Shown here: positions 1-64,000 of the stretch, one piece after another | Position numbering within the stretch: position 1 is the stretch's first letter | Layout of the letters: every line of letters starts with the position of its first letter | NCBI GenBank assembly: GCA_951406725.2 | Contig: OX597814.1 | Span: forward strand, 9,176,001 to 9,240,000 | Length of the DNA: 64,000 nucleotides | From: Octopus vulgaris | Taxonomy: Eukaryota | Reading direction: 5' to 3' | Notes under the pieces: generated by a model | Seen by the model: the letters and a program-made list of their open reading frames with translations, nothing else | Database searches by the model: none | Told to the model about the DNA's origin: nothing | Made by a program: the position numbers and the translations under genes

Positions 1-90
1 GAAGAACGTTAGCCTGGTAGTTTTTGGAAAGCAAGCTTTGGTCTTGAGCTGCTAATATGAAACATTCAGTCTGTGTTTTCAGTCCTTACC

Positions 91-121
91 ATTATTATTA
101 ATTGTTACATTATTATTATTA

Positions 122-163
<42 letters not shown>
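91..163. repeat. (ATT)n microsatellite, tail/target of R4/Dong LINE
   Basis: Direct reading. Confidence 0.95.
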
Positions 164-164
<1 letters not shown>

Positions 165-165
<1 letters not shown>

Positions 166-545
166 CTTCGTAACACAGTGTAGGTAAAAATGCACTGGAG
201 TCTTTAGTCATCTGTCAAGTCACAACAAGGACCTCAGACGGATAATACTTTCCTTAAGATGTGCGCTGTGTCCAATAAAGCTGCTTTTTGTAAGATATCA
301 ATCTTGCAAGGGATTTCCAATTGCCTTAAGAAGTTTTGAAGTTTCAATGGGATTGAACCCAGCATTCTGATCACCACTGGTATCACTTTTACATTACCCT
401 CTCACTTTCCATACAGTCTTGCCATTTCCACTTTCAGTTCGGATTACTTGGAGATATTTCAACCTCTTTACTCACAACATTCATGTCATTTGGTATGGCT
501 ACATCAATGATCTGACAGTATTTGTCTCTCTTACTCAATATGACA
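165..545 (-). mobile_element. R4/Dong-type non-LTR retrotransposon 3' end (REL endonuclease), degenerate
   Basis: Minus-strand peptides IIDVAIPND.., VIPVVI..LGSIP.., LQKAALL.TAHILRKVL; flanked by (AAT)n. Confidence 0.8.
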
Positions 546-667
546 ATATTATTATTGTTGTTGTCATTGTCGTCATCATTATGATTATCATTATCATTAC
601 TATCATTATCATTATTATTATTATTATCATTATTATTATTATTATTATCATTATTATTATTATCGTT

Positions 668-699
<32 letters not shown>

Positions 700-1374
700 C
701 ATTATTATTATTAGTATTATTATCATTATCGTTATTATCATTATCGTTATTATCATTATTATTATTATTATCATTATTATTATTATTATTGTTATTATTA
801 TTATCCTTATTATTATTATCATTATTATTATCATTATTATTATTATTATCATTATTAACCTGTGCTAGCGCGGAAAACGGACATTAAACGATGATGATGA
901 TGATGATGATTATCATTATTATTATTATTATCATCATTATTATTATCATTATCCTTATTATTATCATTATCATTATAATCATTATTATTATCAAAATTAT
1001 TATTATTATTATCATCATTATTATTAATATTATTATTATCATTATTATTATCATAATTATTATTATTATCATTATTATTATCATAATTATTATTATTATC
1101 ATCATTATTATTATTATTATTATTATCATTATAATCATTATTATTAACAAAATTATTATTATTATTATCATCATTATTATTAATATTATTATTATCATTA
1201 TTATTATCATAATTATTATTATTATCATTATTATTATCATAATTATTATTATTATCATCATTATTATTATTATTATTATTATCATTATAATCATTATTAT
1301 TAACAAAATTATTATTATTATTATCAGTATTATTATTAATATTATTATTATCATTATTATTATCATAATTATTA

Positions 1375-1405
<31 letters not shown>

Positions 1406-1503
1406 TATTATCATTATTATTATCATTATTATTATTATCATAATTATTATTATTGTTATTATTATCATTATTATTATCATTATTATTATTATTATCATTA
1501 TTA

Positions 1504-1546
<43 letters not shown>

Positions 1547-1559
1547 CATTATTATTATT
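546..1559. repeat. ~1 kb imperfect (ATT/ATC)n microsatellite with 156-bp higher-order periodicity; short RTE tail at ~860-910
   Basis: caaaatt marker at 992, 1148, 1304; gctagcgcggaaaacggacattaaacgatgatg insert. Confidence 0.93.
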
Positions 1560-1562
1560 CAT

Positions 1563-2083
1563 ATACACTCAACAGATTAGACTGTTGGAAAGGAAAAATT
1601 CCTAACATCAGGCTACAACAGAGTAACCTTAGATGCCAAGAACCCTCCTAAGCATCCAAGCTGTCCCTAATAACACTGTTTTCTGGAGCTGTACTAAATT
1701 ATGTGTTATGCCTATTTCCTCTATCCATCTGTCGAATATTTAGGGATAGTTCCCAATGCACCTATAACTACTGGAATAGATTTTACCCGCACTTTCCATA
1801 GTCTCTGTAATTCAATGGTTGGGTCCTGGTACTTTGCTATTTTTTTCTAAACCATTTATATTGACTTTCTTATCATTTGTGACTGTAAAGTCAATTATCT
1901 GGCTTTTGTATCCTTGTTTGCAGATACACTATTTTAACAAACAGGAGTAAATATATTCACAGAGGTTAACTTTCAACTCCCAGCATACAAGACTCCAAAT
2001 GCCTTCTGTTGTCAATGAAGTACGTTGCTCTTTTATAAGAGTCCAATGAGTCTACTTTCAATTTCACAGCATTCAAGCATAAT
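1563..2083 (-). mobile_element. R4/Dong-type LINE 3' end, degenerate
   Basis: Minus peptides KYQD..IELQRLWK.., IPVVIGALGTIP, LQKTVLLGTA.MLRRVL. Confidence 0.8.
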
Positions 2084-2084
2084 C

Positions 2085-2376
2085 GCTACCAACGTCGCCT
2101 TACTGGTACCTGTGCCGGTGGCATGTGTAAAAAGATTCGAGCGAGATCATTGCCAGTATCGCCTGACTGGCCCCCATGCCGGTGGCACGTAAAAAGCACC
2201 CACTACACTCATAGAGTGGTTGGCATTAGGAAGGGCATCCAGCTGTAGAAACACTGTCAGATCAGGATTGAAGTCTGGTGCAGCCATCTGGTTCAGCAGG
2301 CCTCAGTCAAAATCATCCAACCCATGCTAGCATGGAAAGCGGACGTTAAACGATGATGATGATGAGGATGATGATG
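2085..2376 (+). mobile_element. RTE-LINE 3' UTR/tail fragment ending (GAT)n
   Basis: ...catggaaagcggacgttaaacgatgatgat tail shared with RT-bearing RTE copies in the window. Confidence 0.8.
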
Positions 2377-2377
2377 T

Positions 2378-3858
2378 TGCTGTCTGTCACCACAACATCT
2401 CCTCCTTTGAGATTGACTTCTGTTGGGAAAATATTTTTTTCATATCACATCTTCCATTTCGAGATTTACTTTCCCCAACAGATTAATATTTAATTCGTTT
2501 TGGAACACTGCCTCCAACAATTCTGTATGTTTTCTTTTTCTTGTACTGGTATGCTTTATTTCAATGATTTCTTACAGAATCAGCTCATCAAATATCTCTT
2601 GGAGAACTTCCATGAGTACTTCTTTCCTTGTAACCCTTTCTTCAGCAAACCTTCTTTTCAGCTGATTCATGTGTTTTTTTATGTTGTTCCCATTTAGAAT
2701 CTCACTTCATGTACATAATTTTACAGATCCATTTTATTATTTCACCATCTTCTCCGACCTTCTTTTCCATTTCTGTACACTCTGAAAAACACCTGATCAC
2801 CACTTATTGAATACTTCATTGTATTTTTAGCGTTTTCCTAGTTTTTATTTTTCTGCTGGGTAATAATTTCTCAAAAACTGACCTAACTTTTCTTATGAAC
2901 ATCAGTTTAGCAGGCGACATGCTTGAAGGGGTATTTGTGTTTGGCGTTACACAGTAAACTCTCAGGAATTGTTACAATGCTACATCATCCACTACCTCAT
3001 TTATAGATTTCTTTAACACCCTTCTAATGTGTCCACAAAATGTTCAGCTTGTCCGTTTAATCTTGGGAGATACAGAGGAGTAGTGATATGTTCAATTGAG
3101 AACAGTTTGCAAAAATTCTGAAATTTATTTGTCATGAACTGTGTGCCATATCTTGCTAAAAGTTCATGTGGAAAATCCACTCTTACTGTGGAGGTTAGTT
3201 TTTCTACATGTACACATTTCTGGTCATTTTGTAAAACTATCTATCACTATTAGATAATTTGATCTGTTTAGTGCTCCTGTGTAGTCTAGACCATGGAATA
3301 TTGGTTTTGGGCCAAGGTTGAAATTTGGTAGGTGGTGATTTTTGCTGTAAGAACCTCTGTGGATACCAACCTCTCAATATCTAGATCCATTTTCAGCTAG
3401 TAAATATAACTCCCCAAAAGTGACTTCATCCTAGAAATTCCTGGATGTCCAGTGTGGAATTCCTTTAACATTCGATTGTAGTGAGACAGGCATTACAACT
3501 CTCGGTGCACCCAAAAGTACATTGTCACGTATCAAACATGGACTTGAAACTGTGTTAAGTCCAACCACATGCATTTTTTTATTTGTTTCTTCTGATCTCG
3601 TTGTTTTTTTTTTACTTTCATGATAAAGTCGTCTCTTTCTGCCTAATTTTTATTTCCTCCAGTGTGACAGGCAATTCACATACAACGTTGCACAAATCCA
3701 TTTTTTATTTCATGATCATCTCTTAATGCCACTATCACTGTGTTTTCTAGTGGTTCACTGTATTTTGGTATTGTCCTTGACAAACCATCTGCATGCCCCA
3801 ATTTTTTAAATGGTAAATACTCCATCTGAATAAGCTTGCAGTTATAAGACACGCCAAT
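2378..3858 (-). mobile_element. Ty3/Gypsy LTR retrotransposon pol 3' remnant (integrase), with polypurine tract and start of 3' LTR
   Basis: GHADGLSR; LKEFHTGHPGISRMKSL (integrase zinc finger); HITTP.Y.PR.NGQAE.FVDT (integrase core); AAAAGGAGGAGA|TGTTG at ~2409-2393. Confidence 0.8.
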
Positions 3859-5985
3859 ATGCATGATAAAGAACCACTTCATAATCTCTCAAATACAATC
3901 CAGAATAGAAAACAAATTAAAATTGGAAACTATGTAACAAAGGAAATTATACAAGAACTAAAACCAGATCTCACTGAATTAAATGAAATGATTTATGCAG
4001 CTGCTAAGACAATTGAAAGCAGTTGTATGCCTCTGAGAAAAGCCAAGAAATACAAACCTGAGAAGAATTCCAAACTGGAAAAGTAAAATTGAAAAAGAGA
4101 TTGAAATAAAGAGAAATGAAATATCAATATTGACTGAACTCATCTGTGGAAACGATGTAAGAAAGATGAAGAGAAAATATAGATTCTCACCAAGAGAAGA
4201 ACTGCTTTCAGCAAAAGAAACACTGCAATGAAAAATCACTTTCACCTTGAATTTTCTACATAATCCTAATACCCTTACAGATGAACTCAACAAAATAGGG
4301 TATGGATATAAAATTGGCAAGAGGAAAATAAGTCATCTATTTTATGTGGATGACTTAAAACTTTATGGCAAAGACGATAATGAGCTTGAAGTACTACTAC
4401 ATACTGTGAAAGCATTTAGTGATGACCTCGGGATGGAATTTGGTCTTGATAAATGTGCAAGGGTCACTTTCCAGAAAGGGAAATTGAAGACGTCACATTC
4501 AGTGGAGTTGGATGTTGACACAGTCATAAAAGAACTCAAGCAAGAAGAAACTTACAAATACCTCGGAATAAATGAGGGTTCTGGCATTCAGCATGCAAGA
4601 ATGAAAGAGAAGGAATGGTAAAGGTGAGTTCAAGCAGTCCTAAAATCCGAGTTAAATGCATGTAACAAGGTGTTAGCAATAAATTCCTTAACAGTTCTGG
4701 TTGTTATTTACAGTTTCAATGTATTCAACTGGAATATGAGTGAAATAAGGAAGATTGACAGGAAAATCTTTGAGTTGCCGAGTTGCAAAAAGAGGCACCA
4801 ACCAAAGGCAGATGCAGATCGTCTTTACCTACCCAGAGCTCAAGGAGGTCGAGGCTTGGTTTGATTTGAAACCTCCTACAAAACCATCACAACTGGACTG
4901 GCCAAATATCTTGAAACATCTAATGAATGGATGCTAAATCTCATTGAAATTGGAAGTGCAACAACTGTAGCTGCAAAGAAGGTGAAACCAGTAGCAAAGC
5001 AAAATGCGCTTGGACAATTGGATGATGGGTGGGAAGAAAATCCTCTGCATGGCAAATATGTGGCCCGTAGCAAACAAGCTGATGTAGACCAGAAGCACAG
5101 CCATCAGTGGCTAGGGAGCTCAGAGCTTAAAGGCAGAGAGAGAGAAGGCTTTATCTTGGCTACCCAAGATCAGAACTTATTGTCCTGGGACTATCAAGCC
5201 AATGTGATGAAAAATGGAGCAGACCCAAAGTGCTGATACTGCAACAATGATATAGAAATAGTGGACCACCTACTCTCTGGATGTAAGGTTTTAGCACCTG
5301 TATAGTATAAATCAAGGTATTGCAGATAATGTGTCGGCATTATAAAATGAAAAGTGCTGACAAATGGTACAAGCACCACCCTGAGGCTGTTAGAGAGGGA
5401 GAAAATGTAACGATTCTTTGGGACTTCCCAGTATGTACAGATGTGACCATCAAGGCAAATAAACCAGAAATTGTTGTGAAAGACCAAAACAATAAAGTCT
5501 GTTTATTGATTGATGTGAGCGTATTTTGTGTCTATGATATCTCGGCAAAAGAATTTGATAAACTCAGAAAATATAAAGATCTGCTGATTGAAATCGAAAA
5601 GATGTGGCATCTCAAGACACTTACAATACCAGTGATTGTAGGAGCACTTGGAATGATCAAAAAGGGAACTGAAAATTATTTAAGAACGATCCCTGGATTA
5701 TCATCCGTGCAAGAAGTGCAAAAGATTGTCTTAACTGGTCACATGTATTGAGAAGAGCATCATTGCTGTGAATTTTCTTTCCTTTTTTCCCTTTTATTTT
5801 CTTTGTTTATTTTTTCCTTTTTTCTGTCTTTCTTCTCTTTTTTCTCTATCACATGACTTTGTAAATGAATGAGTTAGCGTGTTTATTTTAATTGCCTACC
5901 GATGTATACTGTGTGTTTCTCTGCCCTAGGTGTCAGGAAGGCACTTGGCAAGAAATGGAAACAGAACTGAAAGATGATGATGGAA
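3859..5985 (+). mobile_element. R4/Dong-type LINE, truncated (RT + zinc finger + REL endonuclease), frameshifted
   Basis: HLFYVDDLKLY, MEFGLDKCA, ILWDF...ANKPEIVV...LLIDVS, IPVIVGALG; ends in (AAC/AAT)n. Confidence 0.9.
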
Positions 5986-6086
5986 ATAACAACAACAACA
6001 ACAATAAAATTGATAATAATCAGAGGTGTTTAACACAGACATGACAAAGCACAATGATATTCAATATTAATGAACAAATTGTTTAC

Positions 6087-6141
6087 CTTTTGAATGAAAT
6101 CCTTCATTTTCCTGTTTATTTTGGAGATATTCATGAAATAG
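6087..6141 (-). CDS. Macrodomain module 1 exon D: [18 protein letters not shown]+G
   Basis: 55 nt, acceptor ttttcacag, donor gtaaac; paralog of the other D exons. Confidence 0.78.
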
Positions 6142-9100
6142 CTGTGAAAAAAAAATAACAATCAATCATTTTTATGTTTAATTTTTTTGTCATTTTATAA
6201 AGAGAAGAAAAGAGAAAAAGCAAAATCAAAGGAAGGTTAATGGGGAAGATAGTTTTTGTGTGTGGCAAATGCTCAGGGGCATTAAACACTGAAAAATGTA
6301 CAGAAAACAACTTCTGTCACATTCCGTTAACTAGGTGACCAAGTTAGTAGCAGTGGTGGATGCTCTGAGGGCATAGCTGCTAGAATAGGAATAACCTGGG
6401 CAAGTTCTTATCTCTACTGGTAACAAAGGGCCTCTCACTCAGAGTGAAAGGTAGATTGTATGATACATGTGGGTGAACAGCCATGCTACATGGCAGTGAA
6501 ACATGAGCCATGACTGCTGAGGACATGCATAAGCTTGCAAGAAATGAAGCCAGTATGCTCCGATGGATGTATAATGTCAGTGTGCATACTTGACAGAGTG
6601 TAAGCGCCCTGAGAGAAAAGTTGGACATAAGAAGCATCAGATGTAGTGTACAAGAGAGACGACTGCGCTGGTATGGTCACGTGTTGCGAATTGATGAGGA
6701 GAGCTGTATGAAGAAGTGTCACACCCTAGCAGTTGAGGGAACCTGTTGAAGATTTAGACCTAGGAAAACCTGGGATGAGGTAGTGAAGCATAACCTTTGA
6801 ACATTGGTCCCCACAGAGGCAATGATGAGCAACCGAGACCTTTGGAGATATGCTGTGCTTGAGAAGACCCAGCAAGCCAAGTGAGACCATAACCATGGCC
6901 TGTGCCAGTGTAGCATAACCAGCCCATTTAAGAGTACCCTTCAATCATTGGCCAATAAACTGCACTTGCAAACACCTGTTGAGACAAGTGAAGTCGTTGT
7001 CATGGCCAATGATTGGCACCCGTGCTGGTGGATTGTAAAAAACTCCATTCAAGCATGGTCAGTGTCAGTACTGTCTAACTGATCCTGTGCCGGTGATACA
7101 TAAAAAAAAAACATTCGAGTAGAATCATTACTTGTGCCGCCTAACTTGTCCCATGCCGGTGGCACGTAAAAAGCACCATTCAAGCGTGGCTGATGCCAGT
7201 ATCGCCCGACTGGCCCTCGTGCAGGTAGCACATAAAAAGCACCCACTACACTCTCAGAGTGGTTGGCATTAGCAAGAGCATCCAGTTGTAGAAACATTGC
7301 AAGATCAGATTGGAGCCTGGTGCAGCCTTCTGGCTTGTCAGTCCTCAGTCAAACCAGCCAACCCATGACAGCATGTAAAGCGGACGTTAAACGATAAGGA
7401 TGATGATTTTTTAAACAGAAAAGATTGAAATTAACAATAGACAAACAAAATATTTAAAATATTTAATGATTTAAGGAAATGAGGCACTCAGATCAAAGAT
7501 ATTCCATCCATGGCCTTCCAGCAACTGGGAGACATGGTATTATAGTGGATGCGGCAGAAAAACCTTCCACTGTGACCACTGATGTGGTGTTAGTGAAGTT
7601 AAACATGTGGCAATGGTGTCTTCATGTAGCTGAAGTTGTATTGTTTCTTCTCTCCACTCACCATTCTGATTAAAACTGCTGAGTCTTGTGTTTGCTGTTG
7701 AAATGTCTATCAAGAATGTTGAAGTTGAGGTTCTTTGGTGCATCTTGTGTACCCAAGAATATTTGCGGCACAAAAGCAGAGTACAAGGTAATTATTTTCA
7801 TATTGTAAGCAAGAAGGAGGAGGTGGAGGAGGTCCAACAATTAGGATCATGGTCATTCATAAGAGAGATGACAAAGGAAAAGAGAAAAGATTCAAAACGA
7901 AAGAACTTCACAAACAGTTCTACAGTGGACAGGAATTTCCCCAATTTCTTCATTTCAGCATATGGACATAAAGAATGCCTTTTGGTATTAACACTGCTTC
8001 TGTTGCTATTAATTATCTTTAATAAGACTTCAGGCTATTTGTGACATCAGTGTCTATATATCGTTGACGGAGATTTGGCTGTTATGTTGCTACAGGGCAT
8101 CTGTCACTGATGAACCTGAGCAGAGCGAAAATACGTGATCTGGCAGTTCTGGTGCCTGTAGCAGATGATTGTCATCTACCAACAATATAAATATGAGTGC
8201 TTTTATGGACCGTGTGTCCATATGAGAGGTCCTCTCAAGGTAAATAAGGCAGTATTTGGTGTTCTAACACATCCACATTTAGTTGGATATAAAGATTGCC
8301 TTTAGGTATTAATACTGCTTCTGTTGCTATTACTTTTAATTACCTTGATTTAGGTTCAGTCTCAAGCGTCTTTAACTACAGCTATAGGCCAAACAAACCC
8401 TGGTAGGCAGAAAATGAGAGAAGCCTGTCATACATATGTGTTTGTGTCTCCTTGCCTTGACATTATGTGTTAGCTGTAAACGAGTGTCCCTGTTATGCAA
8501 GCGGTGTCCTTTGTTTCTAATATTTTGTAAAATGAGGAAATAGCTACCTCCCTTGGAACGAGGTGAGGGTTGGTGACAGGAAAGGCATCAAGCCATAGAA
8601 AATCCACCTCAACAAATTCTATCCCACACAAGTTAGCAGATGGAGATGGTGGTGGTAGTGGAGATGATGGTGATGAAGAGGATGCATTCTGTTATTGAAA
8701 TATCATCATCATAAATATAGAGAGTGAAGGAGGAAAGAGAGAGAAAGAATGAAGATTTGCAGTTATTCTTTCACTGTTGTAATAAGCTACTCCCACCTCT
8801 CTCTCTCTCCCACTCTGTCTGTCTTTGTCTCTCTCTTTCTCTCTCTCACACACTTTACCTACCTACCTATCCATTTATCTATTTACCTACCCACCTACCT
8901 ACCTACCTACCTTATCTATTTATATATCTATCTGTCTGTCTATCCATATATCTGTCTGTCTGTCTATCCATATATCTGTCTGTCTGTCTATCCATATATC
9001 TGTCTGTCTGTCTATCCATATATCTGTTTGTCTATCTGTCTAGCTATCCATCAATCCATCCACATGTCTGTCTAGCTATCCATCAATCCATCCATATATC

Positions 9101-10162
9101 TGTCTAGCTATCCATCAATCCATCCATATATCTGTCTAGCTATCCATCAATCCATCCACATATCTGTCTAGCTATCCATCAATCCATCCACATGTCTGTC
9201 TAGCTATCCATCAATCCATCCATATATCTGTCTAGCTATCCATCAATCCATCCACATATCTGTCTAGCTATCCATCAATCCATCCACATATCTGTCTAGC
9301 TATCCATCAATCCATCCATATATCTGTCTAGCTATCCATCAATCCATCCACATATCTGTCTAGCTATCCATCAATCCATCCACATGTCTGTCTAGCTATC
9401 CATCAATCCATCCATATATCTGTCTAGCTATCCATCAATCCATCCACATGTCTGTCTAGCTATCCATCAATCCATCCATATATCTGTCTAGCTATCCATC
9501 AATCCATCCATATATCTGTCTAGCTATCCATCAATCCATCCATATATCTGTCTAGCTATCCATCAATCCATCCATATATCTGTCTAGCTATCCATCAATC
9601 CATCCATATATCTGTCTAGCTATCCATCAATCCATCCATATATCTGTCTAGCTATCCATCAATCCATCCATATATCTGTCTAGCTATCCATCAATCCATC
9701 CATATATCTGTCTAGCTATCCATCAATCCATCCACATATCTGTCTAGCTATCCATCAATCCATCCACATGTCTGTCTAGCTATCCATCAATCCATCCACA
9801 TGTCTGTCTAGCTATCCATCAATCCATCCATATATCTGTCTAGCTATCCATCAATCCATCCATATGTCTGTCTAGCTATCCATCAATCCATCCAGCTGTC
9901 TGTCTAGCTATCCATCAATCCATCCAGCTGTCTGTCTAGCTATCCATCAATCCATCCAGCTGTCTGTCTAGCTATCCATCAATCCATCCAGCTGTCTGTC
10001 TAGCTATCCATCAATCCATCCAGCTGGCTGGCTGGCTGGCTGGCTGGCTGTCTGTCTGTCTGTCTGTCTGTCTAACTATCTCTCTATCTGTTTGTCTGTC
10101 TGTCTATCCATATATGTCTTTCTTTGTATGTATATATGTATATATGTATGTATGTATGTATG

Positions 10163-10239
<77 letters not shown>

Positions 10240-13200
10240 GTCTGTTTGTCTACCCATATAACTATCTTTCTATATGTATGTATGTATGTATCTATTTATC
10301 TACCTCTCTGTCTATCTGTCTGTTTGTCTATCTATCTATCTATCTTTATTTATCTGTACCTTGGCCGTAGGGTCACAAAAATTAAAATAAAGAATGTGCC
10401 TCCTGAAATAGAAATATAATAGCTCGTATCTGCCATTTGCTATGACATCGAGGACAAAATCAATATCTTGGAAATCGCTGATGTGGACCAGCCTAACTGG
10501 ATTGGACAAGAAATCAAAATTCTTGCTCAAATTAATCCAATGATTTTCGAAAAGATTCCACATCGAATCCAATTGAGATAGGATTCGAGTTTACGTGTGG
10601 CCATCAAAGGCAGAAAGCCACGTTGCTATGTTTGTGGTAGCAAAGCACACTTACAAATTAACTGCCCACTAGCATAGAAACAACAACAACCACAAGAAAA
10701 CCAAAAACCATGCAAAAAACCAGCACTACTACCCACACCGCTATATGCACAACTAATTAAACAGCTCTACAAGCAAATGAAGGAACATCAGTAAGCAACA
10801 AGTCAGCCCAACCAAACACCACCACCACCAGCGCCACCAAGAACAGAAACAACACCATCATCACCACCACCACCACCAACAACAACAACAACTTCAAAGG
10901 AGGAGGAGAAAACCAAAAACACTTATACCCCACCCCCAAAAACCCATACACCACACCCCAACTGTCACCAACCAGCACCAACACCAATAACAAAGTCAAC
11001 ACACTCAGAAATAGAACCCAATACACTTCCACTCCCACCTTCTGATTCCCCCAACATGTAGTCAGATGAAGACAATACAGAGGATTGGCAAGTGGCCACA
11101 GGGGGAAGGAGAAAAAGGAGGAAAAAAGAATAGAGAAGCAGACAAACAAAGCAGGGAGGTTTACCACTCCCAAAACTAAAACAGCCACATTAAACAAAAG
11201 CATCAACACCAAACACCCCAACAATGTTGACAGCCATAAACACCAACAACCTAGACCTAATGGAATACATTAGGTCAAACACCAACATAACAGAAAATGA
11301 TACCAAAACAAAGAATCACCCATGCACAACACTACCACAACACATCAAAATCATACACATGACACAGAACACACACAGCACCCTGAAATCTCTCTACCCT
11401 AATTCAGTTGGGAGATTTCAAAAATACCTGTTGAAAAACTATACCAAAACCTTCTGGGAGAAGACTGAGGTGAAGAACAAAGAACTTTCAGACAGTAAGT
11501 GACTCTCTCTCTCTCTTTCATCTTCCTTTCATGTGTAAAACACAACTTTCGATAGGAACATGCTCAAAATAGGCAGTATAAATGTACGTGGCTTGGAAAC
11601 GAGGCTACCTGTTAAATGACATCAAGTCACAAAATCTGCATATCATAGCCATCAGTGAGATCAGACTCCACAGCTCATGGGCACTCCAGCACATGTTCGA
11701 CAGACGTTGCGACATTTTTCTCCATGTCTACCGAGAATGGGCGGAGGTGGCACCACGGTGCTTCTTCGGACGAGTCAGGACCTCAAAGGAAGAGCAATTT
11801 TCCTAGACCCAAAGGGTAGGCTGGTCGTCTTGGATGTCGATGGCAGCAATGAGTGTGCTTTTCGACTGATAACAGTTTATGCATTGTCCTTAACAGGCCG
11901 GCCAGATTTCTTTTGACGTCTATAGGTTTTCCTGGGAACATCTCAACCTTTACTTTTAGTGGGGGATTGGAACGCTACCTTGGACACGCATCTAGACTAT
12001 GTGGGCAGAGATAGTAATAGGAGGGGATGCAAATGCCTCAAAGACCTGCTCAGACGTTTCCAATGGTCTGACAGGTACCGACTGGACCACCCAAATGTGC
12101 CAATGTAGACATGGTGCAACCGCATTGGGTCGTCCAGATCATACTTACATTCTATAGGGCAGTAGATAAGAATTGTGTAGGTTGTCCACATTTCCATATA
12201 GTCAGCTACACAGACTACAAATTTGTAACTTGTACACTTGACTTAGATAAGACACATAGGCCGGGTCTCGGTTACTGGAAGCTGACTGCGTCGTTCACAG
12301 CACGCCAGGCTTACAGGGACTAGATTAGCACATTAGTTAAGAGAGCATTGACGGGTGCCATTATCAACAACAGATGGTGGTATGCTCTAAAGAAAGCAAT
12401 TAAAAAGCTGAATCAGTTAGGTACAGTAAGGCCCTAGCATTAAATCAAAATAGAATAGAGGGAGACCTAGTTAAGAATTTAGAAGAGGCACTTAGAACTG
12501 GCATCGTGTCCAATGTACTGGGAGCGAGGTTGGCCCACGATCAACACCTCAATGCCAAACACGAAGGATGCATTGTCCAGAGCTAGGATGCATGCTCTGA
12601 GGAAGGAGTTGGAGCCACCCGAAAGGCCTAAGTGGCAGAGGCGCAACGAGGCAACAGAGCCACCATTAGGTCACTTAAAAATGAACAGGGGCGCAAATTA
12701 CTCGAGCCTGAATGAATGTGTGAAGCCTTTCAACAACACTTTGCCTGACTGTTTGGGACAACTGGTGGGTCAGAACACAGAGTGGACTTTAGTGCCTACC
12801 TGCATGCCCTGCCACGAGTCTCAGCAAGAGAGGCAGAGTGTTGTGAAAGACCCATCACAGCCATGGACATATGGGATGTGATGGCAGGCTGCACGAGAGA
12901 CAAGTCACCAGGCGTGGATGGTCTGCCCTACGAACTTTATTGTCATATGCCAGACTTGTTTAGAGGCATCTTGGCAGCAGTCTACTGCAACTGGCAGCAA
13001 AACGGAAGTATCCCCATCTTTGTAAAGTGAGGAGCAGTGGCAGTGCTAAAGAAAGATTCAAACAAGGGGGACGACATAGATTACATTCAGGCCCATCACT
13101 CTGCTCAATGCAGATTTGAAAATAGTCGACAAGATGCAAATATGCGCCATGCCGGGTAGGAGTATCCATGACAACCTCCATCTGATGCACTACATCATAG

Positions 13201-16200
13201 ACAGGGTAGTTAAGGATCCTGGCATGGGTGGGGCGCTGATCAATTTGGATCAATCAAAACCCTTCGATAGGGTAGATCATCACTACTTGGAGGCTGTCCT
13301 TAAAGCAGCTGGTTTTGGTCCCACCTTCTGTAGTTGGATCACTGCCTTATACAGCGGCATCAGCCTGGTAGCTCGCATAAATGGTCATCTATCCAAACCA
13401 TTTAACATCATGCATTTGGTTCATCAAGGATGTCCCCTCTCGTAGCTACTGTATGTATTCACTCTTGAGTCACTACTGCGGAAGCTGGCGATGCCGAGGG
13501 GCATCCCGTGAGAGCTGGTATGCGGGAGGAGTGTGTCTGCATACACGGACGACGTCACCGTCATAGTGTCGAGCCACAAGCACATCAACCTGGTTGGCAA
13601 GACACTAAAAGAATACGAAGCGGTAACGGGAGCAAAAATTTACGGACCGGTTAAATTGCTCAGAGTCTGGTTCGGTCCGGACCTCCAAATGGAGAAGAAC
13701 TGGGGTGAAATAATGACTAGGGTGACCACTCTCACCCAGCAATGGGCTGAGAGGAAGCTATCCCTAAAAGGTCAGGTGGAGGTGGCGAATGCATACATCA
13801 CATCCATCATCGAGTACCGTCTGACCATTGTGCCTTGTCTCGACCCTACCATCACCAAACTGGAATGCATACTCTTCCGCTTCCTGTGGAAGGGAAGCGT
13901 TCTAATGGTTAGGCGATCCATTTGCTGTCAACACCTGTTAAATAAAGGGCTAAGCATGCTGTGGTTGATGATTTGTAGACATGCGCTAAAACTGCAACAT
14001 CTCTGGCATTTCATAGATGACCGTGAACAGGTGTGGTCGCCGTTTGTGCGGCACACTTTTCCACAGCTCAATCTCCTTGGCCGAACTACAGTCGTGGATC
14101 AAACAGAGACCGAGGCTAGGCAAATGGCACCGCGAGTGTCGCTTTGCTCTCAAGCAACTCTGCTGTCCGGGACCAAACTTGTGCGACATCATTACAACAA
14201 AGGTGTTCAATAGAGAATTAGTGGAGGAGAGGTGCGACAACGTTTTTAGGCAGAATCTGGGCGTCGACAAGGAACATCTGACCCACCTGTTCAGGACAAC
14301 TTTCAGGCCGGGACCTATGGACAATCATCAAAGATCGCTGACCTGGCAGTGCTATTGAGAAGCATTACCTGTTCGGGATAAGCTCTACAGGCATAGTTCG
14401 AGATACACCAGGCCAACTTGCCCAAGATGCTGTCAGAGTAATGAAACCATTCTGCACACACTCGTGCAGTGTCCAACCATTTTGGACCTGTGGGCTTATA
14501 CTGAACGGCTGCTGTCACATGTGGGACAAGTTCACCTGTCAGCTAAGTCTATCGTGACAATTGCTCTTCCACCTTCCCTCAACTGGGGAGGCAAGGCAAT
14601 CTTCATCGAACTGGTGGCCATGGTGAAAGAATGTGTGTGGTGGACTCAAGCAAAAGGATTAGAGACAAACACTTACCTCTCTGGCCAATCGCTCATCAAC
14701 TTTTTCAAGTACCACTTGAAAAGGAAGGTGAGAATGGAGAAGCAGGTTTTGTCTCGTGAAACTTTCAAAAAAGGTGGGAGAGTGTTTCGGTCATTGTTAC
14801 TTGTTTCAGTCATTAGACTACAGCCTTGCTGGAGCAATACCTTGAAGAATTTTTACATGAACTAATTGATCTTTTAAGACAGGTGCTTGTTTTAACATGT
14901 CATTTGCCAGACAGCTAAGTTATGGGGACTTAAACAAACCAACATGGGTTCTTGAGTGGTGTATTCTGGGACTGACACAGCCACAAAGACACACACACAC
15001 ACACACTTGTGTATATGTATGATGATGATTATCATGATCATGATGATCATCATTGTTTAAACGTCCACTTTCCCTGCTGGCATGGTTTGACTGAGGGCTG
15101 GAGAGCCAGAAGGCTGCACCAGGCTCCAATCTGACCTGGCAATGTTTCTACAGCTGGATGCGCTTCCTAACACCAACCACTCTGAGAGTGATATGTGGGT
15201 GCTTTTTACGTGCCACAGGCACAAAAGCTGGTCAAGCGGTCCTGGCATCCATCACGTTCAGATAGTGCTTTTTATGTGCTACTGGCACAGGAGCCAGTCA
15301 GAAGGTACTGGTATCAGTCACATTGGGGTGATGCATTTTATGTGCCACTGGAATGGAAACCAGTGAGGGGCACTGGCCACAGCTGTGATTTTTGGTTTTA
15401 CCTAACTCAACAGACCTCAAGCAACACTGGCATCGGCCATGGATACGATTTCACTTTAGTTGCCAGGTCTTCTAAATAGCACAACATATCTCCAAAGGTC
15501 ACTTGCCATTGTCTCAGTGAGGCCCAGTGTTCAAAGTTCATGCTTCACCACCTCATCTCATGTCTTCCATAGCTTCCGTCTACAATTAGGGAGTGGCACT
15601 TCTTCACAAAGCTGTCCTCATCCATACTTAACCCATGACCATACCAGCGCAGTCATCTCTCTCGCTCACCACATTTGATGCTTCTTCTGCACAACTTTTC
15701 TCTCAGGGCGCTTACACTCTGTCGTGTATGCACACTGACATTACACATCCAGCGGATCATACTAGCTTCATTTCTTTCAAGCCTACGCATGTCCTCAGCA
15801 GTCATGGCCCATGTTTTACTGCTGTGTAACATGGCAGTTTGCACACATGCATCATACCTTTCATCCTGAGCGAGGGGCCTTTAGTTGCCAGGAGGGGTAG
15901 GATCTCCCTGAACTTTGCCCAGGCTATTCTTATTCTAGTAGTAACACTCTCTGAGCATCCACCCCCACTACTACCTTGGCCACCTAGGTAGCAGAAGCTA
16001 ACAACTACTTCTAGTTTTTCCCCTTGTCATGTGATAGAATATGTTTTCTGTATATCTTCAGTGCTTATTGCCCCTGTGCATTGGCCACATACAAAAACTA
16101 TTTTCCTGGTTAACCTTCCTTTGATATTGCTAAACCTTTTATGTGTCCATAGCTTACACTGGGTGCATTGTAAGGAGCTTATACCCATGCCTTTTCTACC

Positions 16201-19200
16201 GCTCGATTCACAAATGGCCTGAACTCTTTACATGAATACCACCCTGTACATAACTCCATGTCCCCCTACATGGCCTTGCTTTTTGCTTTTGAGCCAAAAA
16301 CTAACCAACTAACTAACTAACTACAGATCGAGCAGGATCATCTACCTGAAGGGGTTTGTGATTTGTCATCATTCCTATTTACTAAGACTTTCGTTTTTGC
16401 TAGGTTAAACCTAAGCCCCTTCGATTCTAGACCTTGCTTTCACACCTTAAATTTCGTCTCTAGTTCTGACAGTGACTCAGCTATTAGAGCAAGGTCATCA
16501 GCATAGAGGAGCTCCCAAGGGTAGCCTGTCTTGAATCCCTCTGTTATTGCCTGGAGGACTATAATGAACAAGAGCGGCTGATGACTGATCCCTGGTGAAC
16601 CACTTCTTCTAACCAGAATTCTTCACTATACTCGTTGCCAACCCCCACCTTACTGACACCATCCCTGTGCAGGGTTTGTACAGCTCTTACCAACCACTTG
16701 TCTATCCCCAGTTTCCACATTGACCACCAGAGAAGGGACCAGGGGACCCTGTCAAAGGCTTTTTTCATGTCAATGAAAGCCAAGTATAGAAGTTTATCTT
16801 TGGCAAGATATTTCTCCTGCAGCTGTCTTACCAGAAATATAGCATCAGTGGTGCTTCTGCCTGGCACAAAACCAAACTGCATCTCATCTAGGCTAACTCT
16901 CTCCCTAATTAGTTGGACTATGACCCTCTCTGTAACTTTCATCACCTGATCCAATAATTTGATACCTCTGTAGTTATTTCTATCTAAAGCATCACCTTTC
17001 CCCCTTGTGACAGTTTGAATATGGTGCTGCTACACCAGTCATTGGGTATGACTCCTTCATGAACTACATGATTTGATGCGGGTGACAAGACCCTAACCCA
17101 CACCACCCGATATTTTAAGCATTCTGCAGTGATTGCTGATGGGCTGTCTTCATATCGTTAATTGCTTTATCTACAGGGTCCCTCAATTGGGTCGATCTTT
17201 GGAAGATTCTCCTCCTCCCAATTCATTCTCTACATTCAGCAGTCTTTCATAATGCCATCTCCAAGCCTCTTTCTTTGCAGAATCATTAAACACAAGGGCA
17301 CCATCATCCATGCAAACACATTTCTCTCCTATAGCATCACAGTTTTCTCTCACACACTGTGGAAACTAGGGATAGATGAATGGTTAGTGAAAGTTGTGCA
17401 AGCCATGTACAAGGATGCTGTCAGTAAGGTGAGGGTTGACAATGAGTAGAGTGAAGAATTCCAGATAGGGGTAGGGATCCACCAAGGATCAGTGCTCAGC
17501 CCCCTCTTATTCACCATAGTCCCCAGGCAATAACAGAGGAATTCAGGAGAGGATATCCCAGGGAGCTCCTCTATGTTGATGACTTGCTCTAATTGCTGAT
17601 TCACTATCAGAACTAGAGTAGAAATTTCAGGTGTGGAAGCAAAGATTAGAATCGAAGGGCCTTAGAGTTAATCTAGCTAAAACCAAAGTCCTAGTAAGTA
17701 GGAAGTCAGACAAATTGCAAATTCCTTCAGGTAGATAGCCCTACTCGATCGGTAGAAAAGGTGTAGGTAGAAACTCCGTAAGATGTACTCAGTGTAAGCT
17801 ATGGATGCATAAGAGGTGCAGCAATATCAAAGGAATGCTAACTGGGAAGATAGTTTTTGTATGTGGCAGATGCTCAGGAGCAATAAACACAGAAAATGTG
17901 CAGAGAACAGCTTCTGTCACATTCCTAGGGAGAAAACTAGAAGTAGTTGATAGCTTCTCTTACCTAGGTGACCAAGTCAGTAGCAGGGGTTGATATTCTA
18001 AGAGTGTAGCTGCTAGAATAAGAATAGCCTGGGCAAAGTTCAGAGAGCACTTACCTCTGCTGGTGACCAAAGGCCTCTCGCTCAGAGTAAAAAGTAGACT
18101 GTATGACATATGTGTGCAATAACCCATGCTACATGGCAGTGAAACATGGGCCATGACTGCTGAGGACATGCGTAATCTTGCAAGGAATGAAGCCAGTATG
18201 CTCTGCTGGATGTGCAATGTCAGTGTGCATGCACAACAGAGTGTAAGCACCCCGAGAGAAAAGTTGGACTTAAGAAGCATCAGATGTGATGTGCAAGGGA
18301 GATGACAGCACTGGTATGGCCATGTGTTGTGTATGGATGAGGACAGCCGTACAGCTGTGTGAAAAAGTGTCACACCCTAGCAGTAGAGAGAAACTGGCAG
18401 TAGAGGGAAGACCTGGGATGAAGTGATGAAGCACGACCTTCGAACATTGGGTTATACCGAGGCAATGATAAGTGACCGAGACCTTTGGAGATATGCTGTG
18501 CTTGAGAAGACTCAGCAAGCCAAGTGAGACTGTAACCATGACATATGCCAGTGTAGCTTAACCAGCCCGTTTAAGAGTACCCTTCAATCATTGGCCAATA
18601 AACTGCACTTGCAAAGACCTGTTGAGACAAGTGAAGTCATTGTCACGGCCAATAACAGTACTTCCTGATTGGCTCCTCTGCCAGTGGTACATTAAAAGCA
18701 CTGTTCAAGCATGATCTTTGCCAGTGCTACCTGACTGGTTCCTCTGCCAGTGGCATGTAAAAAGTATCATTTGAGCATGGTCGATGCCAGTGCCAGCTGA
18801 CTGGTCCTGTCCTGATGGCATGTGAAAAAACCAGTCGAGTGTGATCATTGCCTGTACCACCTGACTGGCCCTTGTGCTGGTCGCATTTGAAAATCACCCA
18901 CTACACTCTCAGAGTGTTTGGCGTTAGGAAGGGCATCCAGCTCTAGTAAGTTTGCCAGATTGGAATGAAGCCTGGTGCAGCCTTCTGGCTTGCCAGCCCT
19001 CAATCAAACCATCCAACCCATGCCAGTTTGGAAAGCGGATGTTAAATGATGATGATGTTGAACATCAAACAACAAACAACAAATACATCAACCAACCTTT
19101 GCTATTTCTGTGTCTTGAGGATAAACCACAAAGTTTACAACTTTGATCTGGCTTGAATTTTGATTTGAGTAGTTTTTCACAGCTTCATACATTGTTCTAG

Positions 19201-20856
19201 GTAGTTCTTCAATGGGGTACTTCAATGTTCCAGCTCCTAATATAGGAAATGCAAGGCTTTTTGCACCCATTCTCTCAGCCTTTTCCAGACAAGTGGTTAT
19301 TATTTGAGTCAAGTTTGCCAGAATCTAAAAAAAATAAGTGTTTAGCAATTGATAATGAATATTTTATTAAATTATTTTCTTATTACAGGAAGAAACCATT
19401 AAGTTGTAATAAATATATCCTCCCCGCACAACTCCTCTCACTCCTACCACTTCTAAACACAACTGTCATTCCTATCACTCTTTAGTCCTGCAAGGGACAA
19501 GGCAACCTCACTCATGTGGCTGCTACAATAAAACAGACCCCATCCATCGTGTAAAATTGTTGGTGAATGAAGAGAGAGAATGCAGACCCAAGAGGAGTCT
19601 TTAGTGTTGTTGAGGACATGACAACCTGTCTAGTGCTCGTGCCATGACAGAGAAAAACTCACCAATACAGACAGTAAAACACAGAAATATGTTTTAATAT
19701 AGTCTTATTTATCAGTCACATAACTGTTGTTAGGCCATGAGGCTTTTTTCCTTCTATTTATATATAAAAGTGTCCTGTTCATCGATATCTTCTGCTTCCT
19801 TCCAACGATAACTTGGAAGAACAAATATTAAACAGGATGCTGACATTTGCTTTATGATTCTCACACAACATGCATAAGGTTCTATTCAAACATTAACTCT
19901 TTCAATAAATCAATATCATATGATTGATACTTACTAAATCAGGGGAATTTTCATCCCAGGGAGGTAATACCAGATGAAATACATTCTTACAGTTGAGGTT
20001 ATATCCTTTAGTGACGGCTATTTTAGATGTAGAAATACCTTGAGGATATCTCTGGTTACATTCGTTTTGTATCTCAGGACCAGCAGCAAAGAGAATAAAT
20101 TTGGAGATAGAACCATTGTTAAGCTCAAGGTTTTTATTGGTGCTGTTAACGATGACATCAAGCTGAAAAAGTAATTAATGGTAAACAACTAAGGAACATT
20201 CCATGGAGAGAAGAGAAATACATTGTTGCAGTTGATATTGTTGTTAAGAAAGGCTCTACAGAATGGCTGTAGTAAGTTTGAGGTTGTTAAAGTTAGCAAA
20301 AGATATACTCAAGATATCAGATGTGAAGGAAATAAAATGTTTGAGTTTGATTGAGAAAATGTTTTAATTAACTGTAATGATTCCTCATTTGGAAATGAAA
20401 TAACAATTAAATATAAATATGTCACATGAATCTTTTTACTCACAGATGCATTAGAAATTGAATCAATCATTAGGTTTATTTCAATGCCATCATATTCTCT
20501 GGATGTCTCATTAGTTCTGGGTGTCATAGAGGATGGTTCCTGTTGTGAGCCAGGAAGGGATGCGTTTGACGATGCGGTGTCTGGAAATAAACAAAATTCT
20601 TTATGTGCTTTGAGTTATTTCTAATTTTCAATCAAACGTTCTTCTCTGTATTTAAAGAACCACTTTATTCCATATAGACAGTAATATCGGTTGGAAATTT
20701 TGGCACAGGGCCATCAATTTCAAGAGGCACCAAAAGTTGATTTTATTGACTCCAGTTTTCAACTGGTTCTCATTTTATAGACCCTGAAAAGGTGCAACTC
20801 AGACTGATGAAATGCAGCTAAACATTTCACCCAATTTGCTGATGATTGTACCTTAC

Positions 20857-20915
<59 letters not shown>

Positions 20916-22439
20916 TTTAGAATGGAATTTGGATTCAAGAGTATGAAGTAATCTACCTAAAAAGATGCAAGGCACAGTCCCTGACAGAAACAGAATTACT
21001 GAATTTAGACTCGTTTAAGCAAATTGAAATGGAAGAACACAAATACCTTTGTGTACTGGAAGTCAACGAGATAATGGAAAAGGAAACGAAAGAGCAACTG
21101 AGGATGGAGTATTTCCGAAGACTGAAGTTGGTGTTGTGCTTGAAATTGACTGGATGGAATAAAGTCTAGTCCAAGCAGTCAATACGTGGGTGATAGCATC
21201 ACTTCAGTATGGAGTGGGAATTATAAAATGAAAAATAAAGAAAAAAAGAAGAGAGAAGTGAAGAAAATGGATACCAAGACCAGAAAAATGTTGACAGAAG
21301 ATGGAACCTTCCACCCTATGAGTGACACGGATAAGCTGTACTTGTCCAGAAGAAAGAGTTGGGGAGGTTTGATCAGTTGCCTGGATGATATCGAAGGAGA
21401 GAGAAACAGCTTAGGGTGGTATATAAAAAATTCTGTGGAGCCAGTGTTGAAGGCTGGCATCATCAAAACTGAGAATTGAGTAACTAAAGAAAAATTTAAA
21501 TAAGAAATGAACAAATAAAAAGGCAAAAAACATGGAAGGAAAAAAATGTGTGGTGAGTTTGCAAGAGATGTGAATGCCAAGACAAATGCAAAAGACCAGA
21601 GTCTGTGGATGAGGTGGAGTGACCTGAAGATAGAGATAAAAGCACTCATATGTGCAGCTCAGGAACAAGCATTAAGGACCAATTATATAAAATGCAGAAT
21701 TGACAACACTACCTATAGCGACAAATGCAGAATGTGTGGTGAGAGGGGTGAAACAGTATGGCACATCATTAGTGAATGCCTGAAATTGGCACAACACGAA
21801 TACAAATGCCATCATGATAATGTAGAATGAATGATCCATTGGAAGCTCTGTGGAAATCATGGCCGACAAAGAGCAGAGACATGATATGAGCAAACCCCAG
21901 AAGAAGTCACCAAAAATGAAAACTGCAAAATCCTGTGGGATGTAATGATCCAGTGCAATCACCTAACCAGACATAGGAAACCAGACATTGTTGTGGTGAA
22001 TAAAAAAGAAAGAACATGTGTGAGTATCAACATAGCATGCCCCGGTGACAAGCGGATCAATGGGAAAGAAGAGAAAATAGGCAACTATGATGATTTAAAG
22101 GAATATAAAGGCTGTGCTTAGTGAAGAGAGTACATGTAAGACCAATAGTAATTGGTGCACTTGGAATTATCAGCATTCATCTACCAACATGGCTGAAAAA
22201 GATCAGTACAAGTGTGAAGGTAGAACACCTACAAAAATCAACATTGCTTGGATGTGCAAGAATTCTTCACAGGTTCTTGAAGCATGACCAGTAAACAAGT
22301 GTCACCTTAGTCTGCTAGCTGTGGACAGCTGACACTTTCCATTATACCCTGCAAAATAAGCTGTGAGTTTTCATATAATAATAATGATAATAATAATAAT
22401 AACAATAATAAAAATAATGATAATAATAATAAAAATAAA

Positions 22440-22484
<45 letters not shown>

Positions 22485-25400
22485 GGTGATGATGATGATA
22501 ATAATAATAATAATAATAATAATAATTATTATTATAATTATAATAATTATAATAAACATGAAAGACCGAACAAACCTCACTCTATTCTCAACGAGAGCAA
22601 AAAATTTGCCACTGATCTCTAAGATACCCACCAGATTGATCATGCTGAAGGAAATGTGCCAACTGCAGCTGCAAAGAAAATAAAATTAATTGCAAAGACA
22701 AAAGCACATGAAAATTTAGCTAGCAGATGGGAACAGAAACCTCTCCATGGCAAGTATGTGGCCCGTAGCAAACAAGCTGATGTCGACCAGAAACACACGC
22801 ACCAATGGTTACGAAGCTCAGGGCTAAAAGCAGAGAGTGAAGGTTTCATATTAGCTGCTCAAGACCAATGCATATTAACCCGGAACTACCAAGCCAATGT
22901 GACAAAAAAATGGAGCTGATCCAAAATGCCGATTCTGTAACAATGAGATTGAAACTAAAGACCACCTAATCTCAGGGTGTAGAGTCTTAGCACCTGTAGA
23001 ATATAAAGCAAGACATGACAGAGTCGGCCAGTATTTACATTGGACAATATGTCGGCATTATAAAATCAAAACCACTGACAAATGGTATAAACATCATCCT
23101 GAAGCTGTGACTGAGGTAGAAAATGTGTCTATTCTATGGGACTTCCCCGCACAGACCGACAAGACTATAAAAGCTAATACACCGGATATTATTATAAAAG
23201 ATCAGACAAAAAGGATGTGTTTATTAATTGACATAAGTATTCCCCGTGATCACAATATAGCGGTGAAAGAATTTGACAAGATTAGTAAATATAAAGACCT
23301 GCTAATAGAAATTGAAAAAATGTGGCATCTCAAGGCAACTACAGTACCAGTGATTGTAGGATCTCTAGGAATGATAAAAAAAGGTACTGAAACCTATTTG
23401 AAAATGATTCCAGGCTTACCATCCCTACAGGAAGTGCAAAAAATCGTATTAACTGGAATGGCTCATGTACTGAGAAGAGCATTATCGCTGTGAAAATAAC
23501 ATCCATCCATGAATTTATTTATTTATTAATTTTTAAATACATATTTTACCAGTGAATTTGCGTGTGTAATCTGGGAATGCATACAATGAGCTTCTGTCCC
23601 CTAGGTGTATGGAAAACACTCGGTGAGAAATGGAAGAAAATTTGAAGAAAGAAAGAAAAAAGAATAATAATAATAATTATAATTTACGTTTATATATTTG
23701 TTGTGCAAGATTTTTTATGTGAAGTCGTGTGTTGAAACAGATATTGTATTTCGGAATGGTTATTTTGCCAGTTTAGCCAATAAAAACACACGCACTATAT
23801 ATTTGGTGTTACTTTGCTTCAGTGTTATTTATTTTTTACATTAATCTTAATCTTATTTCGGCCAGAGTTCTTTCGTCACACTCCTGTGACCGCATCAGTG
23901 GTCCTTTGTTTTCTTCTTTCTTACTAACCATCAGCCATTTTGTATTTCTATTGTATGTGTCTTCATTTGCGCATGCTTATATCTCTATGTGTGTCTATGT
24001 TTAGTTAGTGGGGGGGGTTGCCTGTAATATTTGTATCTTCTGTTTATATACGTTCGTGTAATTTGTTGTTTTTGTTTTTTTTCAATTTGTTCATGTTTAC
24101 ATCCACTTATTATTATTATCATTATTATTATTATTATTATTACGTATGCTTGTATGTATGTATGTATGTATGTATGTATAACAACAATACTAGTAATAAC
24201 AATAATAATAATAATAATAAAACATTAAAAAAAATTTTTTTATTTAAAAATTTTTTTTAATCTTTTAAATTTAAAAAAAAAACCTATATAGTTATTTATT
24301 TCTATTTGTTTGTTTATCTGTGTATTTTATTTATTATGTTTTCAGTTTTGTTTATATTGTAACCAGTTTATGGGGATCTTCTGTCATATGTTGTGGTGTG
24401 TGCTAGTGTTCCATTCCAGTTTCCTATTCAGGCTTGGTTTATCTTCTGTTATGTGTGTAGCTTCTGTAATTTGTCTGATTGTTGCATCTGTTCTATGTGT
24501 GGACAAGATTTTAACCTCTATGTTGTTGATTGATCTCCTGTGTTCCTGCTCGGCGTGTAGGTACAGAATCGATGAGCTCTTTCCTTCCTTAAGTTCTCTC
24601 CAATGTCCATTTACCCACTCTCCTATGCTTCGTGCTGTTTCCCCTACGTGTGTTGTTGTCTTGTTACTGCATCGTCCCTCTATACATCTTATACTATAGA
24701 CTACATTTCTGGCTTTACAGTTTGTTTGTGGGCTAAATCTACACACAGTACAGTACCTATCCGTACAGGGGGTTCTACTAAAAGGGGCTCAATCAACAAC
24801 ATAGAGGTTAAAATCTTGTCCACACATAGAACAGATGCAACAATCAGACAAATTACAGAAGCTACACACATAACAGAAGATAAACCTAGCCTGAATAGGA
24901 AAGTGGAATAGAACACTAGCACACACCACAACATATGACAGAAGAGGATCCCCATAAACTGGTTACAATATAAACAAAACTGAAAACATAATAAATAAAA
25001 TACACAGATAAATAAACAAATAGAAATAAATAACTATATAGGATTTTTTTTAATTTAAAAGATTAAAAAAATTTTTTAAATAAAAAAAAATTTTTTAATG
25101 TTTTATTATTATTATTATTGTTATTACTAGTATTGTTGTTATACATACATACAAGCATACATAATAATAATAATAATGATAATAATAATAATAAGTGGGT
25201 GTAAACACATGAGCAAAATAATTAACAAAAACAAAAAAAGAAACAAATTACACGAACGTATATAAACAGAAGATACAAATATTACAGGCTTCCCCCCCAC
25301 ACACACACACACTAAATATACATAGACGCAAATGAAGATATACAATAGAAATACAAAATGGCTGACGGTTAGTAAGGAGATACACAAATAAGAAAGAAGA

Positions 25401-28400
25401 AAGCAAAGGACCACTTTTGCTGTCACAGGAGTGTGACGAAAGAACTCTGGCCGAAATAAGATTAAGATTAATGTAAAAAATAAATAACACTGAAGCAAAG
25501 TAACACCAAATATATAGTGCGTGCGTTTTTTATTGGCTAAACTGGCAAAATAACCATTCTGAAATATAACAATAATAATAATCACTGATGTTTAATAGAG
25601 AAGACACCATAATATTCAATATCAACAAACAAATTGTTTACCTTTTGAATGAAATCCTTCATTTTCCTGTTTATTTTGGAGATATTCATCAAATTTCTGT
25701 AAAAATCAAAACCATGATTATCATTTTTGTTTAATTTTTTGCTTTTTTTTAAAGAGAAGAGATTTAATTTAACAAAAGACAAAAAAAATATTTAAAATAT
25801 TTAATGATTTCTTTTTAATCAGTAATAAGGAAATGAGGAAAATTTCTTTTATCACTCAGATCAAAGATATTCCATCCATGGCCTTCCAGTCTACTGGGAG
25901 ACATGGTATTATAGTGGATGCGGCAGAAAAACCTTCCACTGTGACCACTGATGTGGTGTCAGTGAAGTTAAACATGTGGCAATGGTGTCTTCATGTAGCT
26001 GAAGTTGTATTGTTTCTTCTCTCCACTCACCATTCTGATTAAAACTGCTGAGTCTTGTGTTTGCTGTTGAAATGTCTATCAAGAATGTTGAAGTTGAGGT
26101 TCTTTGGTGCATCTTGTGTAGCCAAGAATATTTGAGCAACAAAAGCAGAGTACAAGGTAATTATTTTCATATTGTAAGCAAGAAGGAGGAGGTGGAGGAG
26201 GTCCAACAATTAGGATCATGGTCATTCATAAGAGAGATAACAAAGGAAAAGAGAAAAGATTCAAAAAGAAAGAACTTCACAAACAGTTCTACAGTGGACA
26301 GGAATTTCCCCTATTTCTTCATTCAATACCAAAAGGACATAAAGAATGCCTTTCGGTATTAACACTGCTTCTGTTGCTATTAATTATCTTTAATAAGCCT
26401 TCAGGCTATTTGTGACATCAGTGTCTATATATCGTTGACGGAGATTTGGCTGTTATGTTGCTACAGGGCGTCTGTCACTGATGAAACTGAGCAAAGCGAA
26501 AATACATGATCTGGCAGTTCTGGTACCTGTAGCAGATGATTGTCGTCTACAAACAATGTAAATATGAGTGCTTTTATGGACCGTGTGTCCATATGAGAGG
26601 TCCTCTCAAGGTAAATAAGGCAGTATTTGGTGTTCTAACACAACATCCACATTTAGTTGGACATAAATATTGCCTCTTGATATTAATACTGCTTCAGTTA
26701 TTATTACTTTTAATTACCTTGATTTAGGTTCAGTCCATGTGTCCATCCATCCATCCATCCATCCATCCATCTGATTGGCTATTGTCTGCATCGTCTCACA
26801 TAAGTCCATATATTTATGTATTTATGCATATACTCTTTTACTCTTTACTCTTTTACTTGCTTCAGTTATTTGACTGCGGCCATGCTGGAGCACCGCCTTT
26901 AGTCAAGCAAATTGACCCTGGGACTTATTCTTTGTAAGCCCAGTACTTATTCTATCGGTCTCTTTTGCCGAACCGCTAAGTGACGGGGACATAAACACAC
27001 CAGCATCGGTTGTCAAGCAATGCTAGGGGGACAAACACACACACATACATATACATACATATATACGACAGGCTTCTTTCAGTTTACGTCTACCAAATCC
27101 ACTCACAAGGCACTGGTCGGCCTGGGGCTATAGCAGAAGACACTTGCCCAAGATGCCACGCAGTGGGATATATCTGTATATATTTTTGACAGAAAGGTGC
27201 CTAATAACATCTGCTTGCTATGAGTGAAGCTTGCTTGAAAATTAGCCCATTAAGGGTGAATTTTCATATTGCAAAATCTTATCTCATAAACATTTTCATC
27301 TGTCTGGGAAACATACATGGACAGTGCAGCTAACACTATCAGCGTTCCTGTGTTCCAGTTAGAAGTGGAATTTCTACCATTACCATTACTGACCACTTTG
27401 AAGAAAAAAGAAAACATTGATGCACTCACACACACACACTTGAACAACAATACGCATACTGACACAAGCTTTCCTTCCAAACAAATGGGAAGGGAAGGCA
27501 AATAGATGAACGGTGCAACCACCTCTATTATCTCTCCTTTTACTACCACTGTTACAAAAACCACTACCACCAGCAACACTACAGTTGACAGACCGAATAA
27601 CTTTGCAGCTATTTTAAGACAAAAAAGGACAGTGAATGTCCTTCTCAACAGAAGAACTACTACAATGCAAAAAGTTATTAAACAAAGAAAACAGAAGTAT
27701 AAACCTCAACACCCCAGAAGGCATTTTGCAGGACAAAATCTAAAAATAAACAATAATATATAAAACCCTAAATATAAAGATTAAAAAACTAGAACAAGTC
27801 ACTCAACAAACAGTTGAGAACAGTCTACGGCCCGTATGGGCTTATGAAACATATATCACAAGGGGCAAAAGATTTACCACCATCCAGGTAGGACTTGACA
27901 CGGAGGAGCGCATGAAAGATTTATCAGGGAAATTCCTCAAATGAGAGGACTTGATAATGATTCCCACTTACCTTGGTTGTCGGGTGATGAAGGTGAGACA
28001 CAAAGATGTCCCCTCTGAGATACAAATAAGATGGCTGTTGTCAGCTGTCTGTTATGATTTTGAAGAAAATTTAAATATATTTAAAATTGCTGTCCTGGAA
28101 CAGCAAAACTGGGTTGGATGAGGGGTGGAGCTTGTAATCCAAACAAATCAGGAGACAATTGAAAAGCTCCCAGATTTAATAAAGCTACCGGATGGCATGA
28201 ATCTAAATGTCACCATTGAGGGTAGAAGGCCACGTTGCTACCTTTGTGGTAGCAAACACCATTTAAAAATTGACTACAAATTGGCAAAACAACAACAAGA
28301 CCAGAGTCCCAAGAGTAAACCAGCACTGTTACCCACACGACCATCAACACAAAAAAGGAAACAGTTCCACGAACAGATGAAAGAACTCCACAAAACAACC

Positions 28401-31400
28401 CACTGACTTAGCCAACCTAAGCAGTCAACACCGCCAGCAACAGAAGCAACAACATCACCACCACCACCACCAACAACAACAGCTACAGAAGTACTGAACC
28501 CTGAAAAGGAAAAAAAAGACCAACCCTTCATCCCAACAGCCACCAACCATCTCTAACAACAGCATCAACACCAACACACTCTCAAATCGACCCCAATACC
28601 ATTTCCCTCCTATTTTCTGTTTCCTTTGACATGTCGTCTGATGAAGGTGACACAGAAGAACGACAAATAGCCACAGGGGGGGGAAGGGGTGAAAAAAAAA
28701 GAACTACACAATCAAACAAGGGAGGGAGATCAAAAACTCCCGACAACAAAACTCCCACACATAACAACATCAGCACCAACACAAACACCAACAAAGCTAA
28801 CCGCCATCAACACAAACAATTTGGATCTGATGCAATACATTAGGTCAAACACCGACATAACACCAAGACAATGTTAAAACTAACAACCACCCATGCACAA
28901 CACATAAATATCCTGCACATGATGCAAAATGCACAATACACTGAAATATCTCTAACCCAATGCAGAAGAGAGATTTCAAAAATATCTCCCGGAAAAACTA
29001 TATAAAAACCTCCTGACAGAAACGTCTAAGGAGGAAAGCAACCAACTTTCAAACAGTAAGTGACTCTCTCTCTCTCTCCCTCCTTTTTCTTTTTCTCCCT
29101 GAGTGTAAAACACAAGTTTCGTTAATGTCATGTTCAAAATAGGTAGTGCAAATGTGCATAGCTTGGTATCCCTTTGGAAACAAGGTTACCTGTTAAATGA
29201 GATCAAATCACAAAATGTAGATATCATAGCTATTGGCGAGACCAGACTCCACAACCCATGGGCCCTCGACCCCATGTTTGCCAGACAATTTGACGTTTAT
29301 TTTTCTCTGTGTCTGCCAAGAATTGGCAGCGGTGGTACTACGGTGCCTTTTCAAAAGAGTCTGAATCTGAAAGTAAGGGCAATATTCCCTGACCCAGAGA
29401 GTAGGCTGGTTGTCTTGGATGCCCATAGCAGTTATGGGTGTGCTTTTCGACTGGTGGCAGTATACACACCGTCCTTATCAGGTTGGCCAGATTTCTTTCA
29501 ATGTCTACAGGTTTTCGTGAGTATGTCTCAAGTTTTACCTTTAGTGGTAGACTGGAACACTATCTTGAACACGTGTCAAAGACCTTCTCAGATGTTTCCA
29601 ACAGTCTGACAGGTTACGACTGGACTACCCAAATGTGCCAATGTGAACATCGACCAACCGCATTGGGTCGTCCAGATCATATTTAGATAGACTATTCTAT
29701 AGGACAGTGAATAAGGATAGTGTAGGTTGTCCACAATTTCAAATATTCAGTTACACAGAACACAAATTTGTGACCCATACACTCGACTTAGATAAGAATC
29801 ATAGGTAGAACCCTGGACACTGGAAACTGAATGCATCACTTCTGGTATGACAGGCTTACAGAGACCAGATTAGCATGTTAGTTAGGATGGCATTGATGGG
29901 AGCGATCGTAGTTTGCCCTAAAGAAGGCAATTAGAGCAGAGTCAATTAGGTATAGCAAAACCTTAGCAATAGATCAAAACAGAGCAAAGGGAGACAGTTA
30001 AGAAATTAGAAGAGGCATTTAGAAGCCTGACCAACGTGCTAGTAGGGAGGTTGGCCCTCAACTAACACTTCAATGTCAAACACAAAGGGTGCGTTGGCAG
30101 GGCTAGGATGTGTGCTCTAAGAAACGAAGGTGTTGGAGCTGTGCGAGAGGCCCAGGTGGCAGAGGGCAACAGGGCAACAAATCCACCATTCGGTCTCTGA
30201 TGGATGAACATGGACACAAATTACTCGAGCCCAGTAAAATGTGTGACGCCTTTCAGCAGTACTTTACCCGACTGTTTGGGACACATTGACCTGGTTGGCA
30301 AGACACTAAGGGAGTATGAATCAGTAACAGGAGATAAAATTAACCGGGATAAGTCAGTGGGTTTGTGTCTCAGCACCTGGAGAAGCAAACCCATGCCACC
30401 CAGCAGTGTCTTCATCATGGGACGCTTGACTGATGAACCAGTTAAATTGCTTGGTGTTTGGTTTGGTCCAGAACTCCAAATGGAGAACTGGGATGAGATA
30501 ATGAGAAGAGTGGTCAATCTCACTCAGCTATGGGCTGAGATGAAGCTATCTCTAAAAGGTCGGGCTGAGGAGGAAAGAAGTGGCAAATACGTATATTGCC
30601 TCAGTCATCGATTATCGCCTGACCGTCTAACCGTGTCCCGATGCCACCATCATGAAACTAGAACACATACTCTTTTGATTTCTGTGGAAGGGTAGCATTC
30701 CGATGGTGAGGCAATATATTTGCTGTCAACATCCGTTAAATGGGGGACTGGGGATGCCATAGCTGATGATGCCCAAATGGTTCTCAACACTAACTCTCCA
30801 CACAGATGAGTTAGTGATGATAACAACATATCTCCACCAAAGAGTGACAAAAGTCACAATAAAATAATGTGCCTCCAGAAATAGATACACAATAGCAAAT
30901 ATCTGCCATCTGTTTTGAAATGGAGGAGAGCATCATACTGGAAATTGCTGTAATGAGGAAAAACCTAAGGAGGAGACACAAAAACTTTCAAATGGTAAGT
31001 AACTCACTTTTCTTTTCGTTTGTGTTTTAAAACACACACACACACACACACTTCATTAGGATTATGATCAAGATTGGTTGTGTAAATGCTTGAGGTTCCC
31101 TTGGAAACAAGGGTACCTATTAAATGACATAAAGTCATATGATTTAGATATCATAGCCACAAGTGAGACCAGACTCCATAATCCACGGGCCTTAAAGTCC
31201 ATATTTAGCGGACAGTTAAACATTTATTTTTCTCCCTCTCTACCTAGAATGGGCAGTAGTGGCATGGTGATACTTTTGCACAAGAGTCTGGATCTCGAAA
31301 TAAATACAATATTTGTAGAGCTGGAGGGTAGACTGGTTGTCCTGGATGTTGGCAGCATCAGTGGGTGTGCTTTTCAACTCATATCAGTCTATGCAGCGCC

Positions 31401-34400
31401 TTTAACAGGTCAGCTGGATTTCTTTTGACGTCAAGAAGTATTTCTAGGAACATCTCATCCTTTACTTTTAGTGCAGGATTAGAATGCTACCTTGGACATG
31501 CATCTAGACTATGTAGGGACTAATAGGAATAGATGGGGATGCAAAAGCCTGAGTGACCTGTTCAGACACTTCCGACTATTGGACAGGTACTGACTCGATC
31601 ACCTGAATGCACCAATGTGAACATGGAGCAACCGCATTGAGTCGTCCAGATTGTATCTAGATAGAATACTGTGTAGGACAGTCGATAGAGATAGTGTAGG
31701 GTGTCCACAACTCCACATAGTCAGCTACACAGATCACAAACTTGTGACGTGCACACTAGACTCAGATAAGGCACATAGGCAGGGTCCTGGTTACTGGAAA
31801 CTGAATGTGTCTTTCCTGTCAAAACAGGTTTATAGAGACTGGATTAGCAATGCTAATGAAGAGGGCTTTGATGGGAGCCATCATCAACAACAAATGATGG
31901 TTTGTCCTCAAGAGATCAATAAAAGCCAAATCAATTAGGTATAGCAAAGCGCTAGTGATAGATAGAAACAAAATAGAGGGTGACCTAGTTAAGAAACTAG
32001 AAGAGGTGATTAGAAGTGATTAGCTCTGGCATATTGCCAAACACGAAGGATGCAGACTAGGATGCATGCTCTAAGAAACAAAGGTGTTGGAGCCACGTGA
32101 GAGGCCCAGATCATGGAGGCGCAACAGGCTAACAAAGCCATCATTTGATCTCTGATGGATGAACAAGGGCATGAATTATTCGAGCCTAGTAAAATGTGTG
32201 AGGCCTTTCAGCAGCACCTTGCTCGTCTGTTTGAGACAAGTGGTGAGCTAGAACACAGAGAGAACTTCAGTTCCTACCTGTACAGCTTGCCAGGGCCCTC
32301 AGCAAGAGAGGCAGAGTGTTGTGAGGGTGCCATCACAGCGGTAGATGTGTGGGATATGATGGCAGAGTGCTCGAGGGACAAATTGCTGGGTTTGGATGGT
32401 CTGCCCTATGAGCTTTATAGTTGTATGCCAGACTTGTTTGGAGGCATATTGGGAACATCCCCAGTTTTGTGAGCCAAGCAGCCATAACACTGCTAAAGAA
32501 AGACCCAAACAAAGGGGACATAATAGATAACTTTAGGCCCATCACTCTGCTTAATGCAGATTTGAAAATTTTGGCCAAGGTGCTAACCAAGAGGTTGGTA
32601 CTTGTCATCGAGAAACTGGTTGACAAGACGCAAACATGCACCATGCCGGACCAGAGCACCCATGACAACCTTCACTTCATGCGCTACATCATAGACAGGG
32701 TAGTTAAAGAACCTGGTATGGGTGGGGCACTGATCAATTTAGATCACTCCAAAGCTTTCAATAGGGTAGACCATCGATACTTGGAGGCTGTCCTCATAGT
32801 GGCTGGTTTCGGTCCCATCTTCTGCGAATGGATCACTGCCTTATACAAAGGCATCCATTCAGTAATTTGCACGAATGGGCATCTATCAAGACCATTCAAC
32901 ATTGCATGTTCAGTCCATCAGAGATGCCTTCTCTCTTCGCTTCTGTACGTATTGACCCCCGAGCCACTACTGCAGAAACTGGTGACACTGAGGGGCATCC
33001 CAAGAGAATTGGGATGCAGGATGAGCATGTAGGCATACACGAATGATGTCACCATCATAGTGTTTAGCCATGACCACATCGAGCTGGTTGGCGAGACACT
33101 GAAAGACTACAAATGGTAACAGGAGCGAAGATTAACCGGGAAAATTCAGTGGGCTTGCAGCTTGGCACCTGATGAAGCAAGCCCATGCTGTCATGGGATG
33201 CTGTACTGACAGTCCAGTCAAATTGCTCAGGGTCTGGTTTGGTCCAGACCTCCAAACAGAGAACTGGGACGAGATAACAAGTAAGGTGGTCACTCTCACC
33301 TAGCAATGGGCCGAAAGGAAGCTGTCCCTAGAAGGTTGGGTGGAGGTGGCGAACACGTACATCGCGTCCGTCATCTACTACCGCCTGACCATCGTGCCTT
33401 GTCCCGACCCTACCATCACCAAACTAGAACGAATCGTTAATGATGCACAGTCTTGTGCTGAGACTGCGACATCTCCAGCTCTATGTAGATGATAGTGAAT
33501 AGGTGTGGTCACCATTTGTGAGGCGCACTTTCCCACACCTCATCTCCATGACCGAACTGCAACCATGGATAAAGAAGAGACTGGGGAAGGGCAAATGGCA
33601 CCGTGAGTGTTGTGTTGCTCCCAAGCAACTCTGTAGGTCTGTCTATCTATCTATCTTTCTTTATCTATCTATCTAATACTGTTTCTATCTCAAGCTCTCT
33701 CCAATACACAACTAAACTTGACACTTACAGGCACTGTCCAACTTGGATTCCTTGATTGACTCATTTAAGTAATACAGTTCAATTCTTTTTTCTTTTACTT
33801 GTTTCAGTCATTAGACTACAGCCTTGCTGGAGCAATACCTTGAAGAATTTTTACATGAACTAATTGATCTTTTAAGACAGGTGCTTGTTTTAACATGTCA
33901 TTTGCCAGACAGCTAAGTTATGGGGACTTAAACAAACCAACATGGGTTCTTGAGTGGTGTATTCTGGGACTGACACAGCCACAAAGACACACACACACAC
34001 ACTTGTGTATATGTATGATGATGATTATCATGATCATGATGATCATCATTGTTTAAACGTCCACTTTCCCTGCTGGCATGGTTTGACTGAGGGCTGGAGA
34101 GCCAGAAGGCTGCACCAGGCTCCAATCTGACCTGGCAATGTTTCTACAGCTGGATGTGCTTCCTAACACCAACCACTCTGAGAGTGATATGTGGATGCAT
34201 TTTACGTGTCACAGGCACAGAAGCTGGTCAAGCGGTCCTGGCATCCATCACGTTCAGATAGTGCTTTTTATGTGCTACTGGCACAGGAGCCAGTCAGAAG
34301 GTACTGGTATCAGTCACATTGGGGTGATGCATTTTATGTGCCACTGGAATGGAAACCAGTGAGGGGCACTGGCCACAGCTGTGATTTTTGGTTTTACCTA

Positions 34401-37400
34401 ACTCAACAGACCTCAAGCAACACTGGCATCGGCCATGGATACGATTTCACTTTAGTTGCCAGGTCTTCTAAATAGCACAACATATCTCCAAAGGTCACTT
34501 GCCATTGTCTCAGTGAGGCCCAGTGTTCAAAGTTCATGCTTCACCACCTCATCTCATGTCTTCCATAGCTTCCGTCTACAATTAGGGAGTGGCACTTCTT
34601 CACACAGCTGTCCTCATCCATACTTAACCCATGACCATACCAGCGCAGTCATCTCTCTTGCTCACCACATTTGATGCTTCTTCTGCACAACTTTTCTCTC
34701 AGGGCGCTTACACTCTGTCGTGTATGCACACTGACATTACACATCCATTGGATGATACTAGCTTCATTTCTTTCAAGCTTACGCATGTCCTCAGCAGTCA
34801 TGGCCCATGTTTTACTGCTGTGTAACATGGCAGTTTGCACACATGCATCATACCTTTCATCCTGAGCGAGGGGCCTTTAGTTGCCAGGAGGGGTAGGATC
34901 TCCCTGAACTTTGCCCAGGCTATTCTTATTCTAGTGGTAACACTCTCTGAGCATCCACCCCCACTACTACCTTGGCCACCTAGGTAGCAGAAGCTAACAA
35001 CTACTTCTAGTTTTTCCCCTTGTCATGTGATAGAATATGTTTTCTGTATATCTTCAGTGCTTATTGCCCCTGTGCATTGGCCACATACAAAAACTATTTT
35101 CCTGGTTAACCTTCCTTTGATATTGCTAAACCTTTTATGTGTCCATAGCTTACACTGGGTGCATTGTAAGGAGCTTATACCCATGCCTTTTCTACCGCTC
35201 GGTTCACAAATGGCCTGAACTCTTTACATGAATGCCACCCTGTACATAACTCCATGTCCCCCTACATGGCCTTGCTTTTTGCTTTTTGAGCCAAAAAACT
35301 AACCAACTAACTAACTACAGATCGAGCAGGATCATCTACCTGAAGGGGTTTGTGATTTGTCATCATTCCTATTTACTAAGACTTTTGTTTTTGCTAGGTT
35401 AAACCTAAGCCCCTTCGATTCTAGACCTTGCTTTCACACCTTAAATTTCGTCTCTAGTTCTGACAGTGACTCAGCTATTAGAGCAAGGTCATCAGCATAG
35501 AGGAGCTCCCAAGGGTAGCCTGTCTTGAATTTCTCTGTTATTGCCTGGAGGACTATAATGAACAAGAGCGGCTGATGACTGATCCCTGGTGAACCACTTC
35601 TTCTAACCAGAATTCTTCACTATACTCGTTGCCAACCCCCGCCTTACTAACAGCATCCCTGTGCAGGGTTTGTACAGCTCTTACCAACCACTTGTCTATC
35701 CCCAGTTTCCACATTGACCACCAGAGAAGGGATCAGGGGACCCTGTCAAAGGCTTTTTTCATGTCAATGAAAGCCAAGTATAGAAGTTTATCTTTGGATA
35801 GATATTTCTCCTGCAGCTGTCTTACCAGAAATATAGCATCAGTGGTGCTTCTGCCTGGCACAAAACCAAACTGCATCTCATCTAGGCTAACTCTCTCCCT
35901 AATTAGTTGGACTTTGACCCTCTCTGTAACTTTCATCACCTGATCCAATAATTTGATACCTCTGTAGTTATTTCTATCTAAAGCATCACCTTTCCCCCTT
36001 GTGACAGTTTGAATATGGTGCTGCTACACCAGTCATTGGGTATGACTCCTTCATGAACTACATGATGGTGGGTGACAAGACCCTAACCCACACCACCCGA
36101 TATTTTAAGCATCTCTGCAGTGATTGCTGATGGGCTGTCTTCATATCCTTAATTGCTTTATCTACAGGGTCCCTCAATTGGGTCGATCTTTGGAAGATTC
36201 TCCTCCTCCCAATTCATTCTCTGCATTCAGCAGTCTTTCATAATGCCATATCCAAGCCTCTTCCTTTGCAGAATCATTAAACACAAGGGCTCCATCATCC
36301 ATGCAAACACATTTCTCTCCTATAGCATCACAGTTTTCTCTCACACACTGTGGAAACTAGGGATAGATGAATGGTTAGTGAAAGTTGTGCAAGCCATGTA
36401 CAAGGATGCTGTCAGTAAGGTGAGGGTTGACAATGAGTAGAGTGAAGAATTCCAGATAGGGGTAGGGATCCACCAAGGATCAGTGCTCAGCCCCCTCTTA
36501 TTCACCATAGTCCCCAGGCAATAACAGAGGAATTCAGGAGAGGATATCCCAGGGGAGCTCCTCTATGTTGATGACTTGCTCTAATTGCTGATTCACTATC
36601 AGAACTAGAGTAGAAATTTCAGGTGTGGAAGCAAAGATTAGAATCGAAGGGCCTTAGAGTTAATCTAGCTAAAACCAAAGTCCTAGTAAGAAGGAAGTCA
36701 GACAAATTGCAAATTCCTTCAGGTAGATAGCCCTACTCGATCGGTAGAAAAGGTGTAGGTAGAAACTCCGTAAGATGTACTCAGTGTAAGCTATGGATGC
36801 ATAAGAGGTGCAGCAATATCAAAGGAATGCTAACTGGGAAGATAGTTTTTGTATGTGGCAGATGCTCAGGAGCAATAAACACAGAAAATGTGCAGAGAAC
36901 AGCTTCTGTCACATTCCTAGGGAGAAAAACTAGAAGTAGTTGATAGCTTCTCTTACCTAGGTGACCAAGTCAGTAGCAGGGGTTGATATTCTAAGAGTGT
37001 AGCTGCTAGAATAAGAATAGCCTGGGCAAAGTTCAGAGAGCACTTACCTCTGCTGGTGACCAAAGGCCTCTCGCTCAGAGTAAAAAGTAGACTGTATGAC
37101 ATATGTGTGCAATAAGCCATGCTACATGGCAGTGAAACATGGGCCATGACTGCTGAGGACATGCGTAATCTTGCAAGGAATGAAGCCAGTATGCTCTGCT
37201 GGATGTGCAATGTCAGTGTGCATACACAACAGAGTGTAAGCGCCCCGAGAGAAAAGTTGGACTTAAGAAGCATCAGATGTGATGTGCAAGGGAGATGACA
37301 GCACTGGTATGGCCATGTGTTGTGTATGGATGAGGACAGCTGTACAGCTGTGTGAAAAAGTGTCACACCCTAGCAGTAGAGAGAAACTGGCAGTAGAGGG

Positions 37401-39850
37401 AAGACCTGGGATGAAGTGATGAAGCACGACCTTCGAACATTGGGTTATACCGAGGCAATGATAAGTGACCGAGACCTTTGGAGATATGCTGTGCTTGAGA
37501 AGACTCAGCAAGCCAAGTGAGACTGTAACCATGACATATGCCAGTGTAGCTTAACCAGCCCGTTTAAGAGTACCCTTCAATCATTGGCCAATAAACTGCA
37601 CTTGCAAACACCTGTTGAGACAAGTGAAGTCATTGTCATGGCCAATAACAGTACTTCCTGATTGGCTCCTCTGCCAGTGGTACATTAAAAGCACTGTTCA
37701 AGCGTGATCTTTGCCAGTGCCACCTGACTGGTTCCTCTGCCAGTGGCATGTAAAAAGTATCATTTGAGCATGGTCGATGCCAGTGCCAGCTGACTGGTCC
37801 TGTCCTGATGGCATGTGAAAAAAACCAGTCGAGTGTGATCATTGCCTGTACCACCTGACTGGCCCTTGTGCTGGTGGCATTTGAAAATCACCCACTACAC
37901 TCTCAGAGTGTTTGGCGTTAGGAAGGGCATCCAGCTCTAGTAAGTTTGCCAGATTGGAATGAAGCCTGGTGCAGCCTTCTGGCTTGCCAGCCCTCAATCA
38001 AACCGTCCAACCCATGCCAGTATGGAAAGCGGATGTTAAATGATGATGATGTTGAACATAAAACAACAAACAACAAATACATCAACCAACCTTTGCTATT
38101 TCTGTGTCTTGAGGACAAACCACAAAGTTTACAACTTTGATCCGGCTTGAATTTTGATTTGAGTAGTTTTTCACTGCTTCATACATTGTTCTGGGTAGTT
38201 TTCCAATGGGGTATTTCATTTCAGCCCCTAATATAGGAAATGCCAGGCTTTTTGCACCCATTCTCTCAGCCTTTTCCAGACAAGTGGTTATTATTTGAGT
38301 CAAGTTTGCCAGAATCTAAAAAAAATAAGTGTTTAGCAATTGATAATGAATATTTTATTAAATTATTTTCTTATTACAGGAAGAAACCATTAAGTTGTAA
38401 TAAATATATCCTCCTCTCACTCCTACCACTTCTAAACACAACTGTCATTCCTATCACTCTTTAGTCCTGCAAGAGACAAGGCAACCTCACTCATGATGCT
38501 GCTACAATAAATCAGACCCAATCCACCGTATAAAATGGTTGGTGAATGAAGAGAGAGAATGCAGACCCAAGAGGAGTCTTTAGTGTTGTTGAGGACATGA
38601 CAACCTGTCTAGTGCTCGTGCCATGACAGAGAAAAACTCACCAATACAGAGAGTAAAACAGAGAAATATGTTTTAATATAGTCTTATTTATCAGTCACAT
38701 AACTGTTGTTAGGCCATGAGGCTTTTTCCCTTCTATTTATATATAAAAGTGTCCTGTTCATCGATATCTTCTGCTTCCTTCCAATGATAACTTGGAAGAA
38801 CAAATATTAAACAGGATGCTGACATTTGTTTTATGATTCTCACACAACATGCATAAGGTTCTCTTCAAACATTAACTCTTTCAATAAATCAATATCATAT
38901 GATTGATACTTACTGAATCGGGGGAATTTTCATCCCAGGGAGGTAATACCAGATGAAATACATTCTTACAGTTGAGGTTATATCCTTTAGTGACGGCTAT
39001 TTTAGATGTAGAAATACCTTGAGGATATTTCTGGTTACATTCGTTTTGTATCTCTGGACCAGCAGCAAAGAGAATAAATTTGGAGATAGAACCATTGTTA
39101 AGCTCAAGGTTTTTATTGGTGCTGTTAACGATGACATCAAACTGAAAAAGTAATTTATGGTAAACAGCTAAGGAACATTCCATGGAGAGAAGAGAAATAC
39201 ATTGTTGCAGTTGATATTGTTGTTAAGAAAGGCTGTACAGAATGGCTGTAGTAAGTTTGAGGTTGTTAAAGTTAGCAAAAGATATACTCAAGATATCAGA
39301 TGTGAAGGAAATAAAATGTTTGAGTTAGAATGAGAAAATGTTTTAATTAACTTTAATGATTCCTCATTTGGAAATGAAATAACAATTAAATATAAATATG
39401 TTAAGTGAATCTATTTACTCACATATGCATTAGTAATTGAATCATTTATTGGTTTTATATTGATGCGACCATATTCTCCAGATGCCACATTAGTTCTTGG
39501 TGTCATGGAGGATGGTTCCTGTTGTGAGCCAGGAAGGGATGCGTTTGACGATGCGGTGTCTGGAAATAAACAAAATTCTTTATGTGCTTTGAGTTATTTC
39601 TAATTTTCAATCAAACGTTCTTCTCTGTATTTAAAGAACCACTTTATTCCATATAGACAGTAATATCGGTTGGAAATTTTGGCACAGGGCCATCAATTTC
39701 AAGAGGCACCAAAAGTTGATTTTATTGACTCCAGTTTTCAACTGGTTCTCATTTTATAGACCCTGAAAAGGTGCAACTCAGACTGATGAAATGCAGCTAA
39801 ACATTTCACCCAATTTGCTGATGATTGTACCTTACAATAATAATAATAAT

Positions 39851-39888
<38 letters not shown>

Positions 39889-41415
39889 TTTAGAATGGAA
39901 TTTGGATTCAAGAGTATGAAGTAATCTACCTAAAAAGATGCAAGGCACAGTCCCTGACAGAAACAGAATTACTGAATTTAGACTCAATTGAGCAAATTGA
40001 AATGGAAGAACACAAATACCTTTGTGTACTGGAAGTCAACGAGATAATGGAAAAGGAAACGAAAGAGCAACTGAGGATGGAGTATTTCCGAAGACTGAAG
40101 TTGGTGTTGTGCTTGAAATTGACTGGATGGAATAAAGTCTAGTCCAAGCAGTCAATACGTGGGTGATAGCATCACTTCAGTATGGAGTGGGAATTATAAA
40201 ATGAAAAATAAAGAAAAAAAGAAGAGAGAAGTGAAGAAAATGGATACCAAGACCAGAAAAATGTTGACAGAAGATGGAACCTTCCACCCTATGAGTGACA
40301 CGGATAAGCTGTACTTGTCCAGAAGAAAGAGTTGGGGAGGTTTGATCAGTTGCCTGGATGATATCGAAGGAGAGAGAAACAGCTTAGGGTGGTATATAAA
40401 AAATTCTGTGGAGCCAGTGTTGAAGGCTGGCATCATCAAAACTGAGAATTGAGGTAACTAAAGAAAAATTTAAATAAGAAATGAACAAATAAAAAGGCAA
40501 AAAACATGGAAGGAAAAAAATGTGTGGTGAGTTTGCAAGAGATGTGAATGCCAAGACAAATGCAAAAGACCAGAGTCTGTGGATGAGGTGGAGTGACCTG
40601 AAGATAGAGATAAAAGCACTCATATGTGCAGCTCAGGAACAAGCATTAAGGACCAATTATATAAAATGCAGAATTGACAACACTACCTATAGCGACAAAT
40701 GCAGAATGTGTGGTGAGAGGGGTGAAACAGTATGGCACATCATTAGTGAATGCCTGAAATTGGCACAACACGAATACAAATGCCATCATGATAATGTAGA
40801 ATGAATGATCCATTGGAAGCTCTGTGGAAATCATGGCCGACAAAGAGCAGAGACATGATATGAGCAAACCCCAGAAGAAGTCACCAAAAATGAAAACTGC
40901 AAAATCCTGTGGGATGTAATGATCCAGTGCAATCACCTAACCAGACATAGGAAACCAGACATTGTTGTGGTGAATAAAAAAGAAAGAACATGTGTGAGTA
41001 TCAACATAGCATGCCCCGGTGACAAGCGGATCAATGGGAAAGAAGAGAAAATAGGCAACTATGATGATTTAAAGGAATATAAAGGCTGTGCTTAGTGAAG
41101 AGAGTACATGTAAGACCAATAGTAATTGGTGCACTTGGAATTATCAGCATTCATCTACCAACATGGCTGAAAAAGATCAGTACAAGTGTGAAGGTAGAAC
41201 ACCTACAAAAATCAACATTGCTTGGATGTGCAAGAATTCTTCACAGGTTCTTGAAGCATGACCAGTAAACAAGTGTCACCTTAGTCTGCTAGCTGTGGAC
41301 AGCTGACACTTTCCATTATACCCTGCAAAATAAGCTGTGAGTTTTCATATAATAATAATGATAATAATAATAATAACAATAATAAAAATAATGATAATAA
41401 TAATAAAAATAAAAA

Positions 41416-41454
<39 letters not shown>

Positions 41455-44400
41455 GCTGATGATGATGATAATAATAATAATAATAATAATAATAATTATT
41501 ATTATAATTATAATAATTATAATAAACATGAAAGACCGAAAAAACCTCACTCTATTCTCAACGAGAGCAAAAAATTTGCCACTGATCTCTAAGATACCCA
41601 CCAGATTGATCATGCTGAAGGAAATGTGCCAACTGCAGCTGCAAAGAAAATAAAATTAATTGCAAAGACAAAAGCACATGAAAATTTAGCTAGCAGATGG
41701 GAACAGAAACCTCTCCATGGCAAGTATGTGGCCCGTAGCAAACAAGCTGATGTCGACCAGAAACACACGCACCAATGGTTACGAAGCTCAGGGCTAAAAG
41801 CAGAGAGTGAAGGTTTCATATTAGCTGCTCAAGACCAATGCATATTAACCCGGAACTACCAAGCCAATGTGACAAAAAAATGGAGCTGATCCAAAATGCC
41901 GATTCTGTAACAATGAGATTGAAACTAAAGACCACCTAATCTCAAGGTGTAGAGTCTTAGCACCTGTAGAATATAAAGCAAGACATGACAGAGTCGGCCA
42001 GTATTTACATTGGACAATATGTCGGCATTATAAAATCAAAACCACTGACAAATGGTATAAACATCATCCTGAAGCTGTGACTGAGGTAGAAAATGTGTCT
42101 ATTCTATGGGACTTCCCCGCACAGACCGACAAGACTATAAAAGCTAATACACCGGATATTATTATAAAAGATCAGACAAAAAGGATGTGTTTATTAATTG
42201 ACATAAGTATTCCCCGTGATCACAATATAGCGGTGAAAGAATTTGACAAGATTAGTAAATATAAAGACCTGCTAATAGAAATTGAAAAAATGTGGCATCT
42301 CAAGGCAACTACAGTACCAGTGATTGTAGGATCTCTAGGAATGATAAAAAAAGGTACTGAAACCTATTTGAAAATGATTCCAGGCTTACCATCCCTACAG
42401 GAAGTGCAAAAAATCGTATTAACTGGAATGGCTCATGTACTGAGAAGAGCATTATCGCTGTGAAAATAACATCCATCCATGAATTTATTTATTTATTAAT
42501 TTTTAAATACATATTTTACCAGTGAATTTGCGTGTGTAATCTGGGAATGCATACAATGAGCTTCTGTCCCCTAGGTGTATGGAAAACACTCGGCGAGAAA
42601 TGGAAGAAAATTTGAAGAAAGAAAGAAAAAAGAATAATAATAATAATTATAATTTACGTTTATATATTTGTTGTGCAAGATTTTTTATGTGAAGTCGTGT
42701 GTTGAAACAGATATTGTATTTCGGAATGGTTATTTTGCCAGTTTAGCCAATAAAAACACACGCACTATATATTTGGTGTTACTTTGCTTCAGTGTTATTT
42801 ATTTTTTACATTAATCTTAATCTTATTTCGGCCAGAGTTCTTTCGTCACACTCCTGTGACCGCATCAGTGGTCCTTTGTTTTCTTCTTTCTTACTAACCA
42901 TCAGCCATTTTGTATTTCTATTGTATGTGTCTTCATTTGCGCATGCGTATATCTCTATGTGCGTCTATGTTTAGTTAGTGGGGGGGGTTGCCTGTAATAT
43001 TTGTATCTTCTGTTTATATACGTTCGTGTAATTTGTTGTTTTTGTTTTTTTCAATTTGTTCATGTTTACATCCACTTATTATTATTATCATTATTATTAT
43101 TATTATTACGTATGCTTGTATGTATGTATGTATGTATGTATGTATAACAACAATACTAGTAATAACAATAATAATAATAATAATAAAACATTAAAAAAAA
43201 TTTTTTTATTTAAAAATTTTTTTTAATCTTTTAAATTTAAAAAAAAAACCTATATAGTTATTTATTTCTATTTGTTTGTTTATCTGTGTATTTTATTTAT
43301 TATGTTTTCAGTTTTGTTTATATTGTAACCAGTTTATGGGGATCTTCTGTCATATGTTGTGGTGTGTGCTAGTGTTCCATTCCAGTTTCCTATTCAGGCT
43401 TGGTTTATCTTCTGTTATGTGTGTAGCTTCTGTAATTTGTCTGATTGTTGCATCTGTTCTATGTGTGGACAAGATTTTAACCTCTATGTTGTTGATTGAT
43501 CTCCTGTGTTCCTGCTCGGCGTGTAGGTACAGAATCGATGAGCTCTTTCCTTCCTTAAGTTCTCTCCAATGTCCATTTACCCACTCTCCTATGCTTCGTG
43601 CTGTTTCCCCTACGTGTGTTGTTGTCTTGTTACTGCATCGTCCCTCTATACATCTTATACTATAGACTACATTTCTGGCTTTACAGTTTGTTTGTGGGCT
43701 AAATCTACACACAGTACAGTACCTATCCGTACAGGGGGTTCTACTAAAAGGGGCTCAATCAACAACATAGAGGTTAAAATCTTGTCCACACATAGAACAG
43801 ATGCAACAATCAGACAAATTACAGAAGCTACACACATAACAGAAGATAAACCTAGCCTGAATAGGAAAGTGGAATAGAACACTAGCACACACCACAACAT
43901 ATGACAGAAGAGGATCCCCATAAACTGGTTACAATATAAACAAAACTGAAAACATAATAAATAAAATACACAGATAAATAAACAAATAGAAATAAATAAC
44001 TATATAGGATTTTTTTTAATTTAAAAGATTAAAAAATTTTTTAAATAAAAAAAAATTTTTTAATGTTTTATTATTATTATTATTGTTATTACTAGTATTG
44101 TTGTTATACATACATACAAGCATACATAATAATAATAATAATGATAATAATAATAATAAGTGGGTGTAAACACATGAGCAAAATAATTAACAAAAACAAA
44201 AAAAGAAACAAATTACACGAACGTATATAAACAGAAGATACAAATATTACAGGCTTCCCCCCCACACACACACACACTAAATATACATAGACGCAAATGA
44301 AGATATACAATAGAAATACAAAATGGCTGACGGTTAGTAAGGAGATACACAAATAAGAAAGAAGAAAGCAAAGGACCACTTTTGCTGTCACAGGAGTGTG

Positions 44401-47400
44401 ACGAAAGAACTCTGGCCGAAATAAGATTAAGATTAATGTAAAAAATAAATAACACTGAAGCAAAGTAACACCAAATATATAGTGCGTGCGTTTTTTATTG
44501 GCTAAACTGGCAAAATAACCATTCTGAAATATAACAATAATAATAATCACTGATGTTTAATAGAGAAGACACCATAATATTCAATATCAACAAACAAATT
44601 GTTTACCTTTTGAATGAAATCCTTCATTTTCCTGTTTATTTTGGAGATATTCATCAAATTTCTGTAAAAATCAAAACCATGAGAATCATTTTTGTTTAAT
44701 TTTTTGCTTTTTTTTTAAAGAGAAGAGATTTAATTTAACAAAAGACAAAAAAAATATTTAAAATATTTAATGATTTCTTTTTAATCAGTAATAAGGAAAT
44801 GAGGAAAATTTCTTTTATCACTCAGATCAAAGATATTCCATCCATGGCCTTCCAGTCTACTGGGAGACATGGTATTATAGTGGATGCGGCAGAAAAACCT
44901 TCCACTGTGACCACTGATGTGGTGTCAGTGAAGTTAAACATGTGGCAATGGTGTCTTCATGTAGCTGAAGTTGTATTGTTTCTTCTCTCCACTCACCATT
45001 CTGATTAAAACTGCTGAGTCTTGTGTTTGCTGTTGAAATGTCTATCAAGAATGTTGAAGTTGAGGTTCTTTGGTGCATCTTGTGTAGCCAAGAATATTTG
45101 AGCAACAAAAGCAGAGTACAAGGTAATTATTTTCATATTGTAAGCAAGAAGGAGGAGGTGGAGGAGGTCCAACAATTAGGATCATGGTCATTCATAAGAG
45201 AGATAACAAAGGAAAAGAGAAAAGATTCAAAAAGAAAGAACTTCACAAACAGTTCTACAGTGGACAGGAATTTCCCCTATTTCTTCATTCAATACCAAAA
45301 GGACATAAAGAATGCCTTTCGGTATTAACACTGCTTCTGTTGCTATTAATTATCTTTAATAAGCCTTCAGGCTATTTGTGACATCAGTGTCTATATATCG
45401 TTGACGGAGATTTGGCTGTTATGTTGCTACAGGGCGTCTGTCACTGATGAAACTGAGCAAAGCGAAAATACATGATCTGGCAGTTCTGGTACCTGTAGCA
45501 GATGATTGTCGTCTACAAACAATGTAAATATGAGTGCTTTTATGGACCGTGTGTCCATATGAGAGGTCCTCTCAAGGTAAATAAGGCAGTATTTGGTGTT
45601 CTAACACAACATCCACATTTAGTTGGACATAAATATTGCCTCTTGATATTAATACTGCTTCAGTTATTATTACTTTTAATTACCTTGATTTAGGTTCAGT
45701 CCATGTGTCCATCCATCCATCCATCCATCCATCCATCTGATTGGCTATTGTCTGCATCGTCTCACATAAGTCCATATATTTATGTATTTATGCATATACT
45801 CTTTTACTCTTTACTCTTTTACTTGCTTCAGTTATTTGACTGCGGCCATGCTGGAGCACCGCCTTTAGTCAAGCAAATTGACCCTGGGACTTATTCTTTG
45901 TAAGCCCAGTACTTATTCTATCGGTCTCTTTTGCCGAACCGCTAAGTGACGGGGACATAAACACACCAGCATCGGTTGTCAAGCAATGCTAGGGGGACAA
46001 ACACACACACATACATATACATACATATATACGACAGGCTTCTTTCAGTTTACGTCTACCAAATCCACTCACAAGGCACTGGTCGGCCTGGGGCTATAGC
46101 AGAAGACACTTGCCCAAGATGCCACGCAGTGGGATATATCTGTATATATTTTTGACAGAAAGGTGCCTAATAACATCTGCTTGCTATGAGTGAAGCTTGC
46201 TTGAAAATTAGCCCATTAAGGGTGAATTTTCATATTGCAAAATCTTATCTCATAAACATTTTCATCTGTCTGGGAAACATACATGGACAGTGCAGCTAAC
46301 ACTATCAGCGTTCCTGTGTTCCAGTTAAAAGTGGAATTTCTACCATTACCATTACTGACCACTTTGAAGAAAAAAGAAAACATTGATGCACTCACACACA
46401 CACACATGAACAACAATACGCATACTGACACAAGCTTTCCTTCCAAACAAATGGGAAGGGAAGGCAAATAGATGAACGGTGCAACCACCTCTATTATCTC
46501 TCCTTTTACTACCACTGTTACAAAAACCACTACCACCAGCAACACTACAGTTGACAAACTGAATAACTTTGCAGCTATTTTAAGACAAAAAAAGACAGTT
46601 AATATCCTTCACAAAAGAAGAACTACTACAGTGCAAAAAGTTATTGAACAAAGAAAATAGGAGTATAAACCTCAACACCCCAGAAGGCATTTTCAGGACA
46701 AAATCTAAAAATAAACAATAATATATAAAACCCTAAATATAAAGATTAAAAAACTAGAACAAGCCACTCAACAAACAGTTGAGAACAGTCTACGGCCCGT
46801 ATGGGCTTATGAAACATATATGACAAGGGGCAAAAGATTTGCCACCATCCAGGTAGGACTTGACACGGAGGAGCGCATGAAAGATTTATCAGGGAAATTC
46901 CTCATATGAGAGGACTTGATGATTCCTACTTACCTTGGTTGTCGAGTGATGGAGGTGAGACACAAAGATGTCCCCTCCGAGATACAAATAAGATGGCTGG
47001 TGTCAGCTGTCTGTTATGATTTGAAGAAAATTTAAACATATTTAAAATTGCTGTCCTGGAACAGCAAAACTGGGTTGGATGAGGGGTGGAGCTTGTAATC
47101 CAAACAAATAAGGAGACAATTGAAATTCTCCCAGATTTAATAAAGCTACCAGATGGCATGAACCTAAATGTCACCATTGAGGGCAGAAGGCCACGTTGCT
47201 ACATTTGTGGTAGCAAACACCATTTAAAAATTGACTACAAATTGGCAAAACAACAACAACAACAAGACCAGAGTCCCAAGAGCAAACCAGCACAATTACC
47301 CACATGACCATCAACACAAAAAATGAAACAGCTCTTTATTTATCTATACCTTTATCTATATGAAACAGCTCCACAAACAGATGAAAGAACTCCACAAAAC

Positions 47401-50400
47401 AACCCACCTACTTAACCAACCTAAGCAGTCAATGCCGCCAGCAACAGAAGCAACAACATCACCACCACCACCACCACCAACAACAGCTACAGAAGTACTG
47501 AACCCTGAAAAGGAAAAAAAAGACCAACCCTTCATCCCAACAGCCACCAACCATCTCTAACAACAGCATCAACACCAACACACTCTCAAATCGACCCCAA
47601 TACCATTTCCCTCCTATTTTCTGTTTCCTTTGACATGTCGTCTGATGAAGGTGACACAGAAGAACGACAAATAGCCACAGGGGGGGGGGAAGGGGTGAAA
47701 AAAAAAGAACTACACAATCAAACAAGGGAGGGAGATCAAAAACTCCCGACAACAAAACTCCCACACATAACAACATCAGCACCAACACAAACACCAACAA
47801 AGCTAACCGCCATCAACACAAACAATTTGGATCTGATGCAATACATTAGGTCAAACACCGACATAACACCAAGACAATGTTAAAACTAACAACCACCCAT
47901 GCACAACACATAAATATCCTGCACATGATGCAAAATGCACAATACACTGAAATATCTCTAACCCAATGCAGAAGAGAGATTTCAAAAATATCTCCCGGAA
48001 AAACTATATAAAAACCTCCTGACAGAAACGTCTAAGGAGGAAAGCAACCAACTTTCAAACAGTAAGTGACTCTCTCTCTCTCTCCCTCCTTTTTCTTTTT
48101 CTCCCTGAGTGTAAAACACAAGTTTCGTTAATGTCATGTTCAAAATAGGTAGTGCAAATGTGCATGGCTTGGTATCCCTTTGGAAACAAGGTTACCTGTT
48201 AAATGAGATCAAATCACAAAATGTAGATATCATAGCTATTGGCGAGACCAGACTCCACAACCCATGGGCCCTCGACCCCATGTTTGCCAGACAATTTGAC
48301 GTTTATTTTTCTCTGTGTCTGCCAAGAATGGGCAGCGGTGGTACTATGGTGCCTTTTCAAAAGAGTCTGAATCTGAAAGTAAGGGCAATATTCCCTGACC
48401 CAGAGGGTAGGCTGGTTGTCTTGGATGCCCATAGCAGTTATGGGTGTGCTTTTCGACTGGTGGCAGTATATGCACCGTCCTTATCAGGTTGGCCAGATTT
48501 CTTTCAATGTCTACAGGTTTTCCTGAGTATGTCTCAACTTTTACTTTTAGTGGGGGATTGGAACACTATCTTGGATATGTGTCAAAGACCTTCTCAGATG
48601 TTTCCAACTGTCTGACAGGTACCGACAGGTTGGCCCTCAACTAACACTTCAATGTCAAACACAAAGGGTGCGTTGGCAGGGCTAGGATGTGTGCTCTAAG
48701 AAACGAAGGTGTTGGAGCTGTGCAAGAGGCCCAGGTGGCAGAGGGCAACAGGGCAACAAAGCCACCATTCGGTCTCTGATGGATGAACATGGGTGCAAAT
48801 TACTCAAGCCCAGTAAAATGTGTGATGCCTTTCAGCAGTACTTTACCTGACTGTTTGGGATATGTGGTGAGTCATAACACAGTATAGACTTTAGTGCCTA
48901 TCTGCATGTCCTGCCACAACTCTCGGAAAGAGAGGCAGAGTGTTGTGAAGGTTTCATCACAGCTGCTGATGTACAGAATTTGATGGCAGGCTGCGTGAGA
49001 GACATGTTGGTGGGCTTGGGTGGTCTGCCCTACATGCTTGTAGCATGGCTCGGTGATATCCTCACTGTTTGAGAGAGATCATAGAAATGATGTCGTGTTA
49101 GATAGCAGCCAGCCTACGGCTACATGGAACTGGTTGTGTCCACTGCCCTGATTGGTTGGTTTTGATGCAGTCTTATTTCGCGCCAGTGTGTAAACCAACC
49201 AATCACGGCCTTTGGATAGGGTCCCATGACACAGTCTTTTGGGTTTTCACTCTTGCTTTAAAAGACGTCATCAATTCACTATATCTCGTCTTTGGTCTTC
49301 AACCACTGACCACAACCAGACCAGCCAGTTCCCACGACTCAACCAGTTCCAGCGACTTCAGCCACGTTCTTGTGATGACACCAACATGCAGTATCTCAGG
49401 AGGTTTTCCACCACCGTCGCCTTTAAGGTGACCGTGCATCATTTAAAAAGAGACATTTCTGTCACCATCTCCTTTACATATGGTTGTCACTACATTCTTT
49501 ATTGTCATATGCCAGACTTGTTTGGGGATCTCTACTGCAATTGGCAGCAAAATGGGAGTACCCTGAGTTTTGTGAACTGAGGAGCAGTGACACTGCTACA
49601 GAAAGACCCAAACAAGGGGGATGTTATACATAATTTCAGGTCCATCACTCTGTTCAATTGCAGATTTGAAAATTTTGGCCAAAGTGCAAGCCAAGAGGTT
49701 GGCACTTGTCATGGAGAAACTGGTCAACAAGGCACAAACATGCACCATGCCAGGCAAAAGCATCCATGATAACCTCCACTCGTGCGCTACATCACAGACA
49801 GGGTAGTTAAGGAAACTGGCATGGGTGGGGCACTGATCAATTTGGATCAATCAAAAGTTTTCAATAGGCTCAGCCATTGATACTTGGTGGCTGTTCTCAA
49901 GGCAGCTGGTTTCAGTTCTGTCATCCGTGGTTAGATTGCTGCTTTATACAGCAGCATCCACTCAGTAGTTCAAGTGAATGGCCATCTGTCCAAACCCTTT
50001 GACATTATGTTTTCGGTTTATCAGGGATGTCCCCTCTTGTCACTTCTGTATGTATTGACTCTTGAGCCACTACTGTGGAAGCTGGTGATACTGAAGGGCA
50101 TCCCACGAGAACTGGGATGCAGGATGAGTATGTTTGCATATGTAGATGATGTCACTGTCAATACTGTCAAGCCTTAGACCTATTGACTTGGTTGGCGAGA
50201 CACTAAGGGAGTACGAAGAAGAGTGGTCAATCTCACCCAGCTATGGGCTGAGATGAAGCTATCTCTAAAAGGTCGGGCTGAGGAGGAAAATGTGTACATC
50301 ACATCAGTCATCTACTGCTGTCTGACCATCTTACCTTGTCCTGATGCTACCAGCATGAAAATGGAATGTATACTCTTCCACTTTCTGCGGAAGGGAAATG

Positions 50401-51552
50401 TTTCTATGGTCAAGTGATCCATTTACTGTCAGCACCTGCTAAATGGAGAGCTGGGTATGCCATGGTTAATAATGTACAGACATGCACTGAAACTGCGACA
50501 TTTCCAGTGTTTAATTGACAATGGTGACCAGGTGTGGTCACCGTTTGTGAGACATATCTTCCTGCAGCTCGTCTCTTTCATCATTGATCAAGCAGAAACT
50601 GAGACTGGGCAAATGGCATCGTGGGTGTCACCTAGCTCTGGAACAGCTTTGCTGTCCAGGTTCAGGTATAAATAACTTCAAATCCACTCAGGTGTTCTTT
50701 AGAGGACTAGTGGAGGGGAGGTACTATGATGTGCTTGGGGAGAATCTGGACATCGACAGGGAACACCTGACCTGTTTCTTCAGGACCACTTTCAGGCCAG
50801 GACCTATGGACAATTTCCAGAGATTGTTGGCCTGGCAGTGCTACCAGGAAGCATTGCTTGTTTGAGAGAAGGTCTACAGACATGGTTCAAGAAACACCGA
50901 ACTGACCTGCCTGAGATGCGGTCAGAATGATGAAACTGTTCTGAACACACTCATACAGTGTCCACATATTTGTCAGCTGAGTCTATCCTGAATATTGCTC
51001 TGCCACCTTTCTTTAACTGGGTGGGCAAGGCAGTTTTCATCGTATTGGTGGCTATGGTGAAAGAATGTGTGTGGTGGACTCGTTTGAAAGGTTTAGAAAC
51101 AAACACTTTCCTCACTGGCCAATCTCTCATCAACTGTTTCAGGTATTAGTTGAAAAAAAAGGAAAGTAAGAGTAGAGAGGGAAATTTGTCTAATGAAAGA
51201 TTTAATAAAAGGTGGGTGAATGTAGCAAAAAGGTACGCATGAATGACGGAACCAACCAGTTTGAGCCTTAACTTGTAAAACAAAGAGAGAGAGAGGGCAA
51301 TTTGCTCTCATAGAAATTTTCCTTTTGCTGAGGTTACCATGGTTATTTTTCATAGGATTTTCTTTCCATGGATAACTGTAGTCCCCCTGTTGGGAATTCA
51401 AATTGTTAAGAAAAGATGCCACCTTGTTATCTATTTGTGCACATACCCCCAAATGTGTTCTTTTTTCAGTCTCTTTTCATCAATTTCGCAAAAGAAAAAT
51501 TCTACATTGTATTGTTTCCTCTGTGTTGAGCCCTGTTTGGCCAATTGAATTC

Positions 51553-51589
<37 letters not shown>

Positions 51590-51607
51590 TCTATTTGTCT
51601 ATCTATT

Positions 51608-51641
<34 letters not shown>

Positions 51642-52478
51642 TCAGTCTAGCTATTTGTCTCTCTGTCTGTCTGTCCGTCTTTCCGTCCGTCTGTCCATCC
51701 ATCCATTCATCCATCTATGTGTTGTTGTATCAGCTTTTAAGGTTGTAGTGTAGCTCTGTGATATCCTCACTGTTTGTGAGAAATCATAGAAATGATGTTG
51801 TGTTAGATAGCAGCCATCCTACGGCTGCTCGGGACCAGTTGTGTCCGCTTCCCTGATTGGTTGGTTTTGGTAAAGTTTGATTTCGCGCCAGTGTGTAAGT
51901 CAACCAATTAGAGCAGCGGACACAAACAGTCCCAAGCAGCCATTGCCTGGCTGCTATCTAACACGACATCATTTCTATGATTTCTCTCAAACAGTGAGGA
52001 TATCATTGAGCTATGCTACAAGGTAATCGCTTTTTTCTACCGTTTATTGAATAAGTTTTGTTTACATTTCCGTACACGAGATGTGTAAGGCACCCAGCTT
52101 TCATCTGGGTGTGTTTCCAAGGGGAAATTTTCCCCTAGGGGCAATTTCAGCCCTATTTTAATATCTAATTTGCTTTCTCAAGTTTTATAAATGTCGAGAA
52201 ATCTATCTGTCATCTGACATTTTCGTGTCGTCTGCATTTTTCATTGAACAAGCTTTGTTTACATTATTGCATTGGAGGTGTGTGAAGCACCCAGCTTTCA
52301 TTTGGGTATTTTGAAGGGTAGAATTGGCCCCTAGGGGCAGTTTCAGCACTACTTTAATATCCGATCTTCTTTCTTGATTTTGAAAATGTTGAGAAATTTG
52401 ATTGTGGAGCGCTGGTTGGTATCCTTCATGAATGAACATTTTCCTAGCCTGGGAATGATGAAAGAAAAAAAGAACGAA

Positions 52479-52529
<51 letters not shown>

Positions 52530-55500
52530 AAAGTAAGATGGACAAGAAATTGCTGTCAACGCCATGAATACTAATTCCACAATCGTTAACAGCCCTGTCA
52601 TCACCACCACCACCAAGACTACCACATCTACCACTGCTACCACCACAGCAACCATTAATAACAACAGCAACAACAACAACAACAATACTATCACTACAAT
52701 TGTGCCTATTGATTCCCATAAACTGATTATCTCACCTATTACTGGTGAAGATATTAATACTATTAATAAAAATATACCATCCACTGTTTCTACTATCACC
52801 ACTACAAACATTACCACCACCACCAACAACAAAAAGAGCACCATGGTTGCTAAGCCAAATACTCCAAGCAATGCCACTACACCATTAACTAACATTATTG
52901 AGGATTCCAAAACTTTTTATCCAAAAAATTATTTAAAAAACCTCCTCCAAGACACTTCAAAGGAGGAGGAATGTAAAACTTTCAAAATGAGTATGTAACC
53001 TTCTCTCTCATCTCTTTACTATTGTGTATAAAACACAACTTTTGACTAAATTATGCTTAAATTAGGTTGTGTAAATGTATATGGCTTTGCATCAGCTTGG
53101 AAACAAGGTTATCTTCTAAATAACATCAAGTCACTGAACATTGATATAGTAGCTATCAGTGAAACCAGACTCAGTAACCTGAGGGCCCTCTCGTCCATGT
53201 TTGATGGACAATTCGACATATATTTTTCTCCCTCTCGGCCAAACATGGGTGGTGGTTGTACCGCAGTGCTTTTTCAGAAGAGTCTAAGCCTAAAAGTAAG
53301 GTCAATATTCCTAGACCCGGAGGGTAGGCTGGTTGTCTTGGACGTCGATGGCAGAAATGAGTGTGCTTTCCATCTGATGGCAGTGTATGCACCGTCCTTA
53401 ACGGGTCGGGCGGATTTCTTCAGACGTCTAGAGGTTTTCCTGGGAACGTCTCAACCTTTACTGTTAGTAGGGGACTGGAACGCTACATTGGACATGCATC
53501 TAGACTTTGTAGGAATGGATAGGAATAGAAGGGGATGTAAGTGCCTCAAAGACCTGCTCAGACATTTTCATCTGTCTGACAGGTTCCGACTTGACCATCC
53601 GAATATGCCAATGTGGACTTGGACAAACCGCATTGGATTGTCGAGATCGTACTTAGATAGAGTTCTATGTAGAACAGCAGATAGAGAGAGCGTAGGATGT
53701 CCACAATTTAAAATAGTCAGCTACAAAGATCACAAATTTGTGATGTGTACGCACAACTTAGATAAGACTCATAGGCAGGGTCCTGGTTACTGGAAACTGA
53801 ACGCGTCACTCTAAGTGCTGCAGATTTACAGGAACTGGATTAGCAAGTTAATTAAGAGGGCATTAACAGGAGCCATCATTAACAACCTCTGGTGGTTTGC
53901 CCTAAAAACGGCAATTAAATCAGGTTTAGCAAAGAATTAGCCATAGATCGAAATAGAGTAGAGGGAGACTTAGTTAAGAAACTAGAAGAGGCACTTTCAA
54001 CTCGCAACACAACCAACATATTGGCTGCAAAGTTGGCCTTCGACCAACAGCTCAACACCAAACACGAAGGTTGGGTCATCAGATCTAAAATGTGTGCCTT
54101 AAAAAATGAAGGGATTGAAGCTGTTGAAGAAGCCCGTGTAGCAGAGGTGCAACGTGGCAACAAAGCCACCATTTGGTCTCTAATAGATCAACGGGGATGC
54201 AATTTACTTGAACCCGAAAGGATGTGTGAGGCCTTTCAACATCACCTTGCTCGACTATTTGGTGAGTGGTGGGTCGGAATGCAGGATGGAATTCAGTGCC
54301 TACCTGACCAGCCTGCGGCGGCTCTCGGCAAGAGAAGCTGAGTGTTGTGAGGGTCTCATCACAGCTACTGATGCGATGGTGGGTTGTGCAAGAGATAAGT
54401 TGCCTGGATTGGACAGTCTACCCTACAAGCTGTATTGTCAAATGCCAGACTTATTTGGTGACCTCATGGCATCAGTCTTCTGCAACTGGCAACAAAACGG
54501 GAGAATCCCCAGTTTCGTGAGCCGAGGTGCAGTGACATTACTGAAGAAAGACATAAACAAGGGGAATTTTATAGATAATTTCAGGCCCATCAGTCTGCTC
54601 AACGCATTGAAAATTTTGGCCAAAGTAATAGCCGAGAGGTTGTTGCTTGTCATCGATAAACTGGTCAACAGGGCACAAACATGCACCGTGCTGGGCAGAA
54701 CCATCCATGACAACCTCCACCTCATGCACTACATCATGGACAGGGTAATTAAGGATCCTGGTATGGGTGGGGCGCTGATCAATTTGGATCAATCTAAAGC
54801 TTTCGATAGGGTCGACCACCAATACCTAGAAGCTGTTCTCAGAGCAGCTGGCTTTGGTCCCGTCTTCTGCAGTTGGATCACTGCCTTGTATAGCGGCATC
54901 CAATTGATAATTCAGGTAAACGGTCACCTTTCAAAACCTTTTGACATCATGCATTTTGCCCGTCAGGGATGTCCCCTATTGGCGCTTCTCTATGTATTGG
55001 TTCTCGAGCCACTATTGTGGAAGCTAGCGACACTGAGGGGTATTCCACGAGAGTTGTGTTGCAGGATGAGCATGTCGGCATATGCAGTTGATGCCATTGT
55101 CATAGTGTTGAGCCAAAAGTGCATCGAGCTGCTAGGCGAAACGGTGATGGGAGCAAAAAATAACCCGGAAAAGTCAGTGGGCTTGCTACTCGGCAACTGG
55201 AGAAGGAAGCCCATACTGTCCAAGAGTGACTCTGTAGGGGGATGCTGGATGAACGGACCAGTTGAATTACTTGGGGTCTGGTTCGGTCCGGATCACCAAA
55301 TGGATAAGAACTGCTGGGATGAGATCACGAGTAGAGTGGTCACTCTCAGCCAAACATGGGCTGTGAGAAAGCTATCTCTAAAAGATCGGGCGGAGGTGGC
55401 AAATACATATATTGCCTCAGTCATCGATTATCACCTGACCGTCGTGCCTTGTCCCAATGCCACCATCATGAAACTAGAACGCATACTCTTTTGATTTCTG

Positions 55501-56720
55501 TGGAAGGGTAGCATTCCGATGGTGAGGCAATCTATTTGCTGCCAACATCCGTTAAATGGGGGACTGGGGATGCCATAGCTGATGATGCGCAGACATGCGC
55601 TGACACTGCGGCATCTCTGGAACTTCATTGATGACGGTGAACAGGTGTGGGTGCCATTTGTGAGGCGTGCCTTCTTGCAACTCGTCTCACTCACTGGACT
55701 GCAAACATGGATCAAAAAGAGACTGAAATTAGGTGAATGGCACTGCGAGTAGTGCCAAGCTCTACAGCAGCTCTACCGTCTGCGATCAAACTTGTGCAGC
55801 TTCGAAACGACCAATGCATTCTATAGAGAACTACTCTTGGTACAAACCTGGGTGTTGACAAGAAATTCCTAACCCGCCTTCTCAGGACGACATTTGGACC
55901 GAGACCTATGGATAACTTCCAGAGATCCCTGACTTGGCAATGCTATCAGGATGCACTACCAGTTCGAGAGAAGATCTACAAACATGGTTCGAAAACCACC
56001 GGACCGACCTGCCCGAGATGCGGTCAGAGTGATGAAACTGTTCTGCACTCACTCGCGCAGTGTCCAGCTATTTCAGAGCTGTGGACCTTCACTGAATGGT
56101 TGTTGTCATGTATGGGATGGGCCATCAACCGAATCAATCATGAATATTATCCTGCCACCTTCCTTTAAACAGGAAGGAAAAATAGTTTTCGAAACACTGT
56201 AGCTATGGCAAAAGAATGCAGGTGGTGGGCGCGTTTAAAAGGTTTACAAACAAACACTTTCCTCTCTGGCCAGTCTCTCATAAACGTTTTCAAGTACCAC
56301 TTGAAAAGGAGGATGAGAATAGAGAGGAAAGTGTTATCAAATGAATGTTTCAATAAAAAATGGGTAAATGTGGCAAGAATAGTAAGTACGAAAGACAATA
56401 CCATTTTAAGCATAAACGTATCACAAAAAGAGAGAAAAGGTACTTGCTTTCTTGTACTTTTTATAAGCTGCCTGAGGTGACCTCGGTCATTTTTGTAGGT
56501 TTTTCTCTCCAAGGATACACCTAAACTGTGAACAATATCTATTCCCCTTTTTGGGGGAACTTTATATTTTTTTGTACACCACACAGACCAAAGATTTCAA
56601 TCCCTATTGATTTGACTTTTACTTTGTGTGTCCCACCCACTCCACCTTGAAAAGAAAAACTCTACATTGTATTTTGTCCACATTCTGTGTTTAGCCCTGT
56701 GTGGCCATAATAAAAAGATA

Positions 56721-56753
<33 letters not shown>

Positions 56754-59700
56754 TTATCTATCTATCTAATCTATCTATCTAGCTGATGGACAGACATTAG
56801 TGAAATTGGCTACACGTAAGTTGGCTATTTAGTGCTTTAAAAAGTTTGTATTGTAAAATATTTTTTATGCAAAAGTTGTCTAACAACTTACACATTCAGG
56901 ATTGCTGAATATTTTCATAGGAAATTATCCCTCTGTGGTGAAATTTCCAAATTTTAAAAGGCTGTCTTCAGCTCGCATGAATCCATTTACACATACCACC
57001 AGCACAGGTGACAATTGGCTGCTCTGACAACGACCACACTCAGATGGTGCTCTTAGCACCCTACTAGCACGGGCAGTGCCAGTAAGGTGACGCTGGTAAC
57101 GATCACGCTCGAATGGTGCCCTTTAAGTGCCACTGGCACGGAAGCCGGTTACCTGCTCTGTCAATGATCATACTCGTATGGTGCTCTTTGCACCCTGCCA
57201 GCACGGACGCCAGTCATCGAATTTGAATCAACCTAGCAAAAACCAAAGTCCTAGTAAATAGGAAGTCAGACAAATCACAAATTACTTCAGCTAGATGGCC
57301 CTGCTTGATGTGTAGAAAAGGTGTAGGTAGAAACTCTGTAAGATGTACCCAGTGTAAGCTATGGATGCATAAGAGGTGCAGCAATATCAAAGGAAGGCAA
57401 ACTAGGAAGATAGATTTTGTGTGTGGCAATAAACACAGTAAATGTGCAGAAAATAGCTTCTGTCACATTCCAGGCAGAAAAACTAGAAGTAGTTGATAGC
57501 TTCTGTTACCTAGGTGACCAAGTCAGTAGTGGGGGAGGGTGTGCTGAAAGTGTAGCGGCTAGAATAAGAACAGCCTGGGCGAAGTTCAGAGAGCTCTTAC
57601 CTCTGCTGGTGGCAAAGGGCCTCTCGCTCGGAGGTAAAGGTAGACTGCATGACGCATGTGTACGAACAGCCATGCTGCATGGTAGCGAAACTTGGGCCAT
57701 GGCTGTTGAGGATATGCGTAAGCTTGCAAGGAATGAAGCCAGTATGATTCACTGGAGGTGCAATTTCAGTGTGCATACACAACAGAGTGTAAGCACCCTG
57801 AAAGAAAAGTTGGATTTAAGAAGCATCAGATGTGATGTGCAAGAGAGACGACAGCACTGGTATGGTTATGTGGTGAGTAAGGATGAGGACAGCTGCTGTA
57901 CAGCTGTGTGAAAAAGTGTCACACCCTAGCAGCAGAGAGAACCTGGCAGTAGAGGGAAGACCTGGGATGAGGTGATGAAGCACGACCTTCGAACATTGGG
58001 TTTTACTGAGGCAATGATAAGTGACCGAGACTTTTGGAGATATGCTGTGCTTGAGAAGACCCGGCAAGCCAAGTGAGATCATAACCCATGGCATCTGCCA
58101 GTGTAGCATAACCAGCCCATTTAAGAGTACCCTTCAATCATTAGCCAATAAACTGCACTTGAGGAGACCTGCTGAGACAAGTGAAGTCATTGTCATGGCC
58201 AATGATAGTACCACCTGATTGGCACCCATGCCTGTGGTACATTAAAAGCACCATTCAAGCGTGATTGTTGCCAGTGCCACCTGACTGGTTCCTGTGCCAG
58301 TGGCATGTAAAAAGCATCATTTGAGCATGGTCAATGCCAGTACCACCTGACTGGCCCTTGTGCTGGTGGCATTTGAAAAGCACCCACTACATTGTCGGAG
58401 TGGTTGGCATTAGGAACGGCATCCAGCTGTAGAAACATTGCCAGATTGGATTGAAGCCTGGTGCAGCCTTCTGGCTTGCCTGCCCTCAATCAAACCGTCC
58501 AACCCATGCCAGTATGGAAAGCGGATGTTAAATGATGATGATGAACATCAAACAACAAACAACAAAAACATCAACCAACCTTTGCTATTTTTTTGTCTTC
58601 TTGAGGTAAAACAACAAAGTAAACATCTTTGATCTGGCTTGAATTTTGATCTGAGTAGTTTTTCACTGCTTCATACATTGTTCTGGGTAGTTTTTCAATG
58701 GGGTACTTCATTTCAGCCCCTAAAATAGGAAATGCCAGGCTTTTTGCTCCCATTCTCTCAGCATTTTCCAGACAAGTGGTTATTATTCGAGTCAAGTTTG
58801 CCAGAATCTAATAAAAAATAATTGTTTAGTAATTGATAATGAACATTTTATTAAATTATTTTCTTATTACAGGAAGAAACCATTAAGTTGTAATAAATAT
58901 ATCCTCCTCTCACAACTCCTCTCACTTCTAAACACAACTGTCATTCCTATCACTCTTTAGTCCTGCAAGGGACAAGGCAACCTCACTCATGATGCTGCTA
59001 CAATAAAACAGACCCAATCCACCGTGTAAAATGGTTGGTGAATGAAGAGAGAGAATGCAGACCCAAGAGGAGTCTTTAGTGTTGTTGAGGACATGACAAC
59101 CTCTCTAGTGCTCGTGCCATGACAGAGAAAAACTCACCAATACAGAGAGTAAAACAGAGAAATATGTTTTAATATAGTCTTATTTATCAGTCATATAACT
59201 GTTGTTAGGCCATGAGGCTTTTTTCCTTCTATTTATATATAAAAGTGTCCCGTTCATCGATATCTTCTGCTTCCTTCCAATGATAACTTGGAAGAACAAA
59301 TATTAAACAGGATGCTGACATTTGCTTTATGATTCTCACACAACATGCATAAGGTTCTCTTCAAACATTAACTGTTTCAATAAATCAATATCATATGATT
59401 GATACTTACTGAATCAGAGGAATTTTCATCCCAGGGAGGTAATGCCAGATGAAATACATTCTTACATTTGAGGTTATATCCTTTAGTGATGGCTATTTTA
59501 GATGTAGAAATACCTTGAGGATATTTCTGGTTACATTCATCTTGTATCTGTGGACCAGCAGCAAAGAGAATATATTTGGAGATAGCACCACTGTCAAGCT
59601 GGAGTTCTTCATTGGTGCTGTTAACGATGACATCAACCTACAAAAGTAATTTATGGTAAACAGCTAAGGAACATTCCATGGAGAGAAAAGAGATACATTG

Positions 59701-60055
59701 TTGCAGTTGATATTGTTGTTAAGAAAGGCTCTACAGAATGGCTGTAGTAAGTTTGAGGTTGTTAAAGTTAGCAAAAGATATACTCAAGATATCAGATGTG
59801 AAGGAAATAAAATGTTTGAGTTTGATTGAGAAAATGTTTTAATTACCTGTAATGATTCCTTATTTGGAAATGAAATAACAATTAAATAAAAATATGTCAC
59901 ATGAATCTTTTTACTCACAGATGCATTAGTAATTGAACCAATTGTTAGGTTTATTTCAATGCCAGCATTTTCTCTGGATGTCTCATTAGTCCTGGGTGTC
60001 ATAGAGGATGGTTCCTGTTGTGAGCCAGGAAGGGATGCGTTTGACGATGCGGTGT
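6087..60055 (-). CDS. Internal portion of a multi-macrodomain (PARP14/PARP9/PARP15-like) gene; 12 exons = 3 tandem 4-exon macrodomain modules, 647 codons in frame
   Basis: Hand-spliced join(60055..59919,59637..59410,58807..58580,44661..44607,39559..39423,39141..38914,38315..38091,25696..25642,20580..20444,20162..19935,19324..19097,6141..6087). All introns are GT-AG, phases are compatible (A 1->0, B 0->0, C 0->0, D 0->1) and there are no stops. Motifs DVIVNST..L.L..G.ISK.IL.AAGP.IQ.EC..., [22 protein letters not shown] resemble PARP14 macro2/3. No PARP catalytic domain is in the window. Confidence 0.85.
6222..7406 (+). mobile_element. RTE-clade LINE 3' part with tandem ~60-bp 3' UTR repeats and (GAT)n tail; specific to this module
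   Basis: [28 protein letters not shown].., RRLRWYGHV; absent from the paralogous site at ~25760. Confidence 0.88.
7440..8360 (+). mobile_element. Old Penelope-like fragment (possible decayed GIY-YIG end + pLTR with hammerhead); paralogs at ~25790..26735 and ~44755..45700
   Basis: [10 protein letters not shown] resembles [10 protein letters not shown] of the Penelope ORF at 24384; hammerhead downstream on the same strand; ~55-bp direct repeat at ~7965 and ~8285. Confidence 0.45.
8089..8162 (+). ncRNA. Type I hammerhead ribozyme-like motif (degenerate stems II/III)
   Basis: gctacagg..ctgtca CTGATGA ..13 nt.. GAAA atacgtg ATC tggcag..cctgtagc; stem I ctgtca/tggcag and outer gctacagg/cctgtagc pair. 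Confidence 0.6.
8385..8685 (+). mobile_element. Degenerate SINE fragment with RTE-like tail
   Basis: ggtgagggttggtgacaggaaaggcatc..gccatagaaaatc and (GAT/GGT)n tail. Confidence 0.5.
8797..10356. repeat. Compound simple repeat (CT/CCTA/TCTG/TCTA/TATG) containing a 32-bp minisatellite (~31 copies, ~9035..10022)
   Basis: Unit tctgtctagctatccatcaatccatcca(tata/cata/catg/gctg). Confidence 0.95.
10358..14782 (+). mobile_element. Tx1-like (L1 clade) LINE, 5' truncated in ORF1, decayed ORF2 (APE, RT, C-terminal zinc finger)
   Basis: [16 protein letters not shown] knuckle; [12 protein letters not shown]; GYWKL; [13 protein letters not shown]; LDQSK.FDRVDH; QGCPLS; AYTDDVTV. Confidence 0.9.
14797..15034 (-). 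mobile_element. tRNA-derived SINE fragment (octopus OK-like)
   Basis: ttacttgtttcagtcatt..gac..gcc.tgctggagca, as at 26850 and 61915. Confidence 0.6.
15035..17340 (-). mobile_element. RTE-clade LINE (RT region + 3' UTR + tail), minus strand
   Basis: [37 protein letters not shown]; [10 protein letters not shown]; (CAT)n at the left end. Confidence 0.92.
17355..19057 (+). mobile_element. RTE-clade LINE 3' half, plus strand
   Basis: [36 protein letters not shown]; (GAT)n tail 40 nt from exon C. Confidence 0.92.
19097..19324 (-). CDS. Macrodomain module 1 exon C: [76 protein letters not shown]
   Basis: Overlaps ORF 19088..19312; canonical FP..GxG..(G/K)YP loop. Confidence 0.92.
19935..20162 (-). 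CDS. Macrodomain module 1 exon B: [76 protein letters not shown]
   Basis: 228 nt, acceptor ttttcag, donor gtaagt. Confidence 0.92.
20444..20580 (-). CDS. Macrodomain module 1 exon A: (D)[45 protein letters not shown]
   Basis: Overlaps ORF 20309..20527; 137 nt, GT-AG. Confidence 0.85.
20857..20911. repeat. (AAT)n microsatellite at R4/Dong 5' junction
   Basis: Direct reading. Confidence 0.95.
20912..22372 (+). mobile_element. R4/Dong-type LINE, 5' truncated
   Basis: [50 protein letters not shown]; (AAT)n on both sides. Confidence 0.9.
22376..22555. repeat. (AAT)n microsatellite between two Dong elements
   Basis: Direct reading. Confidence 0.95.
22556..23662 (+). mobile_element. Second R4/Dong-type LINE 3' part
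   Basis: [53 protein letters not shown]. Confidence 0.9.
23683..25575. mobile_element. Penelope-like element: GIY-YIG endonuclease 3' end + pLTR, with inverted duplication (arms ~23745..24533 / ~24789..25575)
   Basis: ORF 24384..24746(-) [43 protein letters not shown]; right arm is the reverse complement of the left arm. Confidence 0.9.
23860..23904 (-). ncRNA. Minimal type I hammerhead ribozyme of Penelope pLTR (core variant CUGAUGC)
   Basis: ggacca CTGATGC g gtcac-aggagt-gtgac GAAA gaac TC tggcc; inverted-arm copy 25408..25452 has core decayed to CTTTTGC. Confidence 0.65.
25642..25696 (-). CDS. Macrodomain module 2 exon D: [18 protein letters not shown]+G
   Basis: Identical to 44607..44661; GT-AG. 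Confidence 0.8.
26460..26533 (+). ncRNA. Hammerhead-like motif, paralog of 8089..8162 (more degenerate)
   Basis: ctgtca CTGATGA aactgagcaaagc GAAA atacatg ATC tggcag. Confidence 0.5.
26836..27168 (-). mobile_element. tRNA-derived SINE (octopus OK-like), head truncated by Tx1
   Basis: (tcttttac)n tail, gactgcggccatgctggagcaccgcc, aaatccactcacaagg, gaagacacttgcccaag. Confidence 0.8.
27170..30770 (+). mobile_element. Tx1-like LINE with 5' UTR, ORF1 (CCHC) and internally deleted ORF2
   Basis: [20 protein letters not shown]; [19 protein letters not shown] (APE). Confidence 0.88.
30775..33638 (+). mobile_element. Second Tx1-like LINE (ORF1 remnant + decayed ORF2), ending in (TCTA)n
   Basis: [47 protein letters not shown]. 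Confidence 0.88.
34030..36335 (-). mobile_element. RTE LINE, duplicate of 15035..17340
   Basis: ORF 35733..35948 RT motifs. Confidence 0.9.
36346..38051 (+). mobile_element. RTE LINE, duplicate of 17355..19057
   Basis: Near-identical sequence. Confidence 0.9.
38091..38315 (-). CDS. Macrodomain module 2 exon C: [75 protein letters not shown]
   Basis: Overlaps ORF 38082..38303; 225 nt, GT-AG. Confidence 0.9.
38914..39141 (-). CDS. Macrodomain module 2 exon B: [76 protein letters not shown]
   Basis: Within ORF 38881..39183; acceptor ttttcag, donor gtaagt. Confidence 0.92.
39423..39559 (-). CDS. Macrodomain module 2 exon A: (D)[45 protein letters not shown]
   Basis: Same splice sites as other A exons, 137 nt. 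Confidence 0.85.
39886..42632 (+). mobile_element. Two R4/Dong-type LINEs separated by (AAT)n, duplicate of 20912..23662
   Basis: ORFs 40520..40804 and 42077..42463 identical to copy 1. Confidence 0.9.
42653..44540. mobile_element. Penelope-like inverted element, duplicate of 23683..25575 (hammerheads 42830..42874 minus and decayed 44373..44417 plus)
   Basis: ORF 43350..43712 GIY-YIG. Confidence 0.9.
44607..44661 (-). CDS. Macrodomain module 3 exon D: [18 protein letters not shown]+G
   Basis: Acceptor gatttttacag, donor gtaaac, 55 nt; supplies the C-terminal helix and joins the next exon A in phase 1 (G|AC = Asp). Confidence 0.8.
45426..45499 (+). ncRNA. Hammerhead-like motif, duplicate of 26460..26533
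   Basis: Identical core. Confidence 0.5.
45798..46134 (-). mobile_element. tRNA-SINE (OK-like), duplicate of 26836..27168
   Basis: Identical sequence. Confidence 0.8.
46136..51548 (+). mobile_element. Tx1-like LINE, near full extent, decayed, interrupted by an LTR-like insert; followed by (TCTG)n(TCTA)n
   Basis: ORF1 CCHC, APE, RT ([14 protein letters not shown]), C-terminal MDNFQR.LAWQCY. Confidence 0.88.
49039..49494. mobile_element. Probable solo LTR (456 bp, TGTAG...CTACA) inserted in Tx1 RT, 4-bp TSD tgct/ttct
   Basis: Interrupts the GLPY.L|YCHMPDLF coding sequence; TG..CA termini with short inverted ends. Confidence 0.65.
51553..51720. repeat. (TCTG)n(TCTA)n(TCCA)n microsatellite
   Basis: Direct reading. 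Confidence 0.95.
51744..52020. mobile_element. 277-bp foldback MITE, ~120-bp TIRs, TGT...ACA ends, perfect 4-bp TSD AGGT
   Basis: 51744..51863 is the approximate reverse complement of 51901..52020; aggt at 51740-43 and 52021-24. Confidence 0.88.
52030..56720 (+). mobile_element. Tx1-like LINE with internally deleted ORF1 and the best-preserved ORF2 in the window (APE 53053..53814, RT 54208..55494); ends in (TCTG)n(TCTA)n
   Basis: [78 protein letters not shown]. Confidence 0.93.
56995..57220 (-). mobile_element. RTE 3' UTR-like tandem repeat fragment, opposite orientation to the adjacent RTE
   Basis: cacgctcgaatggtgc..tgccactggcacg is the reverse complement of the RTE 3' UTR unit. Confidence 0.5.
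57226..58543 (+). mobile_element. RTE LINE 3' part, paralog of 17665..19057
   Basis: ORF 57417..57911 [33 protein letters not shown]. Confidence 0.92.
58580..58807 (-). CDS. Macrodomain module 3 exon C: [76 protein letters not shown]
   Basis: Acceptor tttttattag, donor gttggt, 228 nt; SLAFP motif. Confidence 0.9.
59410..59637 (-). CDS. Macrodomain module 3 exon B: [76 protein letters not shown]
   Basis: Acceptor acttttgtag, donor gtaagt, 228 nt; macrodomain core motifs. Confidence 0.92.
59919..60055 (-). CDS. Macrodomain module 3 exon A (Ser/Pro linker + N-terminal strand): (D)[45 protein letters not shown]
   Basis: Acceptor tttatttccag, donor gtgagt, 137 nt. Confidence 0.85.
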
Positions 60056-60377
60056 CTGGAAATAAACAAAATTCTTTATGTGCTTTGATTAATTTCTAAT
60101 TTTCAATCAAACGTTCTTCTCTGTATTTAAAGAACCACTTTATTCCATATAGACAGTAATATCGGTTGGAAATTTTGGCACAGGGCCATCAATTTCAAGA
60201 GGCACCAAAAGTTGATTTTATTGACTCCAGATTTCAACTGGTTCTCATTTTATAGACCCTGAAAAGATGCAACTCAGACTGATGAAATGCAGCTAAACAT
60301 TTCACCCAATTTGCTGATGATTGTACCAGCTCACCACCTCACAACAGCAGCAGCAGCAGCAGTAGTAGTAGTAATAA

Positions 60378-61815
60378 GTGCAATGTATACAAACAGCCTG
60401 CATGGATGGAAAGTTAAACCAGTAAATAATCCCACTAAGAGCAGATGTATTCTTTTCTACTTGAAGCAAGCAAAGGGAAACTAATAAACCCAACCAACTA
60501 ATAAGAATAATTGCTAAACATGACCTTTACAAGGAAACAAAGGATACACAGATTGAAATCCTCAAAATAAAAACTACAATTAAAAACCAAATGACAAAAA
60601 ATGCTTATCATTCCATAGACAAAACATTCTATTCAAGTAGAACACAAATAAATTCTACAGGGAACTGGAGAAAAATACCATTATAGTGAAAACATCTCTT
60701 TCCCAGCAGCAAACTGAAGATGTTTGGAAAAACATTTGAAGTAATCGAAAGGAGTTTTATCAGAAAGCACATTAGGTCAGGGACATAGAAGAGGCCAATG
60801 CCCACCGCAAATATCAAGAATGGCAGGATATAACAATTGTAGAAGTGAAAGTGGTGCTCGCCAAATCAAAGAAATGGAAATGTCCAGGTATTGATAAGAT
60901 TCCCAATTTTTGGCTAAATTCTTTAACGAGCACCCACCACAACTTAGCCCTAGCATTCAATGGAGTCATGTCCAACCCTGCAAAAACCCCAAAGTGACTC
61001 ACAGAAGGGATTACATATCTCTTACCAAAAACAGAAAAAACTACTAACCCTGCAAAATACCAACCCATACCACGCCTCACCACCATATATAAACTGTTAA
61101 CATCTATGATAGTGAATAGAGCATATGAATTCTTGGAAGTTACTCCTAGTGGCACAACAAAAGGGATGTAAAAGGAGTTCATATGGATGTAAGGACCAAT
61201 TAATGATTGATAAAATGGTCATTGAAAATTGCAAATCCAAATGCAGAAACCTTAGCACCACTTGGATAGATTGCAAGAAGGCTTGTGACAGTGTCCCCCA
61301 TGCATGAATCATCAAGGCCCTGGAAGTTTACAAGACAGCTCCAACAATTGTGAACTTTTTAAAAATAATCATGAATTTGTGGAGAACCAGCTTCATTTTA
61401 AACCAAATACAAGGATATACCACCTCACCAGACATCAATATCACCTGTGGTATCTTTCACCATTACTCTTCTGCCTCGCTCTGTTCCCTTTATCCACACA
61501 AGTGAATAATGCTAAGAGAGGATGTAAGATGTTTGACCAGAAAATTAATCAGCAGCTCTATATGGATGATCTAAAACTGCCAAAAACAACAAAGAATTAG
61601 AAGAGCTCCTGAATATTGTCAAGGAATTCAGCTCTGATATAGGCATGGAATTCGGACTTGATAAATGTGCCAAGGCTACTTTCAAGGCAGGGAAGTTCAT
61701 AAGGGCAGAAAACATAGAACTTGATATTACCAGTGCTATTTGAAACTTAGACCAATCCGAAGTATACAAATATCTGGGAACCAATGAAGGTGATGGTATC
61801 CAGCACTCTATAACT
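60378..61815 (+). mobile_element. R4/Dong-type LINE RT fragment (different insertion from that in modules 1/2)
   Basis: WKCPGIDKIPNFW, YQPI..LTTIYKLLTS, QKGCKRSSYGCKDQLMID, WIDCKKACDSVPH, LYMDDLKL, MEFGLDKCAK. Confidence 0.88.
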
Positions 61816-61910
61816 CTTGGTTCAACATTTTTGGACATAAGAAAATAAAACACTTATTTCAAGAAATTTCTCTTTGAAGAATCATTAGTAGGAAATGTGT
61901 GTGTATATAT

Positions 61911-62272
61911 TACTCTTTTCTTGTTTCGGTCATTTGATTGTGACCATGCTGGAGCACTGCCTTTAGTCGAAGAAATTGACCCCAAGACTCATTCTTTGTA
62001 AGCCTGGTGCTTTTTCTATCAGTCTCTTTTGCTGTAAACACACCAGCATCGGATGTCAAGTGGGGCAACAAACACAGAGACACATAAATATATACATATA
62101 TATATATATATATGACAGGCTTCTTTCAGTTTCCATCTATTGAATCAACTTACAAGGCTTTGTTCTGCCCAGGGCTATAGTAGAAGACACTTGCCCAATG
62201 TGCCACATAGTGGGACTGAACCTGGAACCATGTGATTGGTAAGGAAGCAACTTACCACACAGCCATGCCTGC
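61911..62272 (-). mobile_element. Full-length tRNA-derived SINE (octopus OK-like) with Pol III A/B boxes
   Basis: Minus-strand head TGGCTGTGTGGTAAG...GGTTCAGTCCC; body matches the 26836 copy. Confidence 0.82.
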
Positions 62273-62329
62273 ACACACACACATACACACACATATATAT
62301 ATATTGCAAATAAGAAAATGGAGAAACAC

Positions 62330-63445
62330 ATTAGTTGGTTAATCAGCTTTAGGATATTAGAATGTTGCCTTCAAAACTACAACCATAATAACATACATAT
62401 ATACAGTATAAAATTCAATACATTTAAGATAAGAATACAAGTAGTTATTAAAAAAACATTAATATAAATTGTTAGAATCATTAAAATCACTTACAGCTGT
62501 TTCAGCCTATAGAAAAAAGTAGTTTTTCAGTGCCTATACATGTCAATTATATTGAGGTTGTAGGCAGTTAAAAATGGGGTACTTGTATATATCCATAGGC
62601 CTCATCAGAGATTATAAAGTACTTTCAAAATATAAATATATACATGAAACAGGATACACGTACAATTTAATATATATATATAAATATATATCCATATACA
62701 CATATATATATAAGAAAATATATACACCTATACATGTACATAAATAGGCACAATTAAACATATGTACAAGCATATAGACAATTAATTATATACATATGCA
62801 TACATATATACTGGAACATACATATACATCCATATCCATGAATACACATATAATATTTAATTATTACTAATATTATTATCATTATTATTATTATTAATAA
62901 TAATAATAATATTAGATTCAGTGTAATTTTCACTTCACAATAGTATAGGAGATTCCAATATATAGTATACTATGATATAATATAAACAGTTAGTTACGAA
63001 AGATGTAATCTTATTAATTATAAAATCACAGTCAATATATACTTGTAACATACAGTTAGACCAGGGTTATTACAATATTATTCTTCTGAATACACATAAG
63101 TCCCTGCGTGTGGGCAACAAATAGAAGCAACATGCATATATACGTACAAAAATACACCAATATCTATATGAAATTTTTTTTTGTTTTCGTCATAACAAAA
63201 TTATACATACATGTTAATACACCGAATTAATAATATAATTTAATTTCACAGAATATTTTGTAATATGTGTTCATTTGTTAAGAGATAATAGATTAGCTAC
63301 AAGAGTCTTGTTATTTGTTATATATTAATATTTTAGTGGTTTAAATCTATCGGTAATTGGGGAGCGATTATTTTTAATCATAAGTTAAATCTAATTGGTT
63401 GACAAATTTGAATTACTTTGTCTTAGTTACGGTTGGTTGATTGAA
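62330..63445 (-). mobile_element. Probable Penelope-like pLTR/3' end hosting the hammerhead; AT-rich with (TA/TG)n and (ATT)n
   Basis: Hammerhead with palindromic stem III; possible ORF end ..DRFKPLKY* near 63330-63360. Confidence 0.45.
62484..62615 (-). ncRNA. Type I hammerhead ribozyme with extended, branched stem II
   Basis: aatct CTGATGA ggcctatgg ..~80 nt.. ctataggct GAAA cagctg TA agtgatt; 9-bp stem II base, internal tgccta/taggca hairpin, palindromic stem III. Confidence 0.72.
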
Positions 63446-63446
63446 A

Positions 63447-64000
63447 ACCGAATGAGTAAAACTAATTGCTTTATCTACCAAGGTACTGTCAACTCGGATA
63501 GCTGGTCCCTCTGATGGGTTGACATACGACAGACTCTCTTTCTCCCTTTCATTTTCTTTATTCAGCAACCTTTCATCACAGAACTCCAGCAGCCTGGTTC
63601 CCTCATCATTGCAGGAGCCAAAACCGTAGCCTCCATGTATGCCATGGAAGCCCACGGCATATTGTCCAACATGTCCATTGAAGTCACCAGCCATGAAGAG
63701 AAGGTCCCTGCCATTCGTCAATGAGGTAGTTTGCAAGAGGGTGTCATAGAATCGGTCTTTCTGTCCATCGGGTAGCCCTGGATGAGGGGCATAGGCCGAG
63801 ATAATGGTTGCTAACCCATGATGGAGCACTAATCTAATCTTAAGCATTCTGTCGCATACTCCGACTACCTCGATTACCTTATCAACCCATTTCTCTGCAA
63901 GAAATATACCCACACCCCAACCCCATCAGTGCTCCCTGCCCAGAAAATCTTGTACCTATGTTCTTTGCCTGTGAGGAACCTAGCAGAACCTCCTCTCCAC
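63447..64000 (-). mobile_element. RTE LINE APE endonuclease fragment with internal deletion
   Basis: GVGIFL, IISAYAP, FYDTL, AGDFNGHVG..HGGYGFG..N.EG.RLLEFC. Confidence 0.9.

What the first reader, a model, noticed from the sequence alone, without database searches (positions are those of the whole stretch)
38200..38240. Natural G->E plus one-codon deletion in the ADP-ribose diphosphate-binding loop of modules 2 and 3: candidate decoy macrodomains
Seen: module 1 has [13 protein letters not shown], whereas modules 2 (here) and 3 (~58700-58735) have [12 protein letters not shown] with the frame preserved. Known: the equivalent loop Gly->Glu (MacroD1 G270E, MacroD2 G188E, chikungunya nsP3 G112E) blocks ADP-ribose binding. 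All modules also lack the adenine-binding Asp (GDI is GSI/DSI) and have NST rather than the hydrolase NAAN motif. Inference: the array mixes a possibly binding-competent domain with binding-dead or re-specified domains that are kept in frame.
Basis: partly seen in the sequence, partly recalled or inferred. Interest (0 to 1): 0.7.

Follow-up and report, generated by a model that had tools for sequence, protein, structure and literature searches.

The report
Octopus PARP14 array with pocket-damaged macrodomains
An octopus PARP14-like gene has tandemly copied its ADP-ribose-reading domain, and two of the three copies in this window have lost two conserved pocket features, so they likely no longer bind ADP-ribose well although they are predicted to keep their fold.

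Summary
On the minus strand lie three 216-codon modules of an Octopus vulgaris PARP14-like gene, spliced in frame without stops. Module 1 has the loop GAGTLKYP; modules 2 and 3 have GAEMKYP. The loop glycine and loop length are invariant in 67 of 67 distant macrodomain-2-like domains. New here: all 14 distinct short-loop Octopus segments also lack the beta-7 adenine-side aromatic (Leu or Cys), which 30 of 36 long-loop segments keep, so impaired ADP-ribose binding is likely. Three corrections. (1) This is better described as deletion of the glycine than as a G-to-E mimic: alignment to human PARP14 MD2 and an AlphaFold model place Glu one position later, and one deletion from a Gly-Lys-Met loop would give Glu-Met outright. 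(2) The missing Asp and NST are normal for MD2 readers. (3) Frame preservation is forced by the downstream catalytic domain and is not evidence of a decoy; dN/dS is below 1. The allele is shared with O. sinensis, appears to move by gene conversion, and always accompanies an intact module. Verdict: new variant of a known kind; binding untested.

The parts
59919..60055 (-). Module 3 exon A (linker, beta1-beta2, GSI adenine site)
   Evidence: matches gene model P0009
59410..59637 (-). Module 3 exon B (NST, loop 1)
   Evidence: Pfam Macro E=2e-11; 100% to P0009
58580..58807 (-). Module 3 exon C: short loop GAEMKYP at 58700-58732; beta-7 Leu (TTA 58607-58609) plus one inserted codon
44607..44661 (-). 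Exon D after module 3 (C-terminal helix, 55 nt, phase 0 to 1)
39423..39559 (-). Module 2 exon A; its 3' half is a divergent tract identical over 11 residues to O. sinensis paralogues P0015 and P0025
38914..39141 (-). Module 2 exon B
   Evidence: Pfam Macro E=3.3e-12
38091..38315 (-). Module 2 exon C: short loop GAEMKYP at 38208-38240 (the finding); beta-7 Cys (TGT, about 38115-38117)
25642..25696 (-). Exon D after module 2
20444..20580 (-). Module 1 exon A
19935..20162 (-). Module 1 exon B
   Evidence: best single-domain PDB match PARP14 MD2, 3Q71
19097..19324 (-). Module 1 exon C: canonical loop GAGTLKYP at 19214-19249; beta-7 Tyr (TAT 19121-19123)
6087..6141 (-). Exon D after module 1; gene model P0009 continues from here to the PARP catalytic domain outside the window
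14797..29623 (.). 14.8-kb block duplicated at 33795-48629 (98.2% by blastn; 144 of 14138 intron positions differ), carrying exons D-A-B-C
33795..48629 (.). Second copy of the 14.8-kb block (contains module 2)

Best explanation
Shown: the exon structure, the two linked pocket changes, retention of every other widely conserved column that module 1 has, the same allele in O. sinensis, and an intact module in every protein that carries a short loop. Inferred: shortening the loop by one residue removes the glycine whose backbone amide grips the beta-phosphate and puts a charged residue over the diphosphate; loss of the beta-7 ring weakens adenine stacking. The damaged exon-C allele probably arose once and was spread among modules and paralogues by gene conversion or unequal crossover. 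The likely outcome is an array that can grow without adding ADP-ribose sites: damaged modules are tolerated as folded spacers (possibly also acceptors of the enzyme's own modification, as human MD2 and MD3 are), because one intact reader is retained.
For: Gly7 and 12-residue loop in 67 of 67 distant MD2-like domains and Gly in 36 of 36 long-loop Octopus segments. Beta-7 position: Leu 11 or Cys 3 in 14 of 14 short-loop segments; Tyr/Phe in 30 of 36 long-loop ones; Tyr/His/Phe in 64 of 67 distant domains. It aligns with the AF1521 Tyr and the PARP14 MD2 His. An aromatic at the matching site of MacroD2 (Phe224) stacks on the adenine (PMC7729036, passages; equating the two positions is my inference). 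Backbone N of the loop-2 Gly binds the beta-phosphate (PMC7925111, passages). CHIKV G112E has no ADP-ribose binding (bioRxiv 629881, passages). Of 41 columns conserved in distant MD2-like domains, module 1 keeps 35, module 2 keeps 33 and module 3 keeps 34; the only extra losses are the loop Gly and Leu. The AlphaFold model of P0018 folds both module types at pLDDT about 90; best single-domain match 3Q71, rmsd 1.5 A. All 11 of 39 named proteins with a short loop also carry a long-loop module. Module 2 nests with module 1 (98/88) once the trait columns are masked, and the label needs 4 changes, at least 2 forced. Synonymous divergence is raised in exons (dS 0.089 versus intron 0.010-0.019), as conversion predicts. 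MD2 and MD3 are modified by PARP14 (PMC10499325, passages).
Against: No binding was measured or modelled. If Ala takes the Gly position and Glu the next one, backbone contacts could survive: the side chain at that next position is dispensable in eAF1521 (I144G, PMC7566600) and Ile-to-Ala there raised binding in coronavirus Mac1 (PMC10802294). [quoted passage not shown] The two changes lie in one exon and the 14 segments are close kin (several are isoforms of one gene), so the Fisher p of 4e-8 overstates independence. Six long-loop segments also lack the aromatic: three look like mispredicted exon ends, two are an orthologue-like pair with Leu, one is shifted. Exon B of short-loop modules is no more diverged from consensus than in long-loop ones (mean 10.2 versus 11.4 differences), so there is no general pocket decay. 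The O. vulgaris gene model P0009 skips exons C3, B2 and C2, so inclusion in mRNA is not shown for this gene. P0001 ends in two short-loop modules, so an intact reader next to the catalytic region is not a rule.
Confidence: 0.6

Rival explanations
1. Neutral passengers: the short-loop allele is a tolerated loss in redundant, recently multiplied domains, carried along by unequal crossover with no function of its own.
For: dN/dS 0.59-0.88 between modules. The loop varies further (PEM, AKM, AEMN). An intact module is always present. Frame is needed for downstream domains anyway (inference). One orthologue-like short module differs at 9 of 150 residues versus 1 of 151 for its long neighbour (P0044/P0010).
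Against: Fold columns are retained. The other orthologue-like short pair differs at only 2 of 150 (P0001/P0003). The allele is present in about six gene groups of two species. In module 2 both the short loop and the non-aromatic residue sit on a module-1-like background. This rival agrees with the best explanation on loss of binding and differs only on whether the modules matter.
Confidence: 0.35
2. Decoys: the binding-dead modules bait or absorb a pathogen protein aimed at the reader domain.
For: Primate macroPARPs evolve under positive selection, and MD1 hydrolase activity was lost repeatedly in mammals (PMC10221186, sections read). Exons differ five times more than introns between modules 1 and 2 (32 of 645 versus 144 of 14138). 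The family is strongly expanded and mosaic.
Against: dS is raised as much as dN, and dN/dS is below 1 in all three pairs. No antagonist of an octopus macrodomain turned up in the three octopus or mollusc paper searches. Nothing here shows an immune role for this gene.
Confidence: 0.1
3. Re-specified pocket: short-loop modules bind another ligand or surface (nucleic acid, differently linked ADP-ribose, a protein).
For: Two pocket positions change together while the rest is kept. Glu is retained in 13 of 14 segments. [quoted passage not shown]
Against: Glu is replaced by Lys in one segment and the preceding Ala by Pro in another; the beta-7 residue has two different derived states, which looks more like loss than like a new constraint.
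Confidence: 0.12
4. Still a reader: the loop re-registers (Ala for Gly, Glu for the variable residue, Met for Leu) and ADP-ribose binding is largely kept.
For: AlphaFold keeps the same helical turn at pLDDT about 90. The position after the Gly is highly variable, with 12 residue types in 67 domains. Met at the Leu position occurs in 3 of 67.
Against: No 11-residue loop and no non-Gly in 67 of 67 MD2-like domains, and Glu after the Gly in 0 of 67. The beta-7 ring is lost at the same time.
Confidence: 0.18
5. Module 2 is a false tandem duplication (two haplotypes joined), so its short loop is an allele of module 1 and not a separate module.
For: The 14.8-kb blocks differ by 1% in introns, with stretches of several kb almost identical. 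The gene model merges modules 2 and 1.
Against: About 4 kb between the blocks is unique LINE-like sequence, matching other copies at 68-83% apart from one 234-bp piece at 96.6%. The window has no N. O. sinensis models show the same short-short-long arrays. Module 3 is independent of this block.
Confidence: 0.12

Closest known systems
Human PARP14 macrodomain 2 (PDB 3Q71, 3VFQ), a non-hydrolysing ADP-ribose reader
   Same: Best sequence and fold match; no adenine Asp, NS-type motif and GxGxLx[FY]P loop as in module 1. MD2 and MD3 are described as binders without hydrolase activity (PMC10470015, PMC10499325, passages).
   Different: Human PARP14 has one MD2 between MD1 and MD3. Here MD2 is repeated, and two of three copies lack the loop Gly and the beta-7 ring.
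Engineered loop-2 Gly-to-Glu mutants (CHIKV nsP3 G112E, MacroD1 G270E, MacroD2 G188E)
   Same: A Glu appears in the diphosphate loop where GxG was. G112E abolishes binding; G270E is described as catalytically inactive. G188E as binding-dead is recalled; I read no passage on it.
   Different: Those keep loop length. Here the loop is one residue shorter, the Glu more likely follows the Gly position, and a Lys variant exists.
Recurrent loss of PARP14 MD1 hydrolase activity in bats, ruminants and carnivores (PMC10221186)
   Same: Lineage-specific inactivation of a macroPARP macrodomain inside an intact gene.
   Different: That is loss of catalysis in a single-copy MD1, which the authors expect to keep reading. 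This is predicted loss of binding in multiplied MD2 copies beside an intact twin. The paper's accession list has one Octopus entry; the results and discussion parts I read (2-4 of 7) do not describe this array.
Naturally non-binding macrodomains (SARS-CoV Mac2/Mac3; macroH2A1.2 and macroH2A2)
   Same: Macro fold kept, ADP-ribose binding lost (Mac2/3: PMC7925111; macroH2A isoforms: recalled, only a search listing seen).
   Different: Those are ancient, highly diverged or splice-determined. Here the two states are about 90% identical and are exchanged between modules.

Membership tests
PARP14-like macroPARP | Tandem macrodomains in one reading frame | tested here: met
   Three modules, 646 codons, 0 stops; Pfam Macro
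PARP14-like macroPARP | C-terminal PARP catalytic domain | tested here: inconclusive
   Outside the window. Present in gene model P0009 (PF00644), which matches the window only over residues 421-781
PARP14-like macroPARP | N-terminal hydrolase-type MD1 (GDI, NAAN, GG, G[IV]F/YG) | tested here: inconclusive
   Outside the window. Its N-terminal half is in P0009; a full MD1 in paralogue P0012 matches PARP14/PARP9 MD1 at E about 1e-30
PARP14-like macroPARP | Canonical MD1-MD2-MD3 order | tested here: not met
   All three window modules are near-identical MD2-type repeats; no MD3-like domain appeared in the blast architecture of 39 named proteins (weak test)
PARP14-like macroPARP | WWE domain before the catalytic domain | not tested
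   Outside the window; not scanned in P0009
PARP14 MD2-type ADP-ribose reader | Macro fold closest to MD2 | tested here: met
   Model of O. sinensis P0018 versus 3Q71: E 1.3e-15, rmsd 1.5 A
PARP14 MD2-type ADP-ribose reader | No hydrolase motifs (no NAAN/GG, no loop-2 aromatic) | tested here: met
   NST and Leu/Met in all three modules, as in human MD2/MD3
PARP14 MD2-type ADP-ribose reader | 12-residue diphosphate loop with Gly at position 7 | tested here: not met
   Met by module 1 only; absent in modules 2 and 3
PARP14 MD2-type ADP-ribose reader | Ring side chain (Tyr/Phe/His) at beta-7 | tested here: not met
   Module 1 Tyr; module 2 Cys; module 3 Leu
PARP14 MD2-type ADP-ribose reader | Binds ADP-ribose or MARylated protein | not testable with these tools
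Loop-2 Gly-to-Glu steric-block mutants | Glu occupies the conserved Gly position | tested here: inconclusive
   Against: MD2 alignment and model register. For: AF1521 alignment and the Gly-Thr-Leu edit route. Control fold failed
Loop-2 Gly-to-Glu steric-block mutants | Loop length unchanged | tested here: not met
   One codon shorter
Immune decoy domain | Diversifying selection | tested here: inconclusive
   Pairwise dN/dS 0.59, 0.81, 0.88 on three sequences only; no site models run
Immune decoy domain | Bound by a pathogen antagonist | not testable with these tools
   No candidate antagonist identified

The most novel reading that the evidence does not exclude
Octopus macroPARPs carry a two-state cassette system: gene conversion swaps a reader and a pseudo-reader exon among near-identical tandem macrodomains, selection keeps both states, and the pseudo-readers act as decoys or re-specified sensors in a host-pathogen conflict over ADP-ribosylation.
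Probability: 0.15. Interest if true: 0.8.

Novelty: new variant of a known kind. Interest (0 to 1): 0.48.

Why it matters
PARP14 macrodomains are central to the host-virus conflict over ADP-ribosylation, and known natural losses there concern catalysis. That makes it cheap to test what the invariant loop glycine and the beta-7 ring contribute to reading, and why macroPARPs keep several macrodomains. It also warns that domain counts in invertebrate macroPARPs may overstate reader number. I found no description of the Octopus arrays in the searches run; the library lacks most subscription papers.

Tried and rejected
Positive selection as the cause of exon divergence: not supported, because dS is raised with dN. 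Missing Asp and NST as marks of a dead pocket: rejected. Rule that the last module before the catalytic domain is always intact: 8 of 9 short-loop proteins with a catalytic domain fit, but five are isoforms of one gene and P0001 breaks it; not claimed. Window gene as orthologue of the O. sinensis P0002 array (similar loop order): its tail is only 72% identical, versus 88% to P0020; not claimed. General pocket decay in exon B of short-loop modules: not seen. Gap-free AlphaFold control on six short-loop modules: mean pLDDT 51.6, uninformative. Dating the allele: only two O. bimaculoides proteins were found, one long-loop and one ending before the loop, too few to date it. Species names for the 42 distant relatives could not be obtained, so they are cited by id and their taxonomic spread is unchecked. 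Peptide evidence in the octopus skin-mucus proteome: the supplement was unreadable and may bear on expression; the main text reports a PARP14-like isoform X2 protein (PMC11431876, passages) that I could not map to a module. No complex prediction was run, since the question is ligand binding. Read without useful passages: PMC7237415. Used for context only: PMC6008491, PMC8780475, PMC7232374.

Full report
What the window is. The DNA is AT-rich, full of microsatellites and LINE fragments. Exon B of module 1 found 43 proteins, 34 of them named Octopus sinensis or O. vulgaris proteins, mostly annotated PARP14/15-like; O. vulgaris model P0009 is 100% identical. P0009 maps to the window over residues 421-781 and stitches exons A3, B3, D3, A2, B1, C1, D1. 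The window is therefore the middle of an O. vulgaris macroPARP gene on the minus strand. The MD1 hydrolase domain and the catalytic domain lie outside it and are known only from that model.

Anatomy. Each module is four exons: A (137 nt), B (228), C (228 or 225), D (55). All twelve have AG/GT ends and join into 646 codons without a stop. Transcription order is module 3, 2, 1. Modules 2 and 1 lie in a duplicated 14.8-kb block separated by about 4 kb of unique LINE-like DNA. All modules are closest to human PARP14 macrodomain 2. An AlphaFold model of O. sinensis P0018, which has one short-loop and one long-loop module, matches 3Q71 at rmsd 1.5 A.

The observation. It is exactly as described. It is unusual: in 67 MD2-like domains (score >=70 bits, out of 130 domains kept from 42 unnamed distant relatives; 3 short matches dropped) the loop is always 12 residues with Gly at position 7. 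It is not unique to this window: among 50 distinct exon-C segments from 39 named Octopus proteins plus the three window exons, 14 are short (13 Glu, 1 Lys; variants AEMK, AEMN, PEMK, AKMK) and 36 are long, all with the Gly (module 1 is counted twice, once through P0009/P0020). Both O. vulgaris and O. sinensis have the short form. The single O. bimaculoides loop found is long.

Is it a G-to-E mimic? Probably not in the strict sense. From module 1's codons, one substitution plus a 3-nt deletion gives Glu at the Gly codon, but the same cost applies from Gly-Lys-Leu or Gly-Ile-Leu, and from Gly-Lys-Met a single deletion makes a hybrid Glu codon with no substitution. Gly-Lys-Met occurs in P0045 and Gly-Lys-Leu in the outgroup; their codons were not seen. 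phmmer gaps the Gly against PARP14 MD2 but not against AF1521. In the model, A167-E168-M169 form the short helical turn that G381-V382-L383 form in the intact module; the input alignment had its gap at the Gly, and the gap-free control was unusable. The safe statement is that the invariant glycine is gone and the loop is one residue short.

Human MD2 has EGVQ at the GDI site and NSV, MD3 has NST, both are solved with ADP-ribose, and both are described as readers without hydrolase activity (PMC10470015 and PMC10499325, passages). Asp is present at that site in 12 of 67 MD2-like domains.

A second, linked change. The residue in VV-Y-P at the end of beta-7 is Tyr, His or Phe in 64 of 67 distant domains and Tyr or Phe in 30 of 36 long-loop Octopus segments, but Leu (11) or Cys (3) in all 14 short-loop segments. 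Module 1 has TAT, module 2 TGT, module 3 TTA. It aligns with the AF1521 Tyr and MD2 His. The matching MacroD2 residue Phe224 stacks on adenine, though SARS-CoV and MERS-CoV use Asn there (PMC7729036; the equivalence is my inference from position). Apart from the loop Gly and Leu, modules 2 and 3 keep every conserved column that module 1 keeps. Two pocket positions lost together on an intact scaffold is the best evidence for impaired binding. It is weakened by linkage and kinship, and by exon B showing no extra decay.

How the allele moves. Exons of modules 1 and 2 differ at 32 of 645 sites against 144 of 14138 in introns, but dS (0.089) exceeds dN (0.052). Differences come in tracts: a stretch of exon A where module 2 is the odd one and equals P0015/P0025, and a stretch around the loop where module 1 is the odd one and module 2 equals the P0002 group over 23 residues. 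With the trait columns masked (47 rows, 3 dropped as mispredicted, 70 columns, poorly resolved), module 2 groups with module 1 at 98/88 and the short label needs 4 changes, at least 2 forced by starred branches. An identical deletion with Met is unlikely to recur, so I infer conversion or unequal crossover. All 11 of 39 named proteins with a short loop also have a long one.

Mechanism. One copy keeps reading and the others are folded pseudo-readers that add length but no ADP-ribose sites. I put impaired binding at about 0.75 to 0.8. Whether the pseudo-readers are merely tolerated or selected is open. In-frame retention is no evidence for selection, because a frameshift in any internal exon would remove the catalytic domain. 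Nothing found supports a decoy role specifically.

Comparison and novelty. Loss of macroPARP hydrolase activity (PMC10221186, parts 2-4 of 7 read, supplement searched) and non-binding macrodomains (PMC7925111, passages) are known. A mosaic array of 90%-identical reader and predicted pseudo-reader MD2 copies was not found in searches. It is a new variant of a known kind, with a ready-made experimental pair. Interest 0.48.

Noticed in passing
window 38115-38117, 58607-58609 and 19121-19123 (minus strand): The beta-7 aromatic is Cys in module 2, Leu in module 3 and Tyr in module 1; its loss tracks the short loop in 14 of 14 Octopus segments.
   Followed up: yes
window 39400-39510 (module 2 exon A, 3' half, into the intron): Dense tract of module-2-specific differences covering the adenine-site strand; identical over 11 residues to O. 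sinensis P0015 and P0025, consistent with conversion from a paralogue.
   Followed up: partly
P0009 against window 19097-60055: The public O. vulgaris gene model skips both short-loop exons plus B2, D2 and A1, so the annotation hides this array.
   Followed up: partly
P0001-P0048: Large Octopus PARP14-like expansion built as MD1, one to five MD2 repeats, catalytic domain; no MD3-like domain seen, and some O. sinensis isoforms contain half modules (exon B without C).
   Followed up: partly
window 23744-25569 and 42714-44534: Inverted repeat pair of about 800 bp (87% identical) whose arms translate to a stretch resembling a GIY-YIG endonuclease of Penelope-like elements (label recalled, not tested).
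   Followed up: no
window 10357-14785, 27969-33633, 47174-56780: Stacks of degraded LINE reverse-transcriptase and endonuclease fragments fill the C-D introns and flank the duplication ends; possible substrates for unequal crossover.
   Followed up: partly
window 535-1565, 8859-10345, 22375-22555, 41349-41525: Long ATT and CTAT/32-bp microsatellite arrays, and 65-66-bp tandem units at 18656-18872, 34194-34347 and 37701-37887.
   Followed up: no
P0001, P0003, P0017, P0002: The Ser of NST is changed to Asn or Arg in a few modules, nearly all short-loop ones; too few to test.
   Followed up: partly
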